Below are positions 1 to 64,000 of a stretch of DNA of 64,000 nt, in pieces. Source of the stretch: Lepidodermella squamata (lineage: Eukaryota; Animalia; Gastrotricha); contig JBLDXI010000020.1 in assembly GCA_047495785.1 (NCBI GenBank), positions 2,790,001-2,854,000 on the forward strand, written 5' to 3'. Each line of letters starts with the position of its first letter. Positions within the stretch are counted from its first letter, which is position 1. The notes below the pieces were generated by a model, which saw only the letters and a program-made list of their open reading frames with translations, had not been told where the DNA came from and made no database searches. The translations under genes and the position numbers were made by a program.

Positions 1-1362
1 CAGCACACCGGCCTCGAAATTTCTCAACTCCGCGATGTCAAAATTCAAAGCAGTTTCGAATCGTCCCTCCAATCCACATTGATACAACTCCTGCATGGTC
101 AATTCCTTAGTTAAGGTCGTGTCTTCAGTCATTGAGGGTAGCCATCGGTTCATAGATTGGAATAATTCCTGGTCCGTTGGATGGCGAGTTTTTGCAAAGT
201 GACTCATTATGTTTAAAATGTGTTCGATTGAAGAGTAATAAGCAACGCAAGTCCCGATGCCGATTAAATCGTCTGGTTTCTCTTGATATTCTTCGACATA
301 CATTCGTCTGCCGGCAAACCTATTAATAGACTTCTAGATTACATGGTGAATTAAATTGATGAAAGACAAACCAATAAAAACGGTTTTTCTTATCGATTCC
401 AACAAGTAAATGACGGAAAAATCCGCCTTGAGCCAAACTTGCGAACTTGTCGCCATTTGTTTTGAATCCAATGATATTATGCTTTTCACAGATTTCACAT
501 GTCCAAGGTTCCTCGCTTTCTGCGGGTTTCTAAGTTAATCAGTGAAAATTTTGGAATAATGCCAAGTATTTTGAATATTACCTGAGCGCAATCAGAGCAA
601 TACAACACTGAGCAAGATGAGCATGGAACGCTAGATGACTTCGAGCATTTCCGACATGTTTTTTCATTGCGATTCTTTTTTTTCGCTGTTTCATCTTTTT
701 GCTCTTCTGTTTCCAAGGCGATTTCTTGACGAATGACTTGCGTCTAGAAAAGTCAGATCTTGCGATTCCTTTCAAATATTCTGAATAGGTTAACTCACCA
801 AAAGCAACATTTCGACCAAGCATCGCAAAATGATCAGTCGTTGCTCTCCACTGATAAAAGGAAAGCCGGGAGTATTCGCAGCAGCTTGAGCTTCGATAAG
901 CAAATCGAAAAGCACAGGCTGTGCGTTTAAGTACACTTTGCAGACCTCGGGCCACGTGAAAGTGTCCAATGAATGAAACCAGAGCGCAAGAGACTCTCGC
1001 CCATCGATTGTTAAAGGTCTGCCACAGTAAGTGGTACTTGAAGAGACGTCATCTCTCCATAATAGGCGCAAAAATGAGACATAAATCTCGTTGAGTAAAG
1101 AAGAGCATTCCTGTGATGCCACTAAAGCTCCACATAGATCTTCAAATCTGAATGGAGTGAGACGTAATTGCTGATAAAATCGCTTGACGAATTCATGAAC
1201 TATAGCAGCGTTGAACGCAGCTTGTGGCGATAGAAAATGCAAGTCTGAACAACTTGGTGGCAACTGAAAGCGACGTTTCGGTTGCTGGACTGGGCTACTG
1301 AATGGAAGAACGTCAGTTTGAATAAGTATATCGTCATCGCTACTCGCAACTACATCGTCCAT
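1..1362 (-). CDS. BPTF: BPTF/NURF301-like chromatin remodelling subunit (DDT, PHD, WHIM motifs); runs off the left edge
   Basis: Exons 1362-799, 743-582, 529-372, 319-<1 join in frame over short GT-AG introns. DDT-like LRLTPFRFEDLCGAL...LDTFTWPEV; PHD CRKC..CSSC..YCSDC..WTCEIC; WHIM2-like VGIDKKNRFYW/FAGRRMYVE. The start could instead be 1491. Confidence 0.8.
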
Positions 1363-1769
1363 CCGAGGATATTCAGGCGGGTAACAAAACAATTTTAATA
1401 GCCTGAAATAAAAATTATTTGTTACCAATGGCTTTGTGCTTTGTGTAGCGGTAATATTATCAATTATCATGATGGAGTCAAGTACTTCCATCTCAAAAGT
1501 CTAAAGATGAAAGTGAATCTAAGTCCTTGACAGCAGAGACTTCAGGTAAAATAGCCATTGAAGAATTGAATGTTCCTATGAGAATTTTCGCGGTTGGTTG
1601 TTGATAGCTTCAGAAAAACGTGAAATATAAGGGATCCCCTATCAAGGACTTCAGTTCCCCCGCGGACCACCTGCCTGCCCTCATAACTAGGGAACCTCAG
1701 GATCCCTAGAAAGCAAATTAGATCATTGGGCAGAGGAAAGCCCTATTGTCAAAGGTAATTTGCCAATCC

Positions 1770-4700
1770 TCAGACAGTAGTTTGAATGGCTGTGCTAACT
1801 ATTTTCTCCAGACGTTTGAAGAAAATTAAGGTATTTTTTACAATTCTATTGTCAGCACTAAGCAGCCTTGCAGGGTCGTGGCCAGCAACAGATAAACAGT
1901 CGTAAGAAATATGGTAGGCTAACTGGCTCAGAGGAGTAACGTTACCACAGAACATACATGTAACATCATCAATTCTGAAAATAAAATGTTCGATACGGCG
2001 AAAGACGGTGTTCGTGACGACTCGCAGAGCAGTATTTCTAAGGTCAGGTGGATAATTTTCGAATATCTTACTAATGCCAAAGTAACCGTCCCTGGCTAAT
2101 AGGTAGCTGGCATTATATTTATTATGAAATTTGACAGATAGTTCAGAAACATAGCAGTCTTTGACTAGGTTGAAAAATTGCTCCATGACTGCCGGGTCAC
2201 GCATAAACCAGAAGTCGGGAGGCAGATTGTAGGATAATAGAAATTTACGAGTTGCGTGGATGGGATTTAAGACACCCATCTTCGGACGAGAATGGAAGTA
2301 AAAAGAAAAAGCATCATTCACTAAGGGGTTGGCACATTTCGTCAGCTCACATGTAAACTTGACTGCATTGAGTTTCGCCTTTAGGCTAGGGGGAATAAGT
2401 CCCATAACAAAACCAGTTGATAAACTAGACGCATTGTACGGAATGTCGCGCGCTCTTTTATAATACTTATAACAGACGCTGTCCAATTTAGCAACACGGC
2501 TAGGGGCGAAGAGGCCCCAGAGTTCGGAGCCTGCAAGCATCGCCGCTTCAATTTTGCTACAAAATAGTGTATCCAAGTTATTGCGTTCTATCATACTCAA
2601 TTTGATCCTATGAGAGGAAAGAGCGTTGTAACAGCTATTGCCACGTGTAAGCGCATTTTCAATAGCTTCAAACCAGCTCAAGTCGCTGGATATCGGTACG
2701 CCTAGGTAGAAATCAGATTTTACAACTTTGAGAGGTACGCCGTTCATATTAAAGGAGTAACGGTCAGGTGAAACAGGAGCTTGGGAAAAAATGATAACTT
2801 TCGTTTTACCGGGGTTAGGGCTGAGCCCTTCTCTAGTAGAATACGTCGACATAGCATCAATCTGTATTTGCAAATCCACCGCGTTAGTTGCAGTGGGTGT
2901 GGAGTCGTCCGCATATAATACGCAAAGTACCTTGGTAGAAAGTAACTTAGGAGTGTCTGATAGATTTTTGGCATTCTCAGCCAGATGAAGAGGCAAATCG
3001 GCGGTATACAGATTGTACATTAGGGGACCTAAGACGTCACCCTGTCTAACACCGCGTTCAATGGCGATGTCTGCAATAGACAGTTTGCTGCCAACTCGCA
3101 CTTTGGCTTTAGCGTCGGAATAGAGAGAGTTCAATCTCTTGGCAAAGGAAGATGAGATACCTAATCGCTGGCATTTCCATATAAGACGGTTGTGAGGAAC
3201 GCAGTCGAAAGCTTTAGTAAAGTCGATTAAACATATAAAGAGCATTCTACCGCGAACGTGGATTTGGTACGTCGCCAACGACTGAAGGACGAAAGCCGCG
3301 TGTAAGCGCGATAATCCTTTTTCGAAACCAAACTGCTCTTCAGGTATGATCGAGTGAATTCTACACCACTTTTCCAGTCTCAATTTCAGTATAGTAGAAT
3401 AAGTTTTGTATATTACGGATAAAAGAGATAATGGCCGGTAGTTGTCCGGCTTAGAGGAGTCACCTTTTTTGAACAAGGTGCAAAACAGAGACAAATTTAG
3501 TCCCGATGGCAGGGTGTAGCTAAGGAAACACGGTTCAAAAATTTTAAAGAGCGTCTTGCTGAAAAAAGAAACATTCAGGTCACTGTGTTGCATGAGTTCA
3601 GCTGTAATACCATCCGGGCCGGGCGCCTTACCTGCTTTTTGAAGTTCTATGGCCATTTTGACTTCGTCAATAGTCAAAGGAGCATCCAGTATTGGGTCTG
3701 ATGTTGTGAGTTCGAGTGGGGGTGAGACAACATTCCGATTTCGGTAGAGCTCCCCGAAAAATTCGACCCATTCGTGCATCTGCGGTTGATTTTGGGGAGA
3801 AAGAGGCGCTGTTTTGAAAGCCACCCAGAGAGAACGTTTAGTTTTATCGCTGTTGATTACTGATATTTCCTTGTTACGATTTAATATGCGGCGCATTTTG
3901 CGCGAGGCGTTAGCTTGTTTTCTGTATAAACAAAAATTCACATGATCCCCGACATCCGGGCGGGTCGAGTCGGCCTCGATAATTTTAGTATCATAAGGGA
4001 TGTGGCCTCTAGTGGCAAAATTACTGATAAGATCTAGCGTAGAGCGCAAAGCATCGTTAGGCATTTGAGGTAAGTTATCCGCAAATGAGTCGATGTCAGT
4101 ATTTAAAAGGTGATTATGGAACGCACCTGAATCGAAGTGCACCTTAGTATAAGACGTGGAAGCGCTAGTCTGCTTAAATGTGATCTCATCTGATTTCAAA
4201 TAGTATGCTATGGGAAAGTGGTCAGAGTTAATGATATCCTGGCGAACAGAAAAAGTTGAGAATTTGCTCGCCAGCAAATCTGGAGGAAGGAGACAGTAAT
4301 CGATCACGGATTGACCGTTGTGGCCAACAAAGGTGAATTCGCCTTGACGGTCGCCACTGCAGCGACCATTCGCGACATAACAGGACATATGATTACACAT
4401 AGAGAAAAAATGTTTGACCACGCTAGAGGTGGATACACTAGTGTCCTTGGATCTGCGAGGCGCTAGTGGGTAGAAAGCTTCGTCATCAGTTAAGGTTTCC
4501 GACTGATTGCCTATTCTTATGTTGAAGTCTCCGACTAACAAAGGAACGTCATAAGTCGATGAATAAGTGTCATGTAAACTAGTTATTTTTTCTAAAACTT
4601 GAATTTGACTGGTAGCCGAGTATGGTCGATTATAGACGATAAAGAGTCCCATGATGGTATTCACGCCACGTAACAATTTTGCCTGGACTCTAACTAGAAT

Positions 4701-4970
4701 TATCGATTCATTAGAGAAAAGTAAGGATGGTTTCAAGTCTTTACGAATAGCGACGGTCATGCCGCCACTAATACTTTTGGTATTGATGTCACGAACAGGA
4801 GGGGCGGAGAATATTGCGTAACCAGATATAGACTTTGGTTCCGTACCGAAGGTTTCGACCAAGGCAAAGATTAAGAATTGTTTCAGGGTTTTCATGTGGT
4901 TTTCAGCTTTAAGACCCGAATGAATGTTCCAAAACAAAATAGAAAAGTTCCAGTCACTAGTTTTCAGCAA
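1770..4970 (-). CDS. LINE ORF2: APE endonuclease + reverse transcriptase + C-terminal CCHC
   Basis: Endonuclease motifs SILFWNI, VGDFN, SVIDY, SDHFPI. RT motifs KAPGPDG, NYRPLSLL, QFGF, DFTKAFD, GVRQGD, YADD. C-terminal CMFC...HISYDC. The first ATG (4895) lies after the first endonuclease motif. Confidence 0.95.
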   Translation of the reverse strand: MLKTSDWNFSILFWNIHSGLKAENHMKTLKQFLIFALVETFGTEPKSISGYAIFSAPPVRDINTKSISGGMTVAIRKDLKPSLLFSNESIILVRVQAKLLRGVNTIMGLFIVYNRPYSATSQIQVLEKITSLHDTYSSTYDVPLLVGDFNIRIGNQSETLTDDEAFYPLAPRRSKDTSVSTSSVVKHFFSMCNHMSCYVANGRCSGDRQGEFTFVGHNGQSVIDYCLLPPDLLASKFSTFSVRQDIINSDHFPIAYYLKSDEITFKQTSASTSYTKVHFDSGAFHNHLLNTDIDSFADNLPQMPNDALRSTLDLISNFATRGHIPYDTKIIEADSTRPDVGDHVNFCLYRKQANASRKMRRILNRNKEISVINSDKTKRSLWVAFKTAPLSPQNQPQMHEWVEFFGELYRNRNVVSPPLELTTSDPILDAPLTIDEVKMAIELQKAGKAPGPDGITAELMQHSDLNVSFFSKTLFKIFEPCFLSYTLPSGLNLSLFCTLFKKGDSSKPDNYRPLSLLSVIYKTYSTILKLRLEKWCRIHSIIPEEQFGFEKGLSRLHAAFVLQSLATYQIHVRGRMLFICLIDFTKAFDCVPHNRLIWKCQRLGISSSFAKRLNSLYSDAKAKVRVGSKLSIADIAIERGVRQGDVLGPLMYNLYTADLPLHLAENAKNLSDTPKLLSTKVLCVLYADDSTPTATNAVDLQIQIDAMSTYSTREGLSPNPGKTKVIIFSQAPVSPDRYSFNMNGVPLKVVKSDFYLGVPISSDLSWFEAIENALTRGNSCYNALSSHRIKLSMIERNNLDTLFCSKIEAAMLAGSELWGLFAPSRVAKLDSVCYKYYKRARDIPYNASSLSTGFVMGLIPPSLKAKLNAVKFTCELTKCANPLVNDAFSFYFHSRPKMGVLNPIHATRKFLLSYNLPPDFWFMRDPAVMEQFFNLVKDCYVSELSVKFHNKYNASYLLARDGYFGISKIFENYPPDLRNTALRVVTNTVFRRIEHFIFRIDDVTCMFCGNVTPLSQLAYHISYDCLSVAGHDPARLLSADNRIVKNTLIFFKRLEKIVSTAIQTTV

Positions 4971-4973
4971 AAC

Positions 4974-6002
4974 CTATTGCGACATTTCATTACCTGGTGC
5001 CCGCCATGGGGGAACATGGTTCTCGGCCGGGCCCGTAGCAGGCACGATCAATCCTGTAACAAAGCAATATTGATAGTTACCAAGATTGGTGAACAGCCGG
5101 TTTGCCACAATGTCCGCGTACGTAAGTGCTGCATTGTGTTGCTCCATCAGAGATTTCTTCTTGGCTGCGAGGGCAGCACGAGTGGATCTCTCCATTGGTC
5201 CTTTGGAAGGGTAGACTTTGAGCCCACCCAATGCTAGCTTGGGGAAGGATGAGCGATCGAGTATTTTGCGCCGATTGTCGTCAGACAACTTGGTGTAACA
5301 CACAACTGTAGCTGTTGGGCGAGTTTGGCCTTGTCGCGGGGGGAGATGAATAACTTTTTCCACGACGTCCGATGTTAGAGCGTTTTTGATATCTTCGTCA
5401 ATCGCCAGGGCTTTCACCTGATCGATAAAGTCCGTAGGGGAGGTAGCGCCCAATCCAGACACAAATAGGCTGTCAACTTGTTGGTGATCTTCTTTTTCGC
5501 GTGTGATGGCCAGGCCGCAGAGTCTGTTGACAGCAGTTTTGAGCATGGCATTCTCTTGTGAGACCAGCTGTAACTCATTATTCATGTTTGCGAATTGCTT
5601 CGCATTCTCCGTCTTGAGCTCATTATAGCGGGCCTCAGATTGCTCCAGCTTGGCGTTCAATTTTTCAAATTCCGCGAGGAAAAGTTTAACAAGGGTTGAC
5701 AACGAGCTACTGAGGTTGGCTTGTAATTCTACAGCCCACTGTGGCGCATCAGAAGAGAGCGGTTTTTTCGTGTTTTTGCCACCGCCGCCACGATAGTCTA
5801 CATCGTTGGGGTTAACGGGGCTCAGCTCATCGATTGAGCGGGTGTTTTTATTGCGCATTAATGAATCCATAAATCGAGGCGTTGACGCCAATAGATACGG
5901 GTCTACGTTAGCATTGACTAAAGTTACTGGCAAGTTCTGCCTACTGCCATTAAGCAGGTTTTGAATAAAGCTTACATCAGCTAAATTCTTCGCTTCTCCC
6001 AT
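4974..6002 (-). CDS. LINE ORF1 (coiled-coil, putative nucleic-acid chaperone)
   Basis: 342-aa ORF directly upstream of, and in frame with, ORF2; heptad-like segment FEKLNAKLEQSEARYNELKTEN. Confidence 0.8.
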   Translation of the reverse strand: MGEAKNLADVSFIQNLLNGSRQNLPVTLVNANVDPYLLASTPRFMDSLMRNKNTRSIDELSPVNPNDVDYRGGGGKNTKKPLSSDAPQWAVELQANLSSSLSTLVKLFLAEFEKLNAKLEQSEARYNELKTENAKQFANMNNELQLVSQENAMLKTAVNRLCGLAITREKEDHQQVDSLFVSGLGATSPTDFIDQVKALAIDEDIKNALTSDVVEKVIHLPPRQGQTRPTATVVCYTKLSDDNRRKILDRSSFPKLALGGLKVYPSKGPMERSTRAALAAKKKSLMEQHNAALTYADIVANRLFTNLGNYQYCFVTGLIVPATGPAENHVPPWRAPGNEMSQ

Positions 6003-6572
6003 GTTTCAGAGGGGAAGAGTCAAATACGTAAAAATCAGAAAATAGTTACAGCACAGTGGCAGATTGCTTCTGGCTATCTTATCAACTGGAAACGTATATA
6101 TTTTATTTTTTTTTTTTATATATTCTTTTTAATAGTTTCCGATAACAATAGGCCAGCTGTTCAATCTATTAAAAGAACCAAAGTGCCAAGTGAAGTCGAA
6201 ACTTCTTCAAAATCAGCTTTGAAAAATCAAAAAGCTCTTCAAAAACTCAAGGCAAGTTGCAAAGCAGATCGAAGATCGCAGATCGCCCGAGACTCCATTC
6301 TACCGCGGACCACACGGACGAACGTGACGGCAACCAGATTTCCCGCACTTTAATTTTGAATAGACAGTTTTCAACTTAAAATTTGTAATTAAATCTAAAA
6401 TTAAATATAACGCAAAGCCAAATATATTTCACGTTTTCTTTTTTTAATGCGTCATTGGAGATCGTTAAGCAGGCCATGTGAGAGGATTTTTCGGCAGAGC
6501 CGGGCGTCTCAAGCTAGTGACTGGTTCGACGGAAACCTAAGCTGGTAAATATCAAACCTCAAGCTTGTCATC

Positions 6573-8898
6573 ATGGAATCGCGTGAACCTGTTAAAACAC
6601 CTGGAGGGACGAAGCTCCCAACAAATCTAGATGAATTCCTCAAAAATATGAATATGGTATGAGAGCCGGCGGCGATTATTTACCATATTGAATGTTCATT
6701 CATGTTCACAGCGTGACTGGCCAGCTCCTGTTGAGCCATCCGAATTCGATATCTCTATATCGCCAGATAAAGTGATCAATAGAAACTTGATTATTACGAA
6801 GCTGCTACAAGCTGCGCGTAAATATTTACAGAAATGATGTTAAAACTTTTTATTGAATATGTCCGTTCCTCAGCGTTGAGTTTGTCTTCTTTTGGTGCTA
6901 TCAGCAAAGAAATCGACACTTTCCAAAATAAGGTGGCTGATCTTGCCAGTCACTTTATCGTAGAGAAAGCTCTTGTACCAGTTGCCCAGCCTAAGAAAGG
7001 GTTTTATGCACCTCCTCAAAGTAACTAATTTTGAAACCTAAGCTATGTATCACTACAGTGCTTGATTTCCCCTCATAGCTTTCTTGACGGAGATAGCCCA
7101 ATCTGAAATCGTTCAGTCTCTAGCGGGGGCTGCTAGGGGTAGCCAGGTCGTCAAAGCTGGTCAAAGCGGAGAAGAGGCCACATTTATCGAGGAGCGATGC
7201 ACTAACGTGTTGAGAGCCAAGTTTCCTGGTTTGAGAGCTGGTATGAGTGGAACAGTTGACTTTTTAAGCCTGATTTAATTGCTAACTATGACTGCAGATG
7301 CGGCGACCGATCTCCCTAACTGGCTGGAACTGCCTGGAATTGTTGAAAAAGTCGCACTAACGGTTGATGTCCCAGCCAATTTGAGGGCCTTATGGCGACA
7401 GATATATTTGTCGCAAGCATCAATAGTCCTTATTCAAGATGGTTTCTGGTGGTTTTTCTTGGATTACTTCAAACAATCGGTAATTACTCATAACATGCAG
7501 TTTTTAGCTGGCTAATTTAAGTAAATGAATTTAATCTTAATAATAACTTATCCGAAATGCTTCAGACCGTTCGTAAGTGGCCTAAGTTAATCATGAAGGA
7601 AAGTTGTAGTATACTTATGTATTATTTAGCGTTGCTATAATGTAGTCAATTTCTGAATTTTTATTTTTATTGCATTCTGAATTTAATCGTAAACTGCACA
7701 TTAGTTAGTGGTTCCTGAACATTAATGTGAAATTTCCCTTTTTACAGGAAGAGGACGCTGTTGCGGCTAAAGACACAATTTTTGATAGAATGGCTGATAC
7801 CTACGTGACTCTTTTCTTTTCGATCGATCGAAGTGTCAGAGATCGCTTCTTCCAGGTAAATGGAAGTTAATATTTTCTATCGCAATAACCATCATTAAAT
7901 TTCAGGATTTCACAACGATTGTTACGCAATCAATATTTCTGTGTTTTGCCGACGGCTTTCCTGATTCGCAATACTTATACGATGAGAAATTCAAATCGTA
8001 CCTTGCAGATTGCGTCTCTTTATGGCTTTGTGGCGTTAAAGCTGTTCCGAATATTTTCAAAACATGGGCGGTTAATTCGATGTTGAAAGCCGACCAAATT
8101 GAAGCCGAGCGTAAACAGCGCCAGGCCAACATGGTCTTCGACCCATCAACCCTCGACGCTGCTATTGCCATGATGCCACCCATAAATTACAGCGGAAATT
8201 TAACAGGTCGCAAATCTGTCCGAGTCTCCGCCACACCATCTGTTGCAATGCAACAACAAACTCCGTTAGCAACTCGACTTTCTAACCCAACTCAAAGTAG
8301 AGCCTCGGCAGCGAATGCACCGAAGGCAAAACAAACAGAAGTGAAAGAGTCGCTACCGATCGGGCCTGGTGCTAAGATTGAGCGGGTTAAATTCCGCCTG
8401 ACTGGAAATTCGCAACTCATGGACCACCATATGCGGCAGCATGGAGTCCCGATCGTTCAAGGCCCGTTGGCAGTTCGAAGCCAAGAAGTAGCCGTCCCGC
8501 AAGTTACGACCCAAACTTACGCCGATTTGATAAAGGAATCGACGAGATCTATCAGGAAAATTGAAAGGCATCTAGAAGAGTGAGTTTTTTCGCCTTGATT
8601 ATCACATCTTCAGGATGTCCCGACATTTTCAAGGATGGAACGCCAGACTCTGGAAGACATTGCGAAGGCAAAGCGTGAGTATTTGGCTGAAGTGACTGAG
8701 AGACGTGAGCGGAGGATGGCGTTAAACGAGACGAGAGTTTCGGACGCAGCTCGCCAAGCCGCTTTGGAAGTTCGAGAAATGATGAAGGTAAAATTCCGGC
8801 GCGCGCAACACGACCAGGGCGTGAAGCGGGTTGATAGCAGCAACAGGCGCATGTCTATAATAAACGAACTGCCTTTGGATATCGATTCCATTAGCTAG
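6573..8898 (+). CDS. FAM227B: FAM227-family protein (FWWh domain), multi-exon
   Basis: Spliced fragments PTNLDEFLKNMNM/RDWP, SQASIVLIQDGFWWFFLDYFK, IFDRMADTYVTLFF..RDRFFQ, GFPDSQYLYDEKFK and GPGAKIERVKF resemble FAM227B. Not all exon borders were resolved. Confidence 0.75.
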
Positions 8899-9436
8899 TT
8901 GAGCGTTGCTTAATTTAGTTTTTAGTACCCACCCCACGCTCGCGTCCCATTCATTTCATTTGTTTGACGTGTTTTTTTCACGTGGCTTGTTTTTGTTTCA
9001 TCAAGCAAGCGATCAAGGTCAAAGACGACCAAAATTCTCGGCCTCCGGACGAAGAAGAACTGGCTGCTACACTTGGGCTTTGACGTGATAAATCAGTTTT
9101 TTGACGTGAAAATAGACAAAATAATGGCTTGCTGTGATATTTTTGGACCCTGCAAAATAAAATACTCAATCATTTTTGTATATGATGAAAGCAATCTTTA
9201 TTTTTCTATCAAAACAGGTGATGTGCTCGTTGAAATTTTATCTTGTTTCCAGAACGAGAAAAATTCATTTGACTCATCGAGGTGTGATTGAAAAGGAAGA
9301 CATAATATTGCTAGCAATTTATAATTAAAAGGCTAAATAAATTATTATTTCTAATAGTTGCTGAGGTAAGAGAATAGATTTTTCTCGTAAAATTCGGCAC
9401 AGATCGATTTTTTTGTTCATTATATTATTATTTTAT

Positions 9437-12400
9437 TCAAATTGCTGACGAGTAGCCGTAGAAAATCAGCCGAAGACCAGTGATAACACCGACCGGGGAA
9501 GCTTGCCGGCCGGTGATGAGCGTCGGATCGATTGCTTCGTAGCCGCCTGGGGACAGAAAGTAGCCTTGGGGAACAGGATCTTCAGGATCTATACCGGTCT
9601 ATTGAAAAAAATCAGAAATATGCATAAATTTATGCAAAAATAGGAAAGTTGAAAAATTTTCAATTTTCCGAAACTTGGAAAAAAGATTAATTTTTTTATC
9701 GGTTTAATTTGGATTGAGATTTTGAAATTGCAAAAATTTAAATTTTTTCAAAATTTATATCAAATTCGACTCACTGTATTAGCACTGATTCTGACCAGCC
9801 AATAGCCTTTCGGTCTTTCGCCCCAGTTATGGACAGAGGTGAGAGGGAAATTAGCTATCGTGTCCTCGGTTTTATCGCGCGTTCGTCGGGGCATCAAAAC
9901 AGTGGCGACCCCGCGCGGCGAAATGATCATCACCTGAAGCGCGCCTCGAGGCCGAAACTGCGCCGATACAACAAGCTGTGTTCGCTCTATGAACGTTATC
10001 TCATCAGCCGATCCGTAACAGCCATTCGTGTGAAATGACCTAAGATAAAAAATTCAAAAAATTGAAATTAAATCTCCCTTTAAAAATTCAGTCAAAAATT
10101 AAAATCGATTTTGGATAAATTAAAAACTAAAATTAAAACAAATTAAAAATTGAAAAAAATTAAATAAATTGAAAATAATTTTTTTAATTGAAAAAATAAT
10201 CTGTCTCGATGATGATCTTGCAATTACGTTTCCACTGTACTGCCGTCTCGAAGGACGCGAGGCAATACGTCGAGAAGGATCGCATCCGTGCAAATGCGAA
10301 GAGGCGGAACAGATTTCCAAGCCGGAGCCATGCGAACCATGCAGGCCGCATCGAGGAGGCCGAATCCAAAATTAGAATTGACCATGCGACCGGCGCCATT
10401 TTGGTACCAAGATGAGTCATTCATCAACGGGCGGGGATTTGAACAGGTTACAATGAGGTGCTGCACATCACGCCACGTGAGCTGGCGGCTGAAAAACGCT
10501 CAAATAAACAGAAGTAATTAAAGATTTAATAATTTTACTTTGCTTGCAAAGCCAGTGCAACAATTCCTGCAGCGATTGGCCCGGAAGCTGAGGTTCCAGT
10601 GTGCTCAATTGTGCACCTATTTCTAAGGTCAACCGAGGCTATTTTTTGCGAGTCGAAATTAGTCGCCGAATAGGTTGACGTCAGCGTGGATGGGCAGCTT
10701 TCGGAGAAAAATGGCTTGTCAAAATTCGAACTGACGCTGTTGACTGATATCACGAAGGGCGAACTTGTGTAGCCATCAGCAGCGCACGTGTCACCCTCGG
10801 CGCCGCCGTTACCCGACGCCCATACGTAGACGACACCCCGACCGTTGCGGCCTTTAGTCACGCCTCGTACCAACGCCTCGGCTGTTAGTGGGCCTGGAGT
10901 TTCCATGGTTGCGCCAGTATCGGCTGGGCCCCAACTTGCGCTGTAAATATCGACTGTGTTCATAGCTAGGGTGACACTTCTTGCTTCAAGCCAGTCTGAA
11001 GTGATAGAAAAATGAAAAAAAAATAAAGAAAATCATATCAAGAAATCAAATGCAGGTCCGGAATTAAAAATTGTTAGAGTTCATCAATATGATCTTGGAT
11101 ATATGAAGATATTTTTTATGGAATTTTTGTGTTATCGAAATTTGGGAACCGAAAAAGCTAGTTTTTTCAGCTAAAACTAGTTATTACACAAGGTTTCTGG
11201 AACTTTTTGATTATTTTTTACATTTTTTAAGGGCGATTCACAAACTCATGTTTTCCTCATGAATGATGCAAAAGATTTTTTGCAGGCTCACTTGAATCAT
11301 GAACGATGAACGAAACCCGCTCACAAATTATTTGTCATAATTCATGATTCAAGAAGCTGTTTAGCCATTTTTTATGTGCGCGATTTAGATCTAAAAAGGA
11401 GTGCGCCCGCAAGGCGCAGAACCCACGACACTGGGCATGATAGTTCGAGTTAAACCCACTGTGCCACCAGTGAGCTTTTGTTGATATGAGCGTTAGCGTC
11501 ATTATCTCCTATTCTCGTTGTTAACTTAGGTAAATTTTCTGAGCTATTGGAAAAATTCGTTAAAAATTCGATTATTTTCCATAAAATCCATTCCATAAAT
11601 TACATCATTTGACCTTTATCCTCGGCTAGAGCACTCTGATTGGGTCGATTAATTAGTCCAAACCGATACATTTTTCAGAAGTATGAATCATTGGGCTTAA
11701 AACTATTCGATTCAGTCATTTTTGGCGATGATTTATCGGCTATTGCTATGATTCCGAAATTTGGTGTAATTGCTAGCGTTAAAGCGGGCAATGTAGTCTA
11801 AAAAATTCGAACATTTTATTTGCGCGAGTTTTGCAGTTCTGATACTGCGAGTCAACAGCATAAATGGAAGATGATGACAGTAACGCCATCAACCACCGAA
11901 GCTCGCTAGTAGCATAGTGGTTTAGCTCTGACCATGCTAAACCAGAATACTGGGTTCTGTGCTCGGTGGCGGCTTCATTTTTTTGATCCATGCGAAGTCG
12001 CACACAAAAAATCGCTATTTGAATCATGAATTATGAAAAATAATTTGTGACCCTAGTGAAAATCGGTTGCACAAAACTGACGAAAATGCAGATTGCACCA
12101 AAATGCAGCTTAATTTGGCACCTCCACTCTGAGGTATTTAGCAATAACTTTCAAAATTCACCATTTAAAAGTTGCTCATTGCGCTTTTTTCCTTAACTTA
12201 AGATACCTTCACTAAACTATAGTTACTGAACACATATTTTGTTATCTTTTCCTATATGATTTCACCGAAGAAATTAAAATTTCGAATAAAACCCGAAAAA
12301 AACCCGATTGGAGTGGTTATAGGGAATTTTCGGTATTTTTTCGATCCTAACAGGATTTCTTCCGATTTTTCTCTCTGCTTGAAAAGTTTCCTTGTTAGTT

Positions 12401-13353
12401 TGAACATCCTCAGACCCAACTCACCTGAAACGTAAGGCACATCGAGCATGCGAACAGCCGCAATTTTCGCCCCATAAGCCACTCCGACGCCACATCGGCT
12501 ATTATTGGCGACCATAGCGATAACACCTGCACATCGGGTTCCATGGCGGTTCTCGTTGCTCACCGTATAACGAGGTGTCGGGTCTGAATCGTTCGAGTTG
12601 AGATCGAAACTCGCCGCTGGTTCCTTTATCGGGAAAAATAGTCTGAATTTAACTGAAAGCTGAATGATGAAAACTTACGTAATTCGGGAAAAGATCCTCA
12701 TTTTTGAACTCAAGCCCGTCGTCTAGTACCGAAACTACAACGCCTTGTCCGGAGTAGCCAAGCCGCCACGCCTCGGTGATATTCATCGAATAAGGCCCAC
12801 CAAACGCTGTCAGATACCACTCTTCGTCCCAAAGTGGGTCATCGGGCTTGCGCGATTTGATGTTGTACTCAAGTTGTTGGTCACCCTGATCTGAAATCGC
12901 GCCAACGGACGAAGAATCCAGCACAGTGTCACCCGTCATTCGGTCAATGATCAGGAAGCCATTGTCTCGCTTTTCAGGCTGCGGGTCGTATCGTTTGGTC
13001 CGTTGCCGAGGCACCTGCGCTTCCGCCCAGGCGACATTTTCATGCCGGCCTTCGGCTATAGCGCGCCTAGGGCGCCTGCGGAAGCCTCGGTGAGGGTTCT
13101 CAATGGGTGCCATTAGGTAAAAATCGTCATCCATCCGATCGACAACGACGAGACCCGCGACGTGGGCGACGCGGTCAGCCATATCGGCGCCGCCCCTGAT
13201 TCGGACGGCCCAGTGGTGGCGCGCGAAATGCTCGGCATCAAACGCCGGCAAATTCACCTGCGCGACATTTTCGACAGCGGCGGCGGTGATGAAATCGAAG
13301 GCGAACGCTAGTGGAATAACTAGGCCCGGCCAGTTTTTTACGACAACAACCAT
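9437..13353 (-). CDS. Kexin/furin-family proprotein convertase, PC1/3-like, about 672 aa
   Basis: Exons 13353-12679, 12623-12425, 10995-10539, 10488-10228, 10039-9775, 9598-9437 join in frame. Signal peptide, prodomain site RQRTKR, catalytic VLDDG / RHGTRCAG / WASGNGG / HTGTSAS, and a P domain ending LRLIFYG. Confidence 0.93.
11321..12050. mobile_element. Foldback/MITE-like element with ~200-bp imperfect inverted arms, each containing a tRNA-like unit
   Basis: 11321-11352 matches the reverse complement of 12019-12050 at 31/32, and homology continues inward to about 11530/11848. Lies in convertase intron 2. Confidence 0.7.
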
Positions 13354-14664
13354 TTATTGCAGCTTCGTCGCCGGCCTCATGAGCGAAGAAAAATATCACG
13401 ATAAAAATATCACAGCAGCGCGCGGTTAAATAATAGCCATTGATATCAATTTATATTAAGGCGGCTATAAAATATAATTTTATCTAATGTTGTAGAAAAA
13501 GCAGGGCGCGTTATCGTTCGAAAAATTAATGGATTTTTAGTGAGAACGCTTTGAATATATTAGATACCCAACGGTTGTTATAATAACCAAACATAATTAT
13601 TTTTGTTAATACGATCATATTAAAAAGGTGTAAACACTTGGCGTCAACAACGCCTGTTGTTTGATATGCGATTGGTGTATAGGGTAAAATTATACACGCT
13701 TCTGAAACGCGCGCGCGCACGTGTAATTGTTTGCGCTAAAAGTGTTGTTATTGTATTTAGGTGGTGGTTTAAAACGTGTTTTGTAATGAAAATTCCGCAT
13801 TACCAACGCTGGGAAAGAAGCGATTTTAATGACGGTGATGATGATGATGATGATGCATTACCTGGTGTTGTAGCTTATTAAGCTTCCCGAGCAAAAACTA
13901 CCTTGACACGTGTTTCACGCATTTTTTGCGGCTGCGACTGAAGGCTGAGAGACAATGGCTTATTACCTTAACACTACGGTTGAGCTATTCAGAGATATAA
14001 TGTCATGTTCTCATTTTTCTCCGGCCCAACACGCACAACACTCGGCCGGCGCTGTTTGCAGCCCAAAAACACATCCAAGGTGTTTACCACAACAAAACAA
14101 TAGTTACATTCGTGATAGCTGGCTAGGTATGTGACTTTACGGCGCGTGTTGTGGCTCGCTAAAAAACGCTCCACTTGTTTCTTATTACGGCGGAAAGACA
14201 CGAACTTGACGCCGTCTTCAGATTATTATCATCATCTCCGCCATTTTTTACCTGGAATAAATAAGTCGCGGAATCAACCTGCTTTTGCTATTGTTCTTTC
14301 GCGCGATAAACATTTTTCGACAAATAATTATAAGTCCATCTTGTTTCATTATACCTGCGCATTGTGCATGAAATTGCAATGCTTCAAACTAAAAATGCTT
14401 GAAAAATGCGCCATTTTTTAACAACTGAAGCGCCCATTTCAAATTCAAAAATATTTGTTAATTATGAATTAAAAAAAGGTATAAATTCAAGGACAATAAA
14501 GCGAAATGAATTAATTTAAAAAAGCCAAGTGATTTTCCTGTGAGGCAAATTCTGATCACAAATTGTTTCATGTTCTAAAACCTTGATCGAATTTCCGATG
14601 AATTTCATCCAAAATCGAAATTGACATTTTTTAAGGGTCCAAAAATGTGCACCACTAAAAATAA

Positions 14665-15043
14665 GGTTCCAACACTAAATTTAAGTCCTTGCACTAAGTT
14701 GTTCATATTCTTTGAGATTTCGGCATTTTCGCTTTTTGATCGATACTGATGCCCACCCTGAACCTAGTATTTTTCACTTTAGCTACCTGGCGCCCTGGGC
14801 TACGTTGAAAAACTATCGATTTTTGGTTCCACGACGGCTGATATCGGGAAAATCGCTGATTTTTAAAATCGATATCGGCGGCTATCGGCTCTGCAGGCCG
14901 AAGTATAACTAACTAACTGACCACTCATCGCGCAAAATAAAGATCTATTGATAAAAAATTGAGATTCCAGGGAAGGCTTGAAATTCGAAAAAACATATTT
15001 AAGAAAAATCTAGCGCTGGAGTCTCAAATTTAGTGCTGGAACC
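14665..15043. mobile_element. MITE; same family as the copy at 51395-51760
   Basis: TIRs GGTTCCAACACTAAATTT / AAATTTAGTGCTGGAACC (17/18). The internal TGATATCGGGAAAATCGCTGATTT...TATCGGCTCTGCAGGCCGAAGTAT is shared with the second copy. Confidence 0.7.
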
Positions 15044-16027
15044 CTCAATTTCGGGTGCCCACTTGGCGCACCCATTTTTTCTTATTTTTTACTCAGTTTT
15101 GACACAGCAATCTGAAAATCGCATTTCGAAATTTGCAAGGGATCAAAATTCATGCCTCCACTTTTTGATGCAAATAGAAAAGTCTCCATGGTACGAGTTC
15201 GAACAGGGCATCAAAAATAAAAAATTTGCATAAAAAATCACTCCATCACGATGCAAAATGGGTGAAGTCTGGGTGAAATGAATCGCAAGCAAACAAACTG
15301 AGGAATCGAACAACGGCAGTAAGATATTCGATGCCATGGTAAAACATTCTTTTTTCGTTCACAACAATAAAAAGCAAAATAGCGGAGAAATCGGATGAAT
15401 GCGCAAAGACTCGAACCATAACCTAAAAACATTGAACAAATCCGCCAAAGAGCCACGTCTGCAAATGTCCCTATAGCACGATAACCATGAGTCATCGGTC
15501 GAAATGGACGGCGCCATTCAATCTGCCGGGTTTTATTTCGATTAGCATATTAGCATGTAGCTGCTTTTCGATTGATCTTGAAATTAGTTCCCTTGGAGGT
15601 GGGACATTTTAGCTGCATCAACAACGAAATATTCAAAAATGATAAGCATTAAAAAGAATTCAAGCCTGCATTCAAATCGATTTTATCAAATCAATTGTGG
15701 ATAAACATTCAACTTATGAACATTCGGCGGGAAAAATTCGCTCAAGCCAGGTGAAATACCGAGAATAACCAAGCCGGGCTATCTCCGTTGAAGTGAAAAT
15801 TCTCAGTGGCGTACACAATTAACCCGCAACAAGTAGAAAAATCAAAATGCGCACAGCCTAAATTTATTCTTCATTCGAAAATCATACATCATGTAGGTAT
15901 AGGTATTTCAGCGATTTTCGCATTGTCAAATGATAGGTATTAGCTTAATCGACTCATCACAGATTCAGGTTGTGGCATGTTAAATCTTGAATCAGCGGGA
16001 TACTTTTACGACGTTTTTATACAGACT

Positions 16028-19000
16028 TCAGGCCGCTATAATTAGGGGAGTCGCGTAAGTATACAGGACTCCAGTGGTTTTTTTCTCCAGAACGTCCACA
16101 TGGATGAGGCCGGAACTTTGCAAAACCGGGGTATTACAATAGACTGTAGGAGCGCCATTGCCAAGCGACAGTACCCCGAGTCCATTAACTAAGATTCTGC
16201 CTTTCACTTGGTCGTAGAAAGCACATTGAAACGTCGAGCTGAAAATGTCGAAGCATGGACCCTGAAAAGATACCGTCTCCCCGCCGAAAACTTTGACAAC
16301 AGATGGTACGGTGGTGATTGGCTTGCCGATGTCGCAGTTTCTTGCATCTAATCCAGTGTCTAATCGGAAAATCCATCTGCCTGGCTTGCCTGTATTTGAA
16401 TTCATGAAAGCTGAAACATTCGCCGAACATGAATCAGGTATCGTGTAGAAGTTGGCGTTGTCGCCAGCATCGAAACCGGCTTTCACGATTAAGCCCGTGC
16501 CACAGTTTGGTGATGGCCAATTGATTTTATTGTAGTATAAAATGGAGAAAGAGAACCGACCGTCAGTTGCCAAAATCATTTGAAAAGTATTTCCTGTACC
16601 ACAAGGTTTATAACTCGGTGCTACATTCTCCCATGTTGCGATGAAAAGCCATTTAAGAGTGAGGCCAACAAATCGTGGATATTTTTTAACGATTTCGGCC
16701 TCGGCCTCTCTGAGCAATACTGGATCGGTCGTTTGGCGGTAATAAATATCACCCAAATCAGTGGTGTCAATGTCACTCCAGAAACCAGCAATCATTCGCT
16801 TATCGCGGCTGCTTGGTCCACAAAACGGTAGGCCATCCCTTATACCCCGTTCGAATGAAAGGGCTCCATTGCTGTTGACATACAAAGTTTTTTCCTTCTT
16901 TTTGAAAAACGGGAAGGGGATTGACAGATCGATAGGTGGGTCTGTAAAGATGTCATCTTTTTTAGGCATAACGACGTCTCCATTATCTATTCCAAATGGA
17001 AAGAGGTCACCCAACGGCACTTCCGGGGGTGTTGTAGGATCGTTTACTGGCGTGGTGGTAGGAGCAGGATCCCTTGTCCTGGGGGTTGTAGGATCATCTG
17101 CTGGCGTGGTGGTTGGAGGATCCACTGTCCTGGGGGTTGTAGGATCATCTGCTGGTGGCGTGGCTGGAGGATCCACTGTCGTGTCGAAAATGTGTTCAAT
17201 GAGCTTGAAGGCGTCATCGATCGCCTTGGTTTGTTTGGCGAATGCTTCATCGCCCCCACTTACTTGATAGTCGAACAAACAGCCAAAAGAATCGCCGCAA
17301 ATCATTAAAGCGCCATCTCCCGGCGGATCAAGTTCGAAAACTGGCTCGAATGATAAATCTAAGAATTCTTCATACGATGAACCGTTAGGGTACGTGAATA
17401 GGCTCTCCGCTTCTTTAACCACCCACAAAACTCCGAATTTTTTGTGAATTTCAGACAGAGAAGAATCGGCAGGTACAATTTCTCCACTAGGAGTTTTTAG
17501 GTCATTTGCCGCGTTGCCATCATAGTCACCCATTAAACCAGATATCGAATTCATATTGTTGACAGTCGCTGTTGAAATAACCGCCATGGACCCTTTCCCG
17601 ATTAAAAAGTTGAACGCCATGCCACAGCGAAAGGCAACATTGACTTCGGACAACGCGTCATCGATCGCTGTGACCAAAAATTTGGCGAAGTGTTGTGTTT
17701 TCAGGGCCTCGTTGCCGAAATTGAGCTTAATACCGTCAACCAATATCTCGGGCGCCGATGACTTGGATAATTGGATCTGTACCACAGAGCCATCAGAACC
17801 TTCTCGCATTGTGAATGCGGTGAAAACGGATGCATTTCCAGCAAACATCGCCATTCGGGCTTGCATCATAAAAGATGATGATCCTACGGGTTTTACCATC
17901 CAGAATTCGCCAACTCCGTTGAATGTGTATGTCAGCCCATCGTAAGTCTTGAAATGTGGGTCGCCCATAGCTAGAGCAGGCCGTGGGGCCTTGTAGTTGC
18001 TGCCGTCGTTAATTGGCCGTTTCTGCTCGAATTCCTGACAGCGAGATCTGTCAAAACCAGGTAAGACATCTGCAAATGCCCTGCCTTGGTGACAGCACGT
18101 GAATTCACCAATCTGGTCCTTCAAAGCATTCACGTAAGTTGTCGACCATGAGGTTGGCTGCTTCAATTCACTGTAACTCAAATCACGCCGTAAATTGCTA
18201 GTCGCTGCGTCGTAGAAACATTGCTGGCCACTTCCGCCTTGGGTTGGAACGGCTAGCCGCATTGCTATGAATGACTTTTGAGCATCGGGCGTCTGCGAAA
18301 GGCCGGGGTCCAACGTCAATGAGTAGGCGTCGAAATTAGAGGTAAAACCCGCATAGTTTCTATCGGCCTGAGCTTGTTCAAGCAAAGGTGGACAAGGTCG
18401 TGATCCATAATCATCCAGGTTCGGAATTTCTTTGTTTTCCAATTGCCACGTGTCACAGACGAGTGGATAAAGTTCCGCTCTCGGCTTCTCACCGAATAAT
18501 CTTCGCAGAACAAAGCCTGATGCTAAGGGTTTTCCGCCACATTTCACTGATTTCTCGGCGATTTCCGAAAATCCTGCCAGGCATTTGATTGGGTCCCTTG
18601 TCGCTGATCGCCAGTATTCCGCCTTGCACGTAGATAAGTTTGCGTTTTTGTCGTAGCAGATGAAGTCGGTTATTACCCCATTCCCATCAGCACTGCTGAT
18701 GATTGTACTGACTATTTCTCGGTCCGATTCATTGACACTGTAGAAAGCCGACTTGGCGACGGTCAACATTAGAATTGCGTCGTCTGAAAGTTCTGCATTG
18801 ACATTAAGCAAAAGTTGCCCCATATTGATGGTCGCCGATCCTTCATTCGAATAATTTGCCAGAAGTAAGCCGAGAACAATCCATTCATCGTCTTTCAGAG
18901 CTAACAAAGTAATATCGACTGTAGCTGCTTTGGTCAATCTCGGGTGGTCTGAGGGCCACTTGATTTGAGCTTTTCCATCAGAAACTGCATTGGCATAACT

Positions 19001-20116
19001 GCCATCAATCGTCGTTGTTGCCAAGGTGATAGAAACTTCAGGCCGCTCGAGCGCAACAGTCAAGTAAGCCTTGTAACTGCTAGTGATTCCTAAGCTTGTT
19101 GTCTCGATGATTTCCACAAGAACGCGACCCGAGTCGTGGAAAAATGGAGTGATGCAAAAGACTGTGGGAGCTTCATTGCCCGGCGAAATTCCGCTGACAC
19201 CATTAGTGAATATTTTGCCTTTTACTGGGTCGTGAAAAACACATTGAAACGTCGAGCTGAAAATGTCGAAGCATGGCCCCTGAAATGATACGGCTTCTCC
19301 GCCGAAAACCTCAACAAAAGGTGGACTGGTGGTGACGTGCTGTTTGCTATCAAAGTTTGCATCGCAATTTCTTGTTTCCACGCGATTGTCTAACCGGAAA
19401 ACCCATCTTCCAGGCTTGCCTGTGTTTGAATTCGTGAAAACTGAAATGTTTGTCGTGCACGAACCAGGTATCACGTAGAACTTGACGCTGTCGCCAGCAT
19501 CGAAGCCTGCTTTCACAATTGAACCAGTTCCACAGTTTGGTGATGGCCAATTTATTTCATTGTAATACTGAATTGAGAAAGATAGGCGACCGTCAGTTGC
19601 TAGTATCATTTGAAACGTATTTCCTGTACTACAAGGTTTATAACCCGGCGCCACGTCCTTCCAAGTTGCGAGAAAAAGCCATTTCAAAGTGAGGCCGGCC
19701 AGTCGTGGATATTTTCTAACGATTTCATCCTCCGCTTTCCTCAGCAATGCTGGTTCGGTTGTTTGGCGGTAATAAATTTCACCCGACTCTGTGGTGTCAA
19801 TGTCACTCCAGAAGCCAGCAATCATTCGATGAACGCGGCTGATTGGTCCACAATACGGGTAGCCATCCCTGATACCTCGTTCAAATGAAAGCGCTCCATT
19901 GCCGTTCACATACAAAGTTGTTTCTATGTTGTTGAAAAACGGGAAGGGGATTGACAGATCGATAGGTGGGTCTGTAAAGATGTCATCTTTTTTAGGCATA
20001 ACGACGTCTCCATTATCTATTCCAAACGGAAAGAGGTCATCCAACGGTACTTGACCTCTGGAAATAGCGAAAAATTTCAGTACTACCAGGAACCTTAATA
20101 TGAATTTCTTTACCAT
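16028..20116 (-). CDS. Secreted NIDO-IPT-AMOP-VWD protein (Mesh/SUSD2/MUC4-like) with a duplicated C-terminal NIDO-IPT, 1362 aa, intronless
   Basis: Signal peptide; NIDO motifs (IAGFWSDID, NTFQMILATDG, SNTGKPGRW) occur twice; AMOP-like GSGQQCFYD; VWD GDPHFKTYDG..YTFNGVGEF; no transmembrane helix seen. Confidence 0.88.
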   Translation of the reverse strand: MVKKFILRFLVVLKFFAISRGQVPLDDLFPFGIDNGDVVMPKKDDIFTDPPIDLSIPFPFFNNIETTLYVNGNGALSFERGIRDGYPYCGPISRVHRMIAGFWSDIDTTESGEIYYRQTTEPALLRKAEDEIVRKYPRLAGLTLKWLFLATWKDVAPGYKPCSTGNTFQMILATDGRLSFSIQYYNEINWPSPNCGTGSIVKAGFDAGDSVKFYVIPGSCTTNISVFTNSNTGKPGRWVFRLDNRVETRNCDANFDSKQHVTTSPPFVEVFGGEAVSFQGPCFDIFSSTFQCVFHDPVKGKIFTNGVSGISPGNEAPTVFCITPFFHDSGRVLVEIIETTSLGITSSYKAYLTVALERPEVSITLATTTIDGSYANAVSDGKAQIKWPSDHPRLTKAATVDITLLALKDDEWIVLGLLLANYSNEGSATINMGQLLLNVNAELSDDAILMLTVAKSAFYSVNESDREIVSTIISSADGNGVITDFICYDKNANLSTCKAEYWRSATRDPIKCLAGFSEIAEKSVKCGGKPLASGFVLRRLFGEKPRAELYPLVCDTWQLENKEIPNLDDYGSRPCPPLLEQAQADRNYAGFTSNFDAYSLTLDPGLSQTPDAQKSFIAMRLAVPTQGGSGQQCFYDAATSNLRRDLSYSELKQPTSWSTTYVNALKDQIGEFTCCHQGRAFADVLPGFDRSRCQEFEQKRPINDGSNYKAPRPALAMGDPHFKTYDGLTYTFNGVGEFWMVKPVGSSSFMMQARMAMFAGNASVFTAFTMREGSDGSVVQIQLSKSSAPEILVDGIKLNFGNEALKTQHFAKFLVTAIDDALSEVNVAFRCGMAFNFLIGKGSMAVISTATVNNMNSISGLMGDYDGNAANDLKTPSGEIVPADSSLSEIHKKFGVLWVVKEAESLFTYPNGSSYEEFLDLSFEPVFELDPPGDGALMICGDSFGCLFDYQVSGGDEAFAKQTKAIDDAFKLIEHIFDTTVDPPATPPADDPTTPRTVDPPTTTPADDPTTPRTRDPAPTTTPVNDPTTPPEVPLGDLFPFGIDNGDVVMPKKDDIFTDPPIDLSIPFPFFKKKEKTLYVNSNGALSFERGIRDGLPFCGPSSRDKRMIAGFWSDIDTTDLGDIYYRQTTDPVLLREAEAEIVKKYPRFVGLTLKWLFIATWENVAPSYKPCGTGNTFQMILATDGRFSFSILYYNKINWPSPNCGTGLIVKAGFDAGDNANFYTIPDSCSANVSAFMNSNTGKPGRWIFRLDTGLDARNCDIGKPITTVPSVVKVFGGETVSFQGPCFDIFSSTFQCAFYDQVKGRILVNGLGVLSLGNGAPTVYCNTPVLQSSGLIHVDVLEKKTTGVLYTYATPLIIAA
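17025..17180 (-). repeat. Coding tandem repeat, ~51-bp unit x3 (DPPTTTPADDPTTPRTV), mucin-like linker
   Basis: GGGGTTGTAGGATC recurs at about 17026, 17082 and 17133. Confidence 0.85.
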
Positions 20117-20826
20117 CTTCTTGTTTAAGGTTGCAACGGCGTATTAATCTGATTTGATGACTTCGCCAGAATAAATAGACCACTTGATCCAAGGTAATAG
20201 ACTCCTAATCAGGCTCTATTAGCGTCACTGCTTCCGCCTATTTAATGATGTACATTAAGAATTCTAGGAATGGGCGTGGCTAACATTGTCTTAAAACCAC
20301 GACAACAGAAATTCCATGACTTCTCAGAGTTGATAAGAAACTAGGTAGATACGCTGGATTGTTGGCGTAATAGATGTATTAACGTCAGACTTCAACAGTC
20401 GGGGTCACTTTGACATGCCAAAACCGGGCGAATTTGCCATAGGAAATCTCAAAGATGGCTATACTAAAAGACCTATCGAGTAGGGTATACCATTTTAGGG
20501 TACCATTTTACATGATTACAGCGAATTTCTCCAGCATTTGGAATCCCATTAAAAAGTTTCATAGCTGACATAGTATTTACTTTCTTCCGAAGCATTCTAA
20601 GAATCGGAAATCGCACCTCATCTTCTACGTTATGATCACTTACCTACCCTGGATTTTTCTTTGGTTGTATGAGAGACACTATAGGGGGATTTTCAATTCC
20701 TCAGCCAATTGAAAACAATACTGAGCAATTCATTTGTCGAAAATAATACGATTTGTCGCGAGTTAACGTTCATTTTATTCTCTATCAGTTTCTATTTTTT
20801 ATTTTATCAAAAATCACAGTAGTAGA

Positions 20827-23800
20827 CTACAAATTGGCTGTAGCAGCCGCTGCAGAATGGTCCGTATTGAGAAAATCCGCCAGTTGCCTAGCGGCCGGGG
20901 CGCCAATCGCCTTCGCAACAGCCCCAGCCGGGTCAGCCAATTGCCCAGATTTGCATTTCATCGCTAAATCCCGCAAATTCGAAATATTATTCGACAAACA
21001 CCGCGCCTGCCGCGACGACAGCGCCGGTAAATGCTCCAAACTTCGCAGCAGCGACCCAGCGTCTTCCTCATCCTCATTCAGGGTAGACACATTCGACGAA
21101 TCGATGGGCGGATCCGGTTGAGATCGCTTCAGTTGCGTGAATAACAGAGCCGAGGCGTCTGGGCTGGGCGACCAGACGATGCGCAGTTTAGGGAATCGTA
21201 GAATTAACAGCACTAAGGAGGCTCGAATCTCAGCCAGTGCGGTGTGGCGGGGTAAAACGACGTTCCAAGATGAAGAAGATGATGAAAATGACGAAACAGC
21301 GTTTGATGGTAGTTCGATGAGCAGGACAGGCTTCGAGAAGGCTGCTGTTAGCGCTGTACATTGCGTGTAAAGTCGGCCGGAAAATATCGACGAAACCAGA
21401 TCAGGAAGCGCTAAAAAGATGATAACATAACATAACATTATCTTTATTTCATATTTTCCTTCTTTATAAAATTTCAATTTACTGGGTGCATTTTTTTCCG
21501 TAAAATTTTTTAATAATTTTTATTATCCACGCGGCTTCATTCGCAGTGGAAAATTTGGAAGATTTATTAATGCTTCCAGTTGTATTAATTCGACAAATAA
21601 ATGTTGTCCAGTGCTATTCCTTTCGATTGAGTCTACACATTTTTTCGAACATTACCGTCAATATTTTGCTATTTAATTCTCTTTCGATGTTGATTCAACC
21701 GAATTCATGAGCTTTTGTATTTCAGCTAACTGATACCCCCTTTGTATGCTTCCCAACTCTTCCCTAATGGAAAAAAATTAGTTACTTTGACTTTGAAGCT
21801 AAATTTTCAACTTATCGCGTTGAAAACAACAAGGTTTCTTTAGGACAGGTCTCTTTATCGACGTGTACTCGATAATTTTGCCGATAACTTTCGTGGTAAA
21901 CATAAAACCAAGGAATATCAAGAGTGGTGTGATCTCGATATAACCGATCTGTCTACGACAGCAATTTTGAGGCATTTCGAGGGGTGTTCTGCAGTTTGGC
22001 ACGATATGCAACATTTTCGACGACAGCATGCGCTGAATTGGATAAACATGGGGTCAGGGCTCCAACCGGTGGTTCGTTGGCTGGCGTTTTCAAGGAACTG
22101 GGGTGACTTTGCAGTGGGGTCACTTCGACGCACCAAAATGGAGTGACTTTGGCGTACCAAAAATCAAAGATTGTAAGGTAAATACCCCGCGAGTGGGGTA
22201 CCGTTGGATAGCCCAAGGAAAGGCGAGCATGAATGTGTACAATTCTCATCAATGCAACCCATCTGAGAACATATAATAGCAGTTGAAGTTTTGGGGAAAA
22301 TTCGAAAAATATATTTTTTTATTAAACTTTTGGTGACTGCCCAACTAAAGCCGTCTGATCAAAATTGAAATCGTATGCCATTTCCAGACTGCATTTCCTC
22401 CAGGCTATCCAACGGTACCCCACTCGCGGGGTATTTACCTTACCATCTTTGATTTTTGGTACGCCTAAGTGACCCCACTGGGTAAAGTCACCCCAATTGA
22501 CGGTATCTAGCAAAATACATGAAGCATTGTTGATGTTTACCGAAAAAGGACACATTGTTATTCTTGTTGTACTCAGCCGAGAAAAGGCAACGATGTTATA
22601 ATGTTAACCTCAAATGGGTTGCGCAGTATGGAACGATTTCAAAGAAATTGTTATGGCCCTTTCGGAAATTTCGGAATCAGCAACTACCGAGGCGAAGAAA
22701 AAAGGAATGGCTTTGTGCAATGAAGTTACAACCTGCTCCAAGTCCAATTCAGAGGAAGGAAGAGTGGAGCTTTTGCTTGGTTCTTGTCGTCGGGGTTCAG
22801 AGATGTGCAGCACTCTGCAGAATCTACTTGCTGAACCATTTCCAGAGCTAAAATGATTGGAAAACGTCTGGATAGCTCGGTTCGTCCAGTTGGCCGAGTC
22901 GTGCTGCGGTAGCTCCGTGGATTTAGTTTGGATACCGGACGAACTTCGATCAACAGCAAATGATATTTTGCACGAGCTTCTGTCAGCATCGAGATCAAAA
23001 GTGATCCCACCTTCATGTACCAATTCCGAAATTGATGTGGTTAAATTGATTTTCATCAATCATTATGAATCCGCCTCACCATAGACGGCTCCACAATCCC
23101 TAAAGCAAACACACTGCGCGTACTCGGCGTCCACTTCGACCGACGTCTTAACTGGTCTACGCATATCGACAAGGCGATCCAGCGATGCTCCGCCAAAACC
23201 TGTCCTTCTTCCACCGCCTTGTCTGGACACCAGGGCTCTCAATCCGATGGCGGAGAACAGCGTACTGATCCGCTCAGCGTTCGCATACAGCAACGTTGCA
23301 TTCAAACTCATGGATCCGGTTACATCGAAATGCGTGTTCCGATATGACGTGGTGTTCGACGAATCGAGCGTGCACAGATTCACGGTTACAAATCAATGTG
23401 AAATTGGACAGGAAACGTCTCGAAATGATGTCGATTTTTCGGTCGATTCTGTCAAACAATCAGAGTAAGTACCCGAATCCACTGGTCCGGTCGTTAACGA
23501 GAGTGGTCGAGTCCAGAGAGCTCGAAAACTGCCGGCCTACTTGGTTGATTACGAAGTGAATTACCGAACCTTTATTATCAAACCCGACTTCCTGAATCTT
23601 GCACCTCTCGGAGACTGAAAATAGAACAAGAATCATCCGGCTTGAGGCTTGGGGGCCCAAGTGGCGGGAAGCCGAAGCCAAAATGGACACGGAGGAAACA
23701 GAGACCATCTACCCCAGTGCAGGAAGACTCCGTAAGGGAGACCGGAATGACCTTTCTGTCTTCGATTTCTACTTCAACTCAAAGTAAGTCGCTGAGATCC

Positions 23801-26800
23801 ATCACCTCTCGGTTGTCAGAACTTCAATTACGGTTGTTTTTCGAATAACACTTTCGGACACTAGCTTATTTCCCGCAAAAAAGTGGACCCACAAAGGAAA
23901 AATAAGGTTTTCTTCCAAGTCTTTTAATCCTTATTCCTTAATTTTCAGATATGGATAATGATTAAAAATTAAGAATTATTCCTACATGAAAACGAATTTG
24001 GCCGACAATGGCCCTGAAATTTACGGCAATGTAAGCGATTATCTATCACATAATTCGACAAATAATTCCCTTTTTTTAGGCTTCATACAACCACGATTGG
24101 ATTTTTCCTCTTAAAATGGAAAAGTTTGAAGGGGTCACAGTTCCCATTCCAAACAAGCCGTTCGAAGTGCTGACTCGACAATACAAGAATATTAAGCGAT
24201 GCAAAGGTATGAATCCTCAACGAAAAAGCCATGAAGATTCACCATTTTATGTTTATCACGCCGGACAAAGGACCATAAAATTGAAGGCAAAATCAACAAG
24301 TCAGCGCTGCGAGCCGAAATAGACTGCTAAGAGCTTTCATCCGTGTACAATTTTACTAATATGAACGCTGACAGCTGAAATAAAAAAGTGTGTTATGGAA
24401 AAAAACGCGTTTGCAGCGGGGTTTTCTCCGATATTACGATCAATACAATATAGCAGCGTGTTTTTAATCCTCTCTAAATAATACGTTTTTATCACGCATT
24501 ACATAAAAACACATCCCAGTTTGCTTAATACTGTATACGTACTAATTTTCGCGGCAATCTTGAATTCGTGAATCGGCCGAAAATGACCATTTTTTATTTT
24601 CGCGAAATTTTAAATTCGCGAGGGCGATCCTTGGATAATTGCGTAATAAAACAGTAATTTTCGCGAAAATCTTGAATTCGCGATGATACCGCGATCTCTG
24701 CGTAAGTGATGTGCCTTTCGCGTAACAAGTGCAGTCCGCGCGAGGCGATTACGTTGCGCGTGTGCGCTCAATTCCCGCCCGCTGATTGGTTAACAATCAG
24801 GTTTTGGCTCGCCTGCGTCAGTTCACTTTTCTTCGTCCTGATTTTTAACAAATTAAAGACCGTGCGCGCAGATTTCAAAGAATTACTTTCATACATAGCG
24901 TCGGTTTTCATACAAAAATATAATTCCGAGAATTCTCTATCGAATGGATATAGGTTTCTCGCGTGAAAAAATTAATGGAAATAAGTTTTACGCGCACCTC
25001 AAAATTTGCGCACAGGATGAGAGCGCGCGCTCTCGCCTAACGAAATTGAAGTCGCGCGTAAGATTTTCCCATTATTCTTTTCGCGCGAGAAACCTATATC
25101 TATTCGATAGAGAATTTTTTCGAATTTTACCAGAGTATAAAAACCGCCTAACTAATCAAAAGTAACTGTCTTGCCATTAGCGCGCGCGGTCCTGAAATGT
25201 TAATTTTGACTTAATGTTTTCGCAAAAATCCACATTTACCCTCTGATTGCGCAATGTAAGGAGAGGCTGGAACTCACTGCGTGCGCATGTCTTTTCGCAT
25301 GCGATAGCGGCTGGTTGCGAAATTAATAGCTGTGCAGAGAAGCGGAAGTGCGCGCTTTATCGACTACTCGATCTATAATGGCGCACTAATTACGCGCGGC
25401 TCGATTGATGACCACTTGATGGACAATCGATCACCAGTTAAACTGCAGTGATTTGATTGGCTTGGTTGTCTCAGCCAATCAGCGGCGCTCGCAGCCGCGT
25501 CCACTATTAGCTCAATTAGTTTGTCGTACTGCTAGGAAATGGGCGTGAAATGATCAGCCCTTACTTCTCACTGGTGCCTGGTGCACAAGGCCGCTTTCCA
25601 AATAACATAAAGGTTTACAATTACGTAATCTTTGCGAGCGATTTTTTTTCACGAGCGATTTTTTTTCGCGTGCAATCAATTTTCACGAGGGATAAATTTT
25701 CGCGAATCTTGAATTCGCGAGGCAAGGTCGTCGCGAAATTTCGCGAAAATAAAATTACAGCGAAAATTTGTACGTATACAGTATTACGGCCATTGAAGCA
25801 GTCTACAAACAAGGCCTTTTCGACATAGCTATTAAACTGTTATGCCATCAGTGGTTTCATACTACGTCAGAGCATGTGGTCTACTGGTTTTCTTCACCAC
25901 CTTATCTGTGACTATCAGCTTGTTCAAAATTAGTCTAAATCAAGTCGACCCAGATTCGGGTGTGATCTGGCGAGGTAAAGATTCAATGGATAGGATGGAC
26001 CTTCACGAATTTGAATTGGAAATGCGCAGCCCGAAAACAATATTCCGAGACGGAGAGACCTACCGAAGCGATCTATCGCCCGACGAGCTCAAAGACCATT
26101 ATGCAACGTTTATGAATGAAACCCAGCATAAAGCTATGATTTTCACCCTCGAGGCTTGTTTGGAAATGGTGAGAAATGCCAATTTGACATACGCTTTATT
26201 TTACGGATCCCTCATTGGCTGGTACCGCCATGGTGGGAAATTCATACCCTGGGACGACGATGTCGACATCGCCGTATTTCCTTCATCCGGAATCGACATT
26301 GACTCGAACTACCTCATCAGCAAACTGACAAGAGCAGCAAGGCGGAATAAAACCTTCGAAGCGAAATTTGGTTCGTTTCGTGTGATAGAAATACCTGACT
26401 TTCCCGGCGTTTTCAAATGCTACTCCAGCTCGAGTAAAATATCGGAAAAAGTCTCGAAATGCGGTTGGCGCTGGCCTCTAGTCGACATCTTCTTCCTACA
26501 TGCCTATTCGAAGAAAACTGGCCAGCCGATCTTCGACGTGGTTAACAATTCAAGTCTTTCAAATTCAAGCGAAGCTCAACAAGATATTGTCATCAAACAA
26601 CCTCCTGAGTATGAGGAAGTAAGAATCGCTTGATCATTTCTTGTAAAATTTTTCTCTCCATTTTTCTAGGTCGTCGATTTTTCCTATAATTGGATCTTCC
26701 CATTGCAACAATCAAAGTTTGAGGGCATCGGCGTAATGGTGCCACGGCAGCCGAAAAAGGTGCTAGAACAAAATTACGATATCAACAGCTGTCAGTGTAA

Positions 26801-29800
26801 GCCTCGTGATTAGCTCTCGTTATGTTTACTCCACTCATGTCCCTTCATCATAGCCCGCGGCTACAACCACGCGAGTGAAACGTATGTCGATGGATCTATG
26901 CTAAGCATTGTCAGGTGTCAACAACTGACGCATCTGTATAACTTTACAAACCTCGACTACTAATCTTATATATGTACACACGGGGATAACTATAATTGTG
27001 CACTAGTTCGGCTGTTAGACTTTCAACTTAATGACCAGTTCTCGGCTTTGCGCAGGGTTTCCACCATAATATCTTCCTCAGATCAGTCTAAAAAAACCAC
27101 CAATATTGCATCTGTTATCCGGCCTATTCTCGATGATAAATTTGTCTGCTCAATTTTAAACAGTTATACTTTTCTGAACTACAACACCTAAGAGTACCAA
27201 TTGAAATATACAGCGAACAACTTTCCACTTATCTTCAAATATTTTGACGGCGAGGACTGGCTTGCAGCTTCAAAAGATTCGGCCGTCGCGAGAGCATTTC
27301 AGCTCAGAACAGGAAAAGCGACACGCTGCTGGCGCAGGCGTGTCTGCGCCTCGCTGAGGACATCGACGGCGAGGCAATGAAAAAGCTAAAACTACTTTTG
27401 AAAAGCTTGCCAATATTCTCACATCTGTTGACCTTGAGATCGCAAAACCAACAACCCAAATGTCGCCGTGATTGAAATACCGTATTTTATTGAATAGTAT
27501 CCAACCTCAAATAATAGCCCCCTCGAATAATAGCCACATTCCATATAGTAATAACAATAGATCTAGTATGATCAGCTCATATAGAAAGAATAGGGGAGGT
27601 GGCCAACGTTCCAGGAGAAAATTGAGACGTAGAGAAGAGAAGTGCGACAACGAGGAAGATAACTACAGTGCATTTAAGCTTAATTACAGCGACAAAGAGG
27701 AATATATTCAAGAGAAAAATGACTAAAAATGTCTGTTGAAGTGATGATTTGACGTTTTAGCATAAATAATAGCCTGCCTTGAATAAAAGCCCCCTCGAAT
27801 AATAGCCCGATTTTTTCACTACTTTTCGAGTTCAGAAAAAAATAATATCCCAGGATACTATTCGATAAAATACGGTAAGTTATCTTTCAATAGAAGAATT
27901 TTACATTTTTAGAATAACCTCATCAGTGAGGCACCAGCTCTAAGCTCAAGTACCTGTTTTTGCATTTTTGTGCCAAATTAACATATCATTTTGCTATAAT
28001 CGCCTCGGCGGTGTTAGCATGTCAAATTAAAATGTAAATTAAATAATTGAAATGAAATCAACCCGACTTTCTGAATCGTGCACCTCTATGAGGCTGAAAA
28101 TACAACAAGAATCATTCGGCTTGAGGCCCAAGTGGCGGGAAGCCGAAGCCAGAATGGACACGGAGGAAACAGAGACCATCAAAGCTCCAAAATGACCTTC
28201 ACGGCAGACTCTGTAAGGGAGACCGGAATGACCTTTCTGTCTTCGATTTCTACTTCAACTCAAAGAAGTCGCTGAGATCCATCACCTCTCGGTTGTCAGA
28301 ACTTCAATTACGGTTGTTTTTCGAATAACACTTTCGGACACTAGCTTATTTCCCGCAAAAAAGTGGACCCACAAAGGAAAAATAAGGTTTTCTTCCAAGT
28401 CTTTTAATCCTTATTCCTTAATTTTCAGATATGGATAATGATTAAAAATCAAGAATTATTCCTACATGAAAACGAATTTGGCCGAAAATGGCGCCCCGGC
28501 ATGAAGGCGGTTCAACATAAAATAAGAAAACTTGCTCACCTTTCCGCTCGATTGCACAATCTGGAGTCAGGACGTAATCGGCGATGATCAGCGTTTTCGG
28601 AACAATACACAATCCCCGCATATGCAGCGCACCGGGCAGTTGAGACCGAAGCTCTCTCACATCAACCAGCACCTTGTTACCCCCTTCCGCCTCCTCCCGC
28701 TCCTCCCGAACCGTCCTCGCATTCGATAGGAGTAGATCCCTCGAAACAGCCAACGAAGCTCGATCACTCGCCAGCCGACCAAAAGCCGTCGCTTCAGCGG
28801 CTAGACCCGCCAAATAATCCCGCTCCTCCAGCGTACCACGATGAGACAGCCAATAGATGTAAAAACTATAGTAATCATCAGCCTGCGTACACATTTTCTC
28901 AATCTGCCGCATTAGAGTCACCGAATTCGCGCACAAAATGATAACGCGAGTTCGCCTGTTCCCGAACGGGCCATTCGACGAGAAAAACGCATCGAGCTCT
29001 TCGAGCCGCGTCAGATTCGCATCTTTCATACGAACCCAACAAATTTCACGATCGACATTCACGTCATTCGCCAGTAGATCCGCAGCGTTTTGCCTCTTCC
29101 CGCTGCGTTTCATGAATTTATTTCTCTGAAATTTCGCCTTATTCGCGCCGGCTTCTTTCATTTCTTTCAACTCTTTTTGCTTGTCGAGAAAACGCTGCTT
29201 TTCAGACTCGAGGTACTGCTTAGCGCCCTGTCTTAGGACGGAATTAAGCTGGACAATGTGGCTTTCGTCGTAGCCAACAATTGCGTATAAAGTCTCGGAA
29301 TCTTCACTGAAAGATCGGACCTCTTCGAAAACTTCGCCCAGCGAGTCCCAAACTGGTAGAGGCTCGAGGGCTTCGTCCGAAATTCGCTCTTTCGCCGCTT
29401 TTTCCAGTAGAACCGTCTCGGCATGAGCTATCCAGCCGCTGCTACCCGCCGAAACGCGTCGATTCGGGTCGTTAGTGATCGCCATGACTTTGTTGTAGAA
29501 AATGAAGGGGTTATCGCGGAGGAGGCTAGCGACTAGAGATCGAAGGACAGTCACGTCTTCGGCTAGATTTCGAGCTTTTTGAGGTAGCAACGACCACGCC
29601 CCGCCTTTACCAACATCCTTCGCCAGCCGAATTGCCTCCATTTCCGCTTCTAATGTCGCCTGCCTCGGCGCGCGATTCGTTATCGGAATTTGCGAATTTG
29701 CTAATTGAGCGTTCGAAACCGGGTCAGATCGTTGCAGGCAGGAGACTGAACCCAAGGCTGAGCGTAGTTCCCTCGAGCAGAGAGCGCACAGTTGGAGTAG

Positions 29801-32465
29801 GGCCGAGTGGCAGTTTGACATGTTCGGCGTGAGATTTACGTCGATTTGCGTTATTCTGAAGTTCGGGTTCTCCGTTGAATCGTTGAGATCGGTTTCTGAT
29901 GATGATGAATCAATGGCTTTGAAGCTGCGTTTCACGCTGGCTTCGTACCTAGGTCGTAGCAGGACTCGGTCGATTAGGAGACTAGCGGCGAGGCGGGATA
30001 GACCTGAGCCGAAATCTGAGGTTATAGCACTTGGGCGATCGGTTAAGGCGGTAACAAATACGCCAGGATTTCGCTCCACCAACAGTTTAATCTATGAAAA
30101 ATTGAAATTTTTTCATTTTACATGACTGAGCTAATAAGTCTAAAAATTTATTTTTTATTGAGTGATCCTAAATCCCTCGAATAAGGCCAAATTGAAGGTA
30201 ATTTTATTAATTTCGTGCGAAAATTTCCTATCAAATGTTTTGCCGGAGAAAGGTCAGAAAGAAGAGCAACTGGTCGTGCCAGCCGAACTCGGCGCCAACG
30301 TCACTGTAATCGCGGCCGGTGTTTTCATGCCGCCTGAAGTAATTTTCAAGGGCAAGCGGTTCGTTCGTATCGATCCGAGTGAATATCCAGCGGGTACTCA
30401 GGCGCACGTGACCGAATCAGGCTACACCAACAAGTTCATTTTCGTTGACTATCTCCGGAGATTTCAAGCTGTGCGATCTCAGCCACAAAAGCCGTGCGTT
30501 TTGGTTGTCGATGGCCACTCGTCCCATTTCTCCCTCGCCGCGTTGGACTACTGTCGCGACAATCAAATTCACATGCTGGTGCTGCCTCCTCATTGTACGC
30601 ACAAATTGCAGCCTCTCGGTTAATTTATTTATCTCGATTTTCTATTAAATTCCGAAAATTCAAAAAAATTCCACGAAATTCTAATGTAAATTTGCGATTT
30701 GTTTTCAAATTTGTCGGTTTTTTTCAGATCGCGTAGTATTTGGACCGTTCGAAACAGCCTGGCAGAAGAGGGCCGGGCTTTGGCAATCGAAGAACCCGGG
30801 AAAGCCGATCAATCGCGAGACGTTCGCGTTCACGCCGGCTAGGGCTGATATCACCACCTTGAGCACTGACAATCTGGCTGAAATCGGCTTTGAAGCCTGC
30901 GGCATTTTGCCTCACAACCCGGTTCGGCTTTTCCAAAATGCCAAGGAGGATCAGTTCGCAATCTCAGATGCGATAATCGCGGCCAGGAATCGACGGACCG
31001 CTCTCCCGATACCAGAAATCACGATTCAGATCACGACTGCACCTGCGACTCTTCGACCAATTGTTCCTTGTAGCAACACCTGTGGCGCTCTCAATTTAAC
31101 AGCCAAGCCTCAACCCAGCCTCGCAGAAGCTGCTGAAAGTATCATGACTAATCCGTTTCAGCGACTTAGCGTGGAAGTGCGCGCAAAGGGTCAAATTATA
31201 GTTGAGTCATCCATCTAGCACTCATGCAAAAATTGTGAGCGAATTAAAGGAATTATAATAACTTTAATCAAAAGTGGTCAGATTCTGTCCCAAATTGTAC
31301 GACTTTACCCTAATTATTCGAAAATGGCAACTTTCATAAGTTTGCCATTTGGTTCTGCCTCAGTCAATTTTTGTTCCGCAACAAGCAAATTCGGTTTCCC
31401 TAAAAGATATTCCGTTTCTTATTGTTTTGACATTTCAAACCGTCTACTTAGATCCGCGTTTAATCGGCAATTTATAAGAAACGTGTTCATCAAACTTACT
31501 GCCAAAGCGATCGGGGCTGAATCGTTCGAGTCTTGAGAACTGACTAGTTGATGCGCTGAGGGTACCAAAACGCCCGAAACCAAATTAGCCGGCAGCACAT
31601 CGTTCAATAGGTCCAAAATTACAAGTGGCGCCGTCGACATGAAAAACACGCCTCCAATCGCATACACCTGCCTGGTGACAAAATCGAATCAAACCTTATT
31701 CTACTGGTTCATCTCAGCTTTTTGTGAACAAATATTCTTGGGATTTGGCGAATTTTTCCGATTTTCAAGCAAAGCGTGTCAACTTTGAAAAAGACGATTA
31801 TTAGCTTTCAAGAAGCTCCGAGCTAGTTTTTCTATTTATTTTAAATTTTCACGTTTTAGAAATACAAAAATATGCTTTTCTTACGTCCGCCAGAATTTTA
31901 TCAAGTCTATACCAAGCCTCGATTGAACCAGCCATTTTTCGTGGTTCAAATCATCTTTTTATTCTTGATACTTTTTATTACAGCGGAAATCGTGAGAAAA
32001 TTGTGAAAATTAAGTATTAATCTCATAATTTCAAAAATTTCCCCCATCTCACTTTTTTAACGATCATGCTATTTCTGAATTCGCCTGATTTTTCGGAATT
32101 TTACAAATTATGAAAAGCGAAAATGACCTTCGATCAGCAGCTGTGCCGAACTGCGAGCTGATATATCGAATTCTTGAATTTATCAGCGCTTCATTTCCGG
32201 ATGTTTTCGCCTTCTTAGGCCCACTAGGGCCTGAATCATCACCAGAACTGGATGCGGCGGAACCACCTCGCAATTTCAGCTTATCAAAGCAGTAACGCTG
32301 TTCTTCGGGCAATGTATTCAGCACAATAACGAACATATTAGCCTCGGCATACAGCTTGCACAGCTCGATCAGCACATCATGAGCACCGAGGCCATTCGCC
32401 AATACCGTCAACGAGCTCTGATGAGCTATCTCTCGAATTAAATCTTTCTCATAGGTTAACAACAT
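20827..32465 (-). CDS. ERCC4: DNA repair endonuclease XPF, 4 exons, about 881 aa
   Basis: Exons 32465-32128, 31671-31500, 30091-28540, 21410-20827 total 2646 nt in frame. N-terminal LLTYEKDL..LANGLGA, VYAIGGVFF, and nuclease VLVDVRELRSQLP..ADYVLTPDCAIERK|ALPDLVSSIFSGRLYTQ. Confidence 0.93.
22099..22505. mobile_element. Non-autonomous inverted-repeat element (MITE-like)
   Basis: 22151-22213 matches the reverse complement of 22403-22465 at 62/63. GGGGTGACTTT subrepeats occur in both arms, and the right end reads TACCGTCAATTGGGGTGACTTT on the minus strand. Confidence 0.75.
22600..23060 (+). pseudogene. Possible decayed hAT-type transposase fragment
   Basis: KWVAQY / AVWNDFKEIVMALSEISES..EAKKKGMAL resembles the hAT TRW..IVEALEEIS region; it is interrupted by a frameshift and a stop. 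Weak resemblance from memory only. Confidence 0.35.
23270..23560 (+). mobile_element. Ty1/copia pol relic (region C-terminal to integrase)
   Basis: AYSNVAFKLMDPVTSKCVFRYDVVFDES matches the copia GY..YKLWDP..K...SRDVVFDE motif. A downstream RARKLPAYLVDYEV motif is in another frame. Confidence 0.65.
23580..24012 (+). repeat. Direct repeat copy 1 (~430 bp)
   Basis: Homologous to 28060-28492. The 3' ~225 bp are near-identical at offset 4480; the 5' half has substitutions and indels. Confidence 0.95.
24013..24378 (+). pseudogene. 5'-truncated LicD-family pseudogene
   Basis: Exon-1 tail PEIYGN|GTAAGC. The 127-nt exon 24080-24206 (ASYNHDWIFPLKMEKFEGVTVPIPNKP) has the same size and phase as exon 2 of the intact paralog. 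The last exon has a premature TAA at 24328-24330 and no correctly phased AG. Confidence 0.8.
24531..25781. mobile_element. Non-autonomous TA-targeting DNA transposon (Tc1/mariner-type), 1251 bp
   Basis: TIR CTGTATACGTAC(T/A)AATTTTCGC at both ends, TA on both flanks (24529-30, 25782-83), and TTTTCGCG subrepeats. Confidence 0.88.
25842..26963 (+). CDS. LicD/fukutin-related nucleotidyltransferase, type II membrane protein, about 337 aa; nested antisense in XPF intron 3
   Basis: Exons 25842-26618, 26670-26796, 26854-26963 join in frame. N-terminal TM; motifs YGSLIGWYRHGGKFIPWDDDVDI, WPLVDIFF and WIFPL..FEG...VP. Confidence 0.9.
27480..27875. mobile_element. Pogo/Tigger-type MITE, 396 bp
   Basis: TIR CCGTATTTTAT(T/C)GAATAGTATCC, TA flanks (27478-79, 27876-77), and AATAATAGCCCC subterminal repeats. 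Confidence 0.88.
28060..28492 (+). repeat. Direct repeat copy 2 (~430 bp)
   Basis: Homologous to 23580-24012; ends about 47 bp from the XPF exon 3 donor. Confidence 0.95.
30162..31218 (+). mobile_element. Truncated pogo/Fot-type (DD35D) transposase with an intron, inside XPF intron 2
   Basis: Motifs PPEVIFKGKR, TESGYTN and VVDGHSSH..LPPHCTHKLQPL. Removing intron 30619-30727 restores QPLD|RVVFGPF and continues to GFEACGILPHNP. No HTH and no first catalytic Asp were seen. Confidence 0.85.
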
Positions 32466-32514
32466 TTCTAATTTCACAAATTCAAAACCAAATATTTTTA
32501 TTTCGGAAAAAACT

Positions 32515-35037
32515 TCAATTTTTCATAAATAAAATTGTCACGAGGAAGATCAGCAGGGTCCAATATACTTCGTACAGCAGTTTCGGAGCAAAAACAGACC
32601 AGACAAACAAATGATTGGCCTGCAGGGTAACACAAAATGCGCAAATAACGAAAACTACGCATTGATATGTCATGAAATGAAAGCGAGATGCATTTTTGAT
32701 AGATTTCATAGCTGCAAAATAAATGAATAATGGGCCGATAGAAGTTGCTAGGAAGACGAGGCAGCCCGATATCAGTTGGTGGTGTTCGGTTAGACCAGTA
32801 TAAGCAGCTCCCACGTCTACTGTGGCCAAACGGTTAGAGTTTTCAAGGGCTGAAAACGCCATTCGAGCCAACGATATCACAAATAAAGTCTTCAAATTTG
32901 TGAATTTTTCGAAAATTTCGTCAGATAAAATTGAATGTAAGGAACACGACAAAACCAGAAGAAGAAATAACGGGAAAATGATGTAGCACCTCAATAGCAA
33001 GCAACCAAGTTGGAAAAAGAAGAACAAAAATATCTCAACGGCTTTTTCCGATTTCAATTTCACAAGAATTATCGAAAATACGACGAACAATAATGCATAT
33101 GAATATTGAGCATAAGGAGTAGCTGCATATGCGTCGTTATCAGTGCTATCTGAGTTCCATTTCAAATCTCCGCGAATCGTTTTATACTTAATTATGAAGT
33201 AAAAATTTAGCAAAAATGCAAGAATAAATACGGGTTTCATCCCGAAATTCGACTTATTTCTCAGCTTGGCGAGAAAGAAAAGAACTGATGTTAGAGCAAT
33301 AGTTGTAAATAATAAGGTTTGCAGTTGAGCATCCGCCCTAAACATTTTTGCATAATCCAAATTATCATCAGCCCATTTAACGCCAGGGTAGAGAAAAGCT
33401 TTGCATAGTCGCACACAAACTGGAATAGCAATGAAATTGAACAAACTTTCCTCGTCGAATTTTTTCGATTCGTTCCATTGATGTTTTAACTTGAGATAAA
33501 TGAGCAAAAATGCAATCACCTGAGGGGCAATATACCAGAAAAAGTGCTCCTCTTCAACGAAACTTGATGATAATATGACAGCCGCGTTCAAAATTAACAG
33601 GGGCAAAAAGTCGACGGAAAATTCAAATATTTCTTTGGTATTCAACTTCACACTCAAAATCAAATAAATCGGTAACGTCATCGGCAATATTGATAACAGA
33701 GAAGCAAAGATGAGCCAGAAATTACCAGCTGATGTGAACAAAGCCAGGGCATTAACAGCGCCAATAACAATTGAGGATATCAACAGGTTTCCTAGAGAAT
33801 TGTGGAGCTGTAAATTTCCAGATGCACTCACTATCAGTAAAGGAGTGAAGCAGGCCAACAGCAAGACGACAACTCCCAGCAAGCTCAGTTGATTAACATT
33901 CGAATGTCTGCTGAGTAATATTTTCTGCAAGCGTCGCATTTCAACATAATTTCCCGACAAATCAGCTTCGTTGAACTCAGCATAAGGCCCACAATCTGAG
34001 CATAAATTGAGGAGATGCTCGAAATTTTCGCGCAAAATTTCTTTCCGCCGATTCGTATCCAGAAATTCGGAGACACTTTGTGGAAGCATTCCCAAGCTTT
34101 CAGAAGGAATCGAAATCCCTGTTAATAGAGCTATCAAAGTTGCAACGTCGACTTGACTAATTTCGGATAAATCTGACTTCTGAGTCGCGATAGAGGGTTC
34201 CTTGAATAAACTGGAAACGAGAAATACTGGAGTGTAAATTTCGTCGTCAGTTGAACCTCCGTGAGATCCTTCATTCGACATTCCGTGATCTCCCAAGACG
34301 ATAAGCAAGCTTTTTTCATTCATAGCAATGACGCTTTTGTGAATTTCTAGAAAGATGTTGTCCATTTCTCGCAATTTCGTGCAAACCAATTCGCCATCGG
34401 GGCCTCGGCTATGGCCAATATGATCGAGCCCGAGATAATGAAGAATCAAGACGTCCCAATCTGAGCTATTTAACTCTTTGCGCATTAAAGGCTCAGTCAC
34501 AGCGTTGTCCACTTCGGTGAAATCGACAGCGTAGAACGATGAGACGCCTTCGTGGCGGAGGAAAAATCGAGTCGGATAAAGCTTAAGCCATGTATCATCA
34601 CCGTAAAAGACCACCGACCGATTTGCTTGACTCCATTGCTTGAGTAAAGAACTCACGGAAACCTCAGATGACTGCATGTTGAAAATGACATCGGCGAACT
34701 CGGGCACTGTTCCAGTAGTGAGAGTTTTAATTCTAGGAGAGGTCACTGTTGGCGTGAACGTTCTCACATTTAGCACAATGCCAGGAAAGCTCCGGAGGTT
34801 AGTTAAACAATGAGAATGAGAGAAAATGAATGACGTCCGAAAGGCATCGAGGACGAAGAAAACGAGTCTATCAATCGCCTTCTCCTTCGCTCGCGGTTCA
34901 CTAAAGCCTTGTCTTGCCATGTCGGTCTTGCGTATCGATGATAAATGCGACGAGATGTTCAGAAAAATACCAACAAATGCGAAGATTTGAATAATGAACA
35001 CCAAAGCCAACAAGATGACCACGAGTGAAACTCGCAT
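32515..35037 (-). CDS. PIGG: GPI ethanolamine phosphate transferase 2, intronless
   Basis: Motifs VLDAFR, PTVTSPRIKTLTTG, FYGDDTWLKLYP, DFTEVDNAVT, LHYLGLDHIGH, GDHGM..GSHGGS, many TM helices and HLFVWSVFAPKLLYE. The start is probably MRVSLVV at 35037; an in-frame upstream ATG lies at 35127. Confidence 0.93.
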   Translation of the reverse strand: MRVSLVVILLALVFIIQIFAFVGIFLNISSHLSSIRKTDMARQGFSEPRAKEKAIDRLVFFVLDAFRTSFIFSHSHCLTNLRSFPGIVLNVRTFTPTVTSPRIKTLTTGTVPEFADVIFNMQSSEVSVSSLLKQWSQANRSVVFYGDDTWLKLYPTRFFLRHEGVSSFYAVDFTEVDNAVTEPLMRKELNSSDWDVLILHYLGLDHIGHSRGPDGELVCTKLREMDNIFLEIHKSVIAMNEKSLLIVLGDHGMSNEGSHGGSTDDEIYTPVFLVSSLFKEPSIATQKSDLSEISQVDVATLIALLTGISIPSESLGMLPQSVSEFLDTNRRKEILRENFEHLLNLCSDCGPYAEFNEADLSGNYVEMRRLQKILLSRHSNVNQLSLLGVVVLLLACFTPLLIVSASGNLQLHNSLGNLLISSIVIGAVNALALFTSAGNFWLIFASLLSILPMTLPIYLILSVKLNTKEIFEFSVDFLPLLILNAAVILSSSFVEEEHFFWYIAPQVIAFLLIYLKLKHQWNESKKFDEESLFNFIAIPVCVRLCKAFLYPGVKWADDNLDYAKMFRADAQLQTLLFTTIALTSVLFFLAKLRNKSNFGMKPVFILAFLLNFYFIIKYKTIRGDLKWNSDSTDNDAYAATPYAQYSYALLFVVFSIILVKLKSEKAVEIFLFFFFQLGCLLLRCYIIFPLFLLLVLSCSLHSILSDEIFEKFTNLKTLFVISLARMAFSALENSNRLATVDVGAAYTGLTEHHQLISGCLVFLATSIGPLFIYFAAMKSIKNASRFHFMTYQCVVFVICAFCVTLQANHLFVWSVFAPKLLYEVYWTLLIFLVTILFMKN

Positions 35038-36260
35038 TTTTATTTGAAGCGAAATTTCTAAAATAAGTAAAGAGATTTTAACAATAAATCTGGTAAACTG
35101 AGAAGCTAGGTTTTGGTTAGCATTCATGACAGTTTCCTACGATTCTATCAAGCATAAATAAGCTATAAATTCTAAATGCTCCTGGGATATTATTGGAGTG
35201 CCCGAATGGGAGACGGCTATACAAGCAAATACCGTTGTCAACACAGTTGAAACACGGTTCCTCTTACCAGTAGAGAGTGGCCATGACTTCTAAGCGTAAT
35301 TGTAAACGGTAGTTGTGGGTGTCAGAAGTCAGAATCTCGAAATAGAAAGTCGAATTACATCAGCCACAAGAAACGTGAGCTAAGGAGCGCCGAGAAACGA
35401 AAAGAGAAACTCAGTCGAAAGCAGTCTAAGGTAAAAGGTACGGAAAGATCAAAGAAAAAGACCGAAAGCGAAAGATTTGAAAAAAATTACCGCCATAAAA
35501 TTTACAAATAATACAAATAATTTTATTTTTAATGCAATATTAATTTTACAGCATTAGAAAATAATACCGATGAAAAAATGTAGCGCTAAAAATCGATATT
35601 TTGGATCGATTAAGTCAACCGGATTTTATGAACTTCCAGCGTATATATCGCTTCGTACTCATCGTCGCTGGTACATATTTTAGTTATAGAATATTTGTTG
35701 TTTTGGCAGCTCTCTCTCTTGGTTGTGTGGAATGGATTTTCCTGAAAACTGGAATGACTGTAAATCAAACAGATGAATAAAATTGGCTCCACTGGCTACG
35801 TGTATCTTTGAAATGCGCCCGATACACTTCGAAAATTGACAAACAATTCAATTATACTGTTTGAGTCTTTACTAATTTACCAACCAAAATAACAACAAGC
35901 TATATTTTTCTAATTGTATATATGTTTTTTATTGGCCTCTTGCCTCCTTATGCCACACTGGATCACCTGTTGAATCAAAAGCTCATTTAGTTCATGTCTC
36001 TCTACGCTAGTAACCGATCGCCGAGCTTATTTTAATCCTAAGTTTTAAAAGAATTAATTCAATGCTCGCCTTTACATTAATTCAGCGAAGATTATAGCTG
36101 TGTGTAATGTGTACTGATGATTCCGTGTTTCGAGCATTCAAGGCAGTGTCTTCCGGTTTAGCTCGTTATTTCTTGATGTTTGAAAAGCCTGATTGCTGAT
36201 AAATTGTTTTCATTCTAGATCTTAGAAATGAATTTAGGCTTTAGATAGGGCGTTCAGTAC

Positions 36261-39200
36261 ATGAGCAGTCCTTTATTTGGATTGGATTTGAGCTATTTAA
36301 CTACTGATGAACGTCGAGTTATTGATGATGTTTTACGAAGACAACGCGAGGAAGAAGAGCGGAACACATTAATTCTCAGGTAAGATAAACGAAAAACCAA
36401 GTGGCATTTTTATTTACATGAATGCGAACACCCCAAGGCCCTCAATAGCATATGTATTTACTGTTAAATAAAAATAAACGCTAATAAATATTCCCTAGGG
36501 TTGGCTTTCACTAACAATGTAGTCATTAGTTAAATACTAATCAAGATTAGCTTTTTACATATGGTCAAGTTTACTTTGATATGTAATGCACAGTGAGCTC
36601 ATTGATTACTTTAGCTAAGAGTTATTCGATTTTCTCCTCGTTTATGGAACCATTTATTTCTCCCATTTTTAGAGGTCTGCAAGAGGACTACGAGCGGATA
36701 GCTACAGCTGTCCGTCATCGATTAGTCTCCGAGACAGAGCCTGAGCCACTGCAAGCTGAACTTCAACCCGGATCCATCACACATGTTAGCGGTGTGGGCC
36801 TCTCCGCGGTTGAAAATGCATCCATGTGCCAGATTTGCCGGACCCACATACCAGACATTCCGATTGAGGGCATTCGATTAGCGCATTGTCATTACTGTGG
36901 TCTCAAAGTCTGTTATCGATGCGGAACAACATTAACCTATAAGGCAAAGGTGAGGTTCAATACTTGAAATTGATATTTTATTTACGTACTACACCTTATC
37001 AACCTCATTCTATTAGAGCAGTGTCTCACAATAGCAATAGAAATGTTTATTTTCGAAGTACCTTTTGATTACTATTTCGATGATCACAACTTTACAGTTT
37101 CACAAAGCTAAACATGGCACAACAGTTGTAAGTTTGAGTTGATTTACTCGAACTGCCGAATGATTTTTTCACAGACCGCTAATAGTATCAATTTACCTTA
37201 TCCGATAAATGCCGCTAGAAAAATTTGTTCCTTATTTTTTGACTCAATTTTATTTGTTCCACTTGTCCTGTTTTGCACTGAATTTGCGGGAAATGTGACG
37301 CTTTTAGGAGTGCCCTGATTTATTTCCTCCTGTTAAATGTTTAGACTGTGTGGACGTGTGCTGTTTGCAAGAAACGGCATGAATTGCTCGTCAAAACCGG
37401 CCAGTGGGCTTCCACGGCCAGTGAATTTGAAGCTGGATTTAATGCTGCTGCCACACGCCGTGCTCACGCGCGATCTCGCTCGCAAGAACCAAGACCTCTC
37501 GTTATCACCACACCGCAGCACGTATCACGGGCTGTCCGTGGCCAAATCGTTCCTCTTCCTGGCCAGCCTCTTGATTTGCGTCGGCACATATCTTCCAGCT
37601 CGGCGCATATCGATTCATGTGTCGACGAGCCTGCTAATTCTGGATGGCCATCTGATGTCACGCAGCAGTCTAGCTATTCCCAAACGTCTCAATACAATTT
37701 CTCGAATATGTAAGGCAATAAAAGTTGTCGCAATACACTTTTTATTGGCAAATGATCTATTTCTAGGACGAATTCGGTCCCCCGAGATACAGCTTCATTA
37801 TGGCAAAACTCTCCTTCTGACGCTGAGCAGCGCCGACCAAACTCAACACTAGCTTTCAATTACTCAACTGCTGGATTTCATAAAAGTATCTTGCGGTAAA
37901 AGTTAATTAACGTGACCTAATATTTATTTGTCTCTAGGTAACGCTGCTGATAGAATGTCGTCGACCCTCCCACGCCAGCAAGGATCGATGAGAGCTGCAC
38001 AGTCGTTGCCGCGCCTTTCTTGCTTGCCACAGTCGCTAACCAACCATCGTATCGTGGAATCAACAGCCGGTCCTGCCCAAATGCCGCACAATTGCTCAGA
38101 AGCCGCGTTTGGTACCAGTAGTAACATGGTTTCACAACTGACCCGCGACGTCACAAGTTGCAGCATCAATAACCCAAGCCCAGCGACCGTTATGATCGCA
38201 AACGGCCGCACTGGGTCTACTCAATCTCTCGCTCACAACATACCTAACTCTACCCCGGTTTTCAGCGTAGGCCGATCAGCCTTGAGACGTGCTAAATTAG
38301 CAGCGATGGGGCATCAAGATTCGCTGAGTTCTGACCCTTCGAGTGACTACGGCGGTGGGATGCCGCATTCTTCATCCTCGATTTCTTACATCAATGCCAG
38401 CCCGAATATGGCCTCGCTGTCACGCGCTCATGCTCACAATTCGAGGAGTAGCCTGAACAGCCGGCGAAATTACTTCTCCCACTTCCCTCAAACTTCAGTA
38501 TCGAGCTCAGAGGACGACATGCGGTCCACCCCGGATTACATGACCGAGTCTGATATCGAATTTGAAGTTGAGAGCGGTAGTGTTAGCGAACGCGGTGATA
38601 TCGATTCTTATCGCTCTGGAGCTGAGTCTGGCGGCGAAGGCTGGCGGCCGAGGAACCTGGTCCCGCCCGCGAATGGTGCAATTCCTCTAGGTGCAATAAC
38701 CGGTTCTGGGGTCGTTGATCCACTTACGGCCGGGAGTTTTCCGCAGAATAGTTCTCAGGCGGCTGTTAGAGGCTCGCCTAGCCACGGCGCAAGTTCTTTC
38801 AGGCCGAAACTCGTTCGATTTCAACGCGGCAGTTCGGTCGACTGCACGGTGGTACCCGGTACGCGAGATTCCGGTCTCGAAACTGCGTCTAGTACGCAAA
38901 CGCTGAATGAAGATGGCTCAAAGGTAAAATTAAGGAAGATTTTTTTCAAATTTTCTCATTTTTTTCATTTTTTTTTTAGTTTCGAATGGACTGGCAACGA
39001 AGCACGGACGGGACGAAATTGATTGGGAAATTCAGTATTCTTCGTAATAACCGAGGCGAATCGTCTAGCCGTATTCTAGGTCAGTATTTGCTCTTCGATT
39101 TCGTGACTAGCTCGACTAGTCCCGTGGGTTTTTCGCTGCGTCTTATCATCGCCGAATCGGCCGCGTGATTAATTCGTGAATCAGTAAAGGATGTAAGGGA

Positions 39201-42200
39201 GAGGCGTGTTGTTTACTCACTGTTGCTTGTGTCATTGACACCGGAAAGCGACGCACTCGCCCGATTTTTTCGATGCTGTGTTGCTCCAATCCGGCGCTTA
39301 TCACAGTAAGCCTCTCGAGGGAAATTGCGTATTCGCAAGTTATAACAACTGCGCGTTGCTTTTTGTCGCGCTCTTATTATTGCTGCTATTTGTTTTGCGA
39401 AGCGTGTTGCCCGGTTGTAAAATATATCAATCATTGGACTTCGCTCCTTTTTTTATCGCGCGCGCGCGCACTGGAAGCGACTATAATGCGGTGTATAATA
39501 GTCGCGCTTTCCGCTTCTCCCTGCGCGTTCGCCCATTTTTGCCGCGCTTTTTATACACACAGATTGTATTTATGGGTGCCTATTGTATACGTGCGATATA
39601 TTCCACATGATCCATCCGCCTGTCGCTATCTTTCCACTACTACAACGATGACTAATATAACAATTTATTCCACACATGTGCTTGCGTGATGATGAATAAA
39701 TTCGCGGCGCGGTGCCTGGACGGAAATCAATCAAAACATTTGCTGTGTGGGGCGCAGCTTGTTAGCTAGCACTAGTCATATATTACGTAAATAGAACTAT
39801 ACGCTCAGCGAAATTCGCCTAGCGTATTTTTTAATATTAATATTTCTTGTAAATATATCGATTTATCATAGTACTATTTTTGTCCCCCTATCCGCTTCGC
39901 GCTTCCTCCTCATCGCGTAGAAAAACGCGTATATAATAATAGGCTTGCCGCTTGAATTGATTGCCCGCCTGTTTGCTGTATAGAATATTCGAGTTTTTTA
40001 TCACGGTCTCACCGCGTGCACACACACACACATATTCGCATACAACATCGTGTAAAAATCGAAATACTATGGCTGAGGAGTATTGAGGAGTAGAAATGCA
40101 TAGCCTCGAGTGGCAAATTTACGGTCATTTATTATCACAATAATAGTGATGATAACGCGCAACGCGAAGCATCAAAAACCAGGCACCTCGATTTTACTAC
40201 TAGTGTACATGCATGCATACAGGACATGCGTATTATTGTTATTATATCGATCAGAGTGTCGCGCGGGTGCGGGTGCGGGTGCGCGATGCGTGACAAAACG
40301 AGAGGTGGCGGCTATACGAGAAGACGGAAAAAAAATCGAAGGCGATGCAAAAAATTGCAAGGGCCTGAAGAAAAAACGCTTAGGCAAACAACTAATGACA
40401 CGCTTCCTGTTGCATTTAATTGGCCTAATTGATGATGATGATGATGATGACGTCAGTGCTCGTGTTTAATGTTTACCTTTTCGGCGCCGGGATTAATAAA
40501 TGTTTTATTTTTAGGCCTCAAGGTTGTCGGAGGACGGCTTGCTGATAACGGCCAGCTCGGTGCGCTCATCACAAGAGTCAAGGTAAATATAATCTGATAG
40601 AATAATTGATGATTGAAAATGAAAATGAGGGCAAATCCTCTTCAAGAAAAAAATGGAACTAGAACAAAATAGCATAAAAATAAACATTTCCAACTGAAAA
40701 ATTCGTCGTGGAAAAGAAAAATCTGAAAACGTTTACCCTCTTTTTATAATGGAAGATGTAAGACAAAAATGCTGCGCTTACCCATCAACCCGAAAAGTTA
40801 TCCAATTGTTGAGATCCTGTCGTTAGACTGGTTCCAATTATCAAGTTCCAAGTTGGAACCGGGTTTCCTAAATAGCCCACCTTAAAAGCGAAGGAAAATT
40901 TATCAAACATACGGCTTTCGTAAAATTATAACATCTTACGGTGGCACCAAATTTTACAAATTACCGCCAATTTTTGAATTTTTTCAATGTGATTAAGCTG
41001 GATAAGTCCTGATGAGGCTTAAGTTGTAGAATTGTATCGTAATTTATGTAAATTTTTTATCATTATTCATTGAGCCCTCAATAATTTTTACAATTGAATA
41101 TTAGAATTGGTTTCTGTTACCTGGCAATTTAGGTTCCGCTATTAATAAGGACAGTATAAATTTGACTAAGCTTACGTTAAATTTGAAAAATTGACTCTTT
41201 AGTGCTAAAAACAGTTCGAATGAAGGGATTTTTTTCCTTCTGTTTGAAATTGATGAAGAAATGTTGTTTGGAAATGCTTGGATTGGGCAGCATCCCTCCT
41301 TTCTTGTAAGGTTTTTCTAGGTAAAAGTCGAAATTATATGCTCTATATATGCCAAAGATCCATTTTTGCATACTTTTTCTGATCAGTTATTTTAATTTCA
41401 CAATTTTTCTTCTAGCGTGGTAGCGTAGCCGATACGGTTGGCCGGTTACGACCCGGTGATGAAGTGGTCGAGTGGAACGGCGTGCGGCTGCAGGGCCTCT
41501 CCTTCGAGCAAGTCTACGAAGTTATCGGCTCAACGCGCGACTCTCGCCGCCTCGATATGGTCGTTCACAGGAGTTTACTCGGCCGCGTATCCGACGAGCC
41601 TGAACGCCAGACCGGCCCGCTCGGGCGTAGCCTGGCCCTAGGCAACCGGCGCCACTCGGTCGCTTTCAACCCGTCCACCTCAATGATGCAACAATTATGC
41701 GCGCAATTTTCACAGCCCGAAACAGATTTAGACGCAGGTCGTCTACAGCTGAAATTGTGGCTTGATACCGTTCGATCGGAACTGGCGGTTACGGTAGTTT
41801 CCGCACGCGATTTGTTACCGATCGGTATTTCTTCCATGACAACCGAACCGCCGCCGCATGCATTTTGCGTGATCACCCTAATTCCGACTGAAACTGCCTC
41901 GGATTTGAGCTCGAACAATACGTCGGCGAATTCAACGCCGTCGAAGGGCGCGCCAAGTCGAAGGTGGACGAATCGGCACCCGGCGTCGTGGGAGCCTCGG
42001 TGGGACCAACTCTTCACGTTATGGCCGGTTTCATCACCGTCGAGTATGGCGATGGACGCCGCGGTCTACGACGCGCAGCCGCCGGATGGGTGCTGCGAGT
42101 CGGAGAGCTCATTCGCCCGCTGCATTGGTTGTGTCACCCTGGTGCTGAACGAAGTCCCGTTGAACAACGAGCCGTACTGGTACCGGCTCACACGGCCTGA

Positions 42201-45200
42201 ACCTGGGTCCAGGTCAGGCCCGGGCATCATCCCACCCCTCATGGCCGCTCCTCCCTCGATGACTGAATCATCGAGTAACGTCGCGATGGCTCGTTCGATC
42301 GCGCAACAGCAGCAGCAGAAATCGGTGAAGAAATCACCGGCGTCGATACCCGTTGTCCAGCCGCAGGCCTGGTCGGTTCAGGACCAGCAGAACAGCTCGT
42401 GGCAACCGCAACCGCAAGCGCTTCCTAGCCAGAGTCAGAATCAAACTTTACCTGCCACTTCAGTCGCTTCCCAGCCGCAATTTTACCAACAACAGATCGA
42501 TACGAATCAGCAAATTTCGATGCCTAATCAAAATATGAATTCGCAATTCCAGCAGAATTGGGATTCAAATTCAGCGATGCAACAGCAACAGCAACAGCAG
42601 CCGCAATATGGCGAGGCCGTAGCGGCTAGTGTTCAAATTCATAACCAGCCGCCTCAATTTTCTGATGCGATGCAACAACAACAACAACAACAGCAGCAAT
42701 TTAATCAAATGCCAATGATGGGTACAACTGGGTCTTCTTACGTGCCTCAACAGCCTCAAATGACCTCGTTTGATCCGAATCAAATGTCTAACCAATTCAT
42801 GCCCATGAACCCTGCTCCGCCTATGATGGGGCAAGGTCAAATGCCATTCGATAGTTCAAACATGACGATGCAAGGTCAAATGCCTTATTCAAACCAAATT
42901 TCTGGGCCTGACCAAATGTCCCAGAACTTGGGTCAAATGACCCAGAATTTAGGTCAAATGCCAATGATGACCCAAGTTTCATCGTCGAATATGATGCAGA
43001 ATCAAATGCAACCGATGAACTCGATTGCGACCCCGGTTTCTGGGTCGACCATGTTACCGGGTCAAATTTCGACAATGACGTCTAATATGCTACCCGTTCA
43101 AGGGTCGAATATGTTTCAGAGCCAGATGCCATTGATGACTCCGAACATGTTACCTGAACAGATGCCGGCCGTTACCCCGTTACCCGGGTTTATGCCGGCG
43201 AGTACTGTACCAGGTCAAATGACCCCGTTTTCCGGCTCTTCTGTGGTATCGGAACCAATGCCAACAATGACACCGGCTCCTATCGCGACACCAATACCGC
43301 CGGTAACCCCAGCGCCTGTTACACCAGTCGTAATGCAGCAACCAGTGGAAATACCGAAACCGAAACCAGTTCCACCCCCGATTTCGACCACCCCGGGCCC
43401 AACTGGTATAATGAAGACCACGGAAGCTCCAGCGCCGGGTTCGCCAGTTACCAAATCGATTCACGCCACTGATAGCGAGGTGGATTTCGGCAGCGAAGAG
43501 GGTCGACTCTATCGAAAACACAGTCAAAGCGGCATTTCAGCCGCATCAGCCTCCAGCTCGTTATCCCGCCGCGTCGCTCGCCATCGCTCTGACATTAACT
43601 CCGGCCTAACCGGGTCGACGGGCAGCCTGGCGCCTGAAGAGCAACAACAACCCGTGCCTGAAATGACTCGATCAGCTATTGCTAGCTCATCAACCACCCC
43701 AACCCCGCTTCAACTCAACCAGCCAATGTCGACGAGTTTGACGAACATCCCGCCCGTCACGCCACCGCCTCATTCGGCGACAAGCGAGGACAAATCGAAG
43801 CGACACGTCCGTCTCGCCCCGGAGGTGTCATTCATAGTTGGCAACGACGTGCCGCCAATTTCGATCCCGCTCGCCTCAGAATCGGCGAATTCTCTTGCGT
43901 CTCTAGCGAAAGACCCGCCCGAACCGGAGAAGCCAACGCCGACCCAACGGCGGTCGTCAATTGCCGGGGCTGCGTCGATGCCGTCGATGTCTCGAACATC
44001 GTCGGTTGTAGAATCGGTGGCTAGTGACGCGGAATCGGCAATTTCTGCCGCGGATACTAGCGATGCGGGCGAGAGTACTACGGGCCGACCGCCTAGGTTG
44101 AAGTCTCAAACGAGTCTCAGCGAATCTGAAGCAGCTGGCGGGTATTCAAGCGGCGGCGAGCACGGCCAATCGGGCGGCGAATCGACCGATGGCACGGTTT
44201 TGGCCGCGAAGCTACAAAAGAAATCGCTATGGGGAACAGCCGCGAAAAAGTCGCTCAATAAATTGACCGGGAAGTCAGCTTTCCCCAACGTAGTCGGTAC
44301 GTTGCCCTATAACCAGTTTTTCAGCCTTAATATTTTTCGTATTTTTCTACCCATTAATTTGACTTGATTGAACTATTTATGCTGGAAATTAATATATTGT
44401 GTTCGGTTGTGTTGAAAAATTCGATTTATTAGCTACCACGACAGGTTACGCCGGCGGACGTAAGAGTAATGCTATTTTACATCTATATCATTTTTTATTA
44501 ATTAATTACTTCGATATTTATTGACAAATCATCTGTGTTATCAAACTGTTGTCCTTCAGTATCTTATTATTATTACTACTATTATTCCACCTGTTAATTT
44601 TTGAGTTTTTCAACGGCGGAAAAAAAAATCGTGTTTTTATGGGGTCATGTCAGTGTGACTGTTTGCAACCCGACCAAAACCACTGCTGCATCGACGTTGC
44701 TGAACCCACTTTTTTCGAATCGTTCATTTGCAAATGTATAACCGCTACATCGAAAGTCACAGAGAGAAAATCGATCTATTGCGAAACCTTTTATTTCTAT
44801 TATTATTATTATTGAGTGTCGTCCCCCGAGTCGCGTTTTCGACTCTATTATATGGACTTACCTGTAATTCGTCCGATGAAAATTTCGGAATAATTTGACC
44901 TATAAATGGGACGGCGTGAAACTAGACCACATTGCCCTCTTTGTTGCACGTGTGAACACCCTGCGCGCGTTTTAAGGTGAATGGATGGCAATGGGTCTAA
45001 TTTCTTGTTGGGCCTTGATTAGACACATAGGCATGATATAGAGTTGTTAAAGTAATAATTTTCCAAATTGCCTCTAAATTCTAGATTGTAGATAGAAAAA
45101 TTTCTACGAGTATAAAAATTAGTGTTGAAAAATTATTTTAGATTTCTACCTTAATATATTTAGCTAGCCTTTCTTATTTTTCTTGTTACTATTTCAGGCA

Positions 45201-46813
45201 AGGGCATATTCTCACTTACAAAAAGTTGGTTCTTGCTACAAGTTGTTGGCTTTGGATATTAACAAAAATGCAGTAGCTATCACGCCTTAATTCTCACGCG
45301 CTATACGTTAACTTTGATTTTTCCTGAAAGCAAAAATCATAAAAATAATACTAACAAATTTTTATTCATTTCCACGTCAATGTTGTCTTTGTCCAACTTT
45401 TGTCTCGTGCATCAAATTCAATATAAATTTGTTACTTGCAATGCGAATCAAAATCACGACGCGATATTATAATATGAAATGCGCTTATTTTACTAACCAT
45501 TAGTTGACCTGTAAAAAAAATGCAAAAATTATGGGTTCAATCCACGATTATTATAATCAAGGAATGTTGCTATCCAATTTTTCACATTGCTATGTGCTTA
45601 TACAAGTTATCCGTTTTTATCGAAATTCGCTTGCTAAATGTTTTTTAAATATTGTCCAAACTATCATTGCTTTGTTGAGCTGGTCGATGTTTTCTCGATC
45701 AGCAAGTGAATATATCTGCATTTTACAACAAAAAACACAGCACGATTCTGCATCAAGTCTTAAATATTTTTTCGGAATTTTTTCGCAAGGCTTCAGTTTC
45801 AAACACTTGTAAAATTTTTACAATTATGACATTGCGCGATCACAACAGCAAAATCGACATGCTTTTTTACTCATGCTTTTTGTTTCCTGCGATGACCAAT
45901 ATTTGTATTATTTACGGTTAAGATTCGAAACTAATTTTTCGATTTTCTGATGAAAATATAGATTCAGTCATTGCTGCAAATTTGGGTCCAAACAAGCAGC
46001 AGAAGAAGAAAACTGGCATCAACCGATGTGGCGATGAAGTCGTCATGCAGCCGTCATCTGGAGGGTAAAAAATATATAATTTGAATTTTTTTATTTAAAT
46101 TGAAAATTTTCAAAATTAAATTAAATTAAATTTGAAAAAATGAAATTTGATTGACATTTTTCAAAATTTCAGTGGATTTGACATGTCCGCTGGCTTTTTC
46201 GATGGCGATCTCGGCCCTGGGCAAGTCGTTGGCCGGCAAATGCTCGGCGCTACAGCGATTGGGGAGCTGGAAATTGGCCTGCGTGAAGATAACGGCGGCC
46301 ATCTCTCCGTCACGCTAGTCGCCGCGCGTGATTTGATTTTCAAGAACAAAACCGCACCAGGTACGTATTTTCTTATATAAAATGTCCTTAATGATATGTC
46401 TGATGTCTGTGAAAAATCGATTCTTCTTAAAATAATCCTAGTTTTTTTGTCGCGAAATTTGATTTTTTTGTCTGTATTAAATAGCGATTTATGCGAAAGC
46501 GGCTCTCGTTGTGGGGCAGGCGACGCAAGAGCGGCAGAAATCAGTGCCGCAGCAGGTGCGTGACTGCGACCCGCAGCTCGGCATTGAATTTCCGTTCCAG
46601 CAAACGCCGTTCCGAGACAAGATGCTGCAAATCTCGCTGTGGGCGGTCTACGGCAAAATGTCGGGCCGCCATTGCCTGGGCGCCGTAGCGATAAAACTCG
46701 AAGAAATCAACCGCTTCCCGCTGCGAGCAACTTACAAGCTGTACGACCCGTCAGCCGTCGGCGGATTTGTCGCCTCGATCGCAACCGAAGGCCCAGCAGT
46801 CGCTCTTATGTAG
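36261..46813 (+). CDS. RIM/unc-10 family presynaptic active-zone scaffold (Rab-binding helix, Zn finger, PDZ, C2A, C2B), about 12 exons
   Basis: LDLSYLTTDERRVIDDVLRRQ; CQIC..CHYC..CYRCG|VWTCAVCKKRHELLVKTGQW; PDZ GLKVVGG..GALITRVK|RGSVADTVGRLRPGDEVVEWNG; C2A GRLQLKLW; C2B LGPGQVVGRQML. Could be a RIM paralog such as Fife. Confidence 0.88.
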
Positions 46814-49621
46814 TCGAAAAAAAAATCCGGTGTCTTAGCATAATTTTCGCGGAAAGAATTCGAATATTTTTCCAATGATTAATTCTGCTCTAAAAATCTC
46901 TAGAAAAAATTGAATATTTTATGCGTGTTTGTGAGAATGAAATTTGTTGCAAAGTTAGGAATAACTACTACGACGGTATCTTTCTCTGCGCTCACGTCGA
47001 CAAAACTGCGTCACGGACTCTGCTTTTGACTTGTTGTCTGAAGTATAATTTATTTTTTTTGGATGATAAAAAAAACTCGTCACACCACGTCCGCATGTAT
47101 TTTATTTGATCTCTCGCGTCACATGAGAAATGGTGCAAATAGGTGATATAAAAAATATAGGTTCGATTTTTTCGTGATCCTGAATTAATTAATTTTTTTT
47201 CAATTTCTATGCGAATTCTCCATGTCCTTCCTTGTTAATTTCAGTGTTTAGCTATATTTTTTCGAATGGAAATAATCGAGAGATAGCTGCGATTTATAAT
47301 ATGCATAATATAAAAGCGCTATTTTTTTGTGCTCTCACCTTCATCAAAGAAATGCCACTATTCATTTTAAATTATTGCTGGATCGAAAAAAATGTTATTT
47401 TATTCTGCCGAAAATATGGAATTTTTATAATGATGTATGAAATTACACGCTCGATCTCAAATGATTTCATATAAAAAATAATATATTGTTGTCGTTTATC
47501 GGCTATATGATGATGAAAATGCGAGTGCCCTATATATTGTATTTATTTACTGTGTAAAACATTGACGCGATATGAGCAATCGAATTTTTGCGAAAGAATC
47601 AACTGAATAAAAATTATCATAATTTTGTGTTGTTTTCATCAATAACAAAACAAGTATAATTGTTTTCCCTTAGGCGCTGGCCCGTAATTGATGTAAATGC
47701 TGCAGTTTTTTCTCGGATTTTTGGTTGGATCTGGTTGGCCGAGAAACAGCTGCCTGGGCCTGATTTTGTTGAAGGGCTATAACCGCTCTATCTATCAAGA
47801 ATATGTCAAAATTAATTTGGTTATCGATTTTATTTCCCAGTTGATGCTGGCGTAAACAAGGAGATAATTCGAAAAGTCAATTATAAGAATTATTTCGCGA
47901 GTTGCCAGCCCCGCGGAAACACGAAATTTTAAGCTTACACGAACGATTTTTAATTGTCATTTTTACCCTCATATCGGTTTTCTTTTGAGGACTATAACTA
48001 TTTTCGGCTCTCAGTTTTTAAATAGATACCGCTTGTTGTTGATTTTTCCGCTCATTTCGTGAGGGCGTAAATATTACCGCGACACACTGCCCTATTTATT
48101 TCAGCAGCATATAAGTAGGATGTTTTTCCATAATTGCGAGCACGTCGCATTCTAGATACATTGACGGCCGGTAAAACGCGGCCACTCGTCGCGAATAAAC
48201 AAGAAAATAATCATCTCAGAGGTCGCATCAAAGCGATGCCGTTTTGTCGGCTCGCCATTCAACTGATATAATCGCGCACTGGAGCAAATTCGACCCAGGT
48301 ATCATCCATTACGAACCGGCTTTTTTCCCCTCCGACACCATTTGTTACAGATATCAGTTTAACCCTATTGCAAGTATTTATTGTTTTTTTTCGCGTGAAA
48401 ATAAACCTTAATTTGTATCGCTCCCAGGTATCCATCGTAGCCTTTCTTCCCCGCGGCATTTAGCGAAAAAAATGTATATAATTTGCGCGTGTACCGGCGC
48501 AAAAAACGCGCGTATCAATTATGATGGCGCACCATTTTTTTGCACCAATCACTCTTCTAATCGCCGCGCAGTATCGCCAGCAGCAGATATTTGTAATATT
48601 AATAATAATATGTAATATTTCGTAGAAAATTGCAATCTATAGCGCGCGAAAACCGTTGTTGTCAGTGGGAAATGGAAAAAGTGACCACGCCAAGTTGTTA
48701 TGAGAGCTCAAATGCTGCGGCTTGTGATGAGCCGAGGCGAGCCAGTGCCAAGACGCGCGCGCGCGCGTTACATTGAATGCATATATACTATTAATAATAT
48801 CGGGACAGGCTGTTATAAATATAGATTTCCTGTATTTTTTTCCAGTTCCTGCCGCGGCTGATGGCTGATATCATACATTGTAAAAATATAGATGGCAAGA
48901 TGTAGATGCTGGTGGTTTTCGGACGCTGCTGCTTCTGCTGCTGCTGCTGCTGCTGCGAAGGCCTAAAAATATAATAATCCAAGCGATATATCAAATGCTG
49001 GTGGTAGAAAAGTGAACGACTTCACTGTTTGTAATAGCATTATACAAGCGAGAGATATGCGCGCGCGCAAAACCGCGCAGCTTCCATCACTCTTGTTCGC
49101 TCTTCGCGATAAATAACAATAAATAATATGTAAAAAGCAGCGCCTATTAAAAGCTATTTACTATAATGATAGTAATGAAAATAATATATCACCATGCTAA
49201 ATCGACTTTTTAAAATAATATAGGGCCGAGCCCTCCCACCCGTTTACGCGCGTGAAAGCATATTTCTCTATTAATAACGATAATAATAATAGTTTTTCTC
49301 CACCGCCCTTCAACCGCTGCTCGGTCTTGTATCTATCCATCTCTGAGAGCGGAAATTGGCTCTGTCTAACTTGCGTAAATATAGCCTTAGAACACCGCCT
49401 GCTCGCCCATCCAACAAAACGAGTGATATGTGCCGCCAACCTTGTATAAACCCAACAAACAAACAAAGCGCGATTGAGCGGCGCCTTATTCGCTGTTTCT
49501 AGGTGCAGGGGCAATTCGCCAAATTTTCGCGCATAACAATACATATACGCATGCATTACTATTTAGGAGTTATCATTTCTCATTTTTCAATGACAACAAT
49601 TAGCTGAGTTTCTGCATTGAC

Positions 49622-52309
49622 ATGTCGCTCATTCAAATCGCAATTCTAGCTTTGAGTGGCCTTATTTCAGGTTCGTGCCGTAGTAGTAGTAAGGTGTCTG
49701 TGCGTAATTTGTTTCGCTGCAATTTTTCAAGGAGCGTCCTGCGGCCAGAACGAACAAAGGCTTATGAATGCGCTTTTCAAAGACTACCCGAGCCTCGAGC
49801 GGCCGGTGATAAATGAAAACGAAACGCTGCGTGTCGAACTCGGCCTAACGCTACAACAGATCATCGACATGGTTTGTAATTATAACACCGCCGTATTTTG
49901 AAAATTTTACAAACTCTCACAGGACGAAAAGAACCAAATTTTACACACAAATGTTTGGCTTTTCTTGGCCTGGAACGATTATAAACTGCGCTGGAACCCG
50001 GCTGATTACGGCGGTATCGCCCAGATTAACGTGCCGGTCACGAGAATTTGGAAGCCTGATGTTCTTATGTACAACTCGGCGAACGAGGCCTTTGATGCGA
50101 CTTACCCGACCAATTGTCCGGTTACTTCCGACGGCAATGTCACGTGGGTCCCGCCGGGCATGTTCGCATCGACTTGCTCTATCGATATCACGTGGTTTCC
50201 CTTCGATGAACAAGCTTGCGATATGAAATTCGGTAATTTTTCGCATATTGCGGCATTTTTTTATTCCAAATATTTTAACATTTTATTAATATTAAAATTG
50301 GAATATTTATTATTAATATTAATCATTAATCATTTTAATAAATTATTTTTTGAATATTCAAATTTTTTAATTTAAATTCATTTTGCTGAATTTTTCCAAA
50401 ATTTATTTGAGGTTTAATTCGATGTTTACCTTCTGTAATTTAGGTTCATGGACCTACGATGGCACGAAAATAAATTTGACACTGAGTGGAGAAGCCGGTA
50501 TCACGTCAAGTTTCATCAAAAACGGTGAATGGACGCTTTTAGGTGAGTTGTCACAAATATTCACGTGGTTTAATTAACTTTTATTCATGCCCAGTTTTGT
50601 TTACCCGCCTCAAATTTTGACTTGAAAATTATCCTCAACTCAATTAATTTTACGCTTCAGGTGTACCGGCTAAGCGAAATTCGGTTTTCTACGAGTGCTG
50701 CCCTGACACGCCGTATGTTGATATCACGTATACGGTGAAAATTCGACGCCGGTCGTTGTACTACATGTTTAACCTCGTTCTGCCATGTGCTATGATCTCT
50801 TCAATCACCCTTATGGTGTTCATCCTGCCTCCCGAGGGCGGCAAAATTGGCCTCGGCGTCACAATTCTACTCTCACTTACTGTGTTCTTGATGCTAGTCG
50901 CAGAAACTCTGCCTCCTACCTCAGAAGCCGTGCCTCTAATTGGTAAGAAATCGCCCACCTTAATTTTTGCGAATAATTGAATTTCTATTATTTTCAGGTA
51001 TTTATTTCGTTTTCATCATGTTTGTGTGCTCGCTTTCGGTGGTTTTCACCGTTGTTGTGCTGAACTACAATTTTCGAACATCCGAATCTCACGTTATGCC
51101 GGCCTGGGTTAACCTTGGCATTTGCAAATGGATGGCTTGGTTATTGAGAATGTAAATTTTTCGATATTATTAAGCTCGAAATCATGTGATTTCCGGTTTG
51201 TTAAGGGAGCGACCGGGAGAGCAACTGTCGAAAAAATCTATTCTCCAAGCAAGCGTGAAACTAGCTCAAATTCAGAACGATATCTGCGATGAACTTGATA
51301 TGGTAAGTAAACAAGAATAATTTTCAGTAATTAATCTAATTTTTCCTGTCCTCAAAGTAATTACAGGCTTAAATATTCGAACCATTGGACTTGAGGCTCC
51401 AACACATATTTTACCCCTTCTAAGAAATGTTTTTCGATTAATTAAAATTTCGGCTTTATCGAGTGATTGTCGGCATGATGCCCCATAACTCTGGGATTTT
51501 ATTTCAACTACTTGGTACCATCGGCTAGTTAGAAACATTCTCAATGTTGGCTTCTAAAACTTTTGATATCGGGGAAATCACTGATTTGTATAATCGATAC
51601 TTGGAATCGATATCGGCTCTGCAGGCTGAAGTATGAGGCATACCTCATAAACTGATAGCGAAAAATACTCGCTATTGTGAGATCTATCGGCATGGTCATG
51701 AAAAAATTAGATTAAACGTGAGACATGAAGTTGAAAAATCTCAAATTTAGCGTTGGAAGGTCGGAGAATTTTTAATCAATTTTTAAATATTTAGCTATTT
51801 TATTTGCATTGAGAAGGTATTTCCTTACCGAAAATAGGTCCAAAATAGAGGCCAGAATTCAACTAGAAATGCCGAGTTGCTCAAAAATCCTGATCTTTCG
51901 GCGAAAAAATTGAAAACAAAATTATTAGGAAATTTATTCGAGCAATTTTCATTTATTTCTAGCGACATCTTATTTTCTGTTAGAGATTATTTGATTTTTG
52001 TGAATGCTTTCTGCTTTCCTATAGGACAAGAACGCGCCGTTCAGCTACGAAGATTCCGGCAATAATATCATCCGATGCCGGCGCGATTCAGGCGTCGATG
52101 AAGACCCGTCCGAGTTGTTCATGATCTACCGAGAACTGCGCTTTCTCACGGATAAAATGCGCGAAAAAGACAAGGGCGACTCGATAGCCGCTGATTGGCA
52201 GTTCGCCGCTCGCGTCATCGATCGACTCTGCCTCTACCTGTTCAGCTTTGTCACCATCATTTCTTCGGCCGTTATATTACTCTCGGCTCCAAATATTTTT
52301 TCTACTTGA
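49622..52309 (+). CDS. nAChR alpha subunit, alpha7-like (gene A), about 471 aa
   Basis: Exons 49622-49670, 49732-49871, 49923-50232, 50444-50542, 50661-50942, 50998-51151, 51206-51302, 52025-52309 total 1416 nt in frame. Cys-loop [15 protein letters not shown], loop [11 protein letters not shown], four TMs. Confidence 0.95.
51395..51760. mobile_element. Diverged MITE copy (family of 14665-15043) in the last intron of nAChR gene A
   Basis: Shares GGCTCCAACAC..., TGATATCGGGGAAATCACTGATTT, TATCGGCTCTGCAGGCTGAAGTAT and TCTCAAATTTAGCGTTGGAA with the first copy. Confidence 0.65.
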
Positions 52310-52481
52310 ATTATGCCGTCTTAGCCCTTGAACGAAAAAACAAGAAATTTCATAATTTTATAAATCGTTCCATTTTTATTTGAATTAATTATGAATTGAG
52401 CATTTGTTTTCATTGTTTCCTTAGAATTTCAACTATGTAAATGTTGTCATTGTCCCGAATCAACCGCAGAACAAGTTGAAT

Positions 52482-55400
52482 ATGCGGAAAAATTATTTTA
52501 TTTTCGCCTTATCAATAATCTTCAATTACATAACATGTAAGTTTATGTTTTTTCTTGCTTTTTCCGAAGCAATTTTCCCCCATTTTTTTAGTCTCACTTC
52601 AAGGCAAGGCGGAAAAAGAGCTGTTAGTCAAGCTTTTTGACGGCGACTATGAGGTCCTCGAACGGCCGGTTGAGGATGACAACGAGGCTATTGACGTTAA
52701 ATTCGGTCTCACCCTACAACAAATCATCGACGTTGTAAGCAATTTATTTTCGTATTCAGAATTTTTCGAATTTTAGGCTGGAATTTTTTTGGAAAATTAT
52801 TCCTGAAAATAATTTATTGATGCCGATGAATTAGGATGAAAAAGCCCAGGTTCTTACTACAAATGTCTGGCTAATGGAGGTATTTGATAATAATAATCGA
52901 AGAATAATTAGTAGTTGCTTTATTTACTCTGAAAAATGCTGCCTAACGAGTGTTTGAATATCATATTATCATCTCTGAATTTTCAAAGTCATCTTTCAAA
53001 ACATTGTGCACCCTGGCTAAAGCTTGTTAACCCTCTGAACATTTCTAATTCCATTCGTCATAGGATGAAGAAAAGGCATGGATGTTGGCAAAATTGTTGT
53101 GGGCAAAATTTTTACACTGGAGCGCTGAAAATATCAAAGCTTTATTAGCGGAATTTTGATATAGAAAAATTTAGCTGTTTTTAATATAATAATGAAATTT
53201 ATTAACTCAAATATTAAACAATGTCTTGTTGTTTTTCTTGTTTCATCATTGTGTTCCCAAATTCTTGCTGGCAACGACTGACTGACTTGGAATTGCGCCC
53301 TGAATCTTCTCGCTTCGCTTGACTGACTGTAAATCTGACTGTTTTCGCACCCCGCACGTAGGATGAGAAAAATCAAATTATCAACACGAACATTTGGCTG
53401 CAAATGGTATATTTTTTTCTTTTCAAATATTTCACAATTTTATTTCTCAATTTTTTTCTTAAAATTTTCATTTATTTCAACTTTTAACAAATTTCTCGCT
53501 TTGCTTTACAAATTCAGCTTATTTCGTGCGGAATTTTTGCTTATTCTATTTTTCTATTTTTTCTCGCAATTTCTTCGGCTATCGCTTTGCAGAAATGGAG
53601 GGACTATCGATTGACTTGGGTGAGTTATTGCGCTTTTATTCTGCTTCAACATATCTTTGCCTTATGCTTCTTTTGCCATCCTGGCTTATCCTGGCCGAAA
53701 TTGATAGGATCCGAAAGATTTCGCCAACATCACGGTGATAAACGTACCGCCGCAAAAGGTGTGGCGGCCCGATGTTCTCATGTACAACTCGGCGGATGAG
53801 AAATTCGACGCCACCTTCCCGACGAATGTTGTCGTCGATTTCGAGGGCAATCTTACGTGGATCCCACCCGGCATGTTCAAATCCACGTGTAACATCGACA
53901 TCAAGTGGTTCCCGTTCGATGACCAAGTGTGCGATCTCAAGTTCGGCAGCTGGACTTACGGTTAGAAAATTCTAAAAAAATTTAAAAATCTAAGTGAAAT
54001 ATTTTAAATTTGAATTTCGAAATTTTTGAAATTTTACTGGTTTTTGAAATTTCATAATTTAAATTTTTTTGAAATTTTTAAAATTTTTTTGAAATTTTTG
54101 AAATTTTAAAGTTCTGTGAAAATCAATCCAATATTTTTTCCATTTATTTTTAGATGGCACAAAGCTCAATTTAACGCTCATGAATGATTCAGGCGATATT
54201 AGCGCCTTTATAAAAAATGGTGAATGGACCCTGTTAGGTAAGTTCTTGGTTTTATTTCTTCTCATTGTGTAGAATTCTTATAACAAATTAGAATGCACTG
54301 AATCTATTTTGCACATCCTTATTAACACATTGAAATTGCTAACAAAAATAACAGCCGTTCCAGCTGAACTTCAAGTCAAGTACTATGAGTGCTGCCCGGA
54401 CCAACCCTACCCATCAGCTGTTTTTACTGTGAAAATACGCCGACGCGTTCTTTATTACCTGTAATTTTCAAAAAAATCTGCAAAAAATCTGAATTGATTT
54501 AACCTTGAAAAACCGGCTATTTTAGGTCCAACATGTGTTTCCCTGCATTTATTTTCGCCATGTTGGACCTGTGCATTTTCATCATTCCAGCTGGGAGTGG
54601 TGAAAAAATTAGCTTTGGTAAGATTTCAAATTTCTCTTCGAGAATGCAACTGGAATGATTTATATTTCCCACAATTTTCCAATCTTAAGTTGAGTTCGAA
54701 TTTATTGCTTGCGGTTATTAATTTTCGTTGATTTTTCTCTTGGTTTTTTACGTTTTTGATCGAATTTATTGTTGCCTTTGCAAGATGTTCCCGCCAAGCG
54801 CAATGTGAAGTATTACGATGAAGGCGGCGTGCCGTGGCTGGACGTTACGTTTCAGATCAACATCCGACGACGTGCCTTGTACTACGTCTTCAACCTTATC
54901 GTTCCATCAGTCCTATTGTTCGTTCTTGATTTTAATTTTTATGCCTTCGCTGCGCCTCAAAACGCTCGAAACATTTTTATTTTTGCAGCTCAAGCGTTCT
55001 CATTTTCTCCTCAAATCAGAATTCATCTTTACAATTTTTTTTATTCGAGTGATTTGTTATCGGAAAAATATAAATCCATCGATAATAGAATATTTTCGAA
55101 TTTCGACAGATTGCGCTATAATTTTTTGAATTCAGCAATATAATTTTGGTGATTTCGATATTGATTCGAAAGAAGAAGGGTATTTTTATTCTTATCCGCG
55201 ATTTCACCGTAGAATTATGTAATTTACGGGAGGAAATCCTGTAAAAACCGATGGAAAGTGGTTCGGTAAATATCGGTATTTTACGCGGTAGGACTGAATT
55301 TCTAAGAATTCTTTTCATGCTAAGTAATTTTTCCTAAGTATCTTAATTTCCTAACTAATTTTTTGTGCCATTTTATATCTGCCTTAATCGTAGGATAATC

Positions 55401-57467
55401 TGTTTGATTGGATTCGCATCGTATCATGGGTTTAAAATATTGGAAAGTTCACAGAGATTTGGTTTCTGGCTAGTATTTAATGGGAGGGCGGGAAATATTT
55501 TTTGAGGTTCGAACCACTTGGGAAAGTTCGAAATCGTCCGAAAAATTGTACAAAAACACGCACTTTCTTGGTTTTCCTTTCGAAATCCCAATGATTAAAA
55601 TTAATTCCGAGAAATTTGACTTCAAAAATTGAAGAGGAAATGAGACGCTTACAATTGTAATTTGTTTATAATTTTTACTCATTATTGTTGTTGTATTTGT
55701 CATTTCGCAGATCGAGCGTGAGCTTGCTTGTGTTTACGTTGCCTGTCGAAAGTGGCGAGAAAATTTCTCTTGGTTGATTTTAATTTCCATAATTACCTTA
55801 TAACTCTAGCTAAAATTTGCCTATTTTTCCATGTAATTCTTCCATGGCTGATTGCTGACTGCCAGGTGTTACTATTCTGCTTTCGTTGACTGTCTTTCTG
55901 CTGATCGTCGCCGAGGCGATGCCGCCGACCAGCGACGCCATCCCGCTCATCGGCCTCTACTTCGCGTGCACCATGCTCATGTGCTCGCTATCCGTCATAA
56001 GTACCGTTCTGGTGCTCAATTTCCACTGGCGCCGGCCCGACACCCACGTCATGCCGCAGTGGGTGCGCCGCGGCATCTGCCAGTGGCTTGCCTGGCTGCT
56101 GCGCATGGAACGGCCCGGGCGCAACTTATCGCGTAAAGAAATGGTTGCCTCGAAGCAGCTGCAGCTGCAGGAGCGAACTTCGCGCAGCTTGCTGGCGAAC
56201 GTTCTCGATATCGACGACGATATTCGGTGCCTGGTTGACGGATTCAACAACCAGAAAATGTCGCCCGATTCCCAGGCTTTCGATATTGTAAGCCGGCCAA
56301 ACAGTAAATCTTTCCCACCGAGCGGTGGAAAGTTCAAGGTAAATTTTAGGCCCTACCAGTTCGTGCAGAACACAGAACACTGTCGGATAAATAAGCGTCC
56401 ATATTTAGGATTCCGTTTCAGGGAATATGAACTATAGGATGCTTGGAAGAACCTTAACTTAAAAGCCCTTTTTTACGTCGTAGGATCTCCATGATGGAGG
56501 TTCAAATAACAGAATCTCTGGGGAATTCGAAGGATTCGAAGATCTGGCACATTTATATTACTCTGAAGGCCCTCTGAAGGTCAGATCTTTCATTCGAAGC
56601 TTCAGTGGGATACATGATTGCATTGAGCTGTTAACATAAGGTCCCAGGTTACAGGATTCCGTGTGTATCTGCAAACGGGCTTGGAATTTAGAGCCAGTTT
56701 ATATTACCAAAGTTGTGTGCTTTCAAGTTCCTGTAAAAGGTCCTGGAAAAGGCTTATTCGAAAATTGAACGGTTGTTCCTCTAACTAATCTAATAGGGAA
56801 CAACTTAAGTCTATCGGAGCTTGAAAAGACTCATTTTCTTAAATAAACTTTTTGTCTCATCTGACTTTTATTCTACGTTGGCTGGAACTTGGTTCGCCGT
56901 TTCCTGAGCTTTCGAACGGTACCACACTTACTAGACTTATCCCATGCCGAAATCGTCTGTTTGAAATTGCCAAAGGATCCATTTTCAAAGCCATGCTTTT
57001 TGAGCGTGCAGAGGGAAAACTATTTTTAGTCGGCAAAGCCTGAACGACTCTTTACCTCAAAGCTAAAAATTATAAAAGTGCTTTGGGGAGGTTCTATGGG
57101 ACCCGAGAATCATCCCCTTATCTTTACGGTTTCCGTTAAGCTAGTGGGCTCAACGGATATAAGTTAAGCATGTTTTTGTATCGAGTTCCGAAGTTCCGAA
57201 CTCGAATAGTTTTAGAATATTCTATGATCGCTTTTATCTCCTATATTCAATCTATTTTAACAGTCTCGCGGAACTCTAGCAGCGATACTGCGCGAGTTGC
57301 GCGTGGTGACGAACAAGCTGCGAGAAGACCAGTCAAAAGATGACGAATCGTCCGAGTGGAAATTCGCAGCCATGGTCATTGACCGGCTGTGCTTGTACGT
57401 TTTCCTAATATCAACTCTCGTATCAACCGCTGCCATCTTCTTTTCTGCGCCAAATATTTTCGCGTGA
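52482..57467 (+). CDS. alpha7-like nAChR (gene B) with duplicated alternative exons; alpha or non-alpha isoforms, about 492-493 aa
   Basis: Exons 52482-52536, 52592-52734, [52835-52879 or 53362-53406], 53593-53619, 53708-53960, 54154-54237, [54355-54460+54526-54617 or 54785-54917+55711-55772], 55866-56338, 57264-57467. All are GT-AG, and either choice keeps the frame. Confidence 0.92.
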
Positions 57468-57902
57468 CAGCAACACGACTAGAATTCAAATTGCCGCCTG
57501 CATACAGCACAATCGAACAACGGTTGCTTTGTAGTATAGTAATTTTGTTAGATAACATCGCCATATATCACATTACAAATTATATAAATTATTCAGCGAC
57601 ATAGATGAGTGTCATATCAGAGCTATAAAGAGACATGTTTTATAAATGAATCATTTTTACCTCATGAATTATCCGAGTTTAATAAAAAGAAACACGGAGA
57701 GAATCTGCAAGTTTTCAGCTCTTGATTTTGAGTAAAATCTCAGAAACTCCCAGTGAAAAAGTTCAGCGCTATTGAGATATTCTGAAGCCAATTCTGAAGC
57801 TGTATCTCATCGCCGCCTCAGCGGTTTTATGGACTCCTAAGACAATAAAAAAGAGCGAGTTTATTCACAAGGACATTCCCTTACATCGTCGCGCAATTAA
57901 CT

Positions 57903-59382
57903 TCACGAAAGCTGCCTTTCATGAGAAATAAAATCTGGCAATCCGAAATCTTCTTGTTCGGTCAAACCGCATTTCTTATGGCGGAACTGTCCTCTGAAGC
58001 GGAACCATTTGTTAGCGACCCACTTGTGCCCGCGTATTACAGGGCAGCCGCCGTGATAAGTGCTTTGGTGCGCCGTTTCGTTGCGGTGCATGTTGAACCA
58101 GAAGAGACCTGTCCCTTTAACGGGCATTACACGAAGTCGCAAGACACTGAACATCGTACCACCACCTTCTTCCACGTCGTTGAAGTACATGAGCAGAGTT
58201 GCAATTCGATCACCGAGATTGTTGTCTACAGTTGGGGCCATGAAATCAACATGAGGTCTGTAGTGGCCACCAATACCATATCGATTCACCTGTCATATCT
58301 TACAATATAGAAAGTAATTGTATGCATTACACAGCTTTACCTGATACTGTTCACACCCATCTCCATCAAATGCGTTCATGCCGAAAATAGCCCCGATCCG
58401 TCGGGTCAGCTGCGGTACAACGTCAGAGGACACCCATGAAACTGCTGAACGCCTGCTGTCGTATGCAAGTAGTGCCCTTCGATTTTCGTGGTCTACCGTT
58501 GTAGCCGGTGCCAATGTTTTTTCGGCCTCAGATTTGAGAGTCTCAGCCTCCGACGAGGTAAATAAGTCGTAGATCATCACAGCCATTGGGTCTAGGCTTA
58601 GGATCTCCTCTTTCACGGGCTGCAAGATGAGATATGGATGATTGTTCCGATTGTCGTAACGACAGTATAACCTGGGATCAGCCGCTCTCTCTTGAAGACT
58701 AATTTCGGCGTATTCATTGCGACACATGTCGTACTCAAAGATGGCCTCGAGTTCTTTCGCCTTTTTCATTTGAAAGTCTTCAGTAGCCGTTTCTAAAGAT
58801 GAACCATTAGCCTGTAAGATGATGGAATATAGCATATCTGCGAATCAAAACATGAATACTTACTCTGAGGTAGAAAAGTATAGCATGCTGAGGAAGCTCT
58901 GATGCCAGTTTAAGGAAGTAGAGCCGTTTTTCCTCATTATTAGCTACTTCGGGCTGCTGTAGAGCAGATAAAACCGCTTGCAAAGCTTCCTCCGTTGTAC
59001 CGGACTCTAACGCGGCAAAATGAATGCCGTTGACGATTTCATCGAGCGGGATTGTGTTTCGATAACCGGAATCCCGTGTTAAGTTATAAGCCTGCCAAGC
59101 CTTGTTGAGAAGTCGTAGTGCAGTTTTTGGGTCTTGGCGGAACATTCGGAAGCCCTCGGTAAAAAGAATCGCCTCATCTCCTGGTTCGCAGCCATTATTT
59201 CGAGTCAGCGGGTGAAATTTACAGAGTTTTAGTATAAGAGAACCGATTTCAATCTCGTTAACTCGAGCCGCAATTTTCTTTCGAAAATAAATGGCCGAGT
59301 TATTACCGGAAAAAGCCACAAGGCAGCTTGCAATCGCTGCTACCAGTAGGAGTAGTAAAGCTAACTTGTCTACCTTATCCAT
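57903..59382 (-). CDS. Prolyl 4-hydroxylase alpha-subunit-like, about 458 aa
   Basis: Exons 59382-58864, 58811-58341, 58289-57903 join in frame. Motifs HPYLILQPVKEEILSLDP, YGIGGHYRPHVDF, DRIATLLMYFNDVEEGGGT and YHGGCPV..KWVANKWF. Confidence 0.92.
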
Positions 59383-59891
59383 TTACTCTAATAATAGCCC
59401 AGCGTTGACTTGTCATTCAACCAGGTTCGGCAGCGCGCCATGCATTGAGTCGTATCGTAAATATTTGCCTAGGCCTCTTCTTTCTCATTCCTGCGCATTG
59501 CATACTACCGAGCCGCTTACCTACACTCCTGAATAAAGGAAACATTGGGTTATCTCATAAATGAGTGAGAATAAGGGACGCGTCATTTAATCCTTATTTA
59601 GTTCGACAATTTGACTTGTTGACACCCTAACCGTAGTTTAAATTAGGAAAATGGGTGCTCGGGATTCATCAGACTAAACAAGTAATCGAACTACGTCTAT
59701 ATAGTATCTCCGTGTTGCTGTGACGCTTAATTAGCGGATCAAAATTAGCCCCAGTCTGAATTTTATCACGGAATGTTTTTTCTTCAGACCGGCATGACGG
59801 CTGCTAATGGGGGCTGAATGCGTGGGGTTGACACAAATATCGCCTCAAGACTATCACAGAATAACTTTTCCGAGCAAAAATCAAAGAAGAG

Positions 59892-62315
59892 ATGCTTTGC
59901 AGGGCTCATTTTCTTGTCATATTTCTAATATCGGCTGTAACACACCTTTCAACTGGAATGAAAACCAAGCGATTGCGAATTTTGGTGACTTATCCAATCA
60001 CAGGCTCGTCGGTAAAAATTGTCGATCGTCTTGTAGGCTACAATATTCTTCTCGATATTGTCAACAACCGGCCGGACATTTTGCCGGACTACAAGCTTGA
60101 AGTAGAGTATGGCGATGAAATGTCTGGCGGAAACAACGCCCCAACTGCTATGATGAACTGGCTGAGGAAAATGGAGAGCGTGCAGGCCGGTCAACAGCTC
60201 TACCCATCCCCGATAGCCTTGACTGCTGCGAACAGCAACGGTTGCAAAGGAAATGGGTTCTTCATCCATCATGTTAACATGGTGACTGTCTCAGGCACCT
60301 GTACGGCTTCACTCCTTGCAGACAGGAGTCGCTTTCCTAATTTGTACCTTACAATGCCCGTTGCTGGACCAAAAAACTACGGCTACGTTCGTTTTGTAAA
60401 AGAAATCGGGAAATGGCGGCGACTTGGTCTTATGACATCTCCTGACAACTCCAACGACTTTAATGCAGCTCTATCATTCCACCAAATCGCTACGAAGCAA
60501 GACATCGATTTCGCTTGGTTTGATGCACCTATCAAGTTTGACATTGAACGGGCTGCGTCTCTTAAAGCCAGCGATGCGAGAATTATAGTTGTCATGACTT
60601 CATCCAGAGCCGTTGCCATTACCTTCCACTGTACTGCACACCAGGCTGGTATTTTCGGGCCGCGTTACCTATTCCTTGTTTTTGACAACGCTTTCTCGAA
60701 CCCTTCTTCGTTGGCGGACGACGCCATTCCAACAGGCTGTTCACGATCCATACTGTATGAACAGATAAGGCAGACATATTGGATGGTTGATTTGGACGGA
60801 ATGGTTGACCTCACCCAGCGGAACTCATTAGGACTAACTCGGGCTGATCTGGATGATTTAATCTGGTACTACAAGAATTCCTCGATTCCAGGACCAGACT
60901 ACGATTCCCGTCTGCCACATCTTGACGCGATGACGCTTATAATTTTGGCATTAAATAGGACTGAGACCTTACTAGGGGCAGAGAACTTGTCTCTCAGTGA
61001 TTTCAGCACAAATGGCGAGCGGATTATGCAGTTGGCCAATCGTTCAGTGTTAACAACTGACTACTATGGATTGAGGGCTCCGCGCGTTCGGTATGACGCA
61101 AATGGTCAATTATTCGGTTTGCCTGGTTTTGTAAGTTACTGGACCCCAGATAGGTCTTTCGAAAAGATAGTTCAGATCGATCAATTTGAGAATAGCTCCT
61201 CGGAATCGTATGATGCCTACACTGTTAGATATTTAAAACGTCTTAGGTGGCCTAGCGAAGACGGACGTGTCCCGCGTGACTCCAGGGGACTGATTACTGA
61301 AATTCAGGAACCGGCGGCATCTTTCTTAATCGGGATCTCTTTCTTTGCTGCGATTTTATTTGTAATCCAATCGATCGGAATCGTGATTTTAGCTGTACAT
61401 TCGAAAATATCGTCCTTATGCTACTCCATGGTCGAAATGAAAGGCGTGGGCTTGGTGGGTTGTCTGATTCTAGACATCGCCGCTGTCTTGTTCGCGGTTC
61501 AAAATCAAGATACCGCACATGTATTATGGGTACTGCGTATCTGTTCTATTCCTATCGCAATGTCGCTGATAACAGGAGCGACTCTTTTAAGATCGATTTT
61601 CTACCTGAAGCAGACTGTCTGTCGTGCGTCTGCATACTGCAACAACCAAAGGCAAAGTAGCGTTTACGAAATGCAGCGCCCGAGAGCTATGAGTATTTCA
61701 GCAAGAAACAGTACAAATATGCAACGACCCAGAACAATGACTACAACAAATTCTTCGGCCATGAATTACAGGCTTGATGAACATATCAGAGGTGCCGAGG
61801 AAAGGAAGTATGATAGCAAAGTCAAACAAGCTCGAAAATGCGTTTGCGGTATTGTTGGGATCAACCTGGGTATTTTGATTGCATGGTTAGCTGGCTTCAA
61901 GTTGGAATGCGCATTGATTTTAGCTGGGCTGCCTATTTACGACGTTGTGAAAGATTCGGAGTATCGAAGTTTTGTCATCACATGCGTTACACCTCATCAT
62001 TCCGCTTGGCTAACAACTTTGGTTGCGTTGAATTTGGTTCTTATTATGATATCCTGTCTGGCGACTTTTAAAATGCGGCACTCTAGGAATTGCGCCGTTG
62101 AAAGTAATGAAATAGCATTAGCCGTTTGTTTCCTGGCTTCGATATTTTCAGCGACCCTCTTAATTCTGCTTATTCTGGGTGATGTCTATCGTCAACAGTC
62201 GACTGTTGCGATTACTTCGCTTATCGTCTCAATGGTGATGAGCGCCACCTGGTTGAGCGGAAATGTGAAACACTTAATCGCGCATTTATCGCCGAAAATA
62301 TTCTATCGCGCGTGA
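59892..62315 (+). CDS. Divergent GABA-B-like class C GPCR (Venus flytrap + 7TM), intronless, 807 aa
   Basis: Signal peptide; VNNRPDILPDYKLEV, LADRSRFPNLY, LKASDARIIV, WPSEDGRVPRD; seven hydrophobic helices; ESNEIALAV before TM6; no Cys-rich domain. Confidence 0.85.
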   Translation: MLCRAHFLVIFLISAVTHLSTGMKTKRLRILVTYPITGSSVKIVDRLVGYNILLDIVNNRPDILPDYKLEVEYGDEMSGGNNAPTAMMNWLRKMESVQAGQQLYPSPIALTAANSNGCKGNGFFIHHVNMVTVSGTCTASLLADRSRFPNLYLTMPVAGPKNYGYVRFVKEIGKWRRLGLMTSPDNSNDFNAALSFHQIATKQDIDFAWFDAPIKFDIERAASLKASDARIIVVMTSSRAVAITFHCTAHQAGIFGPRYLFLVFDNAFSNPSSLADDAIPTGCSRSILYEQIRQTYWMVDLDGMVDLTQRNSLGLTRADLDDLIWYYKNSSIPGPDYDSRLPHLDAMTLIILALNRTETLLGAENLSLSDFSTNGERIMQLANRSVLTTDYYGLRAPRVRYDANGQLFGLPGFVSYWTPDRSFEKIVQIDQFENSSSESYDAYTVRYLKRLRWPSEDGRVPRDSRGLITEIQEPAASFLIGISFFAAILFVIQSIGIVILAVHSKISSLCYSMVEMKGVGLVGCLILDIAAVLFAVQNQDTAHVLWVLRICSIPIAMSLITGATLLRSIFYLKQTVCRASAYCNNQRQSSVYEMQRPRAMSISARNSTNMQRPRTMTTTNSSAMNYRLDEHIRGAEERKYDSKVKQARKCVCGIVGINLGILIAWLAGFKLECALILAGLPIYDVVKDSEYRSFVITCVTPHHSAWLTTLVALNLVLIMISCLATFKMRHSRNCAVESNEIALAVCFLASIFSATLLILLILGDVYRQQSTVAITSLIVSMVMSATWLSGNVKHLIAHLSPKIFYRA

Positions 62316-62808
62316 GTGAAAAACCTGGCGTTGACAATCTGATACTCTTGATACTCTTCAGATTGTGTCAGAATGTCTGTGCAAGTGTGCATCACAGCGG
62401 AAGCTATAGGACCTATCGTGCGGAGATTCTAATTTCAACTAAGATAAAATCTAATTCAATACTGTGCTCTGATATGGATAACTATATACCATTGTCTTTA
62501 AGAGTAGGATACCTGTGGGATTAAAAATTTGTTGAAAGGTTCATCGATTTAAATTCAACACGATGTTACTTCCGTGAATGAAATGAAAAATAAAAATAAA
62601 TGACTCAACTAGCAGCTCTAGCCGTGAGACCCACAGTAAGTCTCATTGCTCCAGCGATATTCCCGCTGAGCAGCCTGAAGTGACATAGGTGTTTACTTGA
62701 CAGGATCCGGATCCAGGAATGAAATTTCAGTTTGCTGACGAAGATCATTTGATGCTGGCAGGCGTCTTCCACGTAGATTTACAATTTGAAGCTCTTTCTT
62801 TTGAAAAA

Positions 62809-64000
62809 ATGAAGATGAAACTTATTCAAACAGTCGCCTTGCTTGCTTTTCTTTGCAGTGCTCAAACTCTCAGCGGTGCTAAGTTGAAGCGATTGAGGAT
62901 AATGGTTACATACCCCATAACCGGAGCAATTATCCGAATTGTCGATCGCCTCTATGGCTACAACGTTCTGCTTGACATCGCTAACAATAGGAGTGACATT
63001 CTACCAGGTTATAAGCTCGAGGTCGAATACGGCGATGAGACTGGTAGCGGAAATAATGCTCCCACTGCTGTTATGGGTTGGCTGAGGAAGATGGAGACTA
63101 CAAAGGAGCCTGATCTAAACCCATCTCCTATAACTCTTGCTGCAGCGAACGGCAACGGCTGCAAAGGTTTAGGTGTATTCATTCATCACGTCAATTTAGT
63201 GACGGTCTCAGGAACTTGCACAGCCTCATATCTGGCTGAAAGAAACAGGTACCCCAATTTGTATCTAACCATGCCAGTTGCAGGACTCAGAAACTACGGT
63301 TACGTTCGATTTGTGCGTGAAGTTGGCAGATGGAATCGCTTGGGACTGATAGCCACGCCTGATAGCTCCAATGATTTCAGTGCTGCTCTCTCTTTTCATA
63401 GAATTGCAACCCAACAGGGTACAGAATTCGCATGGCTAGACGCGCCGATAAACTTTGATTTGGAGCGAGCTAATTCCCTGAAACAAAGCGATGCGAGAAT
63501 CATTGTAGCAATGACGTCACAGCGCGCCGTTGTTATACAGTTTCATTGCGTAGCTTATCAAGCTGGCATTACGGGTCCACGGTATATTTTCATAACTTTC
63601 GACAATGCTTTTGCGAATCCTGCAACTCTGACTGACGACGCGATACCGTTTGGTTGCTCACGCTCAATTATCTACAAGCAGCTGAAACAAACCTACTGGA
63701 TGGTCAATTTGGATGGGATGGTCGACCTTACTCAACGAAGTTCTCTCGGTCTGACGAGAGCTGACTTGGACAATCTCATCTGGATGTATAAAAACTCGTC
63801 GATTCCAGGTCCTGATTACGACTCACGACTACCTCATCTTGACGCCATGATGCACATAATTCTGGCGCTGAATAAAACTGAAGCCATGCTCAACGCAGAG
63901 AATCTAACACTTAGTGACTATAAAACGAATGGCAGCCGGATTATGCAGCTAGCGAATCGCTCGGTGCTAACAACTGACTACTTTGGTCTGAGAACTCCAA
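62809..64000 (+). CDS. Tandem paralog of the class C GPCR; runs off the right edge
   Basis: MKMKLIQTVALL..KRLRIMVTYPITG..NNRSDILPGYKLEVEYGDE is colinear with 59892-61080, with no stop seen before the window end. Confidence 0.85.
   Translation, partial: MKMKLIQTVALLAFLCSAQTLSGAKLKRLRIMVTYPITGAIIRIVDRLYGYNVLLDIANNRSDILPGYKLEVEYGDETGSGNNAPTAVMGWLRKMETTKEPDLNPSPITLAAANGNGCKGLGVFIHHVNLVTVSGTCTASYLAERNRYPNLYLTMPVAGLRNYGYVRFVREVGRWNRLGLIATPDSSNDFSAALSFHRIATQQGTEFAWLDAPINFDLERANSLKQSDARIIVAMTSQRAVVIQFHCVAYQAGITGPRYIFITFDNAFANPATLTDDAIPFGCSRSIIYKQLKQTYWMVNLDGMVDLTQRSSLGLTRADLDNLIWMYKNSSIPGPDYDSRLPHLDAMMHIILALNKTEAMLNAENLTLSDYKTNGSRIMQLANRSVLTTDYFGLRTP

Follow-up and report, generated by a model that had tools for sequence, protein, structure and literature searches.

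The loop C cysteine pair divides nicotinic acetylcholine receptor (nAChR) subunits into alpha and non-alpha, and each class is normally assigned to genes of its own. The human variant CHRFAM7A assembles together with alpha7, and fewer functional sites result. The insect and tick nAChR alpha6 gene contains mutually exclusive exons 3a/3b and 8a/8b/8c (PMC1919356, PMC2064938, PMC13578988). At the C. elegans unc-49 locus, a shared N-terminal part is joined to alternative downstream blocks, and two of the resulting products, B and C, co-assemble (PMC6920096). Nematode EAT-2, which is alpha7-like, lacks the vicinal cysteines and forms ACh-gated homomers (PMC7173930).

Here we analysed a 64,000-nucleotide stretch of the Lepidodermella squamata genome (contig JBLDXI010000020.1, positions 2,790,001 to 2,854,000; hereafter the window), in which one alpha7/alpha6-like nAChR gene, gene 2 (52482-57467, plus strand), carries two homologous loop C and TM1 cassettes, A with and B without the Cys-Cys pair. 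Gene 2 resembles insect and tick alpha6 in its subunit group, in its 45-nt exon 3a/3b pair, and in the logic of tandem exon duplication. However, the insect exon 8 variants cover TM2, whereas in gene 2 TM2 is single and it is the preceding loop C and TM1 unit that is duplicated; moreover, none of the insect variants loses the vicinal cysteines. As in the unc-49 GABA receptor locus, the alternative blocks of a single pLGIC gene include binding-site segments together with membrane helices, but unc-49 encodes an anion channel and swaps the whole C-terminal half, including the four TMs, while only about 65 residues (loop C, TM1 and the M1-M2 linker) are exchanged in gene 2, and this exchange crosses the alpha/non-alpha definition. 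The first-pass annotation of the window knew of no described case of such a gene: this holds for the nAChR loop C in the papers searched, but the concept of several subunits made from one pLGIC gene is already known from unc-49 (PMC6920096).

Structure of the gene and of its upstream neighbour

Relatives were represented by the ENA contigs L002, L019, L003, L007 and L008, L002 and L019 being two haplotypes, and by the Logan contig L001, which covers the B cassette and downstream exons only. All features described below lie on the plus strand. Exon 1 (52482-52536) provides the ATG start codon and the signal peptide, ends with a GTAAGT donor and joins exon 2 in phase 1. Exon 2 (52592-52734) encodes the N-terminal portion of the ligand-binding domain, is open when spliced, and has orthologous exons in L002 and L003. 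The loop D region is encoded by two alternative 45-nt exons, 3a (52835-52879) and 3b (53362-53406), both phase 0 with AG/GT borders, which are identical to their L002/L019 counterparts at 14 of 15 and 15 of 15 residues, respectively; L003/L007 have a single copy of exon 3 instead of this pair. Exon 4 (53593-53619, 27 nt) was placed by the spliced model and has an ortholog in L002. Exon 5 (53708-53960; PF02931, E 1.6e-30) encodes loop A, the loop E region, the Cys-loop (C-x13-C) and loop B, with orthologs in L002 and L003, and exon 6 (54154-54237), which encodes the loop F region, is the last common exon 5' of the cassettes; it ends in phase 1 and is 93% identical to L002 and L003. Downstream of the cassettes, a shared exon (55866-56338; PF02932, E 1.1e-28) encodes TM2, TM3 and the beginning of the intracellular loop. 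Its 3' end lies at 56287 or 56338, both with a GTAA donor in phase 0, and we favour 56338 because the residues up to this position are partly conserved in L001 and L019. The last exon (57264-57467; PF02932, E 4.5e-10), with the MA helix, TM4 and the stop codon, is 82-86% identical to L001 and L019.

All four combinations of exon 3a or 3b with cassette A or B are open in spliced translation, giving 476-477 residues, with the C-x13-C Cys-loop, the GEK motif before TM2 and an alpha7-type TM2. Human alpha7 is the best solved match of either cassette, and among named proteins the best matches are alpha7-like and alpha6. Judged by its sequence, gene 2 is a cation-selective Cys-loop nAChR subunit gene of the alpha7/ACR-16/insect alpha5-7 group. 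When every exon was compared by tblastn with the whole window, no third cassette was detected, and the single Cys-loop exon and single TM2-TM4 set claimed by the first-pass annotation were recovered; with one TM2 exon, gene 2 has no alternative TM2 exons of the insect 8a/b/c type.

Directly upstream lies a paralogue, gene 1 (about 49670-52309), which had gone unmentioned in that annotation. Gene 1 is an alpha-type nAChR subunit gene without alternative exons, with one canonical exon for loop C with Cys-Cys, TM1 and TM2 (50661-50942); its spliced model is open and its first exon was not located. The tandem arrangement of gene 1 and gene 2 is also found in L002/L019. The protein collections searched contained no protein of this clade, full-length or spliced, and a query with the intron-poor L002 ortholog of gene 1 returned no annotated or transcript-derived clade protein, the best named match being nemertean (69% identity).

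Two cassettes that differ in loop C, TM1 and the M1-M2 linker

The coordinates, phases and peptides of both cassettes, as first annotated, were all reproduced. Cassette A consists of two parts. The first (54355-54460) encodes loop C with a YxCC motif and the pre-M1 arginines, and is flanked by an AG acceptor and a GTAATT donor; its ortholog in L002 (3813-3918) retains Cys-Cys. The second (54526-54617, donor GTAAGA) encodes a divergent TM1 with an internal Asp and the M1-M2 linker PAGSGEK; the L002 counterpart (3989-4080) is 83% identical and the Asp is conserved. Cassette B is likewise split. Its first part (54785-54917; AG acceptor, GTTCGT donor) encodes a loop C without Cys-Cys (YYDEGGVPW), the pre-M1 segment and the first two thirds of a canonical TM1, and is 88-91% identical to L002 and L001 and 70% identical to L003. 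Its second part (55711-55772; AG acceptor, GTTGAT donor) encodes the end of TM1 and the M1-M2 linker PVESGEK; L001 and L002 match it at all 20 residues and L003 at 17 of 20, the intron position being the same throughout. A and B are homologous; each is open, is bordered by AG/GT and has phase 1 at entry and exit. With lengths of 198 nt (106 + 92) and 195 nt (133 + 62), they have the properties of tandemly duplicated exons: adjacent homologous units of near-equal length and same phase, each with its own splice sites and each conserved.

The YECC of cassette A aligns with the YECC of human alpha7, with both cysteines matched. Isoforms containing A are thus alpha subunits by the formal definition of adjacent loop C cysteines, a state kept in L002/L019 and L003/L007. 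Cassette B part 1 aligns without gaps to alpha7 residues 178-220; Cys190 and Cys191 are replaced by Glu and Gly, Tyr188 is kept, and Tyr195 is replaced by a Trp that is invariant in four of four B copies. Isoforms with B are formally non-alpha, and Cys-Cys is also absent from the B copies of L001, L002/L019 and L003/L007. The TM1 of B is canonical except that its Cys is missing, and the cytoplasmic M1-M2 ring carries Gly with A and Glu with B. The loop A Tyr and the loop B Trp are encoded in exons common to both isoforms. B therefore retains the aromatic-box residues although the Cys-Cys is lost. EAT-2 shows the same combination, still forms an ACh-gated cation channel, and offers the best functional analogy for isoform B; unlike B, it is made from a gene of its own, without alternative splicing, and depends on the auxiliary protein EAT-18. 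These results confirm that one gene carries an alpha-type and a Cys-Cys-less loop C and TM1 cassette, and that the split is conserved in the relatives sampled.

Conservation of both cassettes in related species

The same layout, A with and B without Cys-Cys, is present in independent assemblies of two related species. L002/L019 carry exons 3a and 3b and both parts of A and of B, with the order and intron positions of the window, and in L003/L007/L008 Cys-Cys is present in the A-like cassette and absent from the B-like one, while the L001 contig includes B and ends before the expected position of A. The cassettes thus recur in the same order and with the same lengths and phases in species whose introns are no longer alignable, a pattern far beyond chance. 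The comparison shows the split between Cys-Cys and no Cys-Cys to be older than the divergence of the sampled relatives.

Both cassettes, for which the first-pass annotation had called for tblastn and substitution analyses, are present and open in the relatives. Between the window and L002, pN/pS was 0.138/0.703 for A, 0.059/0.729 for B and 0.105/0.851 for exons 5 and 6. Synonymous sites are saturated (pS about 0.7), and pN is low in A and B, as in constitutive exons. In each of the three species covering A, its full-codon part is open with a length of exactly 195 nt, and its AG/GT borders and Cys-Cys are intact. The rate of evolution of A is 2-3 times that of B, and its L003 copy is very divergent (pN 0.47). 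Between the L002 and L019 haplotypes, the second part of B differs by one synonymous change in 62 nt, while the flanking introns are 22-26% different; this comparison is uninformative for A, because the whole A stretch, introns included, is identical in the two haplotypes. Taken together, the data show that both cassettes are kept by purifying selection as functional coding sequence.

Comparison with other spiralian genes

In an ML tree of 25 cassettes, the B cassettes formed a clade-specific group (support 100/97) and the A cassettes of the window and L002 grouped together (99/99), as did the two copies of Macrostomum; the deep nodes, which bear on a possible single ancient origin of A-type cassettes, were unsupported. 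The alpha7-like gene of the nemertean Lineus longissimus has two tandem loop C and TM1 exons at the same place in the gene (L005, 77680-77889 and 78661-78873), which are used alternatively: among its RefSeq isoforms X1-X6, X3/X6 and X1/X2/X4 swap one for the other. The Macrostomum lignano model A0A1I8HTP0 also contains tandem loop C and TM1 exons, although this model reads through both. In Lineus, Macrostomum and the window alike, the first copy ends with SFG and the second with SLG. Unlike gene 2, however, Lineus and Macrostomum keep Cys-Cys in both copies. The Watersipora and Lingula loci hold one copy each, with no second cassette. A cassette B profile found no further B-type cassettes in JGI metagenome contigs, where only unrelated heteromeric-type alpha subunits with Cys-Cys were detected. 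The loss of Cys-Cys in one cassette is a feature special to the Lepidodermella squamata clade.

Predicted splicing and function of the isoforms

Splicing of A and B is most likely mutually exclusive. A protein containing both would have two copies of TM1, with the topology of TM2-TM4 inverted, and skipping of both would leave no TM1; this membrane topology, together with the Lineus isoforms that swap equivalent exons, is what points to exclusivity. Reading frame and nonsense-mediated decay cannot enforce it, since both cassettes are multiples of three. A search for docking/selector RNA pairing in the cassette introns of three species returned only AT-rich, non-conserved matches. As the first-pass annotation proposed, splicing that chose between the cassettes would switch subunit class under the formal definition.

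With A, the gene would produce a classical alpha subunit with a YxCC loop C, an Asp inside an unusual TM1, and Gly in the M1-M2 ring. With B, the subunit would be non-alpha by definition, with Glu in the ring. The remaining binding loops, TM2-TM4 and the intracellular loop would be common to both. As the more conserved cassette, B is presumably the major form. It would supply a working principal face, because Tyr188 is kept and position 195 is aromatic (Trp), with altered agonist pharmacology and gating, and B may still bind agonist, as EAT-2 does. The splice choice would then change TM1, the charge of the pore vestibule and the chemistry of the binding site all at once, and would not act as an off-switch for the site. 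The role of A may differ between species, because A evolves faster and is very divergent in L003. We consider it quite probable that gene 2 is an alpha7-type gene with mutually exclusive A and B, in which the B principal face works with altered pharmacology.

The same data have to be weighed against other explanations. B could be a true beta-like subunit with a non-binding principal face, which co-assembles with the A isoform or the gene 1 product, so that the A:B ratio sets the number of agonist sites among the five interfaces. In vertebrate receptors, agonist responses are usually impaired once the vicinal disulfide is lost, and B could for this reason be a poor or non-binding principal face. 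Its lack of the alpha-defining Cys-Cys is a conserved state, and loops D, E and F, coming from shared exons, would provide a normal complementary face. The unc-49 locus further provides an example of co-assembly between isoforms of a single pLGIC gene, and a chimera of human alpha7 and dup-alpha7 (CHRFAM7A) has a solved structure (9qto). CHRFAM7A is, like B, a variant alpha7 subunit with a changed agonist-binding part, but it arose by partial gene duplication and fusion and lacks the N-terminal binding loops, the loop C cysteines not being what was lost. Yet B keeps Tyr188, has a Trp at the position of Tyr195 and receives loops A and B from shared exons, and EAT-2, alpha7-like and devoid of Cys-Cys, makes ACh-gated homomers with EAT-18. 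A beta-like B thus appears unlikely. The same low probability applies to the broader scheme in which alpha and non-alpha subunits made from one gene by mutually exclusive splicing co-assemble in the same neurons, their ratio setting how many agonist sites, and of which kind, each pentamer has. The earlier suggestion that B is a non-binding subunit tuning the number of agonist sites is doubtful, given the gapless alpha7 alignment, the aromatic Tyr188 and Trp195, and the EAT-2 homomers.

Much less probable still is that the gene effectively makes one subunit, with B in use and A left as a decaying or rarely included relic, or with these roles exchanged. The faster evolution of A, the charged residue in its odd TM1 and its high divergence in L003 would fit a relic, and the less conserved alternative exons of insect alpha6 are the less used ones (PMC1919356). 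However, in a neutral exon pN should be close to pS, and stops and indels should be present, whereas pN is 0.14 and pS 0.70 in A, whose exact length, AG/GT borders and Cys-Cys are the same in all three species covering it; in the reverse case, B (pN 0.06) is even more constrained. An assembly artefact, by the collapse of two paralogous genes or the erroneous insertion of a duplicated segment, could be suspected from the tandem paralogue immediately upstream, but gene 1 is complete by itself, and the order of cassettes between the same single exons is repeated in L002, L019, L003, L007 and L008, with L001 covering B and the downstream exons only; we give this explanation almost no weight. Mis-assembly and a decaying pseudo-exon, the two outcomes named beforehand as fatal to the finding, are thus very unlikely, because the layout recurs in the relatives and pN is low where pS is saturated.

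Discussion

Alternative loop C and TM1 exons in an alpha7-like gene occur in at least one other spiralian phylum, Nemertea, and likely in a second case in a flatworm; these nemertean and flatworm alternatives were found in database annotation only and are absent from the papers searched. In gene 2, the alternatives amount to a natural swap of a Cys-Cys loop C, TM1 and M1-M2 ring within an otherwise identical subunit. Comparison of the A and B forms would be a direct test of the contribution of the vicinal disulfide in an alpha7-type receptor, and the B form would test whether an alpha7-like subunit without Cys-Cys works alone, like EAT-2. If A and B were to co-assemble, a single gene would provide a self-contained heteromeric receptor. 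In this clade, one gene holds the alpha and non-alpha states as alternative exons, both kept by selection in the relatives sampled.

One gene of a tandem nicotinic receptor pair carries two putatively alternative cassettes

Two tandem nicotinic subunit genes of the alpha7/ACR-16/insect-alpha6 type occupy 49.6-57.5 kb on the forward strand. Gene 1 (about 49670-52309, +), a complete, compact alpha-type paralogue with few introns, lies directly upstream of gene 2. It bears no alternative exons: a sole canonical exon encodes loop C with YECC, TM1 and TM2 (50661-50942, +). Its start-codon exon was not located. For the gene 1 ortholog of a related species (contig L002, below), the closest named relatives are nemertean (69%), brachiopod (66%) and insect (63-66%) proteins; the best 120 matches include no rotifer protein, and no full-length or spliced protein of the window's clade was found in the protein collections searched.

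Gene 2 (52482-57467, +), whose shared exons match the Pfam families Neur_chan_LBD and Neur_chan_memb, was rebuilt exon by exon. On the same strand, a signal-peptide exon and an N-terminal exon are followed by two alternative exons of the loop D region, 3a (52835-52879) and 3b (53362-53406), a 27-nt exon, the Cys-loop exon (53708-53960), the exon preceding the cassettes (54154-54237), the TM2-TM3 exon (from 55866) and the TM4 exon (57264-57467). With 45 nt each, exons 3a and 3b resemble the pair of insect and tick alpha6. Between the shared exons lie cassette A (54355-54460 + 54526-54617, +, 198 nt) and cassette B (54785-54917 + 55711-55772, +, 195 nt), which the first-pass annotation had described as homologous, open, phase-1 units with canonical borders. 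This description was borne out, and is strengthened by the relatives analyzed below: both cassettes are open, enter and leave in phase 1, and carry AG/GT borders. Each of the four pairings of an exon 3 with a cassette encodes a protein of 476-477 residues. The gene also stays in frame with both cassettes or with neither, but since the former adds an extra TM1 and the latter deletes it, a normal four-helix subunit is impossible either way. The internal intron position differs between the cassettes, and a normal-length TM1 cannot result from part 1 of A joined to part 2 of B, or the reverse. Neither a third cassette nor a second TM2 exon is present in the 64-kb window.

The window further contains a reverse-transcriptase ORF (RVT_1; 1770-4970, -), a NIDO+VWD protein ORF (16028-20116, -), a single-exon PIGO/PIGG-type GPI ethanolamine-phosphate transferase gene (32515-35127, -), prolyl 4-hydroxylase-like ORFs identified by eye only (57903-59382, -) and a single-exon class C GPCR gene (ANF_receptor+7tm_3; 59892-62315, +).

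The cassettes differ in loop C, TM1 and the M1-M2 linker

The best solved relative of both cassettes is human alpha7. In cassette A, YxCC and the second Tyr of loop C are retained. Cassette B aligns to alpha7 without gaps and retains Tyr188, with Glu, Gly and Trp replacing Cys190, Cys191 and Tyr195, respectively. The TM1 of A, which contains an internal Asp and several Cys, is unusual; that of B is canonical and nearer to subunits of other animals, except that the usual TM1 Cys is lost (Pro-Ser, versus Pro-Cys in gene 1 and in the remaining alpha7-like sequences of the comparison). The M1-M2 linker reads PAGSGEK in A and PVESGEK in B. Against each homologue examined, the full-length protein scores higher as isoform B than as isoform A. 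The two isoforms have loops A, B, D, E and F and TM2-TM4 in common. Splice choice would thus alter the agonist-site tip, the first membrane helix and the charged inner pore-mouth ring together.

Related species keep both cassettes under constraint

Relatives were retrieved by a protein-representative search with the TM2-TM3 exon (Logan contig L001, 87% identity) and by word-index searches of ENA metagenome contigs with exon 5 and the TM2-TM3 exon. ENA contigs L002 and L019, 97% identical, represent one species and carry the whole tandem gene pair; exons 3a and 3b and both parts of each cassette occur in the order and with the intron positions of the window, exons 3a and 3b keeping 14/15 and 15/15 residues, respectively. 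Contigs L003, L007 and L008 (99% mutual identity) represent a more distant species, in which an A-like cassette with Cys-Cys, lacking the internal intron, precedes a B-like cassette without Cys-Cys whose internal intron is that of the window. This species has only one exon 3, fused with exons 4-6 (L003, L007), and no gene 1 counterpart is present upstream of gene 2 in L007. Sequence from a third source, L001, begins 262 nt before B part 1 and contains both B parts and the last two exons; it is probably too short to reach A part 2. Cassette A has identical length in 3/3 species, and its Cys-Cys, pre-M1 arginines, TM1 proline and xEK motif are invariably present; cassette B never has Cys-Cys, and its YY and VPW are found in every copy.

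Introns are unalignable between species. In L007 (9821-10306), an extra short intron splits the TM2-TM3 exon after the end of TM2, which, together with the intron-less cassette A, indicates that intron positions shifted within the gene's history. L002 and L019 form a mosaic, with about 700 nt around cassette A and B part 1 identical, introns included, and the introns next to B part 2 differing by 22-26%, a pattern suggesting that divergent haplotypes or strains recombine in the population sampled.

Nei-Gojobori counts show saturation at synonymous sites (pS 0.65-0.85) and low nonsynonymous differences. Between the window and L002, pN is 0.138 for cassette A, 0.059 for cassette B, 0.105 for exons 5+6, 0.058 for the first 83 codons of the TM2-TM3 exon and 0.227 for exon 2; against L003 it is 0.468 for cassette A and 0.158 for cassette B. 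The first-pass annotation had named a dead cassette and a mis-assembly merging two genes as grounds for rejecting its own reading. At such divergence a pseudo-exon would be decayed past recognition; instead, the cassettes are intact with low pN in relatives, and their layout recurs in independent assemblies, so both objections fail.

Loop C+TM1 exons are duplicated in other animals

In the flatworm Macrostomum lignano, the UniProt model A0A1I8HTP0 (P0019) joins two loop C+TM1 units in tandem, each with Cys-Cys. In the genome of the nemertean Lineus longissimus, about 770 nt separate two such exons (L005, OU342993.1, 77680-77889 and 78661-78873), again both with Cys-Cys; RefSeq isoforms X3 and X6 take the first, and X1, X2 and X4 the second. 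Exons 3 and 4 are exchanged as well in other isoforms, so that the annotated set is combinatorial (proteins P0161, P0300-P0303), and no paper describing these alpha7-like isoforms was found. Lingula and Watersipora have a single copy each. The duplicated exon is not confined to the window's clade, but Cys-Cys loss is. A sequence likeness hints at a shared origin of the duplications: SFG closes the first copy and SLG the second in all three of Lineus, Macrostomum and the window. A tree of 25 cassettes, in which the two Macrostomum copies group together, does not settle the origin, and one old duplication or repeated duplications are possible. The Lineus isoforms provide the best available indirect evidence for one-at-a-time cassette use.

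The Ephemera danica model KAF4528357.1 (P0012) strings four TM2 units in tandem, and that of protein P0002 about nine. These strings, like that of Macrostomum, look like annotation errors exposing mutually exclusive exon clusters.

Splice signals and functional readings

In the window, L001 and L002, the two donors of cassette B begin with GTT, T being at +3; in L003 this holds for the second donor alone. Cassette A donors begin with GTAA in the window and in both L002 and L003. If the B donors are consistently weak, this would be in keeping with regulated splicing of the exon. No conserved RNA pairing able to enforce exclusive cassette choice was found. A perfect 12-nt inverted repeat, not conserved in L002, links the 3' splice site of A part 2 (54524-54535) to the interior of the same exon (54559-54570) and may be due to chance.

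We conclude that A and B are most likely used mutually exclusively, so that the gene would make a classical alpha subunit with A and one devoid of Cys-Cys with B. The first-pass annotation saw here a switch of subunit class that could let the gene build heteropentamers by itself and tune the number of agonist sites. This is partly supported: relatives conserve one cassette with Cys-Cys and one without. A beta-like role, in which B would dilute agonist sites in pentamers formed with A or with the gene 1 product, is possible but unlikely. We favor instead that isoform B would still form an agonist site, with changed properties: every aromatic-box position checked is still occupied by an aromatic residue (Tyr188 unchanged, Tyr195 replaced by Trp); the stronger conservation of B makes it probably the more heavily used cassette, conservation tracking exon usage in insect alpha6 (PMC1919356); and EAT-2, an alpha7-like non-alpha subunit, forms ACh-gated homomers (PMC7173930).

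In the literature searched, alternatives described in insect and tick Cys-loop receptors comprise alpha4 exon 4/4', alpha6 exon 3 and TM2-containing exon 8, Bombyx alpha8 exon 7 and RDL exons 3 and 6, and splice-site variants of GRD and pHCl insert residues into loop C. Orthologous insect subunits flip between alpha and beta type, e.g. Drosophila beta2 versus Tribolium alpha8 (PMC2064938). That one pLGIC gene yields several subunits is already established by C. elegans unc-49, whose products co-assemble (PMC6920096). The same literature describes neither a nicotinic subunit with alternative loop C+TM1 exons nor a splice switch between alpha and non-alpha, in agreement with the first-pass annotation, which knew of no such case. 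Gene 2 would offer receptor biologists a natural experiment in which the vicinal-cysteine loop is cleanly exchanged and the alpha7-type subunit is otherwise the same.
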